64,000 nucleotides of DNA from positions 682,001 through 746,000 of the forward strand of contig RSEE01000021.1 of assembly GCA_003971905.1 (NCBI GenBank), in the 5' to 3' direction. How positions within the stretch are numbered: the stretch's first letter is position 1; every line of letters begins with the position of its first letter. The notes below the pieces were generated by a model that was given only the letters and a program-made list of their open reading frames with translations, was not told the DNA's origin and searched no databases. This stretch comes from Moniliella sp. 'wahieum'. Its lineage: Eukaryota. Below, in pieces: positions 1 through 64,000 of this stretch. The position numbers were made by a program, and so were the translations under genes.

Positions 1-1300
1 GCGATGCAATCTCTCCTTGCTCTGTCCCTCTACCCCCCTGGGCTAGGCCTTGCCTTGGACAGGAGTGCCGTCTGCGCGTGTGCCGTGATCCGACCGACAC
101 GGCCATCTGCCGTCATCAATCCCCATCAGCCCCAGTTTGTCCGAGGTGGGCTGGCAAATCAAATCCCCCTGCGCTTCCGCCCCTCCTGTTCCGCCCTCCA
201 CCATCCACACGCGCTTTTCAGACGACGGATCGACGTCTTCTCCACCCGTTTTTTCCACCACCACCCCAGCATGCGTCTCTTCCCTCGCTGAGCACGCACA
301 GGCAGCCCGCCTCGGCCGCACCCACCGTACGTTCTTTGCTCTGCCCCGGCTCCCCTCTCGCCTTCATGATGAAGACACAGATAATCCATTCCCCGATCGG
401 GGGCGGAGCTGCGCGGAAGACAGATGTGCCCTTTGGGCCCCTGTCTTTGCGCACCTCAGCTGCCCAGGTGCTGGTGGACCCAGAGCCAACTGCGCTCAGG
501 CACGGCTCCTTGCTCTGTCCCTCCCCTCCTCCTTGCAGGAGGCGGAGGGCGGAGCAGGTGTGAGCCACCTGGGCTCAAGCGTTCTGGTATCCACTGGCCA
601 GGCTGGCGGCTGGGGCATGCAGCTCCGTCCCTGTGTGACGTGATCAATTCTCTCTGATTTCGTTTCGCTTTGCTTCGTTTTTCCTTGCTTTCCCTCCGCA
701 CTCGTGGGTGGCGGGTTCGTCGTGAGGTAGAGTTGCTGACGTTTTTTTTTGGCGGTTGCTGCTCAGATTGGCCGTTGCCCGCTTTTCTGTCTTGGTCCCC
801 TTCATATCCCACCCGATACCCCATCTTCTACCTGCGCACGCACGATTGCAATGACTGTCCCCTCTTGTGGGCAGCATCCCTTGTCGCACGTTGCCTGCTT
901 TTCCTGCCAGCTTGTAATTGTATTGTATTGTAGTGGATTGTGTTGTACTGCCTGCAGTCCATATGTAGCCGCCCCAGTAGCCATGCGAATCGTGCCTCGC
1001 CGCTGACATGGGACAAGCGACGGACGCAGGGCTGAGGACGGGGGAGGGTGGTGGATGGAGGGTTGCCTGGCCATTCACCTGTTTTTCTGCTGCGATCGGA
1101 CTGGTTCGCTACGGGCGAACGGGATCCGGACGGTGTGTGGAGAGTGCACGCAACCCTAGCAACGCCCGGCGTCCCACACTGGCGCCGTGCCAGCCCAGTG
1201 CTGTTGTCTTCTTGCTTGGCTCAGCTCCGCGCTTGGCAACCGCGTCCTCCTGCCCACCACCACCACCTCCACCACCACCACCCCACCACCACCACCCGCC

Positions 1301-4300
1301 ATGATCGACCTGCCGCGGATGCGCCCGCGCGCGCCCCGAGCTCCGGGCGCGCCCCCGCCCGGCCGCTGGCACGCCTCGCCGCTCGGCTGCCAGGCCGCGC
1401 CCTACACACCTCGGCCCCGCTCCGCACCCCCGCGCCGCCGACTCGCCTCGGCCGTCCTGGCGTCCCAGCACGCGTGTTGCCAGTGGCCACCGCCCCCACA
1501 GCGACATCTCCACCTTGGACCTCGAGCCCAGTGCGCCTCCCTCCGTCTCCGCCCCCTTCACCTCCACCTCCACCTTTGCCCGCTCCAGTCGCCGCCGCCA
1601 CCTGGCCTCGGACCTCGACCCCGCGTCCACGGCCCCTCCCAAGTCCAAGGCCAAGTCCAAGTCCCAGTCCAAGCCCCAGACCACTCCCAAGCCCACGTCC
1701 TACTTGGACTCGATCATGTCCGTCCTCTGGCCTTCGCGCTCCCGCCGTCGCACCCATTCCGCCGCGTTTGGACACGAATCTTACCCGGAGCCACCCGCGG
1801 CCGTCGCACCGCCCCCCACACCGGGACACGTGTCGGAGTCCATGTCCGCTGCGCCCTCCGGCGCGCAGACCTTGATGCCCGTCGCCTCGACGCCCATCGC
1901 GTCCCGCCCGCACATCTCCTTTAGCCAGTGGGCAACACGAGCGCGGCCGAGGTGAGTGCGTCGGTAGGCTATGGCCCCGTCGGTGCTCGCATCCCTTCTC
2001 GGTCGGCTTGGAGCGGAATCGAGGCCCAGGCCCTCGCTGAGGCCGATGCTGAAGAAGAGCAAGAGCAGCAGCAGCACCACCAGCAGCAGCAGCAGCAGCA
2101 ACAGCCACATGATCTGAAGCACCACCCTGACGTGCCTCTCGACACGGAGCCCAGCTTCACTCTGGACGAGGCGAGCGAAAGCCGAGAGAACACTTATGCG
2201 CTGCTCAGCCAGTTTTTCCAAGAAAAGGCATCGGGCCCCGCGGGATCCCAGCCGCTGAGCGAGGGAGTGGGCTGGATGCAAAGAACTGATGCAGCAGTGC
2301 TACGCCTCCTCCCTCTCCACGTCCACGGCTACCTCTGGGGCGCATGCGCACGAGGGATCGGCAGGCATGCCGACGCAGAATGTCCTTCCGCGTTCAGTCT
2401 CGTCCGTTGCGTCACGGCCTTCTACCCTCCCGACTGCCACGCCCGCCGCGCCCACCGCTGCCTCCCGCTCGACCACCGTACCACGCGCAACCCGCCCACC
2501 ACACGCCCAACACGCAAGGTCACCATCTACACCCTCCCGGGACAGCGCAGGCGTGCGACAGCTACCGTCCGTTCGCTCGGGGCCAAAGCCGAGCCGGGCC
2601 GCGCTAGTGTTCACCCCGTACCGTCCTCCAGGCGTGTACGGCGCGGTGCCGGACACGCAGCCTGCGGCCAAACGGCCCCGGTTGCGCGAGGTCGAGGACG
2701 ACGCGCCCGAATCCGACCCCCGTTACGGTTCTCCCGCCTGCACCTGCGTCTGCATCTGCGTTTGCGTCTGCGTCTGCGCCTGCCACAGCCAAGCAGGAGA
2801 CGGCTAACCCTGCCTTCCACCCGGGCTCTTCCTCCCCGCCTCCCAAACCCAAGCCGGCCAAACGGTCGTTGGTCGCTTCGACCATCAAGGACTTGCTCGC
2901 GGAGAATCCGTTGCCGGAAGACCATGTGGCTCGCGCTCGTGCCGCCATGACTAATCCGTATGCCGCCCTGGCCCCCTCCGCCGGACCGACGCAGGCCACT
3001 GACGCGTCTGCGTCGGAGGACGCGTCGAAGCGCGTGCAACGCATGTTGGAGAAGCAGAAGAAAGCTCTGAAAGAACGCCATGCCAAGAAACATGCTGCTC
3101 CTTCCGCTTCCGCTTCGGGTTCGGCTTCGGATGAGGATTCTTCGGCCCGCAAGGATGCGGGGCAGGACTTGGTCGCGTTGATCCAGCAGACGGCGCAACA
3201 AACCCGACAAGGCAAGTCAGGCAAGAAAAGCCAACCAAGCAAGGTAGGCAAATCGAGCCAGTCAAGTCAACCGACCCACGCGTCCACCGATACCGCCCCC
3301 GAGCCCGGTCCCACCCACAAAGCGCGTAGCCCCAGCCCGAGCCGCAGCCCTACCCGTCGCTCGGCACATTGGACCTCCTCTATCCCGCGCCACTCGTCGC
3401 CGTTGAAACATGCCTCGCTCGCTGACTCGTCCCTCTCCCTCTCCACCTCCGCTTCGGCTTCGGCTTCCGTTTCCCTCGCTGACGATAGCTCGACTTTCCC
3501 CGCCTCTGGATCTGGATCGGGCTCGAGCGCCTCTGTCGCTCCGCCCTCTGCGGCGTTCACCTTCACTCCTCCCGTCTCGGTCTCAGCCCCCGCGCCGGCC
3601 CCCAAACCGTCGTCCCAGCTTGCCCCCTCGGCCGCCAAACCCACATTTTCGTTCCAGACCGCCCAGCCGGCAGAGCCCACCCGAAACCCACATTTTCGTT
3701 CCAGACGGCTCAGCCGGCAGAGCCCACCCGAAACCCACTTTTCGTTCCAGACGGCTCAGCAGAGCCCACGCCGAAACCCAGCTTTTCGTTCCAGACGGCT
3801 CAGCCAGCAGGGCCCACCCCGAAACCGAGCTTTTCGTTCCAGATGCCCAAGCCCACGCCCAAGCCGGTCGAACCAACCGCGGCTGGGACCGCGGTGCCGT
3901 CCGAGCCGCCCACTGCCACCCCAAAGGCGCAGTCTAGCTCCTCCTTTGGACTGGTGACCGTACCGCTGGCGCCGGTTACTTCCTCGCATCCGGTTCCGGA
4001 CCCTGCAGCAACCAGCCCGCGCCGCACGCGCTCACCCACACGTACACTCGCACGCACACCCCAGCAACTCGTACGGGACAAACCTGCGTCGACGTTGCCG
4101 GCGTTTGACCTGGGCCTCCCTCTGTCTGGTGGTGGGGGCGCTGGTGGAAGCGCACAGCCGCCTCGCTCCCCAGCGGAAAAGGCTGCGATCGACGTGGCTT
4201 TGGCCACTCCCCCGGCCAAGTTGCCCTCGTTTGCCTTGGATCCTACGCCCAATCTTACTTCTCTTCCGGCCCCGTCGGCCCCTGCTGCCATCCCACCTCC

Positions 4301-5471
4301 GGCTGCCTCGGACCCGACACCCTCGGACACGACGGCCGCGGAGGCCAGTACGCCCGTGGACGGCGAGGAGGGCGAGCGGACTCTGGGGGAGGCACGGGTG
4401 AAAGCGATGTGCATGGATGATGGCAAATGGAGCGTGGTGGGCGTAGGCCTGTTCCGTGTCACTCGCCACCTCGAGACGGGTCGCACACGCGCCCTGATGC
4501 GCTCCGAAGGTAACAATAATGTCCTCATTGTACGTACTTGATTTTCTTTCTGCCTCGCCTTGCTCCCTGTTTTGTTTTGTTTGTTTTTGTTTGGGTGTTG
4601 GTGCGAGTTGCGTGGTGTGCGTGTGTGTATGTGCCAAGCTAACTTATTCTATTCTACTCTTCCCTGCCCTTCCCTGCCGCCCTTTTCTTTCTTTTCTTTT
4701 GATTTCCTTTGCCTTGCCCTCGACCTTTGCTTTGCGCCTGGGATAGAACTTTGCCCTGTACCCCGACTTGACCGTTCGCGTGGACAAGGTCGCCTTGTCG
4801 TTTGTCGGGTACGACCAGCAGGGCAAGATGACCCAGTACCGTCTTCGCGTCAAAACCCCCGCCGAGGCCAAGTCGCTCCAGACGGCGTTGCTCGATGGCG
4901 CCAAGACCAAGAAGGGTCCCTCGGACTCTGAGCGGTACAACCCCTGCACCTGCGTCTGCGTCGGCATCTGCATCTGCGTCGGCACCTGCCTCTGCATCTG
5001 CTCAACCGGCTGCATCAGCTGCGAAGGCAGCACCTGTCCCGTCCTCGGCTCCTCCGACTGCTCCTGCCGCTTCCGCCGAGCCGGCGGCGACGAATGGCTC
5101 TCCTGCCGCTGCCGCGCCTGGTCAGAGGAGGGGGTGGAGGACGAGCAGGATACAGGCGTGGTGGAAGAAGTGCGGACGAAGGTGTTCAAGCTGGCCGGGT
5201 CGGCATGGGAGAACGTAGGGGTAGGAATGATGAAGGTGACGGTGCTGCCGGATCGGGGCAGGCTCGGTTACTGCTCCGATCTGAGCCGGCCAACCATGTG
5301 CTGGTGAACTTTTTGCTCTACCGCGGCATGGAACCTAAACTGGAAGGTAAGGTGGTTACGTTCCTCGGCCACGAGGGCACCACCCCTGTTGCGTACCGCG
5401 TTCGCGTCATGTCTGTCCCCGATGGCCGCAAGCTGGTCCAGGCGATCGAGACGCATGTGCCCCACGAGTAG
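1301..5471 (+). CDS. Nuclear-basket nucleoporin: Nup60-like N-terminal motifs, FSF repeats, two C-terminal RanBP1-type Ran-binding domains (frameshifted in this assembly; intron 4530-4746)
   Basis: NTYALLSQFFQEK...QPLSE near 2190-2265; repeated KPxFSFQ; RanBD1 ARVKAMCMDDGKWSVVGVGLFRVTRHLETGRTRALMRSEGNNNVLI|NFALYPDL...YRLRVKT; RanBD2 VRTKVFKLAGSAWENVGVGMMKV...RLLLRSEPANHVLVNFLLY...YRVRV; the GTACGT..TAG intron restores frame. Start codon uncertain. Confidence 0.75.
3637..3845 (+). repeat. Coding tandem repeat, ~5 x 43-48 nt (KPTFSFQTAQPAEPTP-like)
   Basis: AAACCCACATTTTCGTTCCAGAC...CAGAGCCCACCCG recurs five times with variants; non-triplet unit lengths are probably sequencing deletions. Confidence 0.9.
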
Positions 5472-5808
5472 CCAGCCGCCAGCTGCTCCCGCGTTTTTTT
5501 TCCCCGAGGTTTGCTGGGTGGATTCAAGCGATGATGGATGGGATGTGCCCTCAATTGGTCAAAGAAGTGGTGGTCAGGTAGACAGGTAGACAGATGGACT
5601 GGCCCGTAGTCTCTCTCTCACAGCCGATGCGAGTCGCGACGCGGCGATTGGGAGGGCCGTGTGGGACCAAGGATGGAATCGCTTAGGATAGGATAGGATA
5701 AGATAGGATCGGATTCTTGCAAGTTATAGTCACTCGCCGGCACGCGACGCGACACCCGCCCGCCGCCACCACCGCTTCCGCCGGCCTCCTTCTCGGCCGC
5801 CGTCTGCC

Positions 5809-8800
5809 ATGGCCGACTCGTCGTCGCTGCCGCCGTGGCTAGCTGCAGCCCTCGCAGCGCCAGCCAGACCTCTCCCGATCCCACCTCGCCCTCTGCCGCG
5901 CCCCGCCCGCAGGCCCACCACTGCCCAAGTCCAAGTCGCCTGCGCCGGCCCCGGCGCTCCCCCACCCCGGGCCCGATCCCGGCGGCGGACCCGCCGAGGC
6001 GCACGCTGGCATCGACGTCGACAACCACATCGCCCTCAACCCGCCATCGACGACGACATTGATATTGACGTCGATGCCGACGACGACCTCATCCTCGCGC
6101 ACCTCCCGTCTCCGCCGCCTTGCCACTCCGACTCGGACGACCAGTACTACGTCCAACGATCCGATGGCCGCAAGCGCGGTCTGTCCCGCCACCCTTCCTT
6201 TCCCGCCTCGGACTCGCCCGATGAGCCGAGGAGCCCGATGAGATTGATCTCCCCACCACGCCTTCCCGCCCGCCTCGGCTCGCTTCGTCCCCGATCCGCA
6301 GCCCGGTTGCGACCCCCGCGCTCCTTCGACCGACGAGATTGAAGGTAGCCCTGAGGCGCAGAGCGTGGGCGGGATGGGCGAGCAGCAGGGCCAACCGGAA
6401 GACGATGAAGACGAAGACGATGTCATGGTGATGCTGATGATGGCAGGGATCATGAAACGCTCAGGGAGGGGGAAAAGAACAACGAGAAACGTGGTGGACG
6501 AGGCCGAGGAAGAGGAGGAAGAGGAGGAGGACGATGACGACGACGACGACGACGACGATTATGACGACGAAGGCTATGACGTGACCACTAAGTTCCCTCC
6601 CCGCCAGGCCGGACGCGCGACGCTCCGTTCGGTGCCCGGCCAGCGCCGACCGCGCACTGCTCAAGTGGGTCAACTGCGTCGGCGCGGCACCCGCCGGTAC
6701 TCCACTCCTCTCACCACCTCTACCTCTACCTCCACACGCACCCTCCGCTTGCACCTGGCCGAATGGGCAGAGAACAAGTCGCCCCCCCCGTCCGGCGGGA
6801 TACACCTAAGGCGGCCAAACCGTCCGGGAAGACCTCACGCCTGGTGGATCTTGTTCAGAAGAGAAGGAGGGCAGCGCGGGAATTCCAGGCAGCAGCAGCA
6901 GCAGCAGCAGCGAGCGACCGCGACCGCGACCGCGAATGCCAAAGCGGTGCCCCACCTTCTCGCTGCCGATACCAAGGGCGTGACGACGGCCTGGGGCGCC
7001 CGCATGATGGGATTGTTGGAGGACGATGGCGACCAATGCCCGGGACGCAGGACCTGTTTCGTTCTGTCCCGGTTCGGGATCCGGACCTGCCCAGGTCCAA
7101 GGTCAAGCTGTCGCCTTATCGAGACCCTTCGGCGTTGCCCCACCCGTCTGCCTTCTTTTCCGATTCCGAGCCCGAGGACAGCATGGACACGCAGCACCCA
7201 AAACGCTCCGCGAGGCCCAAGGGGCTTGTCAAACACAAGGTACCGTTTCCTTCTGGGCTTTGGCTTTGGCTTTGGCTTGCCTCCCCTCCCATCTACTGAC
7301 ACCTTCCCCAGACTTCTCTCTTCGCGAACCGGACGAGACAGACGAAGCGCTGCGCGGGGATGCACCCCACAAGATGGACGCAACGCGCAGCGTGGCGCAT
7401 GCGCTCGAGACCCAGTCGCGCCGCAGGGAACCCCCCACGTTTGGCGGCAGGCTGCACGAAGCGATCCAAGCGGGGCCTCCCAAGCTCGCTCGGCCCGAGT
7501 CCAAATCGGTCCCACGCGGATCTCGGCCCTGCCAAACGCCCCCACGAGCCGGACGGACCACCTGTGGACACGAGCGAAAACAGCATCGCAGCGCTGACTA
7601 CGGATCGGTCGCGGAAGGACGAGTGGGACGACGAGGCAAGTGATGTCGACACGCCGCCTTCGACCTGGAGCTCAAACGCCAACGCCAAGGAGACCAAAAA
7701 GGAAAAGGCAAAGGAAGGCAACGGACAAAGGGCAAAGCCAAGGGGCAGGGACAGGGAAAATCAAATGATGGACGTCAAGCGTCCCTTCACTATAGCTTCT
7801 CGTTCGGCTCGTATCTCCTCTCCTCACGCACCCGGCGAGGACGCGGACGCGGACGAGGACGAGGACGATGAGATCGAGCCTGTTCACGTCGCGCAGCCCC
7901 ACCGGATCCAGAATAAGCGCGGCCTGCTGGGCGAACGTCTCTGGGGCGATCCAAGCTTTCTCCACCCCCAAAACACAACCACAACCACAACCACAACCAC
8001 AACCACAACCACAACCACAACCACAAACCCACCTCACCGCCCCCAAGCAAGCTTGACTTGCAGCTCGCCCGCCAGCCCGCTCGGTTTGCTCCGCCCAAGG
8101 CCCAACCCTTATCCCGCGCCTTCCGCGCCAGGAAGCCGGTCCTGCAAATGGCCACGCCGGGATCGCTGCCGTCGACATCTTGGTCGGTGGCGCCGGCGCC
8201 GATGCGGCGCACCGCGACCGGACCGACGCGCGTACGAGCGGGCGGAGGCAGGCACGCACCCACGCCGCTTTGTCCCGCCTCCCCAGTCCTTTGTCGCTCC
8301 CATCGAGCAGGATGGCGAGAGTGGCAGCGAGGATGGGTTGGATCACGAAGACGAGCAGAGTGGGGCGCCAGGTCCACTCCCCTGCCCCGGCACTGAATCG
8401 TCCCGCCCAGGACGAAAAGTTGGATTCGGACCGAGTTGAGCCCGATCCCCTCCCCACCACCTTGGCGGGCCAGCGACGACGACATGGACGATCTGGCTAC
8501 CACCCGGATGCCGCCCCCACTGCGCCGGTACCGCCCTGCCATCCCATCCGATTCCGATGACGATCGCATCGAGAGCAGTAAGGTGTTGGCCAAGCAGACC
8601 CAATCGTCCCGCGGCGGATCTGTGTCCCCACCAAGTCGCGGCCTGGATCCCACGGAACACGTGCTGGCCCAAGCGTCGTTGCCGCCATCGCAAGCGTCCT
8701 ACCTGCGCAGCCAGAGCGATTTCCCCCCGCCGGGCCAGACGCGCATGGCGCCGCAGCGGAATGGGATGCCACCCGCGTCGCGAGCCGGTGCGAGCGCGAA

Positions 8801-9602
8801 CATGAGCGCGAACACGGGCGAGCCGAGTGGGTCCCAAGCCGTCGACACGCAGACTGATCAAGCGCTCGGCCTCGAGGTGGAGTCGGACGCGCCGCTGTCC
8901 CAGCCAGGTACGGCTACCCCGATGCCCACCCAGGCCTGGACCCAGGCCACGGACCTCTTCCTCCCCGACTCGGCCCCACTGCCCTTCGTCGGCCCACAGC
9001 GTCCCTCGTCCGTCTTGGCTGGCTCTGACGCCACTCCGGCCGGGCTGAGCCAGTTCTTTGCTTCGACCCAGGCCTCGAGCCAGGGTCAGCGCGGCCCGGT
9101 ACGCCGTCGCGACTGCCCGAGGCGGGCGGGCATGCGGTCGACCAACCTGGGGATGGAAGGACAGGTGGCGCGCCGCGTTCCCCACCTCATCCCACCCAGA
9201 CCCCACCATCCCCATCCCCGCCCACGTCCCAGATCCCGACGCGGTCACCAAGGCAGACAAACTCAAGACCCAAAGCAAGCTCACTTCCACGCCAAAACCA
9301 AAAGCAAGACCAGTTCCGCGTCGAAGACGACCCAGCCTGGTGCGAGCAAGGAGGTCGATGGGTTTGCCGCGCCTGCGCGCGTACCAGCACGCCGGGGCCG
9401 AGTGGGACGACGATCTGCTGCCTGCATCGCGACGTGGCAGGCGGAGCGGTACGAGGCTGAAGCTGAGGACGCAGAAGCACCGCGTCTGGCCGAACGAAGG
9501 GCACTGCTACAGTCGCCACAAATGTACATGAACCAACATGGTCTCTACACCCAAACCAAGCCCGAGGACGACGATCCAGACACCTCCCCTTTTCCTCGTT
9601 AG
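5809..9602 (+). CDS. Hypothetical low-complexity (P/S/D/E-rich) protein, multiply frameshifted
   Basis: Chain of overlapping + strand ORFs (5809, 6365, 7360, 8436) with acidic runs and SQ/TQ-rich segments; no family recognised. Confidence 0.4.
7975..8025 (+). repeat. (ACAACC)8 hexamer microsatellite
   Basis: Read directly from the sequence. Confidence 0.95.
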
Positions 9603-9792
9603 CCAGCCCAGCCCCTCCGCACCCGCCCATCACCACGCGCCCGCGTCGGCCTTGCGCCGTCGTCGCCGCCCTCGTCTGGGCCGACACGTCGGTCGAAGTG
9701 GATGAGGCAGAGGCGGACGCGGAAGCGTCGCTGGTGCCATTGCCGTTGCCGTTACCGTCGGATGCGGCACAACAACGAGTGTGCTAGCCGCC

Positions 9793-11532
9793 ATGGACAG
9801 CGACGGTTCTCAGCCACAGAAGCAGCGGGTGAACAGCCGCGCGGCAGTAGCGCCGCCACCGTGGCAACGAAAACTAACGCTGGATGGCGCCAACGCTGAC
9901 GTGGACCCGGGTGCAATCCGAGGCGCAGGCTCAGGAGGTGGTGACCTCGACACCCACGCCGTCCCGTTCCAGGCTGGCCATCGGGACCCCAGTGAGCAGG
10001 AACACAACGGTGCGCCCCCTGCCCCTTGTTCCTCCTCCAGCTCCTACCCTGTTCTTTCGTGCGGCTCCCCCGTGCCCTCGCTCCAACCCAGGAGGAGAGG
10101 GGCGGTGTGCGCGTGGAGCGGTCGGTGCACCGGCTTGGAACCGAGCGGACCCGTCAGGACGTCGCCGTCGCTTGGTCTGGACACGCTGGGGGACCGGACA
10201 CGGGGCGAGGTATGCGAACCCCCTAACCCGCCCGTTCGCATTTCATTGTCCCATCCGTCTTATTGGACCAAGCTAGGATCGGGAGCGCTGGGCCGATCCA
10301 GCTGCGTGGGAGGCGGAGCAAGCTCGGCCATCCGACGAGGATGTGGCTGTCCCCTTCCAGAGGAGAACGCCAAGCGCACACGGTACGATGGCCTGGGCGA
10401 AGAGCGAAGAGCATGAGGCCCAATCGCAGCACGTGGGACGATGGGCTGGCACAGAAAAAAGTGCGCCATGTGCGTGCGGGCAAAGGCGCAGAGAGTAGGC
10501 CATGCAGTAGGCCTTGCTTGGCCATGCCGTAGGCAATGCACGAGGGGCAAACGTCGTGGCGCACGCGACGACCCACCGTCCTTTCTGCTTACGCTTTCCT
10601 CTTCCACGGGCCGCACCGAGCGGGGTGGAGAGTGGAGTTGTGGAAGCGGTGCGAGCAGCGGGCACAGACCCAAACGATCCCGTCGGCTGCTCCTCACGTC
10701 CCCACGTGCTTGGCATGTCTCGCCAGTGGCATGCGTGGTGCGCACGCGCTTCCCGTCGCTCGCAGGGGCGTTCCTGTGTCGGAAGAGAAGTGTTGCTCTC
10801 GGGACATTTCTGGACCATCTGCCTTAGGCCTCACCGAGGAGACTCCATCTGTGCCTGGCGTGGTTTGGCGCAGCGTGGCATGAAGACGAGTGCTCCGTCA
10901 GGCGACGCAACGCAAGGTAAAGCAAACCAGAATAGATCCCCAAGAACGCACGAATCCAGTGGTTTCCACCTTGGAGAGATTGATTCATGACGTGGGCGGG
11001 TGCAGTATTATGTACGCCTTGGCTTCGCCGCGCGTCGCGCCCCCGTTGGCGGACGCGTTCCTGTCGATGGCGGGCGGGGTGAGGACGCCAGGCGCCCACG
11101 AGGGTGAAGTTGATGTTGCAAGCCCCGCTCCGTCCCGCCGAGGTCCTCGCTATCCAGCAACGCATCTATCTCCACCCGCCCGGCCGTCATGACCACAACG
11201 TTTCCGTGGGCGGCCTCATTGGGCCCTTGCCAGCACTGCTGCGCCCTTCCTTCCCCTGTCCCTCTTCTGGCCCGATCCGTTGCGCTCCCTACTCCCATTC
11301 CTCAACGGACTGTGTGTTGAGGAAGTCATCTTGCCGCCCGTCGGCGCTTCCGTGCGCTCGTTCGTGTTGGTCGCAGGCAGGATGGACGGGCGGGCTATGC
11401 CTGCCTTTGCTCAACTCGAGCTGTGCTGTTCTGTGCCCCCCCTCCCCCCGGTCTCTCTCTCTCGCATCGTGTTTCCATCCTGCCCCCTCTCTCTCTCGCA
11501 TTATGCACCCCATCCCTGCTTACTACAGTTGA
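9793..11532 (+). CDS. Possible hypothetical protein (fragments only)
   Basis: Protein-like segments in successive + frames (VVSTLERLIHDVGGCSIMYALAS; LMLQAPLRPAEVLAIQQRIYLH; LLPFLNGLCVEEVILPP); no family recognised and boundaries uncertain. Confidence 0.25.
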
Positions 11533-11622
11533 AGGTTGGCCGCGTAGGAAGCTCAGATGGCTGGTCAAAAGCAACAGATATCAATTCATATGCCATGCCA
11601 GCACCACCGAGCAGTGCATCCC

Positions 11623-12633
11623 TTAGCTCATCTGCACCGCCTTTTGCGCCAAGGCCTGCTGTCTGGCAGCCAGGACTAGGTCCACCACCGCCTGCACCCG
11701 TCACGCGACTTGACCGCCGTGAACACGGTGGGCGCACCGTCGCGCATCGTCGACGCATCCCGCGCCATCACACTCAAGTCGGCCCCGACCAGCGGTGCCA
11801 GATCAATCTTGTTGATCACCAATACATCCGCTTGCGAAATCCCCGGACCGCCTTTACGCGGCACCTTGTCGCCCCGGCCACGTCAATCACTGTGTGTCGT
11901 TCGTACCGTCAGCACATGCAAGCTTCCCACCTAACCCTCGGAGATACGGTACGTTGCCCCCCCCCCTCCGGCGCTGTCTATCAGACGCTCTCCGTACGGG
12001 CGCCTAACCCCCCACTCCAAGCAAGCATGGGGGGGAGAGGGAGGCCAAGAAACCAAAGAGAAAGAAAGAGAAAACGTACCATAAATGTGAAAGTCGGCCA
12101 GCTCGACACTAAACGCGGCCGCCAAGTTGTCCCCGCCCGACTCGACAAAGAGCAGGTTGGTGTCGAACTGGGCATGGAGCCGTTCGAGCGCAGCCAAGTT
12201 GGCACTGACGTCTTCGCGGATCGCAGCATGGGCACCCGCCCGTTTCGACCGCCGCAATGCGTTCGGGGGGTGAGGGCAGCGTGCATGGTCAAAAACTCGG
12301 CGTCTTCGCGCGTAAAGATATCGTTGGTCACGACGCGAGACTGTTCGTGTCGCGCAACGCCTCGCACAGCGCCAGCAGCAGCGCCGTCTTGCCACTGCCG
12401 ACGGGGCCGCCAATGCCGACGGTGAACGCACGCTCGGAAAAGTCGCGCGAACGCCAATCGGGCACAGAGCGCTCGGTAAACTTGCCGGGGTGCTCGAGGA
12501 CCTCGTGGGTGTGGCCGTGCTCGCCGCCGTGCTCGTGGGAGTGGCCGTGGCCGTGGGAGTGGTCGTGGGTGGGGCCGCGGGAGTGGAAGAGGCCGGCGGT
12601 GATGGGGGCGCCCGAGGAGAAGTTGCAGCTCAT
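11623..12633 (-). CDS. ureG: Urease accessory GTPase UreG, eukaryotic type with His-rich N-terminus (intron 11890-12079)
   Basis: [40 protein letters not shown] (P-loop); [36 protein letters not shown]; spliced [29 protein letters not shown]. Confidence 0.95.
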
Positions 12634-13213
12634 GGGGGGCAGACGACGGACGAGGCGGTGGGGGTTAGAGTTAGAGGGAGCTTCGGGGTGCGCCGCCGTG
12701 CACGGACCCTGCGCGCGGAATCGCGGCGCGCGGGCACGGCGGAATGGCAGCGTGTCCGGCATGCGTCCCGGCCGCGCCGGACGGTCGTCGGCACCCGCAG
12801 CACCGCCATGGCCATCGCCATCGCCATCGCCACCATCCACATCCATCCCCCATCCATCCATACCCCCTCCTCCACCTCTACCTCCCGCTGCGTCTCGCGC
12901 GCCGCCTGGCCACCCCTCCTTCCGGCCTGCTCGACGGGGCGATGCGCTGGACATGTACGTAGCAGGTTGGCCTGCGTCCCCGGCGCCAATCGTGCCAATC
13001 ACATGGAATGCCGTGTCTGGCGTCGACTGCGCCCGCACACAGACAGGTAGCCCCCATCCACAGACCCTCTGGTAGAGCCCATCGTCATTGCCGTCACGGG
13101 CACGTCCGACTGCGGTGCGAACGGGCGCACGAGCGCAACGGCCACGTGGCACCCCGCCTCGTCGCTCGGGCACCCCCGCTGCCACCGTTGGCTGCGCACC
13201 ACCGTCGCCAAGG

Positions 13214-15443
13214 ATGGCGTCCTTCTGGCATGTCTTCCCCCTCGCGCTCCGCGCGCTGCTCTGCCTCTTTGGCCCCGGCTACATCCACCCGACGAGTGGC
13301 ACCAAAGCGGCGAGTTTGCTGCCGCCGTGCTTCTCCCACGCGACGGCGGCGCCCAGCGCGAAAAGATGGCCGTCCCCTGGGAGTTCAACCCCGTCGCCCC
13401 CGCCCGCTCCGCCACGACCATCGTCTGGTCCCAGGCGCCGCTCCTGCTGGCCGCCTGCGTGTACCGCCACCTGGGCTGGTTCCTGTCCGCGTCCCACATC
13501 TTCTTCCTCGAGCGCGCCACCTTCCTCCTCTTCCTCACCGCCCACGACTGGCTCTTTGCCCTGCTCCTCCAGCGCGCCCACGCGCCCGTGCCCGTCCAAC
13601 GCGCCGCACGCCTCCTGTCCATCACCCCGCCGCCAGTCTCTCCATCCTTCCGCGGCCCTTCTCCAACACCCTCGAAGCGCTCCTGCTCGTCGCCGTGCTG
13701 GTGCTTGTCCAGGAACTGGCCCGCCTGCGCACCCTCGCGTCTGCCCTGTCCCCGGCTGCCGTAGCGGCGTGGCAAGCGCGATGGGCCCTGTTCACCTTCC
13801 TCCTGGGCGCCGTGGGCGCGCTGGGCTTGTTTGCCCGCTTCACCTTCCCGCTGTTTGCCCTACCTGCGGTGCTCTACTTTCTCCACCTGTCTACCAGGTC
13901 GCTACCCTGCCCGACGTCCAGGCCCGCGTGCGCCTACACCGACGGCCTCCCCTGTGGGTCCGCTTCGTGGCCAATCTCGTGCCTGGCCTGGTGGGATTTG
14001 CTGGGATGAGCGCGCTGCACATTGCGCTCGACACTTGGATCTTCCATGTGCTTGTGCCGGCGCGGGCGGACGGGTTTGGTGGTGGCGCCTGGGCGCCCAC
14101 GGGCACGTACAACACCTTTTGGCCGCCCGTTGTTGCGCCCTGGAATGCAGCATGCTACAATGCCAACGCATCCAACTTGGCCCTCCATGGCACCCATCCG
14201 CGCTGGCTCCATGCCGTGGTCAATGGCCCAATCATGATGGGCTCCTTGACGTGGGGGGGGGGTGGTGCGTCGCGCTCGTCGTCCTCGCGCGCTCCTTCCG
14301 TCCCACCAGGGACGCTGACGGCAAGCCCATCTACCCTCCTACCGCCCTCCTCGGGGATTGGAACACATCGCTCCCGCTCCTGCGTCGTACGTCCCCCCTC
14401 CCATCTCCATCTCCCACACATGCGCATGCATTTCGTTCTGCCTGCCTCGCCGGTTCTGACGCGACGTTGTGACCTCCCGTTCTTGGGGTGGACGCAGTGC
14501 TGAGCTGGACCCTGCTTGTTCCCCTGCTCGGTCTCTCGATCCAGCCGCACCAGGAACCGCGCTTCCTCGCGCCCCTCCTCGCGCCCACATGCACGCTCGT
14601 CGCTGCCTCCCTCTTCGCTCCGCGGGCCGGCCCACCTGACGCTTCCGACTCCAGTTCCGGTGCCAGCTCCAGCGCCAGCACGCAAGGCCCCGCTCCGCGC
14701 TCCCGTTCCAACTCTTGCTCCAGTCGTGGAAGTGGTTCTTCCGAGTCCATGTGACCCAGGGCATCTTGACAGCGCTCTTCTTTTCGCTGATCCACCAAGC
14801 CGGCGTCATCCCTTCCTTTCGCGCCATCAACCAGGCCGCCATGCTGGCCGCAACGGGACGGGCGAGGAACAAAGTCTACTTTGGCCCCCAAGTACCGCCA
14901 TCTCACCCCGCCGCACGAGATGCTGCCCCACCAGGCGTGGCGCGAGTTTTATGCGTCCCACCCCGCGGGTGCCCAAGGAGCAGGAGTAGGAGCAGGAGTG
15001 CCGCAGGGGATTGACGTGCACGTGTTTGCGTGGCGGGTGTACATGCCACCGTTGCACTTGTTACGACCGTTGATTCTGCCTCGCGTATCGGACGGGGGCA
15101 GTTCCAGTACCAGTTCCAGCTCCGTGTCCGCTCGCGCGGTCGACGTGCGCGTCCGCCTGCACGATCCCCCCGGGGAGGACTGGATCGACTTTCGACCGCA
15201 GATCGAAGCGCACCTCGGTCCCGCGGCCCAACACCTCGTCCTGGTCAACGGTGGGAAGATATGGTGGACCAAGCGCAGGCGATTCAACACCCTCGGTTTA
15301 TCACCTTGCTGCCTAGCCCGGCTTGGTACTTCCCCCACCTCGACACCACCTATCTCGACGCCCTCGCGTCCTTTTGGAAGACCACCCGCACTTGGATCCC
15401 CCCGGCCTACGTCGAGCTCGTCCGCGCGGTCATTGCGGCGTAA
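13214..15443 (+). CDS. SMP3: GPI mannosyltransferase 4 (SMP3/PIG-Z, GT22/Alg9-like family), frameshifted; probable intron ~14387-14497
   Basis: PGYIHP(D)EW, PWEFNP..PARS, RPFSNTLE, GLFARFTFPLFALP, YNANASNLALHGTHPRWLHAVVN, LSIQPHQEPRFLAP, HQAGVIP, WRVYMPPLHLL, PHLD. Confidence 0.9.
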
Positions 15444-16204
15444 CGCGCAATGCTCGTACCATCCTGGGCGACGAACCAGGATAGTAGGGGGAAGGCGCGT
15501 GCGTCAGGTCCTCAGGCCTCAGGCAGGAGGTCTCAAGCCCCTCAGGTTAGGTCTCAGGTAGGCCCAGTTCCATCGATCTCATCGCCGTCCGCCACCCTGC
15601 CCCCTCGCCCCCCTGCTTCCACCTTGCTCGCACTATGCACGTGAGGCAGGGGTGGACGAGGCGGCGCAGACCAAAATGCATGTACTGGACACCGCAGATT
15701 GGGTGCCAAACGGCAAGGAAGACGGGGAGGAAGGGGTGCCCGTTGGGCTCCAACCCAACCCCTCGAGCCTGTGCTCACGCAGGCGGTCGGCAGACCATAG
15801 GAGAGGTAGGATGGCGGGAAGGGCACGCTTGCCGGTGAGAGCGAGGCCAGTGGGCGAGATGGGTTAGATGGTGACAGGGGGTAAAATGGACAGCAGGCTT
15901 TCTCCAATAGAAATCGTTTCTGTCGTGCTGTGCGGAACTGTCTTGTGCAAGAGGCGCGGCGACGATGGAAGCTACCGACTGGACTAGACACTACCTACGA
16001 CTACCTGGCTCTCCACTTTGGACGCTTTGTCTCCATCTCGGCTCGGCGACGGGCCATCCGTCGCGCCGGCTGTTATTCCTTGGTGCCGCGTCCAAGCCGT
16101 CTCTTCGCGCCGTCGCAAGGCGCACGGCCGGGGGAAGAAAGAGGAGCGAGGAGGGAGGAGGATGGGACGATGGAGGGCATGCACGAGAATCGGCTTCGGA
16201 TCCA

Positions 16205-19085
16205 TCAGCTAGGCGGGGCGCGCAGCTCCAGAGGCGTGTCCTCCATCTGCGCGCTCTCAAACGCGTCGGCCCACACCTGCCGCACATACTCCACCTCCGC
16301 CTCGCTCGGTACCGCGTCGTGCCCGAGCCAGGCGGCGATCCAAGCACTCAGCTCCGCCCGCTCCCCGCCCGCCTCGGCATCCAGCAGCGCCAGCGCCAAC
16401 GTCAGCCGCGTCGGCCGTACAGCCAGCCGCCGCTGCCACCCCACCAGCACCACCACCTCGTCCTCCGCTGCCCCCTCCAGCGGCGGCCCCCGCCCCGCCC
16501 CCACCGCCGCCCGAGCCAGCTGCAGCTGGTACACCGCCAGCGCATACGCCGACAGACGCGCATCAAAGTACAGCGCTTGCCCCGCCCCGAGCGCTCGCCC
16601 ACCGTCCAGAACGCCGCTACCACTTCCTCCGACTGGGCCGCAGCGGCAGCGGTTGGGTTTGCGTACGCGGTCGCCGCATCGTCCGCCTCTGTCTCCGCGT
16701 CTGCGTCTGCATCTGCGTCATACACCCGCGGCGTAGGCGTAGGCGAAGTCGGAGATGGACATGGAGATGGAGATTGAGATGGAGGGGCCGCCGGCGCTAC
16801 CGCCCTGCTCGCTCCCATGTCCGCGCCGGCAGAAGCGCGTCCACAATCGCTGCGGTGAACCAACGCCGGGCAGGGGCGTCGGCGGTGGCGTTGGCGGCGG
16901 TGCCCGTGCCCGTGCGACGGCGTGCGCGCTGCTCCTCGAGCGGATGGGCGAGCTGGGCCAACTTGGGCGCCTGGCCCAGCAGCGCCGTGCGGAACATCTG
17001 CGCGGCCAAGGCCATGGGCGGTAGGGCGTGCCAGCCGAGCCGGGGCCGACGAGCAGGTGGGCCGTCTGGCGGGTGAGCCAGGGCACAGTGGAGCGGGCGA
17101 GGGCGCGGTCCAGTTGGCGCCCCTGCCCTTGCGCGGGTGGTAGAACGGGTAGGAGGCCTTGCAGGCACACCGCAGAGCCAGGTCCAGACACGCTGTGTCG
17201 GGCCGGATGCCATGGCGCACGACCGCCACGTCAAACCAGACGAACGCCATGGCGGGCGAGGTGGGAAAGAGTACCTCCAGCGTCCGCTTCAGCATCATCG
17301 TGCCCTGCAGCAGCCTGTCGTCGCCGTCGCCGTCGCCGTCGCCCACCACACGCAAATGGTTCGCCAACAGCGCTCGCCCTTCCGACCACTGCCGTACCCG
17401 GATCAGCGCCACCGTCGCCAACGTCAGCACCTCCACGCTCACCGGCACCTCGGCCTCTTCCAACAAGATCCACAGACTCAGCACGCCATCGTTCGACTCG
17501 AGCCGTTCGCACAGCTCCATCGCCCGCTTGCCCACCGCTTGCACGCGTGCCACCCCACCCCGCATCCGCCATGGGCGACGCAAGGTAATCCTGCACCGCA
17601 TCCAAAATCGTCTGCTGCACAAAACGATCCACCACCTTGCGTTTCCGCTCGGGCTGGGCCATCTCGGCAACGTTAAAGGCATGCGTCAGATCGGGAAGCG
17701 CAACGTTCGCCTGTTGCAACAATCGTGCCAACTCGCGCGTCGCCACCTCTGTATCTTCCATCTCCAACGTCGCGTGTTGCCCCCATAAACTCTTCCAGGT
17801 GTCCCAGCGCCTCACCTGCCTCCCCCTCCCTGTCCAACGCTAACAATGCCTTGCGCACATGCATCAGCGTCTGCCGCGCTTGCGTCACAGGCTGCCAGTG
17901 TAACTGCCACGTCTCCCGCGTGGGCCGGGAGATGAACTTGCGCGGTTGCGCCGCGTGCGAGCCAGCAAAACGAGGCGCCACCGAGGGGGGGAGGCAGCAC
18001 TGGGGGAGGTGCTGGTGCTGGTAGTGGTGGTAGCGGTGGTATTGGCGGTAGTGGTAGTGGTGTGTATTAGTAGGAGTCGTGGTATTATCCGCCTTGGTGT
18101 CGGGGGGGTCGAATGTGTCACGCAAGGCTTCCCCAGTAGGTACGATGGCGCGGCCAAACAGGGCCAACGCGCCCGTAGTTTCTCCGCCCCGGATCCCATC
18201 TCTGCCCTGCTCCTCTGCCTCGGGTTCGTCTTGGGTGGGAGCGTCGGCAGGGGGGACGAGGGGAATGGGGAGATGGTCGCGCTGGATGAGGGTGAGACGG
18301 GTGAGGCGGGTGGCCAAACTGGTGATCCAGGGCGCGAATTGGGTCCAGCGGTGGTGGACCAGCCAGTGATCGGTCGCGAGACGAATGAGATGGGCGCTGC
18401 CCACCACCGAGCCAGACCCGCGGCGAGGGAGAGGTCCAAGGACGACTGGAGGAGGAGCACATTTTGGGCGTGCGCGACAGCTCAATCGCCCTTTTGAGCA
18501 GAAACGTGGGCCAGACCAGCGCGCCACTGATGGCCATGGTCCGGTGCAGATCCTCAAACGTCGTGCACGCCAGCCCCACACACCACGCTACAAACTCACG
18601 CTCGTGGATGCCGCGCGTTTGCAGCTCCAGCAGCAGGTCCTCGGCCGCGATGCTCGACGCAGCAGGCACACCGCCGTCGGGCCAGCGCTGGGCGAGTTGT
18701 ACAGCTGCTCCAGCGTTTCGGGCGCATGGTGCAGCGAAGCGAGCTGGGCAGGGCTGGGCCGGAAGCGCGTGGCCAGCGCGCCCTTGAAGAGGCGGGCGAG
18801 GGGGATGGTCTGGAGGTCGTGCTGGGTGAGGTGCGGGGCGCGGGGGCGGCGGGGGGGGGGGGCGTGAAGCGCAGCTGGCGGCGGGGCGGCGGGGCGCGGA
18901 AGACGCAGCTAATGGGGGGCGCGGCGGGCGGGAGGCGAAGGCGCGGAGCGGGGGAAGGAGAAGGGGTGGGGATGGGCTGGGGCTGGGGATGGGGATGCGG
19001 CTGCGGCGCGGTGGCGGTGGCGAGGGCGCGGGAGAAGGAGGTGGTGGGGGGGGCAGGCGCCGTGGCGGGGACGCAGAGCAGGCAT
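16205..19085 (-). CDS. Probable mitochondrial PPR/helical-repeat protein
   Basis: Arg/Ala/Pro-rich presequence-like start (MPALRPRHG), helical segments, PPR-like HGIRPDTACLDLALR, C-terminal WIAAWLGHDAVPSEAEV; frameshifted, ends approximate. Confidence 0.5.
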
Positions 19086-19190
19086 CGGACCCGCCGGCGC
19101 GCTGCTTGGGGATGGTGTGGTGTAAGTGCGTGGTGTTGTTCCCGCCGCTTCTTCTCGCCAAAAGCGAATATCTGGGACGGACATCCCCCA

Positions 19191-19230
19191 CAACCCTAGC
19201 ACCCCCCGCGCCACACCCCCGCTAGGGTTG
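19191..19230. promoter_or_regulatory. Inverted pair of telobox-like sites in the divergent PPR/eIF2-gamma promoter
   Basis: CAACCCTAGC (19191-19200) and its exact reverse complement GCTAGGGTTG (19221-19230), 20-nt spacer. Confidence 0.65.
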
Positions 19231-19370
19231 CCACGTGCCGCTTATCTCAGCGCCGCGCCACTCGGCCAGTCGCCGTCGTACGTAAGTCGACGCCTTCTTC
19301 GCCCACCGCCATCGCCGCCATCGCCGCCTCCACCGCCGCCACCGCCTCCCGCACCCCCCCCGCACCCCCC

Positions 19371-20787
19371 ATGGCCTTCGACGAGCTCCAGGCTCCGGCC
19401 ACCATCGACAGCATCACCGACGGCGTCCGCAACATCCGCGTCGACGCCACCGCCCTCACCCCCCTCTCCCCCGAGGTCATCCGCCGCCAGGCCACCATCA
19501 ACATCGGCACCATCGGCCATGTCGCCCACGGCAAGTCCACCGTAGTCAAGGCCATCTCCGGCGTCCAGACCGTCCGCTTCAAGAACGAGCTCGTGCGCAA
19601 CATCACCATCAAGCTCGGCTACGCCAACGCCAAGATCTACAAGTGCGACAACCCCGACTGCCTCCGCCCCGGCAACTACGCCTCCTTCCCCAGTGACACC
19701 GAGGACCACCCCAAGTGCGCCCGCCCCGGCTGCTCCGGCACCCTCAACCTCGTCCGCCACGTCTCCTTTGTCGACTGCCCCGGCCGACATCCTGATGGCC
19801 ACCATGCTCAACGGTGCCGCCGTCATGGACGCCGCACTGCTCCTCGTCGCCGCCAACGAGCCCTGCCCGCAGCCGCAAACGTCGGAGCACTTGGCCGCCG
19901 TGGAGATTATGCGGCTGGACCACATTATCATCCTTCAAAACAAGGTCGACCTCATCCGCGAAGAGGCCGCCCAGGAACATTGGCGCCAAATCAAGCGATT
20001 CACCCACAAAACCCAAGCTGCCAACTCACCCATTGTGCCCATCTGCGCCCAGCTCAAGTACAACATTGATGCCGTCCTGGAACAGCTGGTTACCACCACC
20101 ATCCCCATCCCCATCCGCGACTTTACCGCCCCGGCCCGCCTGATCATCATCCGTTCCTTTGACGTCACAAGCCCGGCGCAGAGGTGGAGGAGTTGCAGGG
20201 CGGTGTGGCCGGTGGCTCGATCCTCCGCGGCGTTCTCAAGGTGGGCCAAAAAGTGGAGGTGCGGCCCGGTTTGAGCACCCGAGATGAGCAAGGCAACCTG
20301 CTCACTATGCCTATCCAAACCCGTGTCGTCTCGCTCCATGCGGAACACAACAACTTGGACTTTGCCGTGCCTGGTGGCCTGATTGGCGCCGGGACCAAGA
20401 TGGACCCGACGCTGTGTCGCGGAGATGGGATTGTGGGACAAGTACTGGGCGAGACGGGGTCGCTGCCGACGGTATACCATGAACTTGAGCTGTCCTACTT
20501 CCTCCTGCGTCGGCTGTTGGGTGTCGCGTCCGACGACAAGAAACAGATCAAGGTGCGCAAACTCGAGGCGGGAGAGGTACTGATGCTTTCCATTGGATCC
20601 CTCACCACGGGTGGAAGGGTGCTGTCGATCAAGGCGGACATGGTGCGCATCGCACTCACCAAGCCCGTGTGCGCCGACTATGATGAAAAGGTCGCGCTGT
20701 TCGCGGCGTGTGGACAAGCACTGGCGTCTGATTGGCTGGGGCAACGTCAAGGCCGGCCAGGCCACCCCGCTCAAGGAACACAACTGA
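19371..20787 (+). CDS. GCD11: Translation initiation factor eIF2 gamma subunit (no intron seen; several 1-2 nt deletions)
   Basis: [102 protein letters not shown]. Confidence 0.97.
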
Positions 20788-23700
20788 CGAACGAATGGCT
20801 GTCTGTGTACCGTCGACTTTATCCTTGCATTCACGTCTACTGCTCCGATTGCACGCTGTGGTGGGGGGGGAGTCAGAAGCTAGGTTGGTACAGGTTCTAG
20901 TCCCCAGTCAGTCTGTATTGTACTAGGTAGGCCAACTAACAACAGCAAACCCGTACCGCAGGACTATTAGTAAGGATTGCAGAGCTGGTTGGTTTGGATC
21001 ATCTCGTTCCATTTTCCATATATCCCACCAGTATGCCCGGGCGAATGTGGGTAGGATGGACACGGGTATAGGATTGTCTGGGCGAAGCCTGCCAGCGCCG
21101 ACAGCTTTCGCCATCAGCAGTCTTTGCCATTCGAGCGCGAACGACTTGAGCATGTCATTGAGCATGTCATGGGCGAGGCTGCTAGTAGCTTCTGGAACTC
21201 AAGGGTACGCTTTGCTGGCCCCGCTGACGACCACAGTCGACCTGTATTTTACTGCTTCTGTCTATGTATTCTCCTGTGCCGGGAGATGTTGCCATTCCAT
21301 CATCACCCCATCAATCCATCTATCGCATCTATAGGCAAAACATTTTCCTTCCCCCGCCGGCCTTGCCTTCCATCCATATCTCTGTCCGCTTCTCTTCCCG
21401 GTATTACCGGGTGCTTGCTTACATCCTTCAGCCTCTCTTCCTATTTTCCACCCTCTTTAGTTCATGTGAGTGTAGTAGGGGGCTGATTTTATGCACTCTG
21501 GTTGGATTGTTTGTGCCTGTGCTTGGCTTTTCTAACTTGCCCACGCAACACGGCCACACTCACGCCACTCTCGTTGTGGCGGCCGCAACCCCTCACCTCA
21601 ATGCTTTTGTCCGCCGGCAAATTCTACCCATTCCTTACCTGTTAGCGTCATACCGAAAACCACGTTCTGCAAATGATTATAACCTCTCCCCGTTGTCCCT
21701 ACTCCACACATCGGATCGGATCCACCGCCCTCCTTCAAAATGCTTCTGAGCCTCACCTGTTTGATGCGGAGCCACCTCTTCCGTGGAGCAGCGTTCATAT
21801 GTTTTCCTCCCCCCCGCCGCCCTTGGGGTGCCCACTGTGGAAAATGGACGACTTCCGTGGCTCCCGGGCCTGCACAGTGCGTGTATACTGCATGAGGGAA
21901 AATCGCGCCTGCTGTGACTATAAAGAGCATTGCTGGGTTCCCTCAACTTTAAAGCAGAGCAACTGCCAGTGTGCGCGTCATCGCTCTCGGGAGCGTAACT
22001 ATAACTGCTTGGCACGGGCATATAGTGGAGCTGTGGGTCTCACGACCCAAAACTAAAGTGAGTGTTCCCTTGAACAAACTCTGGCCGTGCAGTTCATGGC
22101 CGACCCACAGCCTATTACTTTTCAACTCTGTCGTCGACCGATCCGACCTGAGGGGGGAAGCGAGGTGAGAACCCGTTTTCAGCAGCGTGTCGACTCGCAT
22201 GACAAGAAAACACCCGATCGGGCAAGCCAAGGGGACGTGAATTCCTTGGCCTCACAGGGTTGCCTCGAACGGCGGGTTAACTTCACCCCCACTTTTCGGC
22301 ACCTATATATCAAAAACTCGCCGATTGGATACACAGGGAGTACCATGTCCATTTTATGTACTTGGTGGAACAGGGAGAGAGGAAGAATGTCCTGTATGGG
22401 ATGAAGAATGAGGAGCGAGGGGAGGGGCGAATTCAGTTCTTCGAACATCGGTTAACTCAGACTTTGATGACTGATGAGAACGCGCTCATATAGAGAGAAA
22501 AAGGCAACTATACTGCTAGTAGCAACAACCATTCATTCACCGTAGAGCTGGCAGTGAGTCGTCGTTCCGCTGTGGAGAGGCGGCACTAATATACACTTAA
22601 TGTGAGAGCAAGTTAGATCCAGGAGAGAGCTGGGCGAGATGATGATCAAACCTGCCTCACCGCCATAGGAGAAAGGGAATAACGAATGTTTTCTCTGTTG
22701 CTGGCGGGTTGCATCCTGATCGGACCGCCGCCAATTTGGACTATGGGCTACTTCCACTTTTGTTTATGCCCTGTACCCCCGCCCCCAACTAAGACTGGGT
22801 GGTGCAGGGACCACACCTCTGTGCATGGACTATTAGTTGGCAGGCTCGTTCCAGTCGGACCACATCGCCCCCACTGCAAAAGGCATCGTACCACAGGGTT
22901 GGAACGCGTCTGCATACGCCTCTATGTTCACTATGGTCTCTATCATTCTTCGAGAAGGTAGTAGCTTATCTGTTGTTTGTTTTCCGAACATATATAGTGC
23001 TTGAATCCGATGTTGCTCACCTCCGTTAAATCCGAACGGCGCCTTTCTCATGATGCCCAAAAGGCCACAGGGATAATGCGAAGACGGGCTGGCGAGCTCA
23101 CAGGCGAGCCTACGCGCCCTATTCGCTCCGTGTGGGCCACCTGACGCAAAGGCGAAGATGATGATAGAGAAACGTGAGGCAGCGGCCGATCAAAAAGTGA
23201 AGACCTCTCTTGTGAAGGAGAGCGTACTGTTTTTACTTGCTGGACTCACTCCCCTGATTTAATTCCAATCTTATCCGACCGGAGTCCAAAGCTCGTTCCC
23301 AACCCCAACATACTTCCAATCTTGGAGTCACCGTACCTTATCTCCCTGTGGCCCAAACACTCATCGGCCACGTATATCCGTCGCAACGAGACTAGCTAGT
23401 GGATCCTTATACCTCTGTTTACCTATTCTGCTCCCTGTCCTCCCGATTTCATTCCTGTTGAAAATGGAGCCCAGCACGTCTCCATTGGTTTTGCTGTTAC
23501 CCGAGGGGAAACTTTCTCTCTTCGTGGCACTGCTTCCTGTACACAGCGGATTTCAAAAAGAGGTAAAAATGTCAGCGATGTCCGGGAGCTGACATCGGCT
23601 ACGTGTTTGCTTGGGTTTGAGGAAAATGATGTGAGCGAGGTCATATTGACCCATCGCAATGCAAAAAAGTACCCTCGAAGACGATTGCACTGCATTCGAT

Positions 23701-23795
23701 GGTACTAGAATGAGTAGTAGTGTAAAATGTAATACCGATAATAACCCAGGGAGAGCGAGCAAGGAGGATCAGATTCGTCAGATACGTCGCCCACG

Positions 23796-23930
23796 GGCAT
23801 CAATGACGTTTCTGACGTTCACGGGGGTGACGTCGGCGACATAACTGACCTGCAGGGGGATGACATCGAGGACATATCTGACGTTCAGGGTGGTGACATC
23901 GACGACGTCACTGACCTGCAGCGCGCTGAC
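23796..23930 (+). repeat. ~4.5 x 30-nt coding-like tandem repeat (GINDVSDVHG GDVGDITDLQ GDDIEDISDVQ GGDIDDVTDLQ)
   Basis: GTGACATCGACGACGTCACTGACCTGCAG-type units at 30-nt spacing, open in one frame, alternating units most alike. Confidence 0.85.
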
Positions 23931-24633
23931 AGAATTGCCTCACCCGGGCAAATTACTCCTCTGACATTTTTGAAGGTATTTTATGTCTTAAACATAAATG
24001 ATGTCTTTTGGTGATCCTCTGTGTAGTCTTCCCTGGTATTTCAATTCGCCGTCACTTCTCTTTTAGTCCCCGCCGTCTCCAAAGATCGGGGCTTTCCCCG
24101 ACGATTCATTGGTGTCTCCACTTCCTTCGTCAATTTGTTCAATAGGGACGATTCCCTCGCAGTTTAGCCACTTGTTCGGATTTCCAACTTTTTACCCCCA
24201 CAGTAGCTCAGCTCCAGATTATCAGTGGTTAACCTGGGATTTAGTACCCCCCCTTAATTGAGAACAGCGTCGTCCTTCGCGGCCTCTGCTTCCATCCCCG
24301 TAATTAACGGTTTCACAAAGGCTACTTACTCTCCGTGCCTGCGTACCTCTGTGATACACAATGAACCACGGAATATATAGGCCGGGATCCCTATCTCTTT
24401 CTTTAGGATTTTCCATAACCTCTCCCAATACCAAGTGTACCTCACAAGTTAATACGTATGCAATTAACTTGTCCAAACCCTGCGTCGACAGCAACTCACA
24501 GTCCACCACAAAATGTAATGTTTCGAAACACGAAAGCCTGAATATGCTGTAACTATTCTGAGGTTTGGCAGGTGGGGTTATTGTCCAGCACCAACTGTCG
24601 CGTAAAAGACATCCGATTGGGCCAGAGAAAAAA

Positions 24634-25135
24634 ATGTCACTAAGGTCACGTCAGAGTGATGTACATCATCTCTATGGATGGATCGCATAAAATCGTGCTG
24701 ACATCCGTTCGACCTAGATTGCCCGAATCCGGAGTAAGGCTTCGTTTGCGGGCCGGCCAGATTGGGAGACAGAGGGCTTAATAATTACCACGGCTTAGAG
24801 CGCGGACTATGCCCAAGACGCCCCGGTTCTAGGACACAGGAAAACTGCAAAAGCGATCTTGGATGTAACTGAGATAAAATGTTGCCTAGGAACGAAATGC
24901 CACTTGGGGAGACCCGTGTATGACTACGCGATCAGTTCCAAATCCGTCGTCAACACCCGTGAGCCTGAAGTCAGTAAAAAATCTCCCATAGTGAGCCGTC
25001 ACAGGTTACCACAGTGAGGCTAATGTGGGGCCTCCAACATTTCACAAGCCCAGTGGGAGGGATGAAGACATAACAGGAAGAAAGAGTAAGAAGCTAACAC
25101 GCGTGTTTCGTCAGCGATTTGTCCTTTTCCTGTAG
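24634..25135 (+). pseudogene. Degenerate PD-(D/E)XK-nuclease-like reading frame
   Basis: One frame gives QSDVHHL...FAGRPDW (GRPD 24751-24762)...AILDVTEIK (EIK 24871-24879) with stops at 24688, 24715 and 24796; KLTRVFRQ follows in another frame (25091-25114). Motif match by eye only. Confidence 0.35.
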
Positions 25136-26433
25136 ACTAAGCAAACGAGTGGCAACGATTCCGCCTGCTGGGCTCGTAGAGAGACCGTGCCATGCCCTCT
25201 TCGACATTTAGATCTGACTTTCCTTTCTTTGCTCATGAGCATCAAACTTCGGATGATAGTCTACAAAGTATTTCGCTTTCGTAGCATGTTCATTGCACAT
25301 ATTCAGTGACAGTATCTATCACACTGCTGTTTGGCTATCCCACGAGGGTGTCCCAGTAAAAATCCGGGAACTTTTCTGCAACTAGTGGATTGTGCTAACC
25401 CCAAAGTCATAACATCTATTGCATAACCAAAAAGGGGGGAGTAGAAGACAATAAAAACAATTGCCGTAGTGCCACTGGTCGCATGTCACTAGTATAGCAC
25501 CAAATGAATTCGTGCTATAGGCAGTTACATCACGTGAGTGTCGCGAAAGGAACTAAGAGTATTGAATCCTGTCAAGCTATCACCGTAGAGTCGTGAATAC
25601 AAAGGACGTTAGTGAACATTTCCCCCCAGACCAGGTCGTTTCCTTGCCCTGATATAAACGTCCCGTAAAAAGAAATGTTCTCCATGTCCGCCCGTCCATC
25701 TAGTCATACGAAAAAGACATCGACAGAAGTTTTCTCTGGGTACCGTTCAGCCGGACCACCTGATATAGAGACTGAATCTCGGGTCATGCATGTGTGTGAA
25801 CACGTTTTCGCGAAATGTGTCTAGAGAATCATATGCAATCCACCATTTATAGCAGTGAAGTACAAATTACCCTAATTGTGTGTACGAATAAAAATAGTGA
25901 ATCGTATATCCCCAGTAAGATGATAATTGAATGCCACGACGATGTTTAATCGTCTCATCCGTGCTTCGGCCAAGTGCATGAAGATCTATCTAACAACTCC
26001 ATACAGATTTTTATATCTGCCCATTGGGGTATTTCATACCAGGCATGTGACGACTTCATATATCAATGCAGTGTGTGATGCTTCATAAGACACTATGCAA
26101 CACTACATGGAAGAATTCTTTAATGCTCGGCCTAGATACAAGTATATGACGAGTGAACATATTGCCCAGATACAGTAGTGCAAACAGTCAAATTCGTTCC
26201 CGGATGCTGCCGGTGAGACCAACGGGTGCATTTACATGAATCGGGTCATCATGCATCAACCCTTGTGAATACCACAAAAGGGTATGAATTGTTCACGCTC
26301 TTTTCGTTAGATCAACCCTATCTGTCGGCAAGGAAGCATTCATGAGGGGAGAAGACTGTACAAGTAAGAGACACTAGGGATCAATGATTTGCGGCGGTTT
26401 CTGCCACGGGCCCGTCTTGGAGGCTATCGTATT

Positions 26434-26683
26434 TTTACTTACTTGAGCTGATTTGTACATCTGAACAGGGCTAAGACACGAGGATAGTCCTCACTGTATG
26501 GCAGAGGCGGCTGCAAATGTCGCGATGCTGTGTAGCGCCGGTAACATGTCTGAAGCGTTCGGGTTCAAGGACAGAGTGGCAGCAGCTGCATCTGGAGTAG
26601 GATGTTGGGAGCGGCATGGCTGGAAGCGGGATCACACGCGGCTGAATGTAGCTGTGCTTCGACGTGGCACCTGGGAGGTACAC
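26434..26683 (-). pseudogene. Decayed paralog of the 27400-27874 frame
   Basis: CHSVLEPERFRHVTGATQ..CSRLCHT aligns with CHSLFLSLEDFRYINATSQ..CSRLCYT; DNA colinear; ends at a CAA|GTAAGT donor-like site. Confidence 0.55.
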
Positions 26684-27399
26684 GCGAACTGGATTGACTG
26701 AGGGACGGAGAGCCGAAGAGGGGACTTGAACGTCGAGGCACGGGGCAGGCCCCCCCAGGGGGGCTCGCCCGGGTTTATGGGGTACGATGCCTTAGGAGAC
26801 GAGAAGTCGACTCACTTTCCTCTTCATCCTTCTTCTAGGCAAACTCCACTCTTGCAACCTCCTCGCGGAGACGCTGCCTGGCGTTGCCTAACAAACAGTA
26901 AAGCGCTACTCGCGATCCTCCTACGTTCATGCCAGTGTTCCTTGGATTTTGGATCTGTATCGCGTTCAGTCATCTCGGTGAGTCTTGTCCCGATGGGCAG
27001 GGAAGGTCTCCGCCTGGGAAGCCAGCAACACCATCACAAAGGCGCCACAGTATGTTCGCTTTATTCGTATTAGTGCCACGGATAATTTGGGGGTGTGCAT
27101 TCGTCTGATCCTGTGCAGTCTTAGATTGGTCTGGGTGAGCGCACAGGCCAGTCCATGGCTTCTCCGTTTGCTTGTGCATTAAGAAAGCTCTCAAGGAAAG
27201 AGAACAAAGATATACGGATGCGGATCGCAAGCTTCTCAACATCATATGTCAATAGGGTGAGCTCACATTCCCTGACATACATTATCTACCAAACGGTGCT
27301 TTCCTCTTTCTTTCTGCGAGTGGGATAAAGGGTTGGTGGAACGAGGGACACCCGGTTTTTCAGGAGTACAATCCTTAGGGGTCCCAAGGGTCAACTGAA

Positions 27400-27874
27400 T
27401 TTACTTGCTTGAACTGTGTTTGGTGTATTGGAGCGGAACTAGGGACATGGAGTAGTGACCTCTCGGTGTATAGCAGAGACGGCTGCAGGAGTGTGACAAA
27501 AAGGCTGCCACGTCTGCTTCGGTTTGGGAAGTAGCATTAATGTACCTGAAGTCTTCGAGGCTCAGGAATAGGGAGTGGCACGGGGGATAAACGCCGTCAG
27601 AGACTGTATTCGATCTGGCCGAAGTATAGGACCCACACGAGTCGTCTCTGCAGTGGGGAGCGTAGAGACCAGGACGGGTAGCGAGGAGGTGGCTAAGAGG
27701 AGAGAGAATTGCCTGTACTGAATTGATGGGCAAGGACAAGAGTGAAGACGCCAATGGATCGTGGGGGAAATCCATTACACGGTTGCGGGGTTGGTATGGG
27801 ATAAAACCAAGTTCCCGGAACAAATGGTTTAAAAGCACGACCATAAGCTGTAAGTGGGTTTGGCCATTATCCAT
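27400..27874 (-). pseudogene. Gene fragment of unknown family (TEADVAAFL motif), paralogous to 26434-26683
   Basis: 157-aa ORF with protein-like composition; shared stretches TGCAGCCGyCTCTGCyATACA (19/21) and CAGyTCAAGyAAGTAAA. Confidence 0.5.
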
Positions 27875-28237
27875 ATCTCGCTATAATAGAAGTACTTAGC
27901 TTAACCTCGTGTTAAATTTGCGCCAGGGTTATATCCCAAGCAATTCGCACTTGTTTAATCCTAAGTTCGATCAAATGCATTTTTTGGGTGGGTTAGGGTG
28001 TTCATTCTGGCCTGCGGCCACATCAACTTTTTGTCACACGATCGATATGGGCCATAAGTTGTCCCGGGTCAAAAGTGAACTCTTCCTGACCTTGAGGGGA
28101 ACAGCCGTTTCTTGCGGACGGAAAACCAAGCTTAAATCCTTATTGTTGCCGATTCCGCTCTCGGGATGCAGACAAGCCCATACCGCGAGTCATTTGTACC
28201 ATTTCTGTCAGTGGCGAATATTGTTAGAGGGTGCTGC

Positions 28238-28407
28238 TAGGGTTCTCCTGCGCGGCCCTCAATGGATCCGTGACGCTCGCCTAGCCGAGCGGAAGCGTTC
28301 CGCTCGCAGGCCGCGCACGCCCTGCTCGCTCCATCTCCCTTCTCTCTCTCCTTTCTCCTTCCCTTCAGACGTTGCTTGAAGACTTGTGGCTCACCACTTT
28401 GCCTTCA
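28238..28407 (+). repeat. Diverged direct repeat, copy A
   Basis: Colinear with 30825-30984; exact 29-nt match CTCCTTCCCTTCAGACGTTGCTTGAAGAC at 28355-28383 and 30934-30962; begins with TAGGGTT. Confidence 0.9.
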
Positions 28408-28715
28408 TGCCTCGTCTGAAGGCTGCTTTGCAGCTGATCCATAGGATCGCGAGTGCTCCCAAGTCGCACTCTAGCATATATTGCTTACGGAGAGAGACAA
28501 ACAGGGAAACAACGCAAAAGAGAATTAACACGAGGCAGGGGAAAGAGAGGGGCGGTAGACGCAAGGACAACCTAGCAAGCAGCAGTGGTGAACACGGGAC
28601 GAATATTGTTGCAAATATATACCTATTTCCACCCGGGTAGAAGGAAATTAATAGTTGGGGTAGCGCGGATCATCGCTTGACCATCCGCGATCGAGAACTT
28701 GGTTTTGGGTGTTGG

Positions 28716-29125
28716 TCATCCAACCAATACCTGGGACCAGGGTGAAGCCCCGGTGACGAGGGCGAAGAGATCCTGTAGGCTCAGGTAGGCTCGCCTGCCC
28801 GTCTTGCGCATAACACTATTCGTAGTCGTCATCTTCCCTCTCACATATGTGCATTTATTTCCGTGTAAATCTGCACTCTCTCCACAGTATCTCCCGCACA
28901 AATTCCACTTCCATTCCACAAGGATCGACCGTTCCAGTCCGTGATAGAACCTATCCGGCCCTCCGATTTTCGTTTTGTCTCCAGAATCGTAAACCTGTGT
29001 TCAGACTGTTGTGGTATAATGCAGTGTGGCACGCTATAATACTAGTCTTGTCCGATCCGGTGCATACGCAACAACCTTGCCACACACGCGAAAATAGATG
29101 CCCCAACTAAGTGGGCCTCACCTGG
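28716..29125 (-). pseudogene. Degenerate PD-(D/E)XK-nuclease-like fragment
   Basis: GEAHLVGA (29122-29099), then after a stop and a frameshift IGGPDRFYHGLERSILVEWKW (28967-28905): PD followed by hydrophobic-E-x-K. Confidence 0.4.
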
Positions 29126-30824
29126 TCTCCACAGCTCTGCTCGCATCCAACACCATCAATCGAGCAGGTTCGATCAACTATGAGAAATCCGTTCTTTTCT
29201 CAGGGAGCGCACCCCTAAAATGGAAGGCCGCGGAGCCGGAGATGGAGAGGGTTCTATAGTTTGATAAAAGACCAGTCGTTGCTTCGCACAAACCGGGATC
29301 CGGGATAGTATGTGATTACAGCACATCTCGTCCTAGGAGAGAGCCCCAATTCTTGCTGTTGGGGGGCGCAGAAAACGGGTATGAGCGATGACGGGATTGG
29401 TGGTATATAAAGGGGGAAGATGATATAAATGACCATCCACAGCCACACGAGAGGCAACACACCAGCCCCCCTGGACCCATGCCACATGCAGTTCCTATAT
29501 ATCCCTTTAGCGGGTAGTATTACTACCCTTGGAAAAGAAGAACAAAACGAGCGTTTCAATAAAAAGTTCGTGAACAACCACAGCGGTGGGTGACTTTTCC
29601 GACACAACTATAGGTAGGCAGCGGACGAAACCTTTGGATGGGATCTGTGGTGGACTGAGTAGAACCCTGTGACCTCAGAGAGGCCTCTTAGGTGTAGACC
29701 AAAATGTTCTTGTCTGAAGTTTTGCTGGTTGGGATAACATTGTGGACTTCGGGAGGAAGAAAACTCGTCTGGGGGGTTTTATAACCATTTCCCATTTCAT
29801 TTCGGCTTTTCTTCCTTAATTGCGATTTTCGACCCTGCTTTTATGGCTGCGATTTGGATGCGACCTCTTTATGTATGGCCTGGGCGCGTTTTGAGCAATG
29901 TTTTCCTTGACGCCATTTGGTCCTTTCTCCGGTTAGTAGAAGTACTTTTGTTTTCTCGTCGAGTCCGTGTTGAAGCTACAACTAGGAAGATGACAATATC
30001 CACGTGTACATGGGGATCCTGCCCTTCAATTCATGAGGTGCTGGGAAGAGGAAAATATGCGCTTGGGAAGGTACTAAACGTTATTACTCTCTTGATTTTC
30101 AAAGGTGGTACTGCGCACATTGCTATTGGTGCCTATGTCGTTTTGCTCCACGGATAATGAGTGAAAGCTCCCGACTCTGCTCTCCAGGAGGTCGGACTAG
30201 ATGATGAACAACACAATGCTCAGGTCTTTCTAATGAATCCTGGACTTCAAATCACTAGCCCAAGAGATGAATCGACGCTGTGCTCTTGGTTCTCAAGCCC
30301 AAAGTCGTTGCTTCAAAATCGAGGGGGGGGGGGTATGACAAGAAGGTGCCCCATAGCAACTGCTGCTCCGTTGATCAACGCAGTATCTTTGATCAGATCA
30401 ACAACAGAGCTCTAGTACTCCCATTGCACGTTATGATCCCCTCCATTCGTCTCAAGCTTTTCTCCCGAACGGCGATCACACAGGCGGGATCCCCATTAGT
30501 CTCAACTCAGGATCGCATTATCGATCACGCAGTTATATGTTGACCACTGCAAAATCTGTGGGGGCCACCAAGAATATCAACAGGATGAGTTGGACGCCAC
30601 ATTTTTGGGTTTGGAGGACTGAAGATGCTAGAGTGTGGGCACCCAGTCCCAGAAAAGGAGAGCTTGTACCAGTTACGCTGACATCTTGTCGTTCTCACAG
30701 ACCATAGGCGGTGATATCCTGCCATATAGTTGACGAGGAAAACAAGGATACGGCGGCCGGATCGATACGGATTAGCAGTGTACACTCTCCGTCAGCGCGT
30801 CGACAGTGTTGGAGGGTAGCGTTA

Positions 30825-30984
30825 TAGGGTTCCCCTGGACGGCCCTCGGCTGATCGGTGACGGTCGCTTAGTCAGGCGGAAGAGTTGCTCTCGCAGGTTG
30901 TGCATCCCAGCATCTCCCTTCTCTGCCTCCCACCTCCTTCCCTTCAGACGTTGCTTGAAGACGTGGCTTAGCACTTTGCCTTCA
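30825..30984 (+). repeat. Diverged direct repeat, copy B
   Basis: See copy A; CCGCGCACG in A reads TTGTGCATC in B. Confidence 0.9.
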
Positions 30985-31915
30985 CACCTTGAGCGATTTT
31001 ATGGGATCAGCTTACGTCGCACTCTGGCAGACAGAAGTCTCATGCGTATTAGTCTGGTTGAGACTGAGACAGAACGGTCACGCGTGACGTATCGTATCGG
31101 CCGGCTGTTCTGTTTCCCTGCTGCAGATCATTCTGGAAAGGCTGCCGGCTGATACGTTGATCGTCCGAGCACAAGACCCTCGGGGGATCGTTTGACTCAC
31201 CGATGCGCATGACCAATGGAGCAAGCTGGAAGGGAACAGACATAGGAGTGGGCAGCGCGCACGTGGGCAGAGGCGATGCGCTGATCCGTCCGGGCGAGGC
31301 GGACGATACGGATGCCAGGATTCATTAATCATTGTCTGGGTAGACAAAAAACGCGCCGCTGAGGCAATACTTAGTACTTACTGCGTAGCCATTATTCATT
31401 CCCTATTCACTCTTCCCTCTTCCTGCGTGCTTCGTCGATCATCGACTATCGCCATGCCAGCGCAACCCTACCCTAAGCGAGCTAACCCTAGCGCGCCGTG
31501 CTGCCGACGTGGAGGCCGCCAGGGTGCGCGCTCTGGCATGTGACGCACAGCGCCACTCGCACGCTCGGCAGCCCGGCACTGGCGCCGTGCGGCGGCCTTA
31601 GCGCGTCCGGCCCCGCGCGTGTCAGCGCAGCAGCGCGCCCGCGCCCACACGGGACCCACACTGCCCCCCGGCCGCGCTGCCTGCGGTTGCCCCGCCTTTG
31701 GACGACACGCTGCACAGCGCCAGTGCCGGGGCCGGCGGCCACGGCGCCGGTGTGGCGCGGGAGTGGCGCAGAGCGGGCTGCGCAAGGCTGCGCTCGCGCG
31801 TCGCTCGCAGGCAGCCCGCCGATCTTTCCCTTGCAGGAATCTCCCGCGCCCACTTCTTAAGCTCCGCCCGTGTCACTCCACCTCCTCCTCCACCACCACC
31901 TCCCCCCCCGCCCCC

Positions 31916-33522
<1,607 letters not shown>

Positions 33523-34300
33523 GGCCTCTGCAAGTCTGTGGGCGCTCCTGGCGTCCGGGGCAACAAGACTCACTATGCTGCACTGCACTAATGTACATTT
33601 CTTGCGCTTGGAGGTTGCTTTTTCTCTCTCTCTCGGCGGGTAGTATAGCACGGGACAGAAGCCGAGATCGCGACGGCAGGGCAGGGCGAGGAAAGGAAGA
33701 GGCTGGTCACAAGCAGCATAGCATCCCGCACGACTGGGTCTGCGTGGCATCGTCTTGAGATTGGACATGGGATGGACGAGCGAGGATGGGTGATGTGATG
33801 TTCACCATCCCACTGGTGTTGAACGTTGAATGTTGGGGCGATGCCCCAATCACGCCATCCTGCGTGATAGTCATCACCCCTCTCTTTCCGCCCGGAAGCT
33901 TCCTCAGCTCCGCGGTACCCTCGTCTATATAAGGCCCTACCCTTCTCATAGCCTCCTGTACCTCTCCTCAGAACCACATCCTCCATTCCACTCCTCCTTC
34001 AGCATTGAACACGTTGAACGTGTTGAACGTTGAAGACGTTGAAGGTTGAAGGTTGAAGCTTGAAGCTTGAAGTGTGGTGGCATGTGGGGCATCACTTGGT
34101 TTGATGGCTTGATCGACGTGATCGGCCATGTCGCTGGCAAGCGGAACTGGCTATAGAGCTCCGCGACTCGCCGGATTGTTGTCTCTGACTTTTCCCACCC
34201 TGCACTGCACAGGTGAACTTCTGGTTCTCTCTTCCTGTTCTCTTCCTGCTTCTGGCGCTTGTCCTTGTCCCGCGGTTGCATTGAAGGTTGGACTAGCGTC

Positions 34301-34351
34301 ACGCGCGTCACGCGTTACGCGTTAGGCTTAGCGCTTAGGCCCGTTACGCGT
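34301..34351. promoter_or_regulatory. Cluster of MCB-like ACGCGT sites
   Basis: ACGCGT at 34310, 34317 and 34346 plus ACGCGC at 34301, about 300 nt upstream of the ATG at 34640. Confidence 0.4.
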
Positions 34352-34639
34352 TAAGCCTCAGGTACAAGAAGCTGTCTTTGACTGTTTCCACCCTGCACGG
34401 TGCAATCGTCCATAGCTTGGTAGCGTAGCTACTTTCATCGCACTCACACACTGATCGCCCGGTCCCCCAATTCTTCCGACGCGACAGACGACGCGCCACC
34501 ACAGTGCGCTGGTGCGCCGCCTGCTCTTGAACATTGCAAGCGGTGTAAGCGCCGTTTTCACGCCACAAAGATCCACATGGGCGCGTCGCGTTCCTGAGAA
34601 CCCACACCACCAACCATCATCCCCCCCACCCTAACCGCG

Positions 34640-37600
34640 ATGGCGTCCGAGAAGAATGTGGAGATGAAGATGAAGACGGCGACGGAGACGGATGTGGCGA
34701 TGGAGATGGAGATGGGGATGGAGGCCGTGACGGTGACGGAGACGGGCCATCCAATGCCTGCCAGCACCGTCCCGCCCTGCGCCGGCGCCGCCTCCCCAGA
34801 TCCCGACGCGACTACCGCCCCGCTGAGCCTGCCCAGTCTCAATCGCCTGCTTTCCTCATGCTCGCGTCAACGGTGGGCAAGCTCCGCCTGACGATTTCGC
34901 CGCAGCTGGCTCAGTAAGTCCCATCTCTCTCTCTCTTTCTCCATGCTCATCCACGCACACACCATCCCGAGCGCATGGGCGCCGCCGAGCTCACCTGGTC
35001 TGACCTATCCTGTCCTGACGCGACCCACAGAGTTGTTGCCTCCCTCTCCGCGCCGCTTTCCGAGCCCGATGGGTTGGCGATTCGCGCCGCTGCGGCGCGC
35101 GTGCTGGGTGTGGTGGCGCGTACGCCGGGCCGTATATCAGCCAAGATTGCATCGCACCTGGCACGGGTACGTAGTGTCCCCTCGCTCTTTTCCTGTCTGC
35201 AGCAAGTCATCGACCACACGGTTCAATCCGGTTGTACCTCCTACACCGAGGAGATCAAGGTGATCGAAGCCGTGTTGCGTGCGCTCGGTGCCATTTGGCG
35301 TGTGACCGCCCCCCTGTGTGGCTTGCGCAACTTGCGCTACGGTGCCGGGCCTGGGCCCTACGTCCCCCTCTGGGGGGCCGAGGAGGACGAAGGGTTGCCG
35401 TTGATGGCGCAGCGCATGCTCACCGACAAGCAGACTGCCTGGACTCCTGGATTTTACCCCTACCGCGGCCCCGAGGCTGGTGATGAGGACCAAAGCATGG
35501 CCGAATGGATTTTGCTGCGGTGCATGTGGGTCGCCGAGCTGGACAGCTATGTGTTACCGGGCAACCTGCGCATCCTGCTCAGCTGCGTGTTCCTCACCGA
35601 AGATGTCGTGGTCGGATCTCCGGTCCTGGTCATCCCGCACTCGTACTGCTTCAAGGCACGCCATCATGCGGCGACTTTGGTGGCAGAGATTATTGCTTCG
35701 CAGTTTTCTCCCGACCTTGCTGTTGAGCTTGCGGTTGCCGAACAGTTCCGGTCCAAGGAAGAGTTGGCGCTCTACTATGGCTTGGGCATCGACGACCCCC
35801 AAGCCCGCCACCCTGGCTGGACCAAGGGGCCCTACCTGGACCCGCCGGTTCGACTGAGCCGCAGCCTAAGTGACTCTGCGAAGCTGTACGAATGTGTGCG
35901 CAGTTTGACCCGTACCGCCACTCGGTCTTCACACCGACCTCTGCTTTGCGCGTGACCCCCCCGATGCAGCGGGGCCGGTACTAAGCGCAAACTGTCGTCC
36001 GATCGCGATTCGTGCCCGCGTCCCACCCAGATCTTGAAGATGACAGAGGACAAAAACGGGCCGTGCAAGGAGGAGCCTCAATCGCCTCCGTCGCACCTCC
36101 AGTATGATCAGGAGGAGAATGAGTTCGGGCCCTCCATATCGCCGCTACTGGATTGTGTTGAATCCAACCTGGCTGCCTTGCGTGGTGAACCGGTACGTCG
36201 TGTTCCGTCCTCCGATTTTCGCTGCTTTTGGCTGACGCCCACCGTAGTCGGCGCAACTGCCCCTGATTGACATGTTAGTGGCCTTATGGGCTTTCGAATA
36301 TCACGACAGATATTACTGCGACGGCGTTGACACTGTCACAAACCGACTGACCAAATGGGGCGGTACTGTCTCAAGCCAACTGACCAAATGGGGCAGTGTG
36401 GCCGAGGGAACGAACTGCTGCGCGTGTGGCTGAAAGAATGGTACGTCGTTTATCAATATCACCGCCGACCCTCTCCCCCCCCTCTTCCTGAGACCGCTGT
36501 TGGTTCGCCGGCGCTTCTGGGTTATTGTTGGTACGTGCTGCTAACCCCCACACAGCAATGCGACAGTCCCGCCCTCGCCCGTCAAGCTGTCGGACCACTC
36601 GTTCGTCATGTCACCGCCTGCCTCCCACTTCAAGTCAAGAACCTTCTATGACAAGTGGCTGCGTTTGGGCTCGTACCCATTGACGACGATGATGGCTGCC
36701 CCGCATCGGTTTTACTACGGCATTTTATCCGACGGTATGTCCGAGGTTCCCAACTTCATCCTGGCCTGTCTGTGGAGTCGGCTGGACAAGCAGGGCGCTT
36801 ACTTCGGCCTTGTTGGCCAAGCTGCCCACGCGACCGTTTACCATGGCCCTATCCCCTTGACCCGGCCGAGGCTGCGGACCCGTTGGGCCAATTGGCGCTG
36901 CTGCAGCGGGAAGAAGAAGGGTTACTACGTTGTCTGGCTCGAGGGCGTGGTATCAGGACGTCGTTGCCGGGTGATTGGATCGAGCCGCCCCTGCCCACGG
37001 CGTCGTTGCGCTCGCCATCGCTCGGTGTGCGTGCGGAGGCGATCAAGACGCAGGTGTGGACAATCAAGAGCAGAGGTATTATGCCGAACTGTGGGGATGT
37101 GAAGGAATCTGGTATTCTGGAGCCAGGCGTGCGGTCGTCCTATCTGCTTCCTCCTGCTGAATGGGAGAAGGACGCTCGCTGGTGCGCACTTACTCATTCC
37201 GAAAGCATGCTGAGCATCGTGTATAAGATGTTTCAGATCGAAAGCCGCATGCCGGTTACCCGCCTCCCCTTCCGTCCGACAGCCCGCTGGTGCGTCTGGT
37301 GTTGACGCGGTCTCGGCCCAACTGCATCCGCCCTCGCGACTCGAAGGCTTCCGGAAACCGTACCTGATGTCAGAGATGATGCGTGGGCGCTCGATCGATC
37401 TGCTGGGCTTGATGAGTTTCCGCCCGGGCGCGTTTGAGGAGGTGTGTTACGAGGAGATTGGGGTTCCGTCTTTTTTTGCATTGGCAGGGGAAGACCAGCC
37501 TATTGCGATTCGATGCGCGGCTCTGTACTTTCTGTGCGTTCTCCGGTTTAGCCCAGATTGCCCGCGCACGTTCCACCGCGACGTGCCGCCTGCAGAATGG

Positions 37601-37998
37601 CTTGAGTTTTGCTGCGGCAAGCGCGGGCAGCGGTGAAGTTGGCGCCGTATGTGAGAGAAGCGGCAGTTGGAAGTGTACCACCGTCGGACTACAGTGACGA
37701 CGATGATGCTGGTCGGTGTCTTCGGAGGGGGACACTCGTGTGGAGAAGCTGGGCGACGAGTTTATGAATACCGACTGGATTAAGTGGGGAATACGGAGAG
37801 TACGACGATGTGTGTGAGCTCGTGTTTCGTCTGTGGAAAGAAACGTTTTCGCCGCAGCAACGGGCAGAAGACCATGTGGACGGCGTCCGCCTCTGTCCTT
37901 GCTCCTGTCTGCGACATGATCCGTGCGTTTGGGAAGAGCCGCATTCGTTGGATGGTGCGGAAAATCGATCGCGTGACGGCGGTCCTGAGTGCTTTTGA
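34640..37998 (+). CDS. Hypothetical multi-exon protein with ARM/HEAT-like helical segments
   Basis: IRAAAARVLGVVAR, VPSLFSCL, IEAVLRALGAIW, ARHHAATLVAEII, IAIRCAALYFLCVL; several GT..AG introns visible; may be more than one gene. Confidence 0.45.
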
Positions 37999-39536
37999 GC
38001 ACCGCTTGGACTCGAATGAGCTCTAGTTCGTATACGGACTTTGATCAACCAATGAAGGAACATGATTGTGTACTCAGTTGTGTGCATGTGTACTTTTGTT
38101 TGGTTTGATTTGTTTTGGGTGGTTCTGGGTGGTCAGTGGTTGGTTGGTGTTGGCTTTGATTTATGGATTTATCCCGCACACCTGGTGTGAATCAGTGCCG
38201 CACTGGGTTGGTTGAGCCCATTGGCCCACCCGCTTCGTATTTCAGAACCAACAAACAACTCACGTCATCCATTATATAGTGCTGCTCTGGAGTGTTGGAT
38301 TTCGTTTTGGTCCTCTCCTGTCCATTGCATGAACGTTGAGCTATGCATATGAACCGGTCTCGTCCCAGCCAGTGAGAGTCCAGCGAGTATTCCACGAGCA
38401 CGTGAAGCCAAAGCCCTATAATAAGCCTACGCCTCTGAAGTTTGCAAAGCCGCGAAATGAAGGAGCGACCATACCACTGTACAACCTCTCTTCAAGCTTC
38501 AAGGTTCAAGCCTCAGGCCTGAAGCTGGCCTGAAGCTCCTGAAGCTTCATTGTCATATAGTTTCTCACAGTTCGGCTCCCTCCGACCAGACGCATTGGTG
38601 CAGTCCTTTTTCTTGTCTGAGCGGATTCTATAGAGGTTTAGGTAACAGGGTAGAGCCGACAACCTCACGCGTGGGCTGAGGACCACGACCACAGTGCCGC
38701 CGGACCAGCAAAAAACTGTTCGCGAGGCACTCTCGAAAGGGTCTTAGTTCTCGCCATATAGCCGTAGCCATATATAACAAAATCCGATCCAGTAAGCAGT
38801 GAGTGAATGCCGTGGCGAGTATTATACTCTAGGCGGGCGCCGGACTCTCGAGCCCGACCCACCGTGCTTCAAGTAGCCATAGGTAAGTTCGGGCCCCGTA
38901 CCAAGCATATGGAACACCGGCGCGTATGGATGAATATGTGTACCGAATCCCGATTGAGGATGCAGGAACCACGGAACGTTCCCCGTCCGTTCCGTTCCAT
39001 TGTCAGTGAGTATTGAACTTGGGTGTGCTGGTCAAGTCGAAGAGGACGAGACGAGATGTGCATTGGCATCCTGCATCTGGCATCCTGCTCCCAAACACAC
39101 CGTACCCGTCGGGTTCGCAGGCATATTATGCATCATGTCCCTTGAAAATTCACTGGGAATCTTCCACAACCTTCCCCCCCCCTACTAGGTTCACTGTAAG
39201 CACCTACCGTACGTTGACGGCTGGATGCACCGTGCGCACATGCTATAGCTCAGTCCAGTTCCTTTTATAGCCAAGCAACTAAATAAGGACTCTAATTCAC
39301 ACATCCATTCACACGGATCCTGGATCCGGTTCTCGGTCTGAGGTGTCCAGCGGCAACGCGGGCACGAAAGCCACTGATGCCACATATCAGGGGAGAGAGA
39401 GCAGAGAATGCTGCAGTGCCTATAACGGCAGTCGAGTTGCGAGTTGCGAGTTGCGAGTGCACCACGTTCTCACCTTATTACTCGTTACCCCTTTAGGCCC
39501 TCATAGTTGGCCTGGGAGTTCTAAACCGTTGCCCAA

Positions 39537-41082
39537 TCAATAAATGGGCTGGTGGAGGGCCTGGCGCTGGGACTTGGAGGTAGGGTCAAAGAAAGGCGTT
39601 TCACCCAAAGTGGTGACGCGGGTACCATGACGAGCGAGGTGGTCGGGGTCGGGGAAGGGTCAGCGGCAATATCGTAATCTGCGACACTAGCGTGGATCGA
39701 GACGCGGTTGTCCCAGATAGCCGAGGTGCCCAGTCCCGGCCGCGACGGTTTCCAGTTAAAGCGTACTTGCAAGTCACGACTCGTTTCGTAGATCTGGAAG
39801 AGCAAGTTGAGAATCGCCTCGGACTCGGCCGGTTCTAGACCGACGATGCGCGTCGTGTAGTGTCGGTTGACAAATACGGCCTGTGGTGTGGCGGCGAGAG
39901 GGGCAGGAAGGGAGAGGGGGGGGGAAGATGAGAGGAAAGCAAAGAAGACAGGAAGTGGCATTTGTCAGTTTTTCGGATCTTCAACTCTCGTCGGTTATCG
40001 GCACGAGCCTGATGCACCACAGCGCAAAGGAAATATGCAAAGAGGGGTATGTATGCAAAGAGGGCTATGCCGGATGTGCATATGAATGTGAATGTCACGT
40101 ACCTTCCAACCTGTCGCAGGGTTGGTGCGAATCAGGGCATGTTCGCGCTCGATGTACTTAGGACCAGCGAGGGGGTTGGTGCGGTCGACGTACGGGTGGG
40201 CAGAGCGGTAAATGGCTGTCTTGCCATCGAGGAACTGCTGTAGCGCAGGGGACAGTTTATCGTACACGCCATACCCCGAGACCCAGTAAGTGTCACCGCC
40301 TGTGGTGGGGATCGAGTCGTTGTGGAGATGGGTGTAGGAAGCCGGCTGCAGTTCGTGGGTCAAGTCCGTGTGCCAGAGGGACGTGCCGAACTGAGTTTTG
40401 AACCCATACTGTGTGTTGGACTCCAAGCTGGCCAACTTGGGCCAGATGACCGTCGTGCCCTCCAAACCGGGTACATGGGGTACCTTAGGATGCACCTCGA
40501 CCTGCCCCCAGTACTTGCCCAACTCGAGTTGCTTGCTCGGTGCTAGATCCTGGTCACGGAAGAAGACCACGACGCGTTCGGCCACCAGAAGTGCCAGCTC
40601 GTCGCGTTGCTGGTCGGTCAACTGGCTCAGCTGCAGACCGACCAGTTCGGTACCAATGTAAGTGGTGAGGTGGCGCACCTCCTTGGCCGCGCTCAGCAAC
40701 GCCTTCTTTCCGGGTCGGCAAACGTGGCGCGTTCCACATGCTTCCAATGTTCGCCGCGCACCTGCAGTCCCTCGTCGAGGAAGACGGGCGGGTTGGTCGG
40801 GTAGGCAGGGTAGCCTTGGCTCAGGTCCACCCCGTGCCGGGCAAAGCGGTCTTTAGTCGACTGGGGCAGGGCATTCTGTCGGTCAGGCTTGGGCTGGCCC
40901 GAGGACAACGGGATTTGCAGGATGCGCTGGCCTAGCTCGTTCACCGTCTCTTTCAAACCCGAAGAAGGGGTCGGCGCTTGGCTCGTCTCGGGCGCCAACT
41001 TGATCTTACCCGCTGTGCTCGGGAAGGCAGAGGAGGGGGAGGGGGCAGACGTATGGGTGGAGGTGGCAGTGGGAGGAGCCAT
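39537..41082 (-). CDS. Alpha-ketoglutarate-dependent sulfonate/taurine dioxygenase, TauD/JLP1 family (intron 39881-40102)
   Basis: LTTYIGTELVGLQLSQLTDQQRDELALLVAERVVVFFRDQDL, WHTDLTHE (HxD), GGDTYW, HALIRTNPATGWK|AVFVN, AIWDNRVSIH. Confidence 0.93.
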
Positions 41083-42140
41083 GATTTCTGCTGCTGCTGC
41101 TGGTCGAAAACGTAGGGTGGAGGAAGACGAGGGAGGTGCGGGAACGAAGGAAGAGGAGGGTGTGAGCCAAAGAAGGGAATGGAGGACGAAAAGCCGGGTA
41201 TAAATAGACTGAGGGTACGGAGGAGCGAGGGCACAGATCAGTGATCGTGCTCTCTCTACCCCGCCCCGCCCTGTTCTGCCTCCGCACGAGGCAAGATGCG
41301 GAGAGAAGCGGGGAGGGGAGTAGCAGGTGGGAGCGGGAGACGCTGGGGCTGGTGAGGCCTGAGAAGAGAGGGCGTGATGAGGGAAGCAATGTCGTTATGC
41401 GGACTGGAGGGGGGTTATGCTCATGATTATCGCCGAGTCTCTCGGCCATGTGGGGGCGGTGTGGGCTGTGGAGCTGCTAGGCAATCTGCCTGGGGGGAGC
41501 ATGGATTGGATCTCCTGGATCCGATGACGATGGGGGTAGTGGGCGGAGGCACCACCGGCGTCTCTGCCGGAGATTGCAGATTGGAGATTGGGGGGTGCTG
41601 AGGGCGGGGTGGGGACCGTGTCTGGCCGAGGGAGGGTGCTTAGCTCCGGTATCGACGGGGGGGGGCGACTGGAGGAGGGGATGTGGACTGGGAGAGTATA
41701 GTAGAGGGCATGGCGTGCTGGGAAAGGACGCGGCGAAGCGCACAGCGCGTCTCGTGTCGCGTGGGGATTCCATGTCGAGGACAAATACATGATGTGCCAG
41801 TGCTCACCGCCTGAGCGGCGCACGCAAGAGCAGTTCCAATATCGGGCTGTGATAACTCGATTGATACTCGATAACAAACGCGAGGGATGCATGATGCATG
41901 ATGATGGAAAAGAAAACATTCAATCGCGGAGGCCCCGGGGTGTGATGTGCGCCGTGGTGGCAGCCCCATCACATGTGACGTCACCTGGGCGTGTGGGCTC
42001 TGCGCCGCGTTAAAATATTAAGTACCCCTATGCTCGGTGGCGCCGGCGGGAGGCCAAGCGCGCGGAGCAGCAGCCTCTGGTGGGGCTTTCCTTTGCCTTT
42101 GCCTTTGCCTTCGTTGCCTTGCCACCGCCTGGCCTTGCCC

Positions 42141-43828
42141 ATGCCCACCTCCGCCTCTGCCTCCGCTCCACCACCGGCACCTCCCTCAGCCCCGCCCTGT
42201 CCCATCCCGACTGCTCCTCCGACCCAGACCGCAGCGGCTGGGACGACGGCACGGACGCCTTGCAGCTGGAAGACGGTGTGGAGTGGGACGCCGACGACCG
42301 CCCTGGCGGTCTAGACCTCTTCCGCCGCGCCCACATTCTCTGGCCCGAGCTTTTCCCCTTGCCCCGTAGCCCGTCCGCGCCGCCCCAGCGACCGCCAGTG
42401 GCCGACAGCTTGCCCCACGCCTGCCCCACCGCGCCTCCGTCGCTCGCACGCCTCTTTGCCCCCCCGCGCCGACCTCTCCGTCCCTCGTTCCTCCTGCCCG
42501 CCCGAACCTGACCTCGCCCGACCCTTACCCTTACCCTTACCCTTACCCATCACACAAGCCTCCCACACGGGCATCTTCCTCGTCTCTGCCTCGCTCGCAC
42601 GGACACCGGAGCCCTTTGATACCCCCTGCCGCGTCCCGCGCCGCCTCATCCGTTGGCAACACCCTGGTCCGAAGGCCCTCCTACGCCGCTGTTGCAGCCC
42701 AGTTCCAGTCCCAGTCCCAAGCCCACTCCCACACCCAGCGCCCAGCACCAACAGCTGCACCCAAGGCAGCGGGGACGTTGCGGCACTCGCCTTCGCTGCC
42801 CGGAAGTTTTTCAGGGCGAATAGGAGGCTCTAACCATCATCGAGCCTGTCCTTCTCCTTCCGTTTGTTCTACTCGTACTACCTTCTCTCCCTCCGCCTCG
42901 GATCCGCCGCTTGGGCCTGCTGCCCTTGCCCCTACTGCAAGTCCAACTTCAACTCTAGCTCCAACTACAACTCCAACGTCCCTTTCCACGCGACACGACC
43001 CTCCAGCTACCGCTCCCAGGACACTACGTGGGATGCGAAGCTTTGCCGATGTGGCCCGACGTGGTGGCAACGCCGGTGGGTCGGCTACGCGTGCCCATTA
43101 TCCTACCCATTCAGCCCATACCCTTCCCCCTACCCTTCCCGCTACCCTTCCGCGTACGCTTTCCCGGACGCTTCCCCGTACACTTCCTCCTACGCTTCCC
43201 CCTACGCTTCCCCTACGCTTCCCTCTCCCCTTTCCCGTACACTTCCGCGTCCGTTTACCCTTGGCCATGGGGTTAAGACTAAAGCTAGCGCAGGATACAC
43301 ACAGAGCAATCGTGCGCGCCGTCGAGACGCGCGTGTTCGTCCGACGCTCATCCCCCCCCGACGGATCCTGTGCCGCAGGAAGGCATGCGGTTCGATGCGG
43401 TGCAACGTACCTGGCTTCGCACCAGTGTCGAAGGTCAGCAGGAGGAGATGGCGTTGTTGCGTGCGTTTGAGGAGGAGGAGGAGAGAGACGCGCAAGGTGA
43501 GCAAGAGGAGAGGGGTGACGTGGTGGAGCAGAACAAGACGCACATGAATAAGAACACGAAGCCGCACACGGATAACCACACGAAGAAGAACACGAAGGAG
43601 AATGTGAAGGAGAGGAATACGAAGGAGAAGGAGGAGAAAAAGGTGGTGGTGGGGTCAGGGCTGAGGCTCGGTCGGGACCAGGTCGTAATAGCCAACGGAA
43701 GTGGCACCGTGGGTGACGGTCATGACCGACCAAGGGCGGTACCGGAGGGGTCAAGTTCGCCTTTGCACCGTTCCTTTCACCTGGCCGAACAACTTCATCG
43801 CCATCAAATGCGCATCTTGGGCCTCTAG
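42141..43828 (+). CDS. Hypothetical protein, weakly Byr4/Bfa1-like
   Basis: N-terminal WDD/EWDADD acidic motifs, P/S/T-rich middle, GMRFDAVQRTW...LLRAFEEE recalling the M-x-F/W-x5-W...L-x2-F motif of Byr4/Bfa1; recalled from memory, not aligned. Confidence 0.3.
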
Positions 43829-43962
43829 GTTCTACGCTCTACGCTCTATGCTGTACGCTGTATACTGTACGCTCTACGCTCTACGCTGTAAGCCCTAAGC
43901 TCTAGGCTCTAGGTTCAAGGCTTTTGGCCCTAGGTTCTAAGCTCTAGGTTCTAAGCTCTAGG
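43824..43962. repeat. Degenerate heptamer array (CTCTACG/CTCTAGG/TTCTAAG)
   Basis: About 19 imperfect 7-nt units read directly. Confidence 0.85.
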
Positions 43963-44980
43963 ACCTTGGGATCCTGTTGGTCCGCACGCCCGAGCCGATG
44001 TGGAGCGCAGGAACGGCGACGTGGGGCCAAGCGAGGCAAGGGGCGGGGGAGAGGATGAGGTCCTTGGGCTCGTCCTTGGGCTCGTTTTGCGTCGTGCGGG
44101 ATCGTCCTTGGGGTTTGCGCTCCGGTGGTGGTGTGCCACATGGGACACGCCACATGAGACATGGGACGGGGACATGGGATCCTATGACCCTGTGGTTCTA
44201 TGGTTCTGTGGTTCTGTGGCTGAGCGACATGGTGACTCTGACAGAGGGCCTTTGGTGAGTGGCGTGACATGTGACGGTTGTGACCGAGCTAGCCTAGGGG
44301 GGAGAGGAGAGGAGAGGAAAGTCTGCCGCCGAACCGATAATCGATCCTCGATCCTCGATCCCCGAAACGCCTTACCTGAACCATGCCCACGACAGCCACA
44401 GCGATGCTCAGCTCAGCGCTCAGGATGCGTTTGTTCCTTCGAAACCCTAAGGATTGGCAAGGATAGAAGGTCAATGATCAATGGTCGAAACGACCGGAAG
44501 GATCAAAAGGATCCCCACTACGCGCTACCACAACGAGATGTATTATCCTTTTGTGCACCCCTTTCCGTGCCGTCCAGCACTGGTTTGGGAGACTGATGGT
44601 TACCACTTACCACTTACCGCTTAGCGTGTACCGCCTACCGCCTACCGTTTACCTACCCTCCTTCCTACTCGACTATCCGGACGGGGAATTCAAGAGGACG
44701 GGGAATTCAAGAGGACGTCGGCACCCGAGTTCCGTACATGGCAACATGGAATCGAACATATTGAATTTGAACCAGTCGCATAAACGAGCAAGACGAGCAA
44801 GACGAGCGCGCGTACCGACAATGCATGTTTCTTTCTCCTCTCCTCTCCACTCCACTCCACTCCCCCCTCTTCTTTCCTCTCAGGGTTGAGGATCCTTGGC
44901 GCCCTCTCTCTCCTCTCCTCTCCTCTCCTCCTCTCCTCTCCTCTGAGGGTTGAGGATGCTTGACGTCCTCTCCTCACTTA

Positions 44981-46306
44981 TCAAGGCACCGGATCCGGAT
45001 CCGGATCGCTGGTGTAGGTACCGGGGAAACGCCCTGTACGCCATGCACTTTTCCCGTCCACCAATCGTCTCGGGACTCGGTACGGGAGACGAGCAGGATC
45101 TTGTCGCCCGCGGTAAAGGAAAGGTCTCCGTCCGTCTGGGCGGTAAAGTCATACAGGGCAATCACGTACGGTGGCAAGTCATCTTCCAATTCCAATTCCC
45201 GTTCCATGTCCGGTCTTTTTCTCGTCTTTCTTTCCTGTGACTTGTTTGTCTTGTTTCTCCTCCGCCATCACCTCTGTTGCGGGTGATGGCTGCGGTTCCA
45301 GCACGGACGATCCGGGCGGGGATCCGGGGTCAGGGTGGTTAGGAAGGTTCGTGCCGGCACGTCCGGCCGCTTCGAGGATGCGGGCGGAAGAGGGAGGCGG
45401 GCGATGCAGAGTCAGAGCGTCGATCTGCTTTGCGACCTGGCCCAAGGCGGCGGTATACTCCGATCTGATCGTAGACAGTTTGGACCGAACCTGGGTCTTG
45501 TGCTGGATAAAGGCAAAGCGTTCAAAGTGCTTGAAGGAGAGGTAAAACAAATTGAGTTGGAGGAAATATAGAGTGGACCAAAGCGGTTGCATAAGTTGTG
45601 GTGCCAAGCGCAAAAACGTAGGCAACTCGTCTTTGAGAACGGTGGTAAAGTACTTGTAGTCCTCTTTGGCTATGTAGTACTCCTGCTGCTTTGACCAGGT
45701 TCGATTCGTCGCGGGACGATTTGGACGGTTTGTTCTTCAGCGCGAGGTAGGACGCTGTGCGACGTTCTAAATCCACAAGCTTGTGGTTCCGTTTGGTAAT
45801 ATGTTTGCGGATCATTTGTACGATCGCTTTCAGGTCCCGAAGGGGGTGGATCACTTGCGTTTCCAGCACCTCCATTTCGGGCGTCAGCGCCTCAGTGAGA
45901 TCCGTGACGAACGTACGGTATTCCCGCACGTGGCTGAGGTTCAGCTTGGGACGACGGCCACTCAGATCGGGAACGGAATATGGATCTGAACCTGAATCTG
46001 GATTTGGACCTGAATCTGAATCAGGATTTGAATAGGGATCGGTGGGGTTGCGCTTTGGGCACCCTCAGTCCCGAGCGGGGCGGAGGCCGAGTCCATGTAG
46101 GCGCCCAACTGAGCTGAGGAGAGCATAGCCTGGAGCGAAGTAAGGAACGAGGCGGCATCTCTGCGCAGTCGGAGAGCCGAGCCTTCGATCATGTCAAACC
46201 GGCTGGCCAGCTCATCGTATTCCACGTCGGAGGGCTTGGGCTCGTTGGAAAAGGTGGAGGTGATCATGTACGGGGTACGCGCAATGGCCTTGGTGAAGCC
46301 GCGCAT
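44981..46306 (-). CDS. RVS167: N-BAR + SH3 amphiphysin (Rvs167/Hob1 family), no intron seen
   Basis: MRGFTKAIARTP, IRKHITKRNHKLVDLER, LKDELPTF, SH3 YVIALYDFTAQTDGDLSFTAGDKI...DDWWTGK..G.FPGTY after frame correction. Confidence 0.9.
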
Positions 46307-46634
46307 GGTGGGCGATGGGGCGGAGCGGATGGAGGAGAAGCAGCTAGAGGTGGAGGATGAGGAGAAGGAGAAGGAGAAGCAGAAGCAGAGGGAGAAGCAG
46401 CGGTGAAGGAAACGTGCTGTGGCGCTGGAACTGCGCATGGCTTATACATCACACACATCCCCTGCGACCGGTCCCAGGTGCATCCTCGCTGATCAATATT
46501 TCATTTCGACTTGAGATTCAGAATTCAGATCTCAGATTCGGATTCGGATTGGGATGCTTTTTACACCTCGGCCTGCTCGCGCCACCACCTCGCCCGGTCG
46601 TCGGCCCATCCACGCATGGCGTTTGGCCCCGTGC

Positions 46635-47945
46635 CTATGCGCATGTTGGGCTGGAGCACGACGCACCCCACGTCAGGAGGTACATTGAGCGGCAGCAAGC
46701 ATCCTGGCTTTCGCGTGGCTGATGACGCGTGCAACTGGGTGTGCTGTAGGGCGTGGTAAGCGAGTCGATGGTCGTTGGTTCGTCCTCGGTCCCCATCCGC
46801 TCTGTCTGCTCAGTCCGCTCAGTCCGCTCAGTCCGCTCAGTCCGCTCAGTCCGCTCAGTCCGCTCTGTTTGCTCTGTTTGCTCTGCACGTCCATCGCGCA
46901 CATACATCCCCATCTGCACCACGACACGGGCGATGTTATGTGCGTCGTCCAAGCCCGAGTGAGCACGTCCTTCGAACGCAAGACCAAATTGAGCTAGCAT
47001 GCCAGAGATCGTCACGTCTTTGCGTGCTTGTTGCCATGGGTGCGCGGGGCGTCCAGTCCCCCCCCGGGCCCGCAAGGCGCGTCATGAGAATAAATGCCTT
47101 GCGTACATCCAGTACTGGTCCAGTCAGCCATAGCGGGCAGATCCCACGCTGGGCCCTTGTCCCAAGCCGGCTTGCTGCGCTCGCATCGGTATCGGTATGT
47201 GTAAGGTTTCGGCTCGCCGTGGCCGACAACCAAGAGGCCTTGGGAGCAAAATCAGCCAAGTCATAGGGTCCATGTGTGGCCCAGCACACGCCCGGAGCCA
47301 AATGGTACTGGTCTGGATCATCAGTTTTGTCTCGTGGGAGGAGGAGGTGGGTGGTTGCGCAAGCCAATCAATGTATGGGACAAGACCACAGGCCAAGGTT
47401 CAGCTTGGTCCACTGTATCCTGCTCGATCCCCGTTAAGTCACGACAAAATTGGCTCAGTCGAGGACGCCAGACCGGCTTGACAAATCGATGGAACCGGCT
47501 CGTTTCGCAGTATTGCTTCCTCTGTTCGTTCCAGCCAAGTGCGATGATAGGCAGCTCAATGACTGCACCACTATTCTGTCAGCCGCCTGTATAGAACGAG
47601 CAAACAAACAAACAAGCACACAGAAAGTCGTGGAGAGGGGGGTCAGGGCTCACTTTCATTGGGATAGTCGTATCGTAACGACGACGTTGCGCGTTCACAT
47701 GTGGCTTCAACATCGACCACAGAAAGGTGTGAATGGCAGGAGCCCAAGCAGGGGCAGGTGCGGGGGAGACAGCAGGAACGGACGAGGGCGCAGATGAGAA
47801 AGTAGAGTCACCACCACCACCAGCGGCAGCAGCGGCAGCAGTGGCTTTGCGCACCTTGTTGTACCGCTGCTTGAGGGCCAACTTGTTGCCGGACGTACTG
47901 CACTCTCTGCTGCAACTCAGCCCGTAGCTCCTCGACCGTGGGCAT
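46635..47945 (-). CDS. ERI1/3'hExo-family DEDDh 3'-5' exoribonuclease (intron 47563-47653)
   Basis: VDVEATC, YPNE|IIELP, FHRFVKPVWRPRLSQFCRDLTGIEQDTVD, WATHGPYDL, FEGRAHSGLDDAHNIARV; SAP-like TVEELRAEL...LKQR at the N-terminus. 3' end uncertain. Confidence 0.88.
46799..46885. repeat. 9-nt tandem repeat (GCTCAGTCC)n inside the ERI1-like gene 3' region
   Basis: Read directly; encodes (TER)n in the minus-strand ORF 46635-47075. Confidence 0.9.
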
Positions 47946-48435
47946 AGTACTGGACAAATAGCAGGGAAGGGAAGCGGATCGAGCCGTCGAACTGGCCAAG
48001 GGGAATGCCCACGGTGGGAGGCAGGACGGGGTTGGTTGAGAGTTGAGATGGAGTGGGTCGAGGTGGAGCGGTAAGCATTTAGGCGAATCAGCGAAGGTCC
48101 TCAGAAAAAAAAGCGCTTAGTACACTACCGGTGACGGTCACCGATTTCGATCACCAACCGAGCACTCGTCACGATCTCATATAGCACCCCAAAACAATGG
48201 TTGGCCCCTCGCTTTCCGACTTGCCAACCGTCTGCTCCATGCGCCCTTTTCAAATGACCTCGACATGCTCCCCCGCGTATGACGCTCACCTACACCTACA
48301 CCTACACCGGCGCGAACCAGGCTACACCGTGGTGTGCTACAAGGGGAAACTACAGAAGGCAGAGAACAAACGAAGGGGAACGAATACGACTGCCCAACGG
48401 TCGCAACAGGAGACAGACACGTTGTGACGTCCTAG

Positions 48436-48923
<488 letters not shown>

Positions 48924-49171
48924 TCAGTACGAGCAGGGGTCGAAACCGCAGCGCCAAGAGGGGGCAGACGGAGGAGAGAGAATACGCACACTACCTTCTC
49001 GCGAGCCGGGTGTGGGTCGCTTCCTCAAAGGTCGTGGAGAAGAAGTATAGACAACGGAGGCAAGGCCGGGGCATTCTACGGCCAAGGGGCGCCTCCCCTT
49101 CGGCCACGACCAGGACTCTGCACGACAAAGCAGCACTGTGTAAGACTGCCCCTCTGCCAGCGCCGCCGGCA

Positions 49172-49260
49172 CGAACCCTAGGGAATACGTAGGGTTGGGA
49201 TGTGGCCTGGATGTGATGTGTCGTGTGACATGTGACGTGCCATGTGACATGTGACTTGGG
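49172..49260. promoter_or_regulatory. RPS31 promoter: inverted AACCCTA/TAGGGTT pair and TGTGAC cluster
   Basis: AACCCTAGGG (49174-49183), TAGGGTT (49190-49196), then TGTGAC four times within 49224-49256. Confidence 0.55.
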
Positions 49261-50061
49261 GCATCCTGCCTGCCCTCCGCGTGGCAAAGGAAACCTGCGC
49301 ACTGGCCACACCCTGCCACACCTATCCCACCGCACAATGCATCAATCATCAATCATCTTGCCATCTCCCAGGCGTTGGCGGGGGCGGATGTGCTGCCGGG
49401 GAGGAGAAGGATTGAATAGTGACGAGAGGGGTCCTGCGGGAGGAAAGCGCACAAGGGATGGATCCGGTGGGTGGCCGATGCGGATGGGGCGGAGCGGGTA
49501 CGCAATGATTCATGATATGCGATGCATGATGTCATGTGTCCGTGTCATGGATGATGATGCAGAGAGGCGATGGAAGATGGATGGTTGATGGATGGTGAGC
49601 TGATCGATGATGGCGCCCCAATTCACGTGGAGCTTGGAGTTCAAGGGGAAGGGCGAACGGTGAATGTGAACCCAACGGCGTGATGGTGGTGGGCGAGCGC
49701 GGCATGTGGATACTGGATGCGCGGGGAGGGGAGGAGAGACGCGAGAGAGAGACGCGCACGAGCATCCGAGGCGGCGCGGACAGAGCAGCAGGCCGACCAG
49801 ACCCCAGACTGGCCGCGTGGAGGGCGCGATGGGATGATGCGATGGATGAGCGCACGTGATACTGACCAGTGACCAGTGACTAGTGATGCCTCACCGCTGA
49901 CCTAATTCGTGCTTGCCGGCCGAGTGGGTTGCCAGGCGGCCTTGAATATTGGATTGCAGCTTGCCTGGCTTTGGCTGCCCACCGCCATCCCCCCCCTTAC
50001 ACCTCCCCCCCTTACACCTCCCCCCTTACACCTCCCCCCCCAGGCGGCAGAGCGCGCCGGC

Positions 50062-53000
50062 ATGGCCCTTCTCGTGCGCGACAGCGCCGCCCACGACGCC
50101 TCCGCACATACCCCACACGCCCTCGAGCCTGTCTCCGAGCTGGACGAGCCTGATCCAGACCAACCCCAGCACAGGCTCCAGACGCAGACGCATCCCCAGA
50201 CGCAGACGCACTCCCCGCCCTCCCCCGACCGCCATCCACCTCCCCCCCAGCAGCAGCCCCAGCAGCCTGAGCATCCCTCCCCCTCCCCCGATCTTCATCC
50301 CACCCCCGAAGAACCTCCCCAGCCCGAACCACAAGACCCCGCCGACGAAGATGAGGACGCGCTGCACCTCTCCCCCCGATCCACGTGCCTCCTGCCGGGC
50401 ACGCCTCCATCCGCACCGCCCTCCGTCCCGCCCACACACTCATCAGCGTCGCGTCCGATCCGCGTCTCGGAGGGCGGAGTCGCAGTGCGTGTCGCCGCCC
50501 TGCTCGCTCTGCCTCGGCACCACGTGCGGCCAGTGCCGGTCCGCCGACCCGGGTTCGGTTCAGTGCCGCTGCGCCGGTCGAAGGCTGGACCCATCGGGCC
50601 AGCGGTACGATCGGCACGGTGGTCCGACCCATGCGCACTTAACGGCAGAAGAGGTGGGGCGGAACTGCGAGAGCTTAAGATGGACCTGGCGCTTCTCGAG
50701 GCGAGGTGGGCCGCTGCGTCTCACCGTGCTGCGAGCAGGGCGACCCTATGCCGCCGCTGTCAATATGGCTTTTGGACAGACCAATCCTCATCCTGGGTAC
50801 CAACCTACTAGTCTGCGGATCGCCAATGCCGATGCGCGTGGTTTGCCTCGCGACAATTTCCCACCGGCCCCAACCGGGAAAAACTCCGACGCCGATTTGA
50901 CGCCATCAGGCTCCGGTCCGCCGTCGCAGTCGCAGCCGCACACGCACACGCTCAGTCCAAGCCCGGCCGCACTGGGATCATCACCGACCTGTGCACCACT
51001 GTCTTCCTGTCCCTCCAGTTCCCCCACTACCGGCGTGAACCTTCCCCCGTCGCTCGTGGCGCCTGGCTTGGTCCCTCCTCCCACCCCGCCGTCTGGGCCG
51101 TACGACCCCTCTCCTGCGCAGCACCTAGGTACGTAGTTTGGGTGCGCACTCGTCCCTTTCTGAAGGCAATTTACGCGGGGCTAGGTCCCCGCCTCCACCC
51201 ACATGGGTAACCTCGTCGAAGCAAGCGATACCGAATCGGTAGCTGACTCGGTCCTGAGTGAATCGGACTACCGTCCCGCTCCCAGCGGTCCGGGCGGCAC
51301 GTGGGTGGTTCGTCTCCGGGTCGGTGGCCTGGTCCACGAGGATCGACAGACCGGTCCGAACGGGAACGTGCGCTGTACCTTGGACCTGGAGCGCGTGCTA
51401 CATCTTCGCGTCCCCGGTTGGGACGCAAAGCACATGCGGAACGTGTATGTCTCATGTCACGGTTTGGATCTGGACGCGCCCACGCCCCCGCCCTCCGGGC
51501 AACTTGGCATCCTCTTCTTCTCCGTCTGTTCTTCCGGGGGCGGGACCGGGGTGGGGGGGGACGAAGCACGTTCTTCTGGCCCAATCGTCGTACGCTGCTG
51601 CTCCACCGCACGTGCAACCGCGTGCGGCCAATGCCCATTCGGCCCATACCCCCTGGATGGGATCATCGTATACGGGAAGTTACGTATCGGGTCGGTCTCC
51701 GCTGCCTTTTCCCGTTCGGGAAATGTGCGACCCACCCCAGGCTTGGGCTTGGGCTTGGACGATTCTCCTTGTCCTTCTTCCTCTGCATCCCCATCCGTCG
51801 CTGCGTCGCCCTTCCCCTCCCCTCCCAGCCCTAGGCCCACGATCAGGCCCACATTCAGGCCACATTCAGGTCCCAGTTTAGGTCCAGATTCAGGTCCAGG
51901 TTCAGGGTTAGGTGGCTACGCCGGCGGACCCGGGGACGCACCAGGTCGAAGTGGAATGGGAATGGGAATGGGAATGGAATCCCAGTTCGCCACTCTACCC
52001 ACCTGTTGTGTCCTCTGACGTATCTTCAGGCCAACCTTCGCCGTCGTTACCGCAAATCAGCGATGCGGCCGCAGTGACCGGATCCTACTTCCCCCCGCAA
52101 CCTGAACCGAGTTGGTCCCGTCCAAGTCTGGGAGCACGCCAAGGATCTTTTCCCAGCCGCATCGTGAGTCCGAGTCGGCGCGGCGGCGGTAACAGGCGCG
52201 GAGGCGGAGACGGGGAGTGTGGGTCCTGCTAGCGGGCGGACGCTTGTCGACTGCCACGCCTGCGAGTCCCGTGGGCAAGCGGTTGCACGGCGCTGCATCC
52301 AGGGTCCCGGGCAAACCAGGCCAACCAGGCAAACAAGGTCAACCAGGCCAACCAGGCCAACCAAGCCAACCACTTAAAGAAGGCAAAGAGGGCAAAAGCA
52401 ACGTGGAGGCATGGACGAGCGTAGGAGGCAAACGTGTTCCGCTGCACGACGACGCAGCATCGTCATCACTAGAACGAAGGGGATCGCAACGGGACCGTGA
52501 TCGGGAACGAATGGAACGGGAACGAGCTCGCGCTCGTATACGTGCTGGTGCACCACGTCAAACTCCGCTCGTCGTGCCCGTATCATCCGTATCATCCGTA
52601 TCATCCATATCTACTGCAGCTCCAGTTGCAGCTGCAGCTGCGGTCTCTCCCTCGGCGCACTCTGAACCTACACTTTTCCCCTCGCTCCGGCTGCGCCGTT
52701 GCACGGGAAAGTCGAGCGGGAGGAGGAAGGGGAGGAGAAAGCGAAAGCAAAAGCGAAAGCGAGACCTGTCCCCACGATTCGAGGGATCCAAAGTGTTCGG
52801 ATGATGCAAGTCACCCGCTGGTCGGTCCAGGTCCAAGTAGCTTGAGCTTGACACGAGACGTACCGAACTTGTCGGGTGGAGAGTCTATGTCAGCTACTTG
52901 TCCTGCCCCCGGCAGGGCCGAACGACAGCCCACCTCAGTCTCCGATCTAGGTGGCACAAGTAAAGGTGTTCCCTCTTCCTCCGAAACCAATATCGAACGT

Positions 53001-53834
53001 GGCACGCAACCGCACCCCCAACCCCAGCCCAACCCCGAGGCACCAAGCCGATCCCGACCCCGAACCCCGAACCGACGCCAACGCCAACACCAAAGCCGAA
53101 CGGCAAGGGGTATCTGACAAGCAGGGAGAAGTGACCGGACCGACGAAGGCGAAGGTGAAGGCGAAGGTGAAGGCGACGAGCCCGCTCGAGGCCGATCACG
53201 CACACCAATCCAACCTTCGCAAGCGGTACCACGTCCCGGGACCGAAGTTGACGTTAGCTGGTCGTCGGGACCCTTCGACAGGGCGGTTAGCCTCGACGGA
53301 TTTACCCGTAGCCGCTCCGGCAGCAGCAGCCGGCGGCGCAGGCACCCACACAGCTACAGGTCCTGGTACAGGTGGTACAGGTCCTGGTGTCGCTGGTGTC
53401 GCTGGTGGAGGGGGAGGGAGTTTAGCGCGTGTAGGCAAATGGACCAACCGACCGTCGCGTTCGTGGTCTCGGACTGGGGCGTTACGTCAACCGAATCGAC
53501 CTTTTTCCTTTCGCCGCGTGCTGCCTCGGTCTCCATTCGGCATCGGAAACTGAGGCGGAAGGACGACGGTCAAGACCACGATCTAACTTGGTCACGGCGA
53601 CACCGACTACCGGTCGTACCACTCCCAGTCTAGTTCTGGCCTAGCCCCGGCCCAGGCACAGGTACAGGTACAGGGTACCCAGTGGGAGTACCTGACGGAC
53701 CACCGATTTCTGGTGCGGCGCATTGGACCGGTCGTCCTCAGCCACTGCAAATGGGATGGGGAGGGGAATGGGTACGATTCGCCCGCGTCGGAATTTTACG
53801 AGTGGGGTCCGAGTACGATATGGTGCAAATGTAA
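50062..53834 (+). CDS. Hypothetical large, mostly low-complexity protein
   Basis: Successive + ORFs; beta-rich segment WVVRLRVGG...RCTLDLERVLHLRVPGW...NVYVSCHG; no family recognised. Confidence 0.4.
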
Positions 53835-55657
53835 GCAAGCGTACGCCAAGCCCTTGGCGCCTTGGCCTCGCGCCTTGTACGGGATATGGGCTACGGGCAG
53901 CAGCGCCGAGTTGTACCGGTTTGCCCTGGTGTCGTTGCGCTGCCTTTCTGTGCGGTGGGGGGGGAAAGTACCGGGTCCCCTAGCACGCGGGTTCCCGTCT
54001 CACCGTGTCCTGTGCTCGTCGGGGCGGTTCGGGGCGTGCGGACGAGGAAAGGGATGGGTAGGTGGGCGAATGGTTTCACCTCGGCCGAGTTACGTTCCAG
54101 CGAGGCTCTGACGGTTATCTCCTCCGTTGTGTGGCCCCAGCCTGTATCCTGCATCTGCCATCCTGCATGAAATATCTCCTGCCTTTCTCCCTTTTTTCCT
54201 TTCCTTCCTTCGGTCTTTCTAGGTTCCTTTCAACCTGATCGATTTCGATTATCGATGATTCATGATCCCTCCATGTGTGCAACATGCAACGACGGACCGG
54301 ACCTTCCCTGGCATCTCTTACTTTTCCTTCTTCTTCTTTCCCTCTTCTTTTCCTTCTTGTCCCTCCCCGGTTTTGCGTTTTGTCTGTGATCGCCTCCCCC
54401 TTGTTCCTTCCCTTCTCTCCCTCCCTCCTTGCCATTCCCATTCCCATCCCCATTTCATCCCCATTCCCATCCCATTCCCACTCGCACTCCCATCATGTGT
54501 ACCACCCCACCCTACCCATCTTGCGACTTCCCCCCCCCCTCCTCCTCATGGCCTCTTCCCCCATCATCGACATCCTCTTCAGCTTCACGCTCCCCCCCTG
54601 CCCCTTCACTGTCCCTGTTCTATGCTCATGGTAATCTTCCCCTCACGTTAGTCCTTCCTCCCCCTACTTGGCCACAGTTTCGTCCCAGGTTAGCCCCAGG
54701 TTAGGTTAGCCCCAGGTTAGCCCCATGTTCATCCTAGTAGGTTCACCCAGGTAGTAGGATGGAAACGGCTAGGGCACACGTTGTCGTGGGCGGAGGTGAG
54801 CCTGGATGGGCGAGTCTCAAGTACCGGCCATAATGCTGTAGGTACGCGAAAACAGAGAGAAGAGTATGTATGGTATGGATGATTGGGGGTGGGGGGGAGA
54901 GACACTATAGGAAACGACAGTGCCGTGGTGAGGTAACGGCCAGATACTGCATGGTATAGAGAGAGACTCATGAGGTCGATGAGGAAGCGAACCATGACAG
55001 TCTCTACACAACCTGTCTGTTCCAGGTTCCTAAGTTCCAGGTTCCAGTGGAGGCCTCCTCACGCTCATCGGCCACCCTCACTACTTGTCGAAAACAGTAC
55101 CAGGATACTTAACGCTCCGGAGGACCACGGGAGGTTCTTCACCGGGCGGGTCGGAGGCGGGGGGGGCAGACTAGGCTCACGCGCTCACGTACATTCATGT
55201 ACTGAGTACTGGGTACTGGCGGACTGGCAGGTAGAGTTTGCCTGCAGCACTACGACCGGAAGGTGGGCGGAGAGAAGGCAGGTATCTACGCGATGCACGT
55301 GTACCCATCTCGGAGCGCAGGCGATATGAAAACGGTGGAAAGACGAGGAGGCGAGAGAGAAACAGGAAAGAAGGAAGGCAGGAGACGGAGGGAGGAAGGA
55401 TCTCTCGGAGAATCCACAAAAAAGTGCTTCAATTGGTATGATCAAACATTGTATGTACAAACCTTCAACATCCAAATCGAACCGGTACGCGGAGCCCAAT
55501 GGAACAAATCCCATTTCGGGGAGCAGCTCTGTGCCGATCGGTTCTAAGTCCAAGCATCGACCCACCGACCGACTGACCGACCGAAACGGCGTAGCACGGT
55601 ACTAACGCGGAGAGCGTACATGCTACGCTCCTGGGAGACAGCTACCCATGGTTGTGC

Positions 55658-56216
55658 TCACGCCGGCGGCGCAGGCGCTGGCGCAGACGTAGGTGTAGGC
55701 TTCTTGTCCTCCAAAGCGGCTTGGACCGGGTGCTTGCGCCTATAACCCAAATGCGAGCCAACTGGCAAGCCCCGTGCCGCCGACAAACACGTTGACAGCA
55801 GCAAGCGAGTAATTGACTGGGGTGATTACCAGCGAGTACCTAGGGATGCGAGCGATCCATAACACCATACGGGCGCAGGTTGCAGGGTGCAGGGTACAGG
55901 GGCAGGTCGCAGGTTAGTGCGAGCACGAAGCGGATATACCTACCATGTATGCGGCTCATACGCCTATCTCCCGGGGGAGGCACACACACAGAGAGAGAAA
56001 GAGAAAAGAGAGAAAGAAAGACGTACCGGACCCAAATGAAGCCCGTGGCGGTGAGGGCGAGGTTCTGGCTGACGGACAACTTGTCGGCGGGCGGGAGAGG
56101 TCCTTGATGCCAGCCACGACGAGGCCCACTTGAAGGGGGTGCCCAGAAAAAGACGTTTGGGCCCGGCGGGGTTGAGAAGGCTTGGAGCGGGACGAGTGGG
56201 CGTGAGCAGAGGCCAT
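55658..56216 (-). CDS. MPC2: Mitochondrial pyruvate carrier subunit MPC2/3 (intron 55840-56026)
   Basis: PAGPK..FFWAP..KW.LVVAGIKDLSRPADKLSVSQNLALTATGFIWVR|YSLVITPVNYSLAAVNVFVGGTGL, assembled across frameshifts. Confidence 0.92.
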
Positions 56217-56792
56217 GGCAGTGCGCCTGTAAGGGGGAGGGAGAGGGGGGACCGTGGCGAGGGAAGAGAGGGCGGAGGCTGAGCGCTGACACGGCCACAG
56301 CAGGGCAAGTAGTGGCGTATGTGGTGGATCTCAACTGTCCCAGGACGGCGAGGATCAAGCGAGTACTGCGCTCCGCTGAGCACCACCAGCTGCCATCTGC
56401 ATCTGCCATCTGCCATCTGCCATCTGCCATCTGCCATCCAATACCATCTGCAATCTCCTATCGTCCATCGGCCATCTGCCGCCCCTGCTCCGGCGGCGCC
56501 GCACAGGGCACTGTACCGCCCGAAGCACCCGCGCGGCGTTAGGCTGGCAAGCGGCAAGCGCTAAGCGACACAGCCACCCACACAGCCCCCTGCTGCCCGC
56601 CCGCGCCGTCTGAGATCTCAGTCTGAGATGCGGGTGCTCCGACCTGGTGGACTCGACTGCGTACTTCGACTTGGTGTACTTGGACTGGGTGTACTCGGCC
56701 TTGTCCTCGGACTGAGTGGGGTGGGACGGCGTCCTGTGTGGTTCGCCTTGTGGTCCAGCAGGGAGACCATCAATACAAAAAGGAAAATTGAA

Positions 56793-56887
56793 TCTCCCTC
56801 TGGGAGTCGAACCCAGGACATCAGAGCAGAGACGCACTCCACGTGACCAATTACAATCTGACGCTCTTCCAACTGAGCTAAGGAGAG
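56793..56887 (-). tRNA. tRNA-Tyr(GTA) with 24-nt intron (56827-56850)
   Basis: Minus strand: CTCTCCT TA GCTC AGTTGGAA GAGC G TCAGA TTGTAA [intron] C TCTGA TGTC CTGGG TTCGACT CCCAG AGGGAG A; T-runs downstream. The 3' acceptor strand is one G short, probably a homopolymer error. Confidence 0.88.
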
Positions 56888-57772
56888 GTGGATGCCAAAC
56901 CAGTCTCCCAGTCAACTAGTACAGAATACGTCGTAGCGCCGCACCGGTGGTGCTACGGAAAAAGTTATGTAGGTACCCAAGGCCTAGATAGGACCTGAGC
57001 GGACCTATATACAAACAGTTATACCTCTCCCTCGGCGCTTCCTTCCTTCCACCAATCCACCCTATCAACCACCCCCCTCCACCCAAGCACAAAAGAAAAG
57101 ACGGTACAATCAAAGCCAAGCGACGGAACGGAAGCCGCACGCCACACGCCGCACTCCTACCTTTAGCCCTGGACCCACCCTGCGACTCTGCACGTGGGGC
57201 CACAAGGCGGGAAGAGCATGCGCGCGCGGAGGGAATGCGGAATGCAGAATGGGCAAAGGGCAATGGGAAATGTGGGAAAGGGAGGAAAGGGAGGAAAGGG
57301 AGGAAGGGGGGGAAAGGAAGAATGGGGCGAGAAGGACAAAAATGGCAACGATGGCACGGAGGGTACGGAGGGTACGGACGACTGGGACACAGGACAGCAG
57401 AGGCCGACAGGGGTGGCAAGTACGGCCAAGAGGGCACACGACTGAGGACTGAGGACTGAGGATTGAGACCACATGTGGTACCAAGCCCGGTTTGCCCGAT
57501 AGCAACCTACGGTCCCGAGGAGGCTTCGCCAAGGGCCATCGCAATCGCAATCGCAATCGCAATCGCCATCGGACCAGCAACCGGAACCAGACTCGCTCGC
57601 AACCGGAACCAGACTGGCAACCGGAACCAGAACCGAGGCAAGGGAAGGAGGAGAGGGGGGGGTACGGGTCCAGGTACGCATTCGTTACGCCTTGTGCATT
57701 ACGCCGTGCGCCTTACGCCGTACACCATACGCCGTACACCATACGCACTACGTACGATGCAAGCAAGACAGC

Positions 57773-59753
57773 TTAAGGCAAAGCGGCTTCTTTGGCCAAA
57801 GCTTCACGACCTTTGAGTGTGAGTGTAGGTCGACCCGAGGCGTACTCATCCGAGAAGACTGCGGAACAAAAGGGGTATTGGTACGTGCGCGTTCGGCAGC
57901 CAAATCGCGTTGCTCCTGTTCGATCTGTTGTTTGGACAAGGTAGCTTGGGCATACGGTTTTGCCTGGATGGCTGTTGTGACAGGTGCCCAGATCCGACGC
58001 GACTCGAGTGGCCCGTGGTCCTCTACCGGCCGCACCGTCTTGGGCGTCACGTTCAGATCGGATAGGTTGACAAGTAAGCGCGATTCCTGTGAGCAACGTC
58101 AGATTGGGCGGGTTAGAATTTTGGTCTCCATCCAAACTAAGAGCGCGGGAAGGAAGCAATCAAGCAAGCAAGCAATGAGGCGGGGGGGGAAGCAAAGAAA
58201 GAAAAGCAAGAAGAAAGGAAAGGAAAGAAAGAAAAAAGGAAAGAAAGAAACAAGAACCAAGAACCAAGAACCAAGAACCAAGAACCAAGAACCAAGAACC
58301 AAGAACCAAGAACCAAGAACCAATAAGGAGGGGAAGAAGGGAGGACGTACGGTATCACCCTTAATCTTGAACGTGACCATACCATTCCACTGACCCTGGA
58401 ACGTAGCCACGACCAACTTTCCGGGACCTGAGAGCACTTTGTCCAATACGGCGGGCCAGACTGTTCGCCATCCTCTAGGTTTTCCTCGTCCATCACGCCA
58501 GGCGGACGCACCCAATCGTACTGGTAAATAACGCCTTCAAGGGCATACTTAGCCTTGGTCAACCACCTTCTTCCTTGTACTCAATCAAAGCGCGCAACCT
58601 CGTACCGCCACTCCCATCAGGCCGGTCGGACGCGCGCATGCCGCCATACGAATCAATCACAGTAGCATCCGCCATGCTCACCCACAAACTTCCGCGCAAA
58701 AGACGTTGATCGAGGCGGTGGGGGGTGCGTGATGCGGTACCGTTCGCCCGACGCTTCGTGGCCTTTAGCCGTGGGCAACAACTTGATAAACATACCGCGA
58801 TTGCGGGATCCCGCATAGATGCGTACCGACGTGCCGGTGAACCGGCCAGACAATTGATCCACACCGGAAATTTCAATCCCGGCCTCGGCGCACGCACCGT
58901 AAAACGTCGATACGGCGGATGGTGCGATACCTGCTCAGTGAGAAAGACGATGCGGCGGTGTTGCGACGCAAGGGTACTTTGGGTTTCGGCCGTGGCACTG
59001 CTCAGTGCCGCCAGCGCAGCTTGGGACGATGCGCTACTGCTGGACGAGCTGCCGTCAGCGTTGGGCGTAGCGGGCAAGGACGGCAAGGAGCGTGCCGGGA
59101 GAGGCGGGGGAGCAGCTCCTTTCGCAGCTGCGCCACCAGGCGCGGGGGTAGCTGACACGGAGCCGGAGACATAGGTAGCGGCAGAGGCGTGGTAGTGCTC
59201 AAATCTTGCACCGGGACGATAAGGTGCGGATGCTTGTGTACGATGGGGGTCTCTACGTCCCAGTGGCACTGAAAGTGTTCGCCCAAGATGGAATTGTAGG
59301 GTTGCAAACGCCGTCTTGACGACCTGCAGGTCCTTGGTCAGGGTGATGGTGAAGCGGAGGCAGGCCAGCATGCGGTCCAGGGGCTGGTCAAAGTCGGGAA
59401 TGGTGGCGAACAGGTCGGCGCGGTCGAGGTAGGTCCAGTACTCGAGGTTGGGCTGTACAAGTACGGCGAGAGTGGGGGAGGGGAGAGTGGGAGAGTGGGT
59501 TAGTGGGTGTGGGCAGCATGGCGGCAGGGCGCAGGACAGGGAGACTAAGACTAAGACTAAGAGTACGCACGATGGGTTCCATCAGGTTGGCCGGGAGAGA
59601 AAAGCGGATGGCGGCCAAGTCCTTGACGCCGACGACCTTCTTGAGGATGGCGAGGAGGGAGGAGATCTTGGACGACTGGCTCTGCTCCTCATTGTCGGCG
59701 GGGACGGGGAGGGTGGGGTTAAAGTCGTGGTCGGGCGGGGCGGAGGAGGCCAT
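57773..59753 (-). CDS. Oxysterol-binding-protein-related lipid transfer protein, OSH6/OSH7 type (introns 59453-59570 and 58137-58350)
   Basis: ILKKVVGVKDLAAIRFSLPANLMEPI|PNLEYWTYLDRADLF, PYNSILGEHFQCHW, signature EQVSHHPP, PLESRRIW...KQQIEQEQR. Confidence 0.92.
58252..58321. repeat. (AAGAACC)10 perfect heptamer repeat inside an OSH intron
   Basis: 70 nt read directly. Confidence 0.95.
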
Positions 59754-61128
59754 GGTGGGAAGGCAACGGGTGGTGGGTGGGTGGGTGGGATGGACGGAGG
59801 GATGGATGGACGGAGGGATGGATGCACGGAGGGATGGATGCACGCAATGAGTCGATGCGGGCAGAAAGGCGTTGCCTAAGGCTTAGGCTTAGTTAGGCTA
59901 CGCGCTGCCGAGCTGAGTCGTCGGATGAGGCTGAGGTTTCAGCGGGGGCCTCTGCGGACAGTCTCAGTTTCCCAGCACGCAGACGCAGTGCGCCCTCCCG
60001 CGCCCACATCACAGCATCACAGCATCACATGCTTGCCGCAGCGCTGCCGTGTCCGCCCAGCTCCATGGAGCACCCATCCCATCCCATCCATCCCATCACA
60101 TTTGAATCACCCCCATCCCTCCGCCTCTCCATCTCACCCACCTAACCAACCCCATCCATCCCGCACCCGCCCTGCGCAAAACCACTCCACATCGACCCAC
60201 CCACGGTAACATTTCAGAGGCCAGACTCACATGTCACAGTACTCACATCTCACCTTGACATCGCAATGTTCAATGTTCAATGTTCAACGTTCAATGTGTG
60301 CAATGTTCAATGTTCAAGGTTGGGGATGCCTCCCCTACCCGTTTCCCCACGCATTTGGACCCGCCATAGAGCCATCCGTACCACCACCACCCCACTCAAC
60401 TCTCAACCAACGACGCTGAGGCGCAACGCGATGCACTGCGGACTACGGACGATATCGCTCAGGAGGCGCCCTTAGGCCAGCCAAGCTTACCTCTTCAGGC
60501 TTCAAGCTTCAGGCTTCAGTTTTCAGGCTATAGGTTAGCTGCACGTTCAACCACCCCCAGCCACAACCAGGCTGGTCATGGCAATGCGTCTGGAACTGCG
60601 ACTGGAAATGGGAATGGGAATGGGAATGGGAATGCACATAGTTCAGGGGGAACCCTTCCCCGCGTATACAGGCCCGCCCGAAGGAGGCGGAGAGCGGTAT
60701 GCGAGGAGCGAAGCGGTGAAGCGGCGGTGGGGCTGGAGGGGGGAAGGCACAGGACCGTGGGAAGCGGTACGGGTAAAGGGTAAAGGGTAAACGGTGAAGG
60801 TGGGTGGAACGGCCAACGCGGACCGTTGCGTCAAGGAGCGAGGAAAAGAGAGCGAAAACGAAAGAGAGTGAGAGGGGAGAGTAAGAGGCGGGAGGGGCGG
60901 GGGGGGGGGGATGTGGGTAATCATGGGGGTATTGGGGGTAATTGAGGAGAATGGGGGAGAAGGGGGAGAATGGGGGATGGAGGTAAAGGGGGGGGGGTGG
61001 GGGAAGGGGGGAGAAGGGGGGATAACGGGCGCATGTGTACAGAAGGGGACCTGAACCCTGTTACAGGGTATAAGAAGAGTCGGACCAAAAAGCAGCCCTC
61101 AGGCCCTCAGGCACTCAGGCACTCAGGC

Positions 61129-62665
61129 TCAAGAAGAGACGACCCAACCGGCAAAGGTAGCCCTCCACCTACGCCGACGACGACCACCACTAACCACACC
61201 ACCACCACAACCACCGGCTTTATTTACTTTCTCCTTTTTGGCCTTCACGTTGGGCAAGTGGGTCGTGGTCGTGGCTGAGACCGTTGTCGTGTGAGGGCGG
61301 GTGGACGAGGGTGACGACCCTGACCCCGACCCGGACCCAGACGTGGCTTTCACTTGTGCCGAATAAGACGCTGACGGTGGGCCTGCCAACGGGACACTCA
61401 CAGTCCTGCCGTCTCCTCGCCGGAACAGCATGGTGCGGGGTGCACCGATTTCCAAGGCCACGACCCAGCAGCAGCAGCAGTGGGGTTGCAGTTGTAGTCC
61501 CTGTTGTAGTAGTCCTGATAAAGTCGGGGTTGGAGTACCAGTACCAGTAGCGGTAACGTTCGTCACGTAGCGGTAAGCGGCCTTACCGCGTTTGGGGTAC
61601 GTTTTTGCCTTGGAGCGTGTGACGAGCTGGGCAAATTGTTGGCCGAGGATAAGAGCGCCATAGTCTCGGACGATAGCGTGCACGGCGGTGGTGCGTGTCC
61701 CAAATGCTGATCCGCACACCGCTCTTGGGTTTTGATGGCTAGCATGACACCTGTGACCAAGGACTGCGACTGCGGTTGCGATTGGGGATTGGGATTGGGA
61801 TTGGGACTGGGTCTTGTTGTTGGTCGGCAGGGCCATGAGGGCGGGAGCGCCAGCAAACCAGCAGCACCTGCAGCACCTGCAGCAGCAGTACGGTGTGCGG
61901 GGGATCGTGAGCTTTGGGGGGCCACTTGACGCGCGATCAAGTTGACCTTGACAGCAGCTTGTAACAAGGAGTACCACATGGACCAAACTTGGTCCGCCGG
62001 TCGCGGGAGACGAATTGGACAGTCCAAGCACCACCGTGGGCGTTGCCCTCGTCTTCCCATGCCGGCTTGATACCTTCAAGGAAACATGCTTGGACCAGGG
62101 ACGTAAGTGCCCGGGACGAGGGGGTAGCGATGACGTGCCCCACTCGCAGCTTGCAACGCAGCGTCAGGGCGCGAAGGTAGGGCTCCCACTACACCTACCC
62201 TGTACTGTACCTGTACCGCACCCGGTGGTGTAGTAACCCACACCGGACGTCGGAGCGGCCCTCTGACAGAGCGGGGTCGTCGTTGTGCGCTCCCTCGACG
62301 GGAAGGCAAGACCGGGGCCAAACGAGCATTCAAGCACTGAATGGTATCCAGCACAGCGGGTTTGCCCCAAGCTTCTTGCTGGAGCACGGTGAGTTGGCGC
62401 GGGTCCTGGATGGGACCACAGGGGGCCGGAGCGAATTGCTGTAGCCAGTTGGCGCCATGGACACGACTGGGACCACGGGCTCCCTGGGCAAGCGATTCAG
62501 TGCTGGTCCAGAAAGCCCATGCGGGGGCTGGGGGGGCAGGCGCAGGCGCAGGAGGCGCGGCCCAGGCGGAATCCAGTGTGCCACAGCCCCCGCCGCTTGC
62601 GGGTGCGGGTGCGGGTGCGGTGGGGCCGGCCGACTAGAGGAGGGCGATGTGGGCATGGGGGGCAT
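61129..62665 (-). CDS. Divergent eIF4E-family protein (boundaries uncertain)
   Basis: FLEGIKPAWEDEGNAHGGAW matches the eIF4E signature F.xGIxPxWEDxxNxxGGxW; also LDTIQ, WYSLLQAAV and VCGSAFGTR in the expected order. Confidence 0.75.
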
Positions 62666-64000
62666 GGGGCACAGGACAAGGCCAAGACGAGCGGGAGGAG
62701 GGGGGTGGGTGGGTGGATACAGGGACTATGGATGGGGTTAAACGTCAATAGTACTCAATACTCAGTGCCCCTGGCGCAACGCTGCATGCGCCACACGCTG
62801 CGCTGCGGGGGGGCACTGGCCATGCACTGGCAGTGTACGTGTACTGCCCCCCCGCCGCACCCGTATCCGACCCATTGCAAGTGTCAGGCGCACCTCTCCT
62901 TGGCGATGCGATCCCCTTGCGCCTTCCAGCGTGGCGGGTGCCTCGCCGCGTCACGTGTCATCCGTGTCCCCTTTGGATTGCTCTACTCGGCGTCTCCGGT
63001 GTCTCCCAGCGCGATCCTTAGATGGTCAAGGATCGGATGATACGATAGATCGGTCGATCGATCGATCACTGTGTATCCAGTGTCCAGCGTCCAGTGTCCA
63101 GCGTCTATTAGCAACGACAAGCGGGCTGCTACTCTGCTCGTGTGTGTGTGTAGAAGGGGGACAATACAATGGCACAGAAGCAATCGTTCGAGGCGACAGG
63201 GAAGAGGAGAGACAAGGTGCATGCGAATCAGACACCGGCGACGGGCAAGGTTGAATAACGAACAACGAACAACGGATAGCGAATAACGAATAAACGAATA
63301 GCGAATAGCGGATAGGGAAGAGATGGTGAATGGTGAAATGGTGAATGGTCAATAGGGGGCGAGTAACTGTGGTGAATGGTGAAAGGTGAATGGTGAAAGG
63401 TGAATGGCGAAAGGTCAAATGTGAATGGCATCCCGGGCAAGGAGGAGGGTAGAACGACGAGCGGTGCCCGGGCGTGCCAACAACACCAACACGCACCGAA
63501 AGGGCAAGGGAGGGGGGAAACGACAGAGCAAGAACAGAAGGAGAACACAGGTCCATGGGGAGAACCCGAAACCAAACAGACAAATCCAACACCAAACCCA
63601 ACACCAACACCAACATCAAACAGATAAAACCAAAACCAAACAGAACAACCCAACACCAAACCAAAAACCAAACCCAAACACAGAAACCCACAAACACCCC
63701 GTGACCCTGTCTAAGCATTAAGCCTTCCATTGGAGGTAGTAGCAACGAGCAAATGCGGGCAGAGCAGGGCAGGGCAGGGCAGGGCAGGATAGGGTCGATA
63801 GGATAAGGCAAGCGCAACAAGATGAGGTGAGAGACCCCCCCCCCCCGCCCTGTCACCCTACCACCCTAGCTTGCGCCGCGCTGCCCCGTGGGAACCGAGT
63901 ACCGTGTTGCTAACCCAAGGCGGGGCGGGGGTTACCGGTTACCGGTTCCGGTTACTGGTTGTGACGTTTTTTCATGTGACGAGCGAGGCTATCGGTGCGG

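Follow-up and report, generated by a model that had tools for sequence, protein, structure and literature searches.

A gene-free island of lower GC content between eIF2-gamma and UDP-galactopyranose mutase, a candidate small regional centromere

Introduction

The centromeres of Ustilago maydis, predicted in silico, are described as large ORF-free gaps that range from about 4 to 37 kb, average 12 kb and are associated with retrotransposons (PMC5866544). They were first predicted from HobS-rich sequence, with transcription and synteny also being used, and 11 of the 23 predicted centromeres measure 7.0-12.2 kb in Table S3 of that report. In Cryptococcus deuterogattii, centromeres mapped by means of CENP-C are given there as 8.8-21.7 kb long, ORF-free, containing only transposon remnants and devoid of CG methylation. 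The same source describes U. maydis as having no DNA methyltransferase and both species as having no DNA methylation (PMC5866544). Short ORF-free centromeres, with a median of 6.7 kb, are reported for Kwoniella (PMC11185503). Malassezia centromeres are described as a repeat-free core of less than 1 kb with 78% AT, surrounded by a domain of 3-5 kb in which genes are also present (PMC7025860). Around yeast centromeres, GC3 is lowered in troughs 100-300 kb wide (Lynch et al., PMC2997560).

The locus reported here lies in a stretch of 64 kb (the window), in which a gene desert of lower GC content had been proposed to be a regional centromere, perhaps built from decayed gene paralogs, or a heterochromatin island.

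Results

Extent, composition and gene content of the island

The island, its inner landmarks and its two neighbours are as follows.

19371-20787, plus strand: eIF2-gamma gene (GCD11), intronless, left neighbour, with the Pfam domains GTP_EFTU, GTP_EFTU_D2 and eIF2_C
20770-31450, no strand: lower-GC gene-free island, candidate centromere, delimited by composition, period-3, Pfam and change points
23798-23929, plus strand: 33-bp tandem array of 3-4 copies, an acidic 11-residue repeat when translated
25204-26303, no strand: AT-richer core with a GC of 0.425, from a shuffle test, adjoining the island midpoint (about 26.1-26.4 kb)
31918-33522, plus strand: UDP-galactopyranose mutase (UGM) gene, right neighbour, with one short 5' intron seen by eye

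The lower-GC island announced between eIF2-gamma and UGM is borne out, with a GC of 0.500 at 20920-31400 against 0.654 in the left arm (1-20919) and 0.594 in the right arm (31401-64000). Its edges, placed by maximum-likelihood change points at 20,770 and 31,450, are sharp, and the gene-free island of about 11 kb measures 10.7 kb by composition and 11.1 kb from gene to gene. Compared with non-coding DNA only, the contrast is modest (0.50 vs 0.57 in the other non-coding blocks of the window). The control spacers are 11 non-coding blocks set by eye and all located in the right arm, which counts against a centromere; they measure 0.4-2.0 kb, and 10 of the 11 are shorter than 1.5 kb, in keeping with what had been said of the other gaps. 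One 1.45-kb spacer outside the island has a GC of 0.51. The island is the largest gap of the 64-kb window; it is ORF-free and falls within the 4-40 kb of regional centromeres.

Pfam, Rfam, tRNA and period-3 scans of the island agree with the earlier view that it contains no intact gene. The Pfam cut-off was reached by none of 150 stop-free frames and none of 54 frames read through stops, the former being 150 of the 190 island frames of at least 38 aa and the latter covering the other 40. Neither an Rfam match nor a tRNA was found in the island. Coding periodicity is at the null level (mean period-3 chi-square of 6.5 in 240-nt windows, null 6), a value above 22.5 being reached by 1 of 85 island windows vs 19% of 443 windows outside. 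The 33-bp array at 23798-23929 is the only island window with a strong period-3 signal, and the 89-aa frame around it gave no usable Atlas match.

The trough at 25981-26160 is as originally described, with a GC of 0.378 and three CpG. A 1100-nt stretch as AT-rich as the core was found in 0 of 300 shuffles of the island, which counts in favour of a centromere. The core nevertheless reaches only 57-60% AT instead of the roughly 78% AT over less than 1 kb of the Malassezia type, and this weakness (57% vs 78%) counts against it. Searched against 1.8 billion representatives, the reading frame of the core gave a single weak match (E=3.5e-4), to a sequence of 63 residues made of tandem repeats, and this was put down to chance.

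Flanking genes

With the Ustilago bromivora protein P0196, tblastn recovers eIF2-gamma as four pieces over 19398-20784, the three main ones being 67-71% identical. The gene is read in four frames, and the single indels responsible look like long-read errors, as do the two frame breaks of UGM; such errors bear on every frame-based test. UGM is 93% identical to the Logan protein P0001 and 70% identical to Malassezia and Ustilago UGMs. That the immediate neighbours of the island are conserved housekeeping genes counts for a centromere.

The GC fall along eIF2-gamma is real, GC3 going from 0.96 to 0.72-0.75, but it does not stand as an effect of the island. Indeed, UGM has the same gradient direction, its 5' end adjoining the island being the richest part (0.91) before values of 0.78-0.85, so that the fall is best taken for a gradient running 5'-3' along genes. 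The genes measured farther away have GC3 values of 0.68-0.87, and those flanking the island (0.74-0.96; 0.81) are no lower. This lack of a GC3 dip would count against a centromere, though troughs may be wider than the 64-kb window. None of 80 UGM loci carries another window gene; in Malassezia and Ustilago, relatives that are only about 70% identical, eIF2-gamma and UGM have distant locus tags or stand on different contigs.

CpG content and mutation signature

The suggested loss of CpG was not recovered, CpG o/e being 0.84 in the island vs 0.81 in the other non-coding blocks, and three CpG in 180 nt are unremarkable (P(<=3 CpG)=0.066). Likewise, TG/CA are not in excess, with a TpG/CpA o/e of 1.09-1.10 in the island and 1.09-1.16 in the arms. 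Three repeat pairs of the island display 61 transitions and 41 transversions, and 11 of the 61 transitions are at CpG vs 11% expected (P=0.07). With CpG o/e and transitions at CpG taken as a proxy, no sign of decay driven by CG methylation is seen; dense CG methylation of the C. neoformans type is not indicated by this CpG-decay proxy. The strong context-specific C-to-T excess of RIP is absent from the island repeats, and no C-centred trinucleotide is in deficit in the island.

Repeats and mobile-element remnants

Solo LTRs of Ty1/Copia or Ty3/Gypsy elements have TG...CA ends, a short terminal inverted match, a 5-bp target duplication and a length of 220-260 bp. Self-comparison of the island and inspection of ends yielded the following elements.

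24090-24178, plus strand: repeat fragment, inverted copy of 27682-27773, 70% identical
26434-26581, plus strand: repeat fragment, direct copy of 27400-27580, about 69-74% identical, with a core of 39.7 bits
27400-27773, plus strand: segment carrying both partner fragments (27400-27580 and 27682-27773), from the self-comparison
28222-28476, no strand: solo-LTR-like element a, 255 bp, TG...CA, terminal inverted match 7/8, 5-bp flanks AATAT/TATAT
29025-29486, no strand: possible third solo LTR, 462 bp, single copy, TG...CA, inverted match 7/8, exact 5-bp flanks
30807-31029, no strand: solo-LTR-like element b, 223 bp, TG...CA, exact 5-bp flanks GACAG/GACAG

Elements a and b, 478 bp together, are the clearest repeats of the island and belong to one family (180 matches, 41 substitutions). 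At homologous ends, both combine TG...CA with a target duplication in the 4-6-bp range, matching at 5/5 and 4/5 positions; the joint chance is 1.5e-5 for fixed ends, uncorrected for the choice of the left end. Weak similarity between them continues for 27 nt beyond their left ends. As LTR-type remnants, they are what a centromere of the Cryptococcus or Ustilago type should contain; no coding remnant was recognised. The stretch 28222-31029 was not accepted as one full LTR element, as the outer flanks mismatch and each copy has its own duplication. The element at 29025-29486 is not significant alone (P=0.14 vs 200 shuffles), and further TG...CA candidates (4 observed vs 1.44 expected, P=0.04) include none that is secure alone.

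The pair 24090-24178/27682-27773 scores 49.7 bits, whereas 20 shuffles of the island gave at most 29.7 bits. Since the segment 27400-27773 carries both partners, the 24090, 26434 and 27400 pieces may form one family. The internal repeats are 19-30% diverged, and recognisable repeats make up 11% of the island, a low share that counts against a centromere. No third copy of the a/b family occurs elsewhere in the window, no exact match to the repeat core was found in metagenome contigs, and blastn of the island DNA against 85 fetched loci gave no match.

As stated in the original prediction, no reverse transcriptase, integrase or transposase is recognisable, here by Pfam, profile and frameshift-aware alignment. 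This absence of a recognisable centromere-type retrotransposon family counts against a centromere. On the minus strand, the right half of the island shows to the eye a pattern resembling an integrase, which was discarded, having no PDB match at E<=10, no protein match and no support from tblastn, profile or frameshift-aware alignment; the profile is narrow, being built from five Ty3/Gypsy-like integrases from viral contigs, and strongly decayed remnants could escape it. A Pfam retrotransposon-peptidase hit at 29611-29778 on the minus strand (E=0.15) is below threshold and was treated as noise among 150 frames. There are no terminal repeats spanning the island, no CACTA-type ends with target duplication, and no excess of elements with a 7-bp duplication (3 in the island vs 0-5 in shuffles).

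The proposed decayed gene paralogs were not found either: island frames match neither a window gene nor any of 286 further proteins that were fetched, for the most part homologues of UGM and eIF2-gamma. That idea is thus unsupported, whereas the best repeat pair has solo-LTR anatomy.

Scarcity of short duplications

Microsatellites are nearly absent, as had been noticed, with 2.9 tandem arrays per 10 kb in the island vs 17.7 and 23.9 in the arms; among 150 of the 188 TRF rows, those 150 reaching 59.5 kb, two are in the island. Tandem duplications of 6-7 bp, common in the other spacers of the window, are more than 10-fold rarer here. Lag-7 duplications number 2 in the 10.5 kb of the island vs 34 in 14.2 kb of other spacers (P=8e-7), lag-6 duplications 1 vs 22 (P=5e-5) and TNA-palindrome-TNA motifs 4 vs 22 (P=0.003). 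This rarity counts for a centromere, but distance from promoters alone could account for the few short duplications, which counts against it. Together with the AT-richer core, the scarcity of 6-7-bp duplications is what is new beyond the original prediction. A literature search returned nothing on point for microsatellite depletion at fungal centromeres, and absence from print is not claimed. The density contrast of short duplications offers a cheap genome-wide test for closed-chromatin deserts.

Discussion

Judging from sequence features, the best reading, with about an even chance, is that the island is a small regional centromere like those of U. maydis, C. deuterogattii or Kwoniella, or the immediate heterochromatic domain of one. 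From the original centromere proposal, size, LTR remnants and an AT-richer core stand, whereas decay by CG methylation and decayed paralogs do not. The size within the U. maydis and C. deuterogattii ranges counts in favour, as do the non-coding state and the restriction to mobile-element remnants, found also in C. deuterogattii. Size and make-up thus fit small centromeres of related fungi, although sequence alone does not separate the island from an ordinary transposon graveyard.

Such a graveyard without centromere function, in which an early insertion between two genes served as neutral landing pad for further nested elements, all decayed, is a serious contender of somewhat lower probability. 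Lower GC would then stem from the composition that the elements brought with them and from neutral drift, and duplications would be rare in a promoter-free interior. It agrees with two solo-LTR insertions that are independent of each other, with the presence of another repeat family, with the lack of a GC3 trough, with a GC just 7 points under that of other non-coding DNA, and with the absence of any signature of methylation or RIP (CpG o/e the same as in other spacers; 11/61 transitions at CpG). Speaking against it are the significant AT-richer core near the midpoint and the fact that the island offers no tRNA or any other obvious site for landing. A single large foreign or mobile insertion since decayed (giant transposon, endogenous viral or horizontally acquired DNA) would explain by its late arrival the lower GC and the few genome-specific scars. 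Sharp compositional edges and the near-absence of the window's typical short duplications suit this explanation, which is nevertheless improbable: the island is not bracketed by terminal repeats with a target duplication, the internal repeats are 19-30% diverged, and the coding periodicity or family match expected to persist after a recent insertion is missing. Decayed paralogous host genes, or genes hidden by assembly indels, are hardly to be expected. ORF length alone is indeed unreliable, the flanking genes having about one frame break per 500 nt, translation of the 33-bp array gives an acidic peptide repeat and one repeat family occurs in three fragments; yet period-3 is at the null level in 240-nt windows, no match to window genes, fetched proteins or Pfam was obtained, and the core frame has only its one weak repetitive match among 1.8 billion representatives.

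The host is a yeast related to the Ustilaginomycotina. Should the island be a centromere, LTR retrotransposons would have inserted there over a long time, and recombination and deletion would have cut them to solo LTRs and scraps. Without coding constraint, the GC of the DNA may have drifted towards 50% or simply remained near that value. Chromatin that is closed and free of promoters would have excluded whatever process introduces short duplications into promoter DNA, and the site of CENP-A chromatin would be set epigenetically, with the AT-richer core as a possible seat. A methylation footprint would not be required, as described for C. deuterogattii and U. maydis (PMC5866544). A bolder proposal, which we consider unlikely, is that of a true centromere whose layout is intermediate between the short AT core of the Malassezia type and the retrotransposon block of the Ustilago type, with unmethylated and nearly unique sequence, solo LTRs only and a weak central AT core, the 6-7-bp scars being a fossil accessibility map left blank over centromeres. 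If this map reading were true, all centromeres of the lineage could be called from sequence.

As a centromere, the island would extend to a little-sampled lineage of Ustilaginomycotina the known series that leads from the kilobase AT-rich type (Malassezia) to the transposon-rich one (Ustilago, Cryptococcus). Being small and uniquely mappable, it would also lend itself to ChIP and plasmid-stability tests. Otherwise, it would be ordinary transposon debris.

Comparison with known systems

With Malassezia, which belongs to the same subphylum, the island shares an intergenic GC trough with a core of about 1 kb that is rich in AT, but this core has 57% AT and is embedded in 11 kb of repeat debris. 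The layout is that of M. sympodialis, with its AT core of less than 1 kb (PMC7025860), though the core of the island is far weaker. Unlike solo LTRs of known Ty1/Copia or Ty3/Gypsy elements, a and b have no parent element in the window. As in U. maydis, a large ORF-free gap linked to retrotransposons stands amid gene-dense DNA, whereas the island has solo-LTR-like pieces only and no recognisable retrotransposon coding sequence. C. deuterogattii and Kwoniella are Tremellomycetes in which centromeres share Tcn remnants; their centromeres are nevertheless ORF-free and of similar size, and those of C. deuterogattii also consist of remnants only.

Composition and coding potential of the island

The lower-GC block between the genes of eIF2-gamma (GCD11, 19371-20787) and UDP-galactopyranose mutase (UGM, 31918-33522), referred to as the island, is a genuine block of old debris from mobile elements, free of genes. 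GC is 0.500 in 20920-31400, compared with 0.654 on its left side and 0.594 on its right side, and the composition changes at 20,770 and 31,450; when only non-coding DNA is compared, the island stands at 0.50 and the other blocks at 0.57. The lowest-GC stretch lies beside the island midpoint (25204-26303, GC 0.425), and when the island was shuffled 300 times, no stretch of 1100 nt had a GC as low as this AT-richer core. The 180 nt at 25981-26160 highlighted by the original prediction were recounted, with a GC of 0.378 and three CpG. GC3 amounts to 0.74-0.96 in eIF2-gamma and 0.81 in UGM, within or above the 0.68-0.87 of the more distant genes measured, and thus no GC3 trough reaches into the neighbours. 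The core also carries a short hairpin (25483-25530, 8-bp stem, adjoining CTAG), considered as a possible Helitron end, whose score of 29.7 bits is at shuffle level.

The reading frame is broken three times in eIF2-gamma and twice in UGM by single indels, mostly within short base runs as judged by eye, which we read as long-read errors. ORF length is therefore a weak test here, and frame-tolerant tests were applied. As predicted, no intact gene was found, the island being non-coding in all tests run (period-3, Pfam, Rfam and ARAGORN). The period-3 chi-square averages 6.5 for a null of 6 and exceeds 22.5 in 1/85 island windows versus 19% of 443 windows outside. None of the 150 stop-free and 54 read-through island frames reached the Pfam cut-off, Rfam gave no island match and ARAGORN no tRNA within the island. 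By comparison, 11 other non-coding blocks, all in the right arm and delimited by eye with the guidance of period-3 and Pfam results, span 0.4-2.0 kb (10/11 under 1.5 kb). The most coding-like island part, 23400-24300 (period-3 values 14.8, 31.5 and 14.7), includes by eye two AT-rich segments of some 50 nt, each running from GT to AG, around a 33-bp array, and is possibly a decayed intron-containing gene.

Elsewhere in the window, 34900-38040 to the right of UGM holds one or more multi-exon genes whose GC3 (0.73) is coding-like and which have no Pfam match. ARAGORN reports a tRNA of undetermined type, probably intron-containing, at 56792-56886 (minus strand). Within one gene region, a 47-bp tandem array (4.5 copies, 3637-3852), possibly nucleoporin repeats, lies upstream of a weak match to the RanBP1 domain.

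Host affinity and relatives

The window comes from a GC-rich basidiomycete. Its UGM has 70% identity to proteins of Malassezia and Ustilago and 93% to a single Logan protein, and the C-terminal part of eIF2-gamma shares 66-67% identity with Malassezia, Ustilago and other fungal proteins; from this, we infer a host related to Ustilaginomycotina. The eIF2-gamma gene has no introns, and its identity to the best fungal relatives is 66-71%, which looks low for a usually conserved factor and may reflect rapid evolution in the lineage or a paralog that has diverged.

Both neighbours are non-adjacent in M. furfur CBS9595 (locus tags 000295 and 004083), U. hordei NDA11 (002435 and 000725) and U. bromivora (contigs of different length), relatives too distant to judge synteny. 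Other window genes are present in 0/80 UGM loci from metagenome contigs, many of which are short. Where 10 kb of upstream sequence was available, long ORFs cover 79% of it in the two closest loci versus 14% of the island.

Repeats and mobile-element remnants

Self-comparison of the island revealed one strong direct repeat of 220 bp (E=2e-34) and two lower-scoring pairs at 49.7 and 39.7 bits, where 20 shuffles reached 29.7 bits at most.

Repeat features of the island
28222-28476: copy a, TG...CA ends, own 5-bp flanking duplication matching 4/5
30807-31029: copy b, TG...CA ends, own 5-bp flanking duplication matching 5/5
29025-29486: candidate third solo LTR, P=0.14, not significant by itself
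24090-24178, 26434-26581, 27400-27580, 27682-27773: other repeat fragments, which may be one family
23798-23929: 33-bp array

Both copies of the 220-bp repeat stop at a common end point and differ by 41 substitutions for 180 matches, with weak similarity extending 27 nt beyond their left ends. Their TG...CA ends and 5-bp duplications are the anatomy of solo LTRs. Inside copy a lies an inverted repeat (28362-28422) whose 10-bp stem is perfectly paired, and copy b has no counterpart. Together, the LTR-like elements, other fragments and 33-bp array make up 1,120 bp, or 11% of the island. An Atlas search with the frame around the array gave no usable match, and an integrase pattern noticed by eye in the island failed testing and was rejected. 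The idea of decayed gene paralogs is unsupported, since no match ties the island to host genes.

The predicted scarcity of microsatellites holds, with 2.9 tandem arrays per 10 kb in the island versus 17.7 and 23.9 in the arms. Lag-7 duplications, 7-bp tandem scars of the window spacers, number 2 in the 10.5 kb island, while the other spacers hold 34 over 14.2 kb (P=8e-7); for lag-6 duplications the counts are 1 versus 22 (P=5e-5). TNA-palindrome-TNA motifs are also rarer (4 versus 22, P=0.003), the four island motifs still being more than the 0.7 that chance predicts. That the repeats are old and yet little scarred suggests that island DNA has long been shielded from the scar-making process, but remoteness from promoters would by itself produce this picture. 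Intergenic DNA elsewhere shows dense 7-bp-period duplications (33950-34350, 43823-43962, 58245-58323, 60240-60540) and a two-copy 64-bp repeat with pyrimidine-rich tracts (44837-44972).

CpG loss, proposed as an island trait, does not distinguish it: 552 CpG occur versus 651 expected from shuffles (z=-5.2), and the o/e of 0.84 is no lower than the 0.81 of other non-coding DNA. Three CpG in 180 nt are unremarkable (P=0.066 before allowing for selection of that stretch), TpG and CpA show no excess relative to the arms, and CpG transitions reach 11/61 in three repeat pairs versus 11% expected (P=0.07). CpG o/e, TpG/CpA and the three repeat pairs thus show no clear trace of past CG methylation or RIP in the island.

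Readings of the island and comparison with known centromeres

By its size and content, the island is a candidate small regional centromere, a reading to which we give an even chance. A non-centromeric transposon graveyard is a serious but somewhat less probable alternative; both are known kinds of structure. A foreign insertion is improbable, and hidden or decayed host genes are slightly more so.

Malassezia centromeres have an AT core below 1 kb with 78% AT (PMC7025860), compared with which the island core is much weaker. For Salmacisia, centromeres of 32-181 kb were predicted where GC and gene density are low and LTRs occur (PMC10849329), and GC3 troughs in yeast extend over 100-300 kb (PMC2997560). 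By the CpG proxy, the island departs from the methylated C. neoformans type. U. maydis centromeres were predicted as ORF-free and poorly transcribed with a mean of 12 kb (Yadav et al., PMC5866544), 11/23 of them spanning 7.0-12.2 kb. The same study mapped those of C. deuterogattii (8.8-21.7 kb), which contain nothing but remnants of retroelements and are unmethylated, and in Kwoniella the median centromere length is 6.7 kb (PMC11185503). It is these three that the island resembles in size and content.
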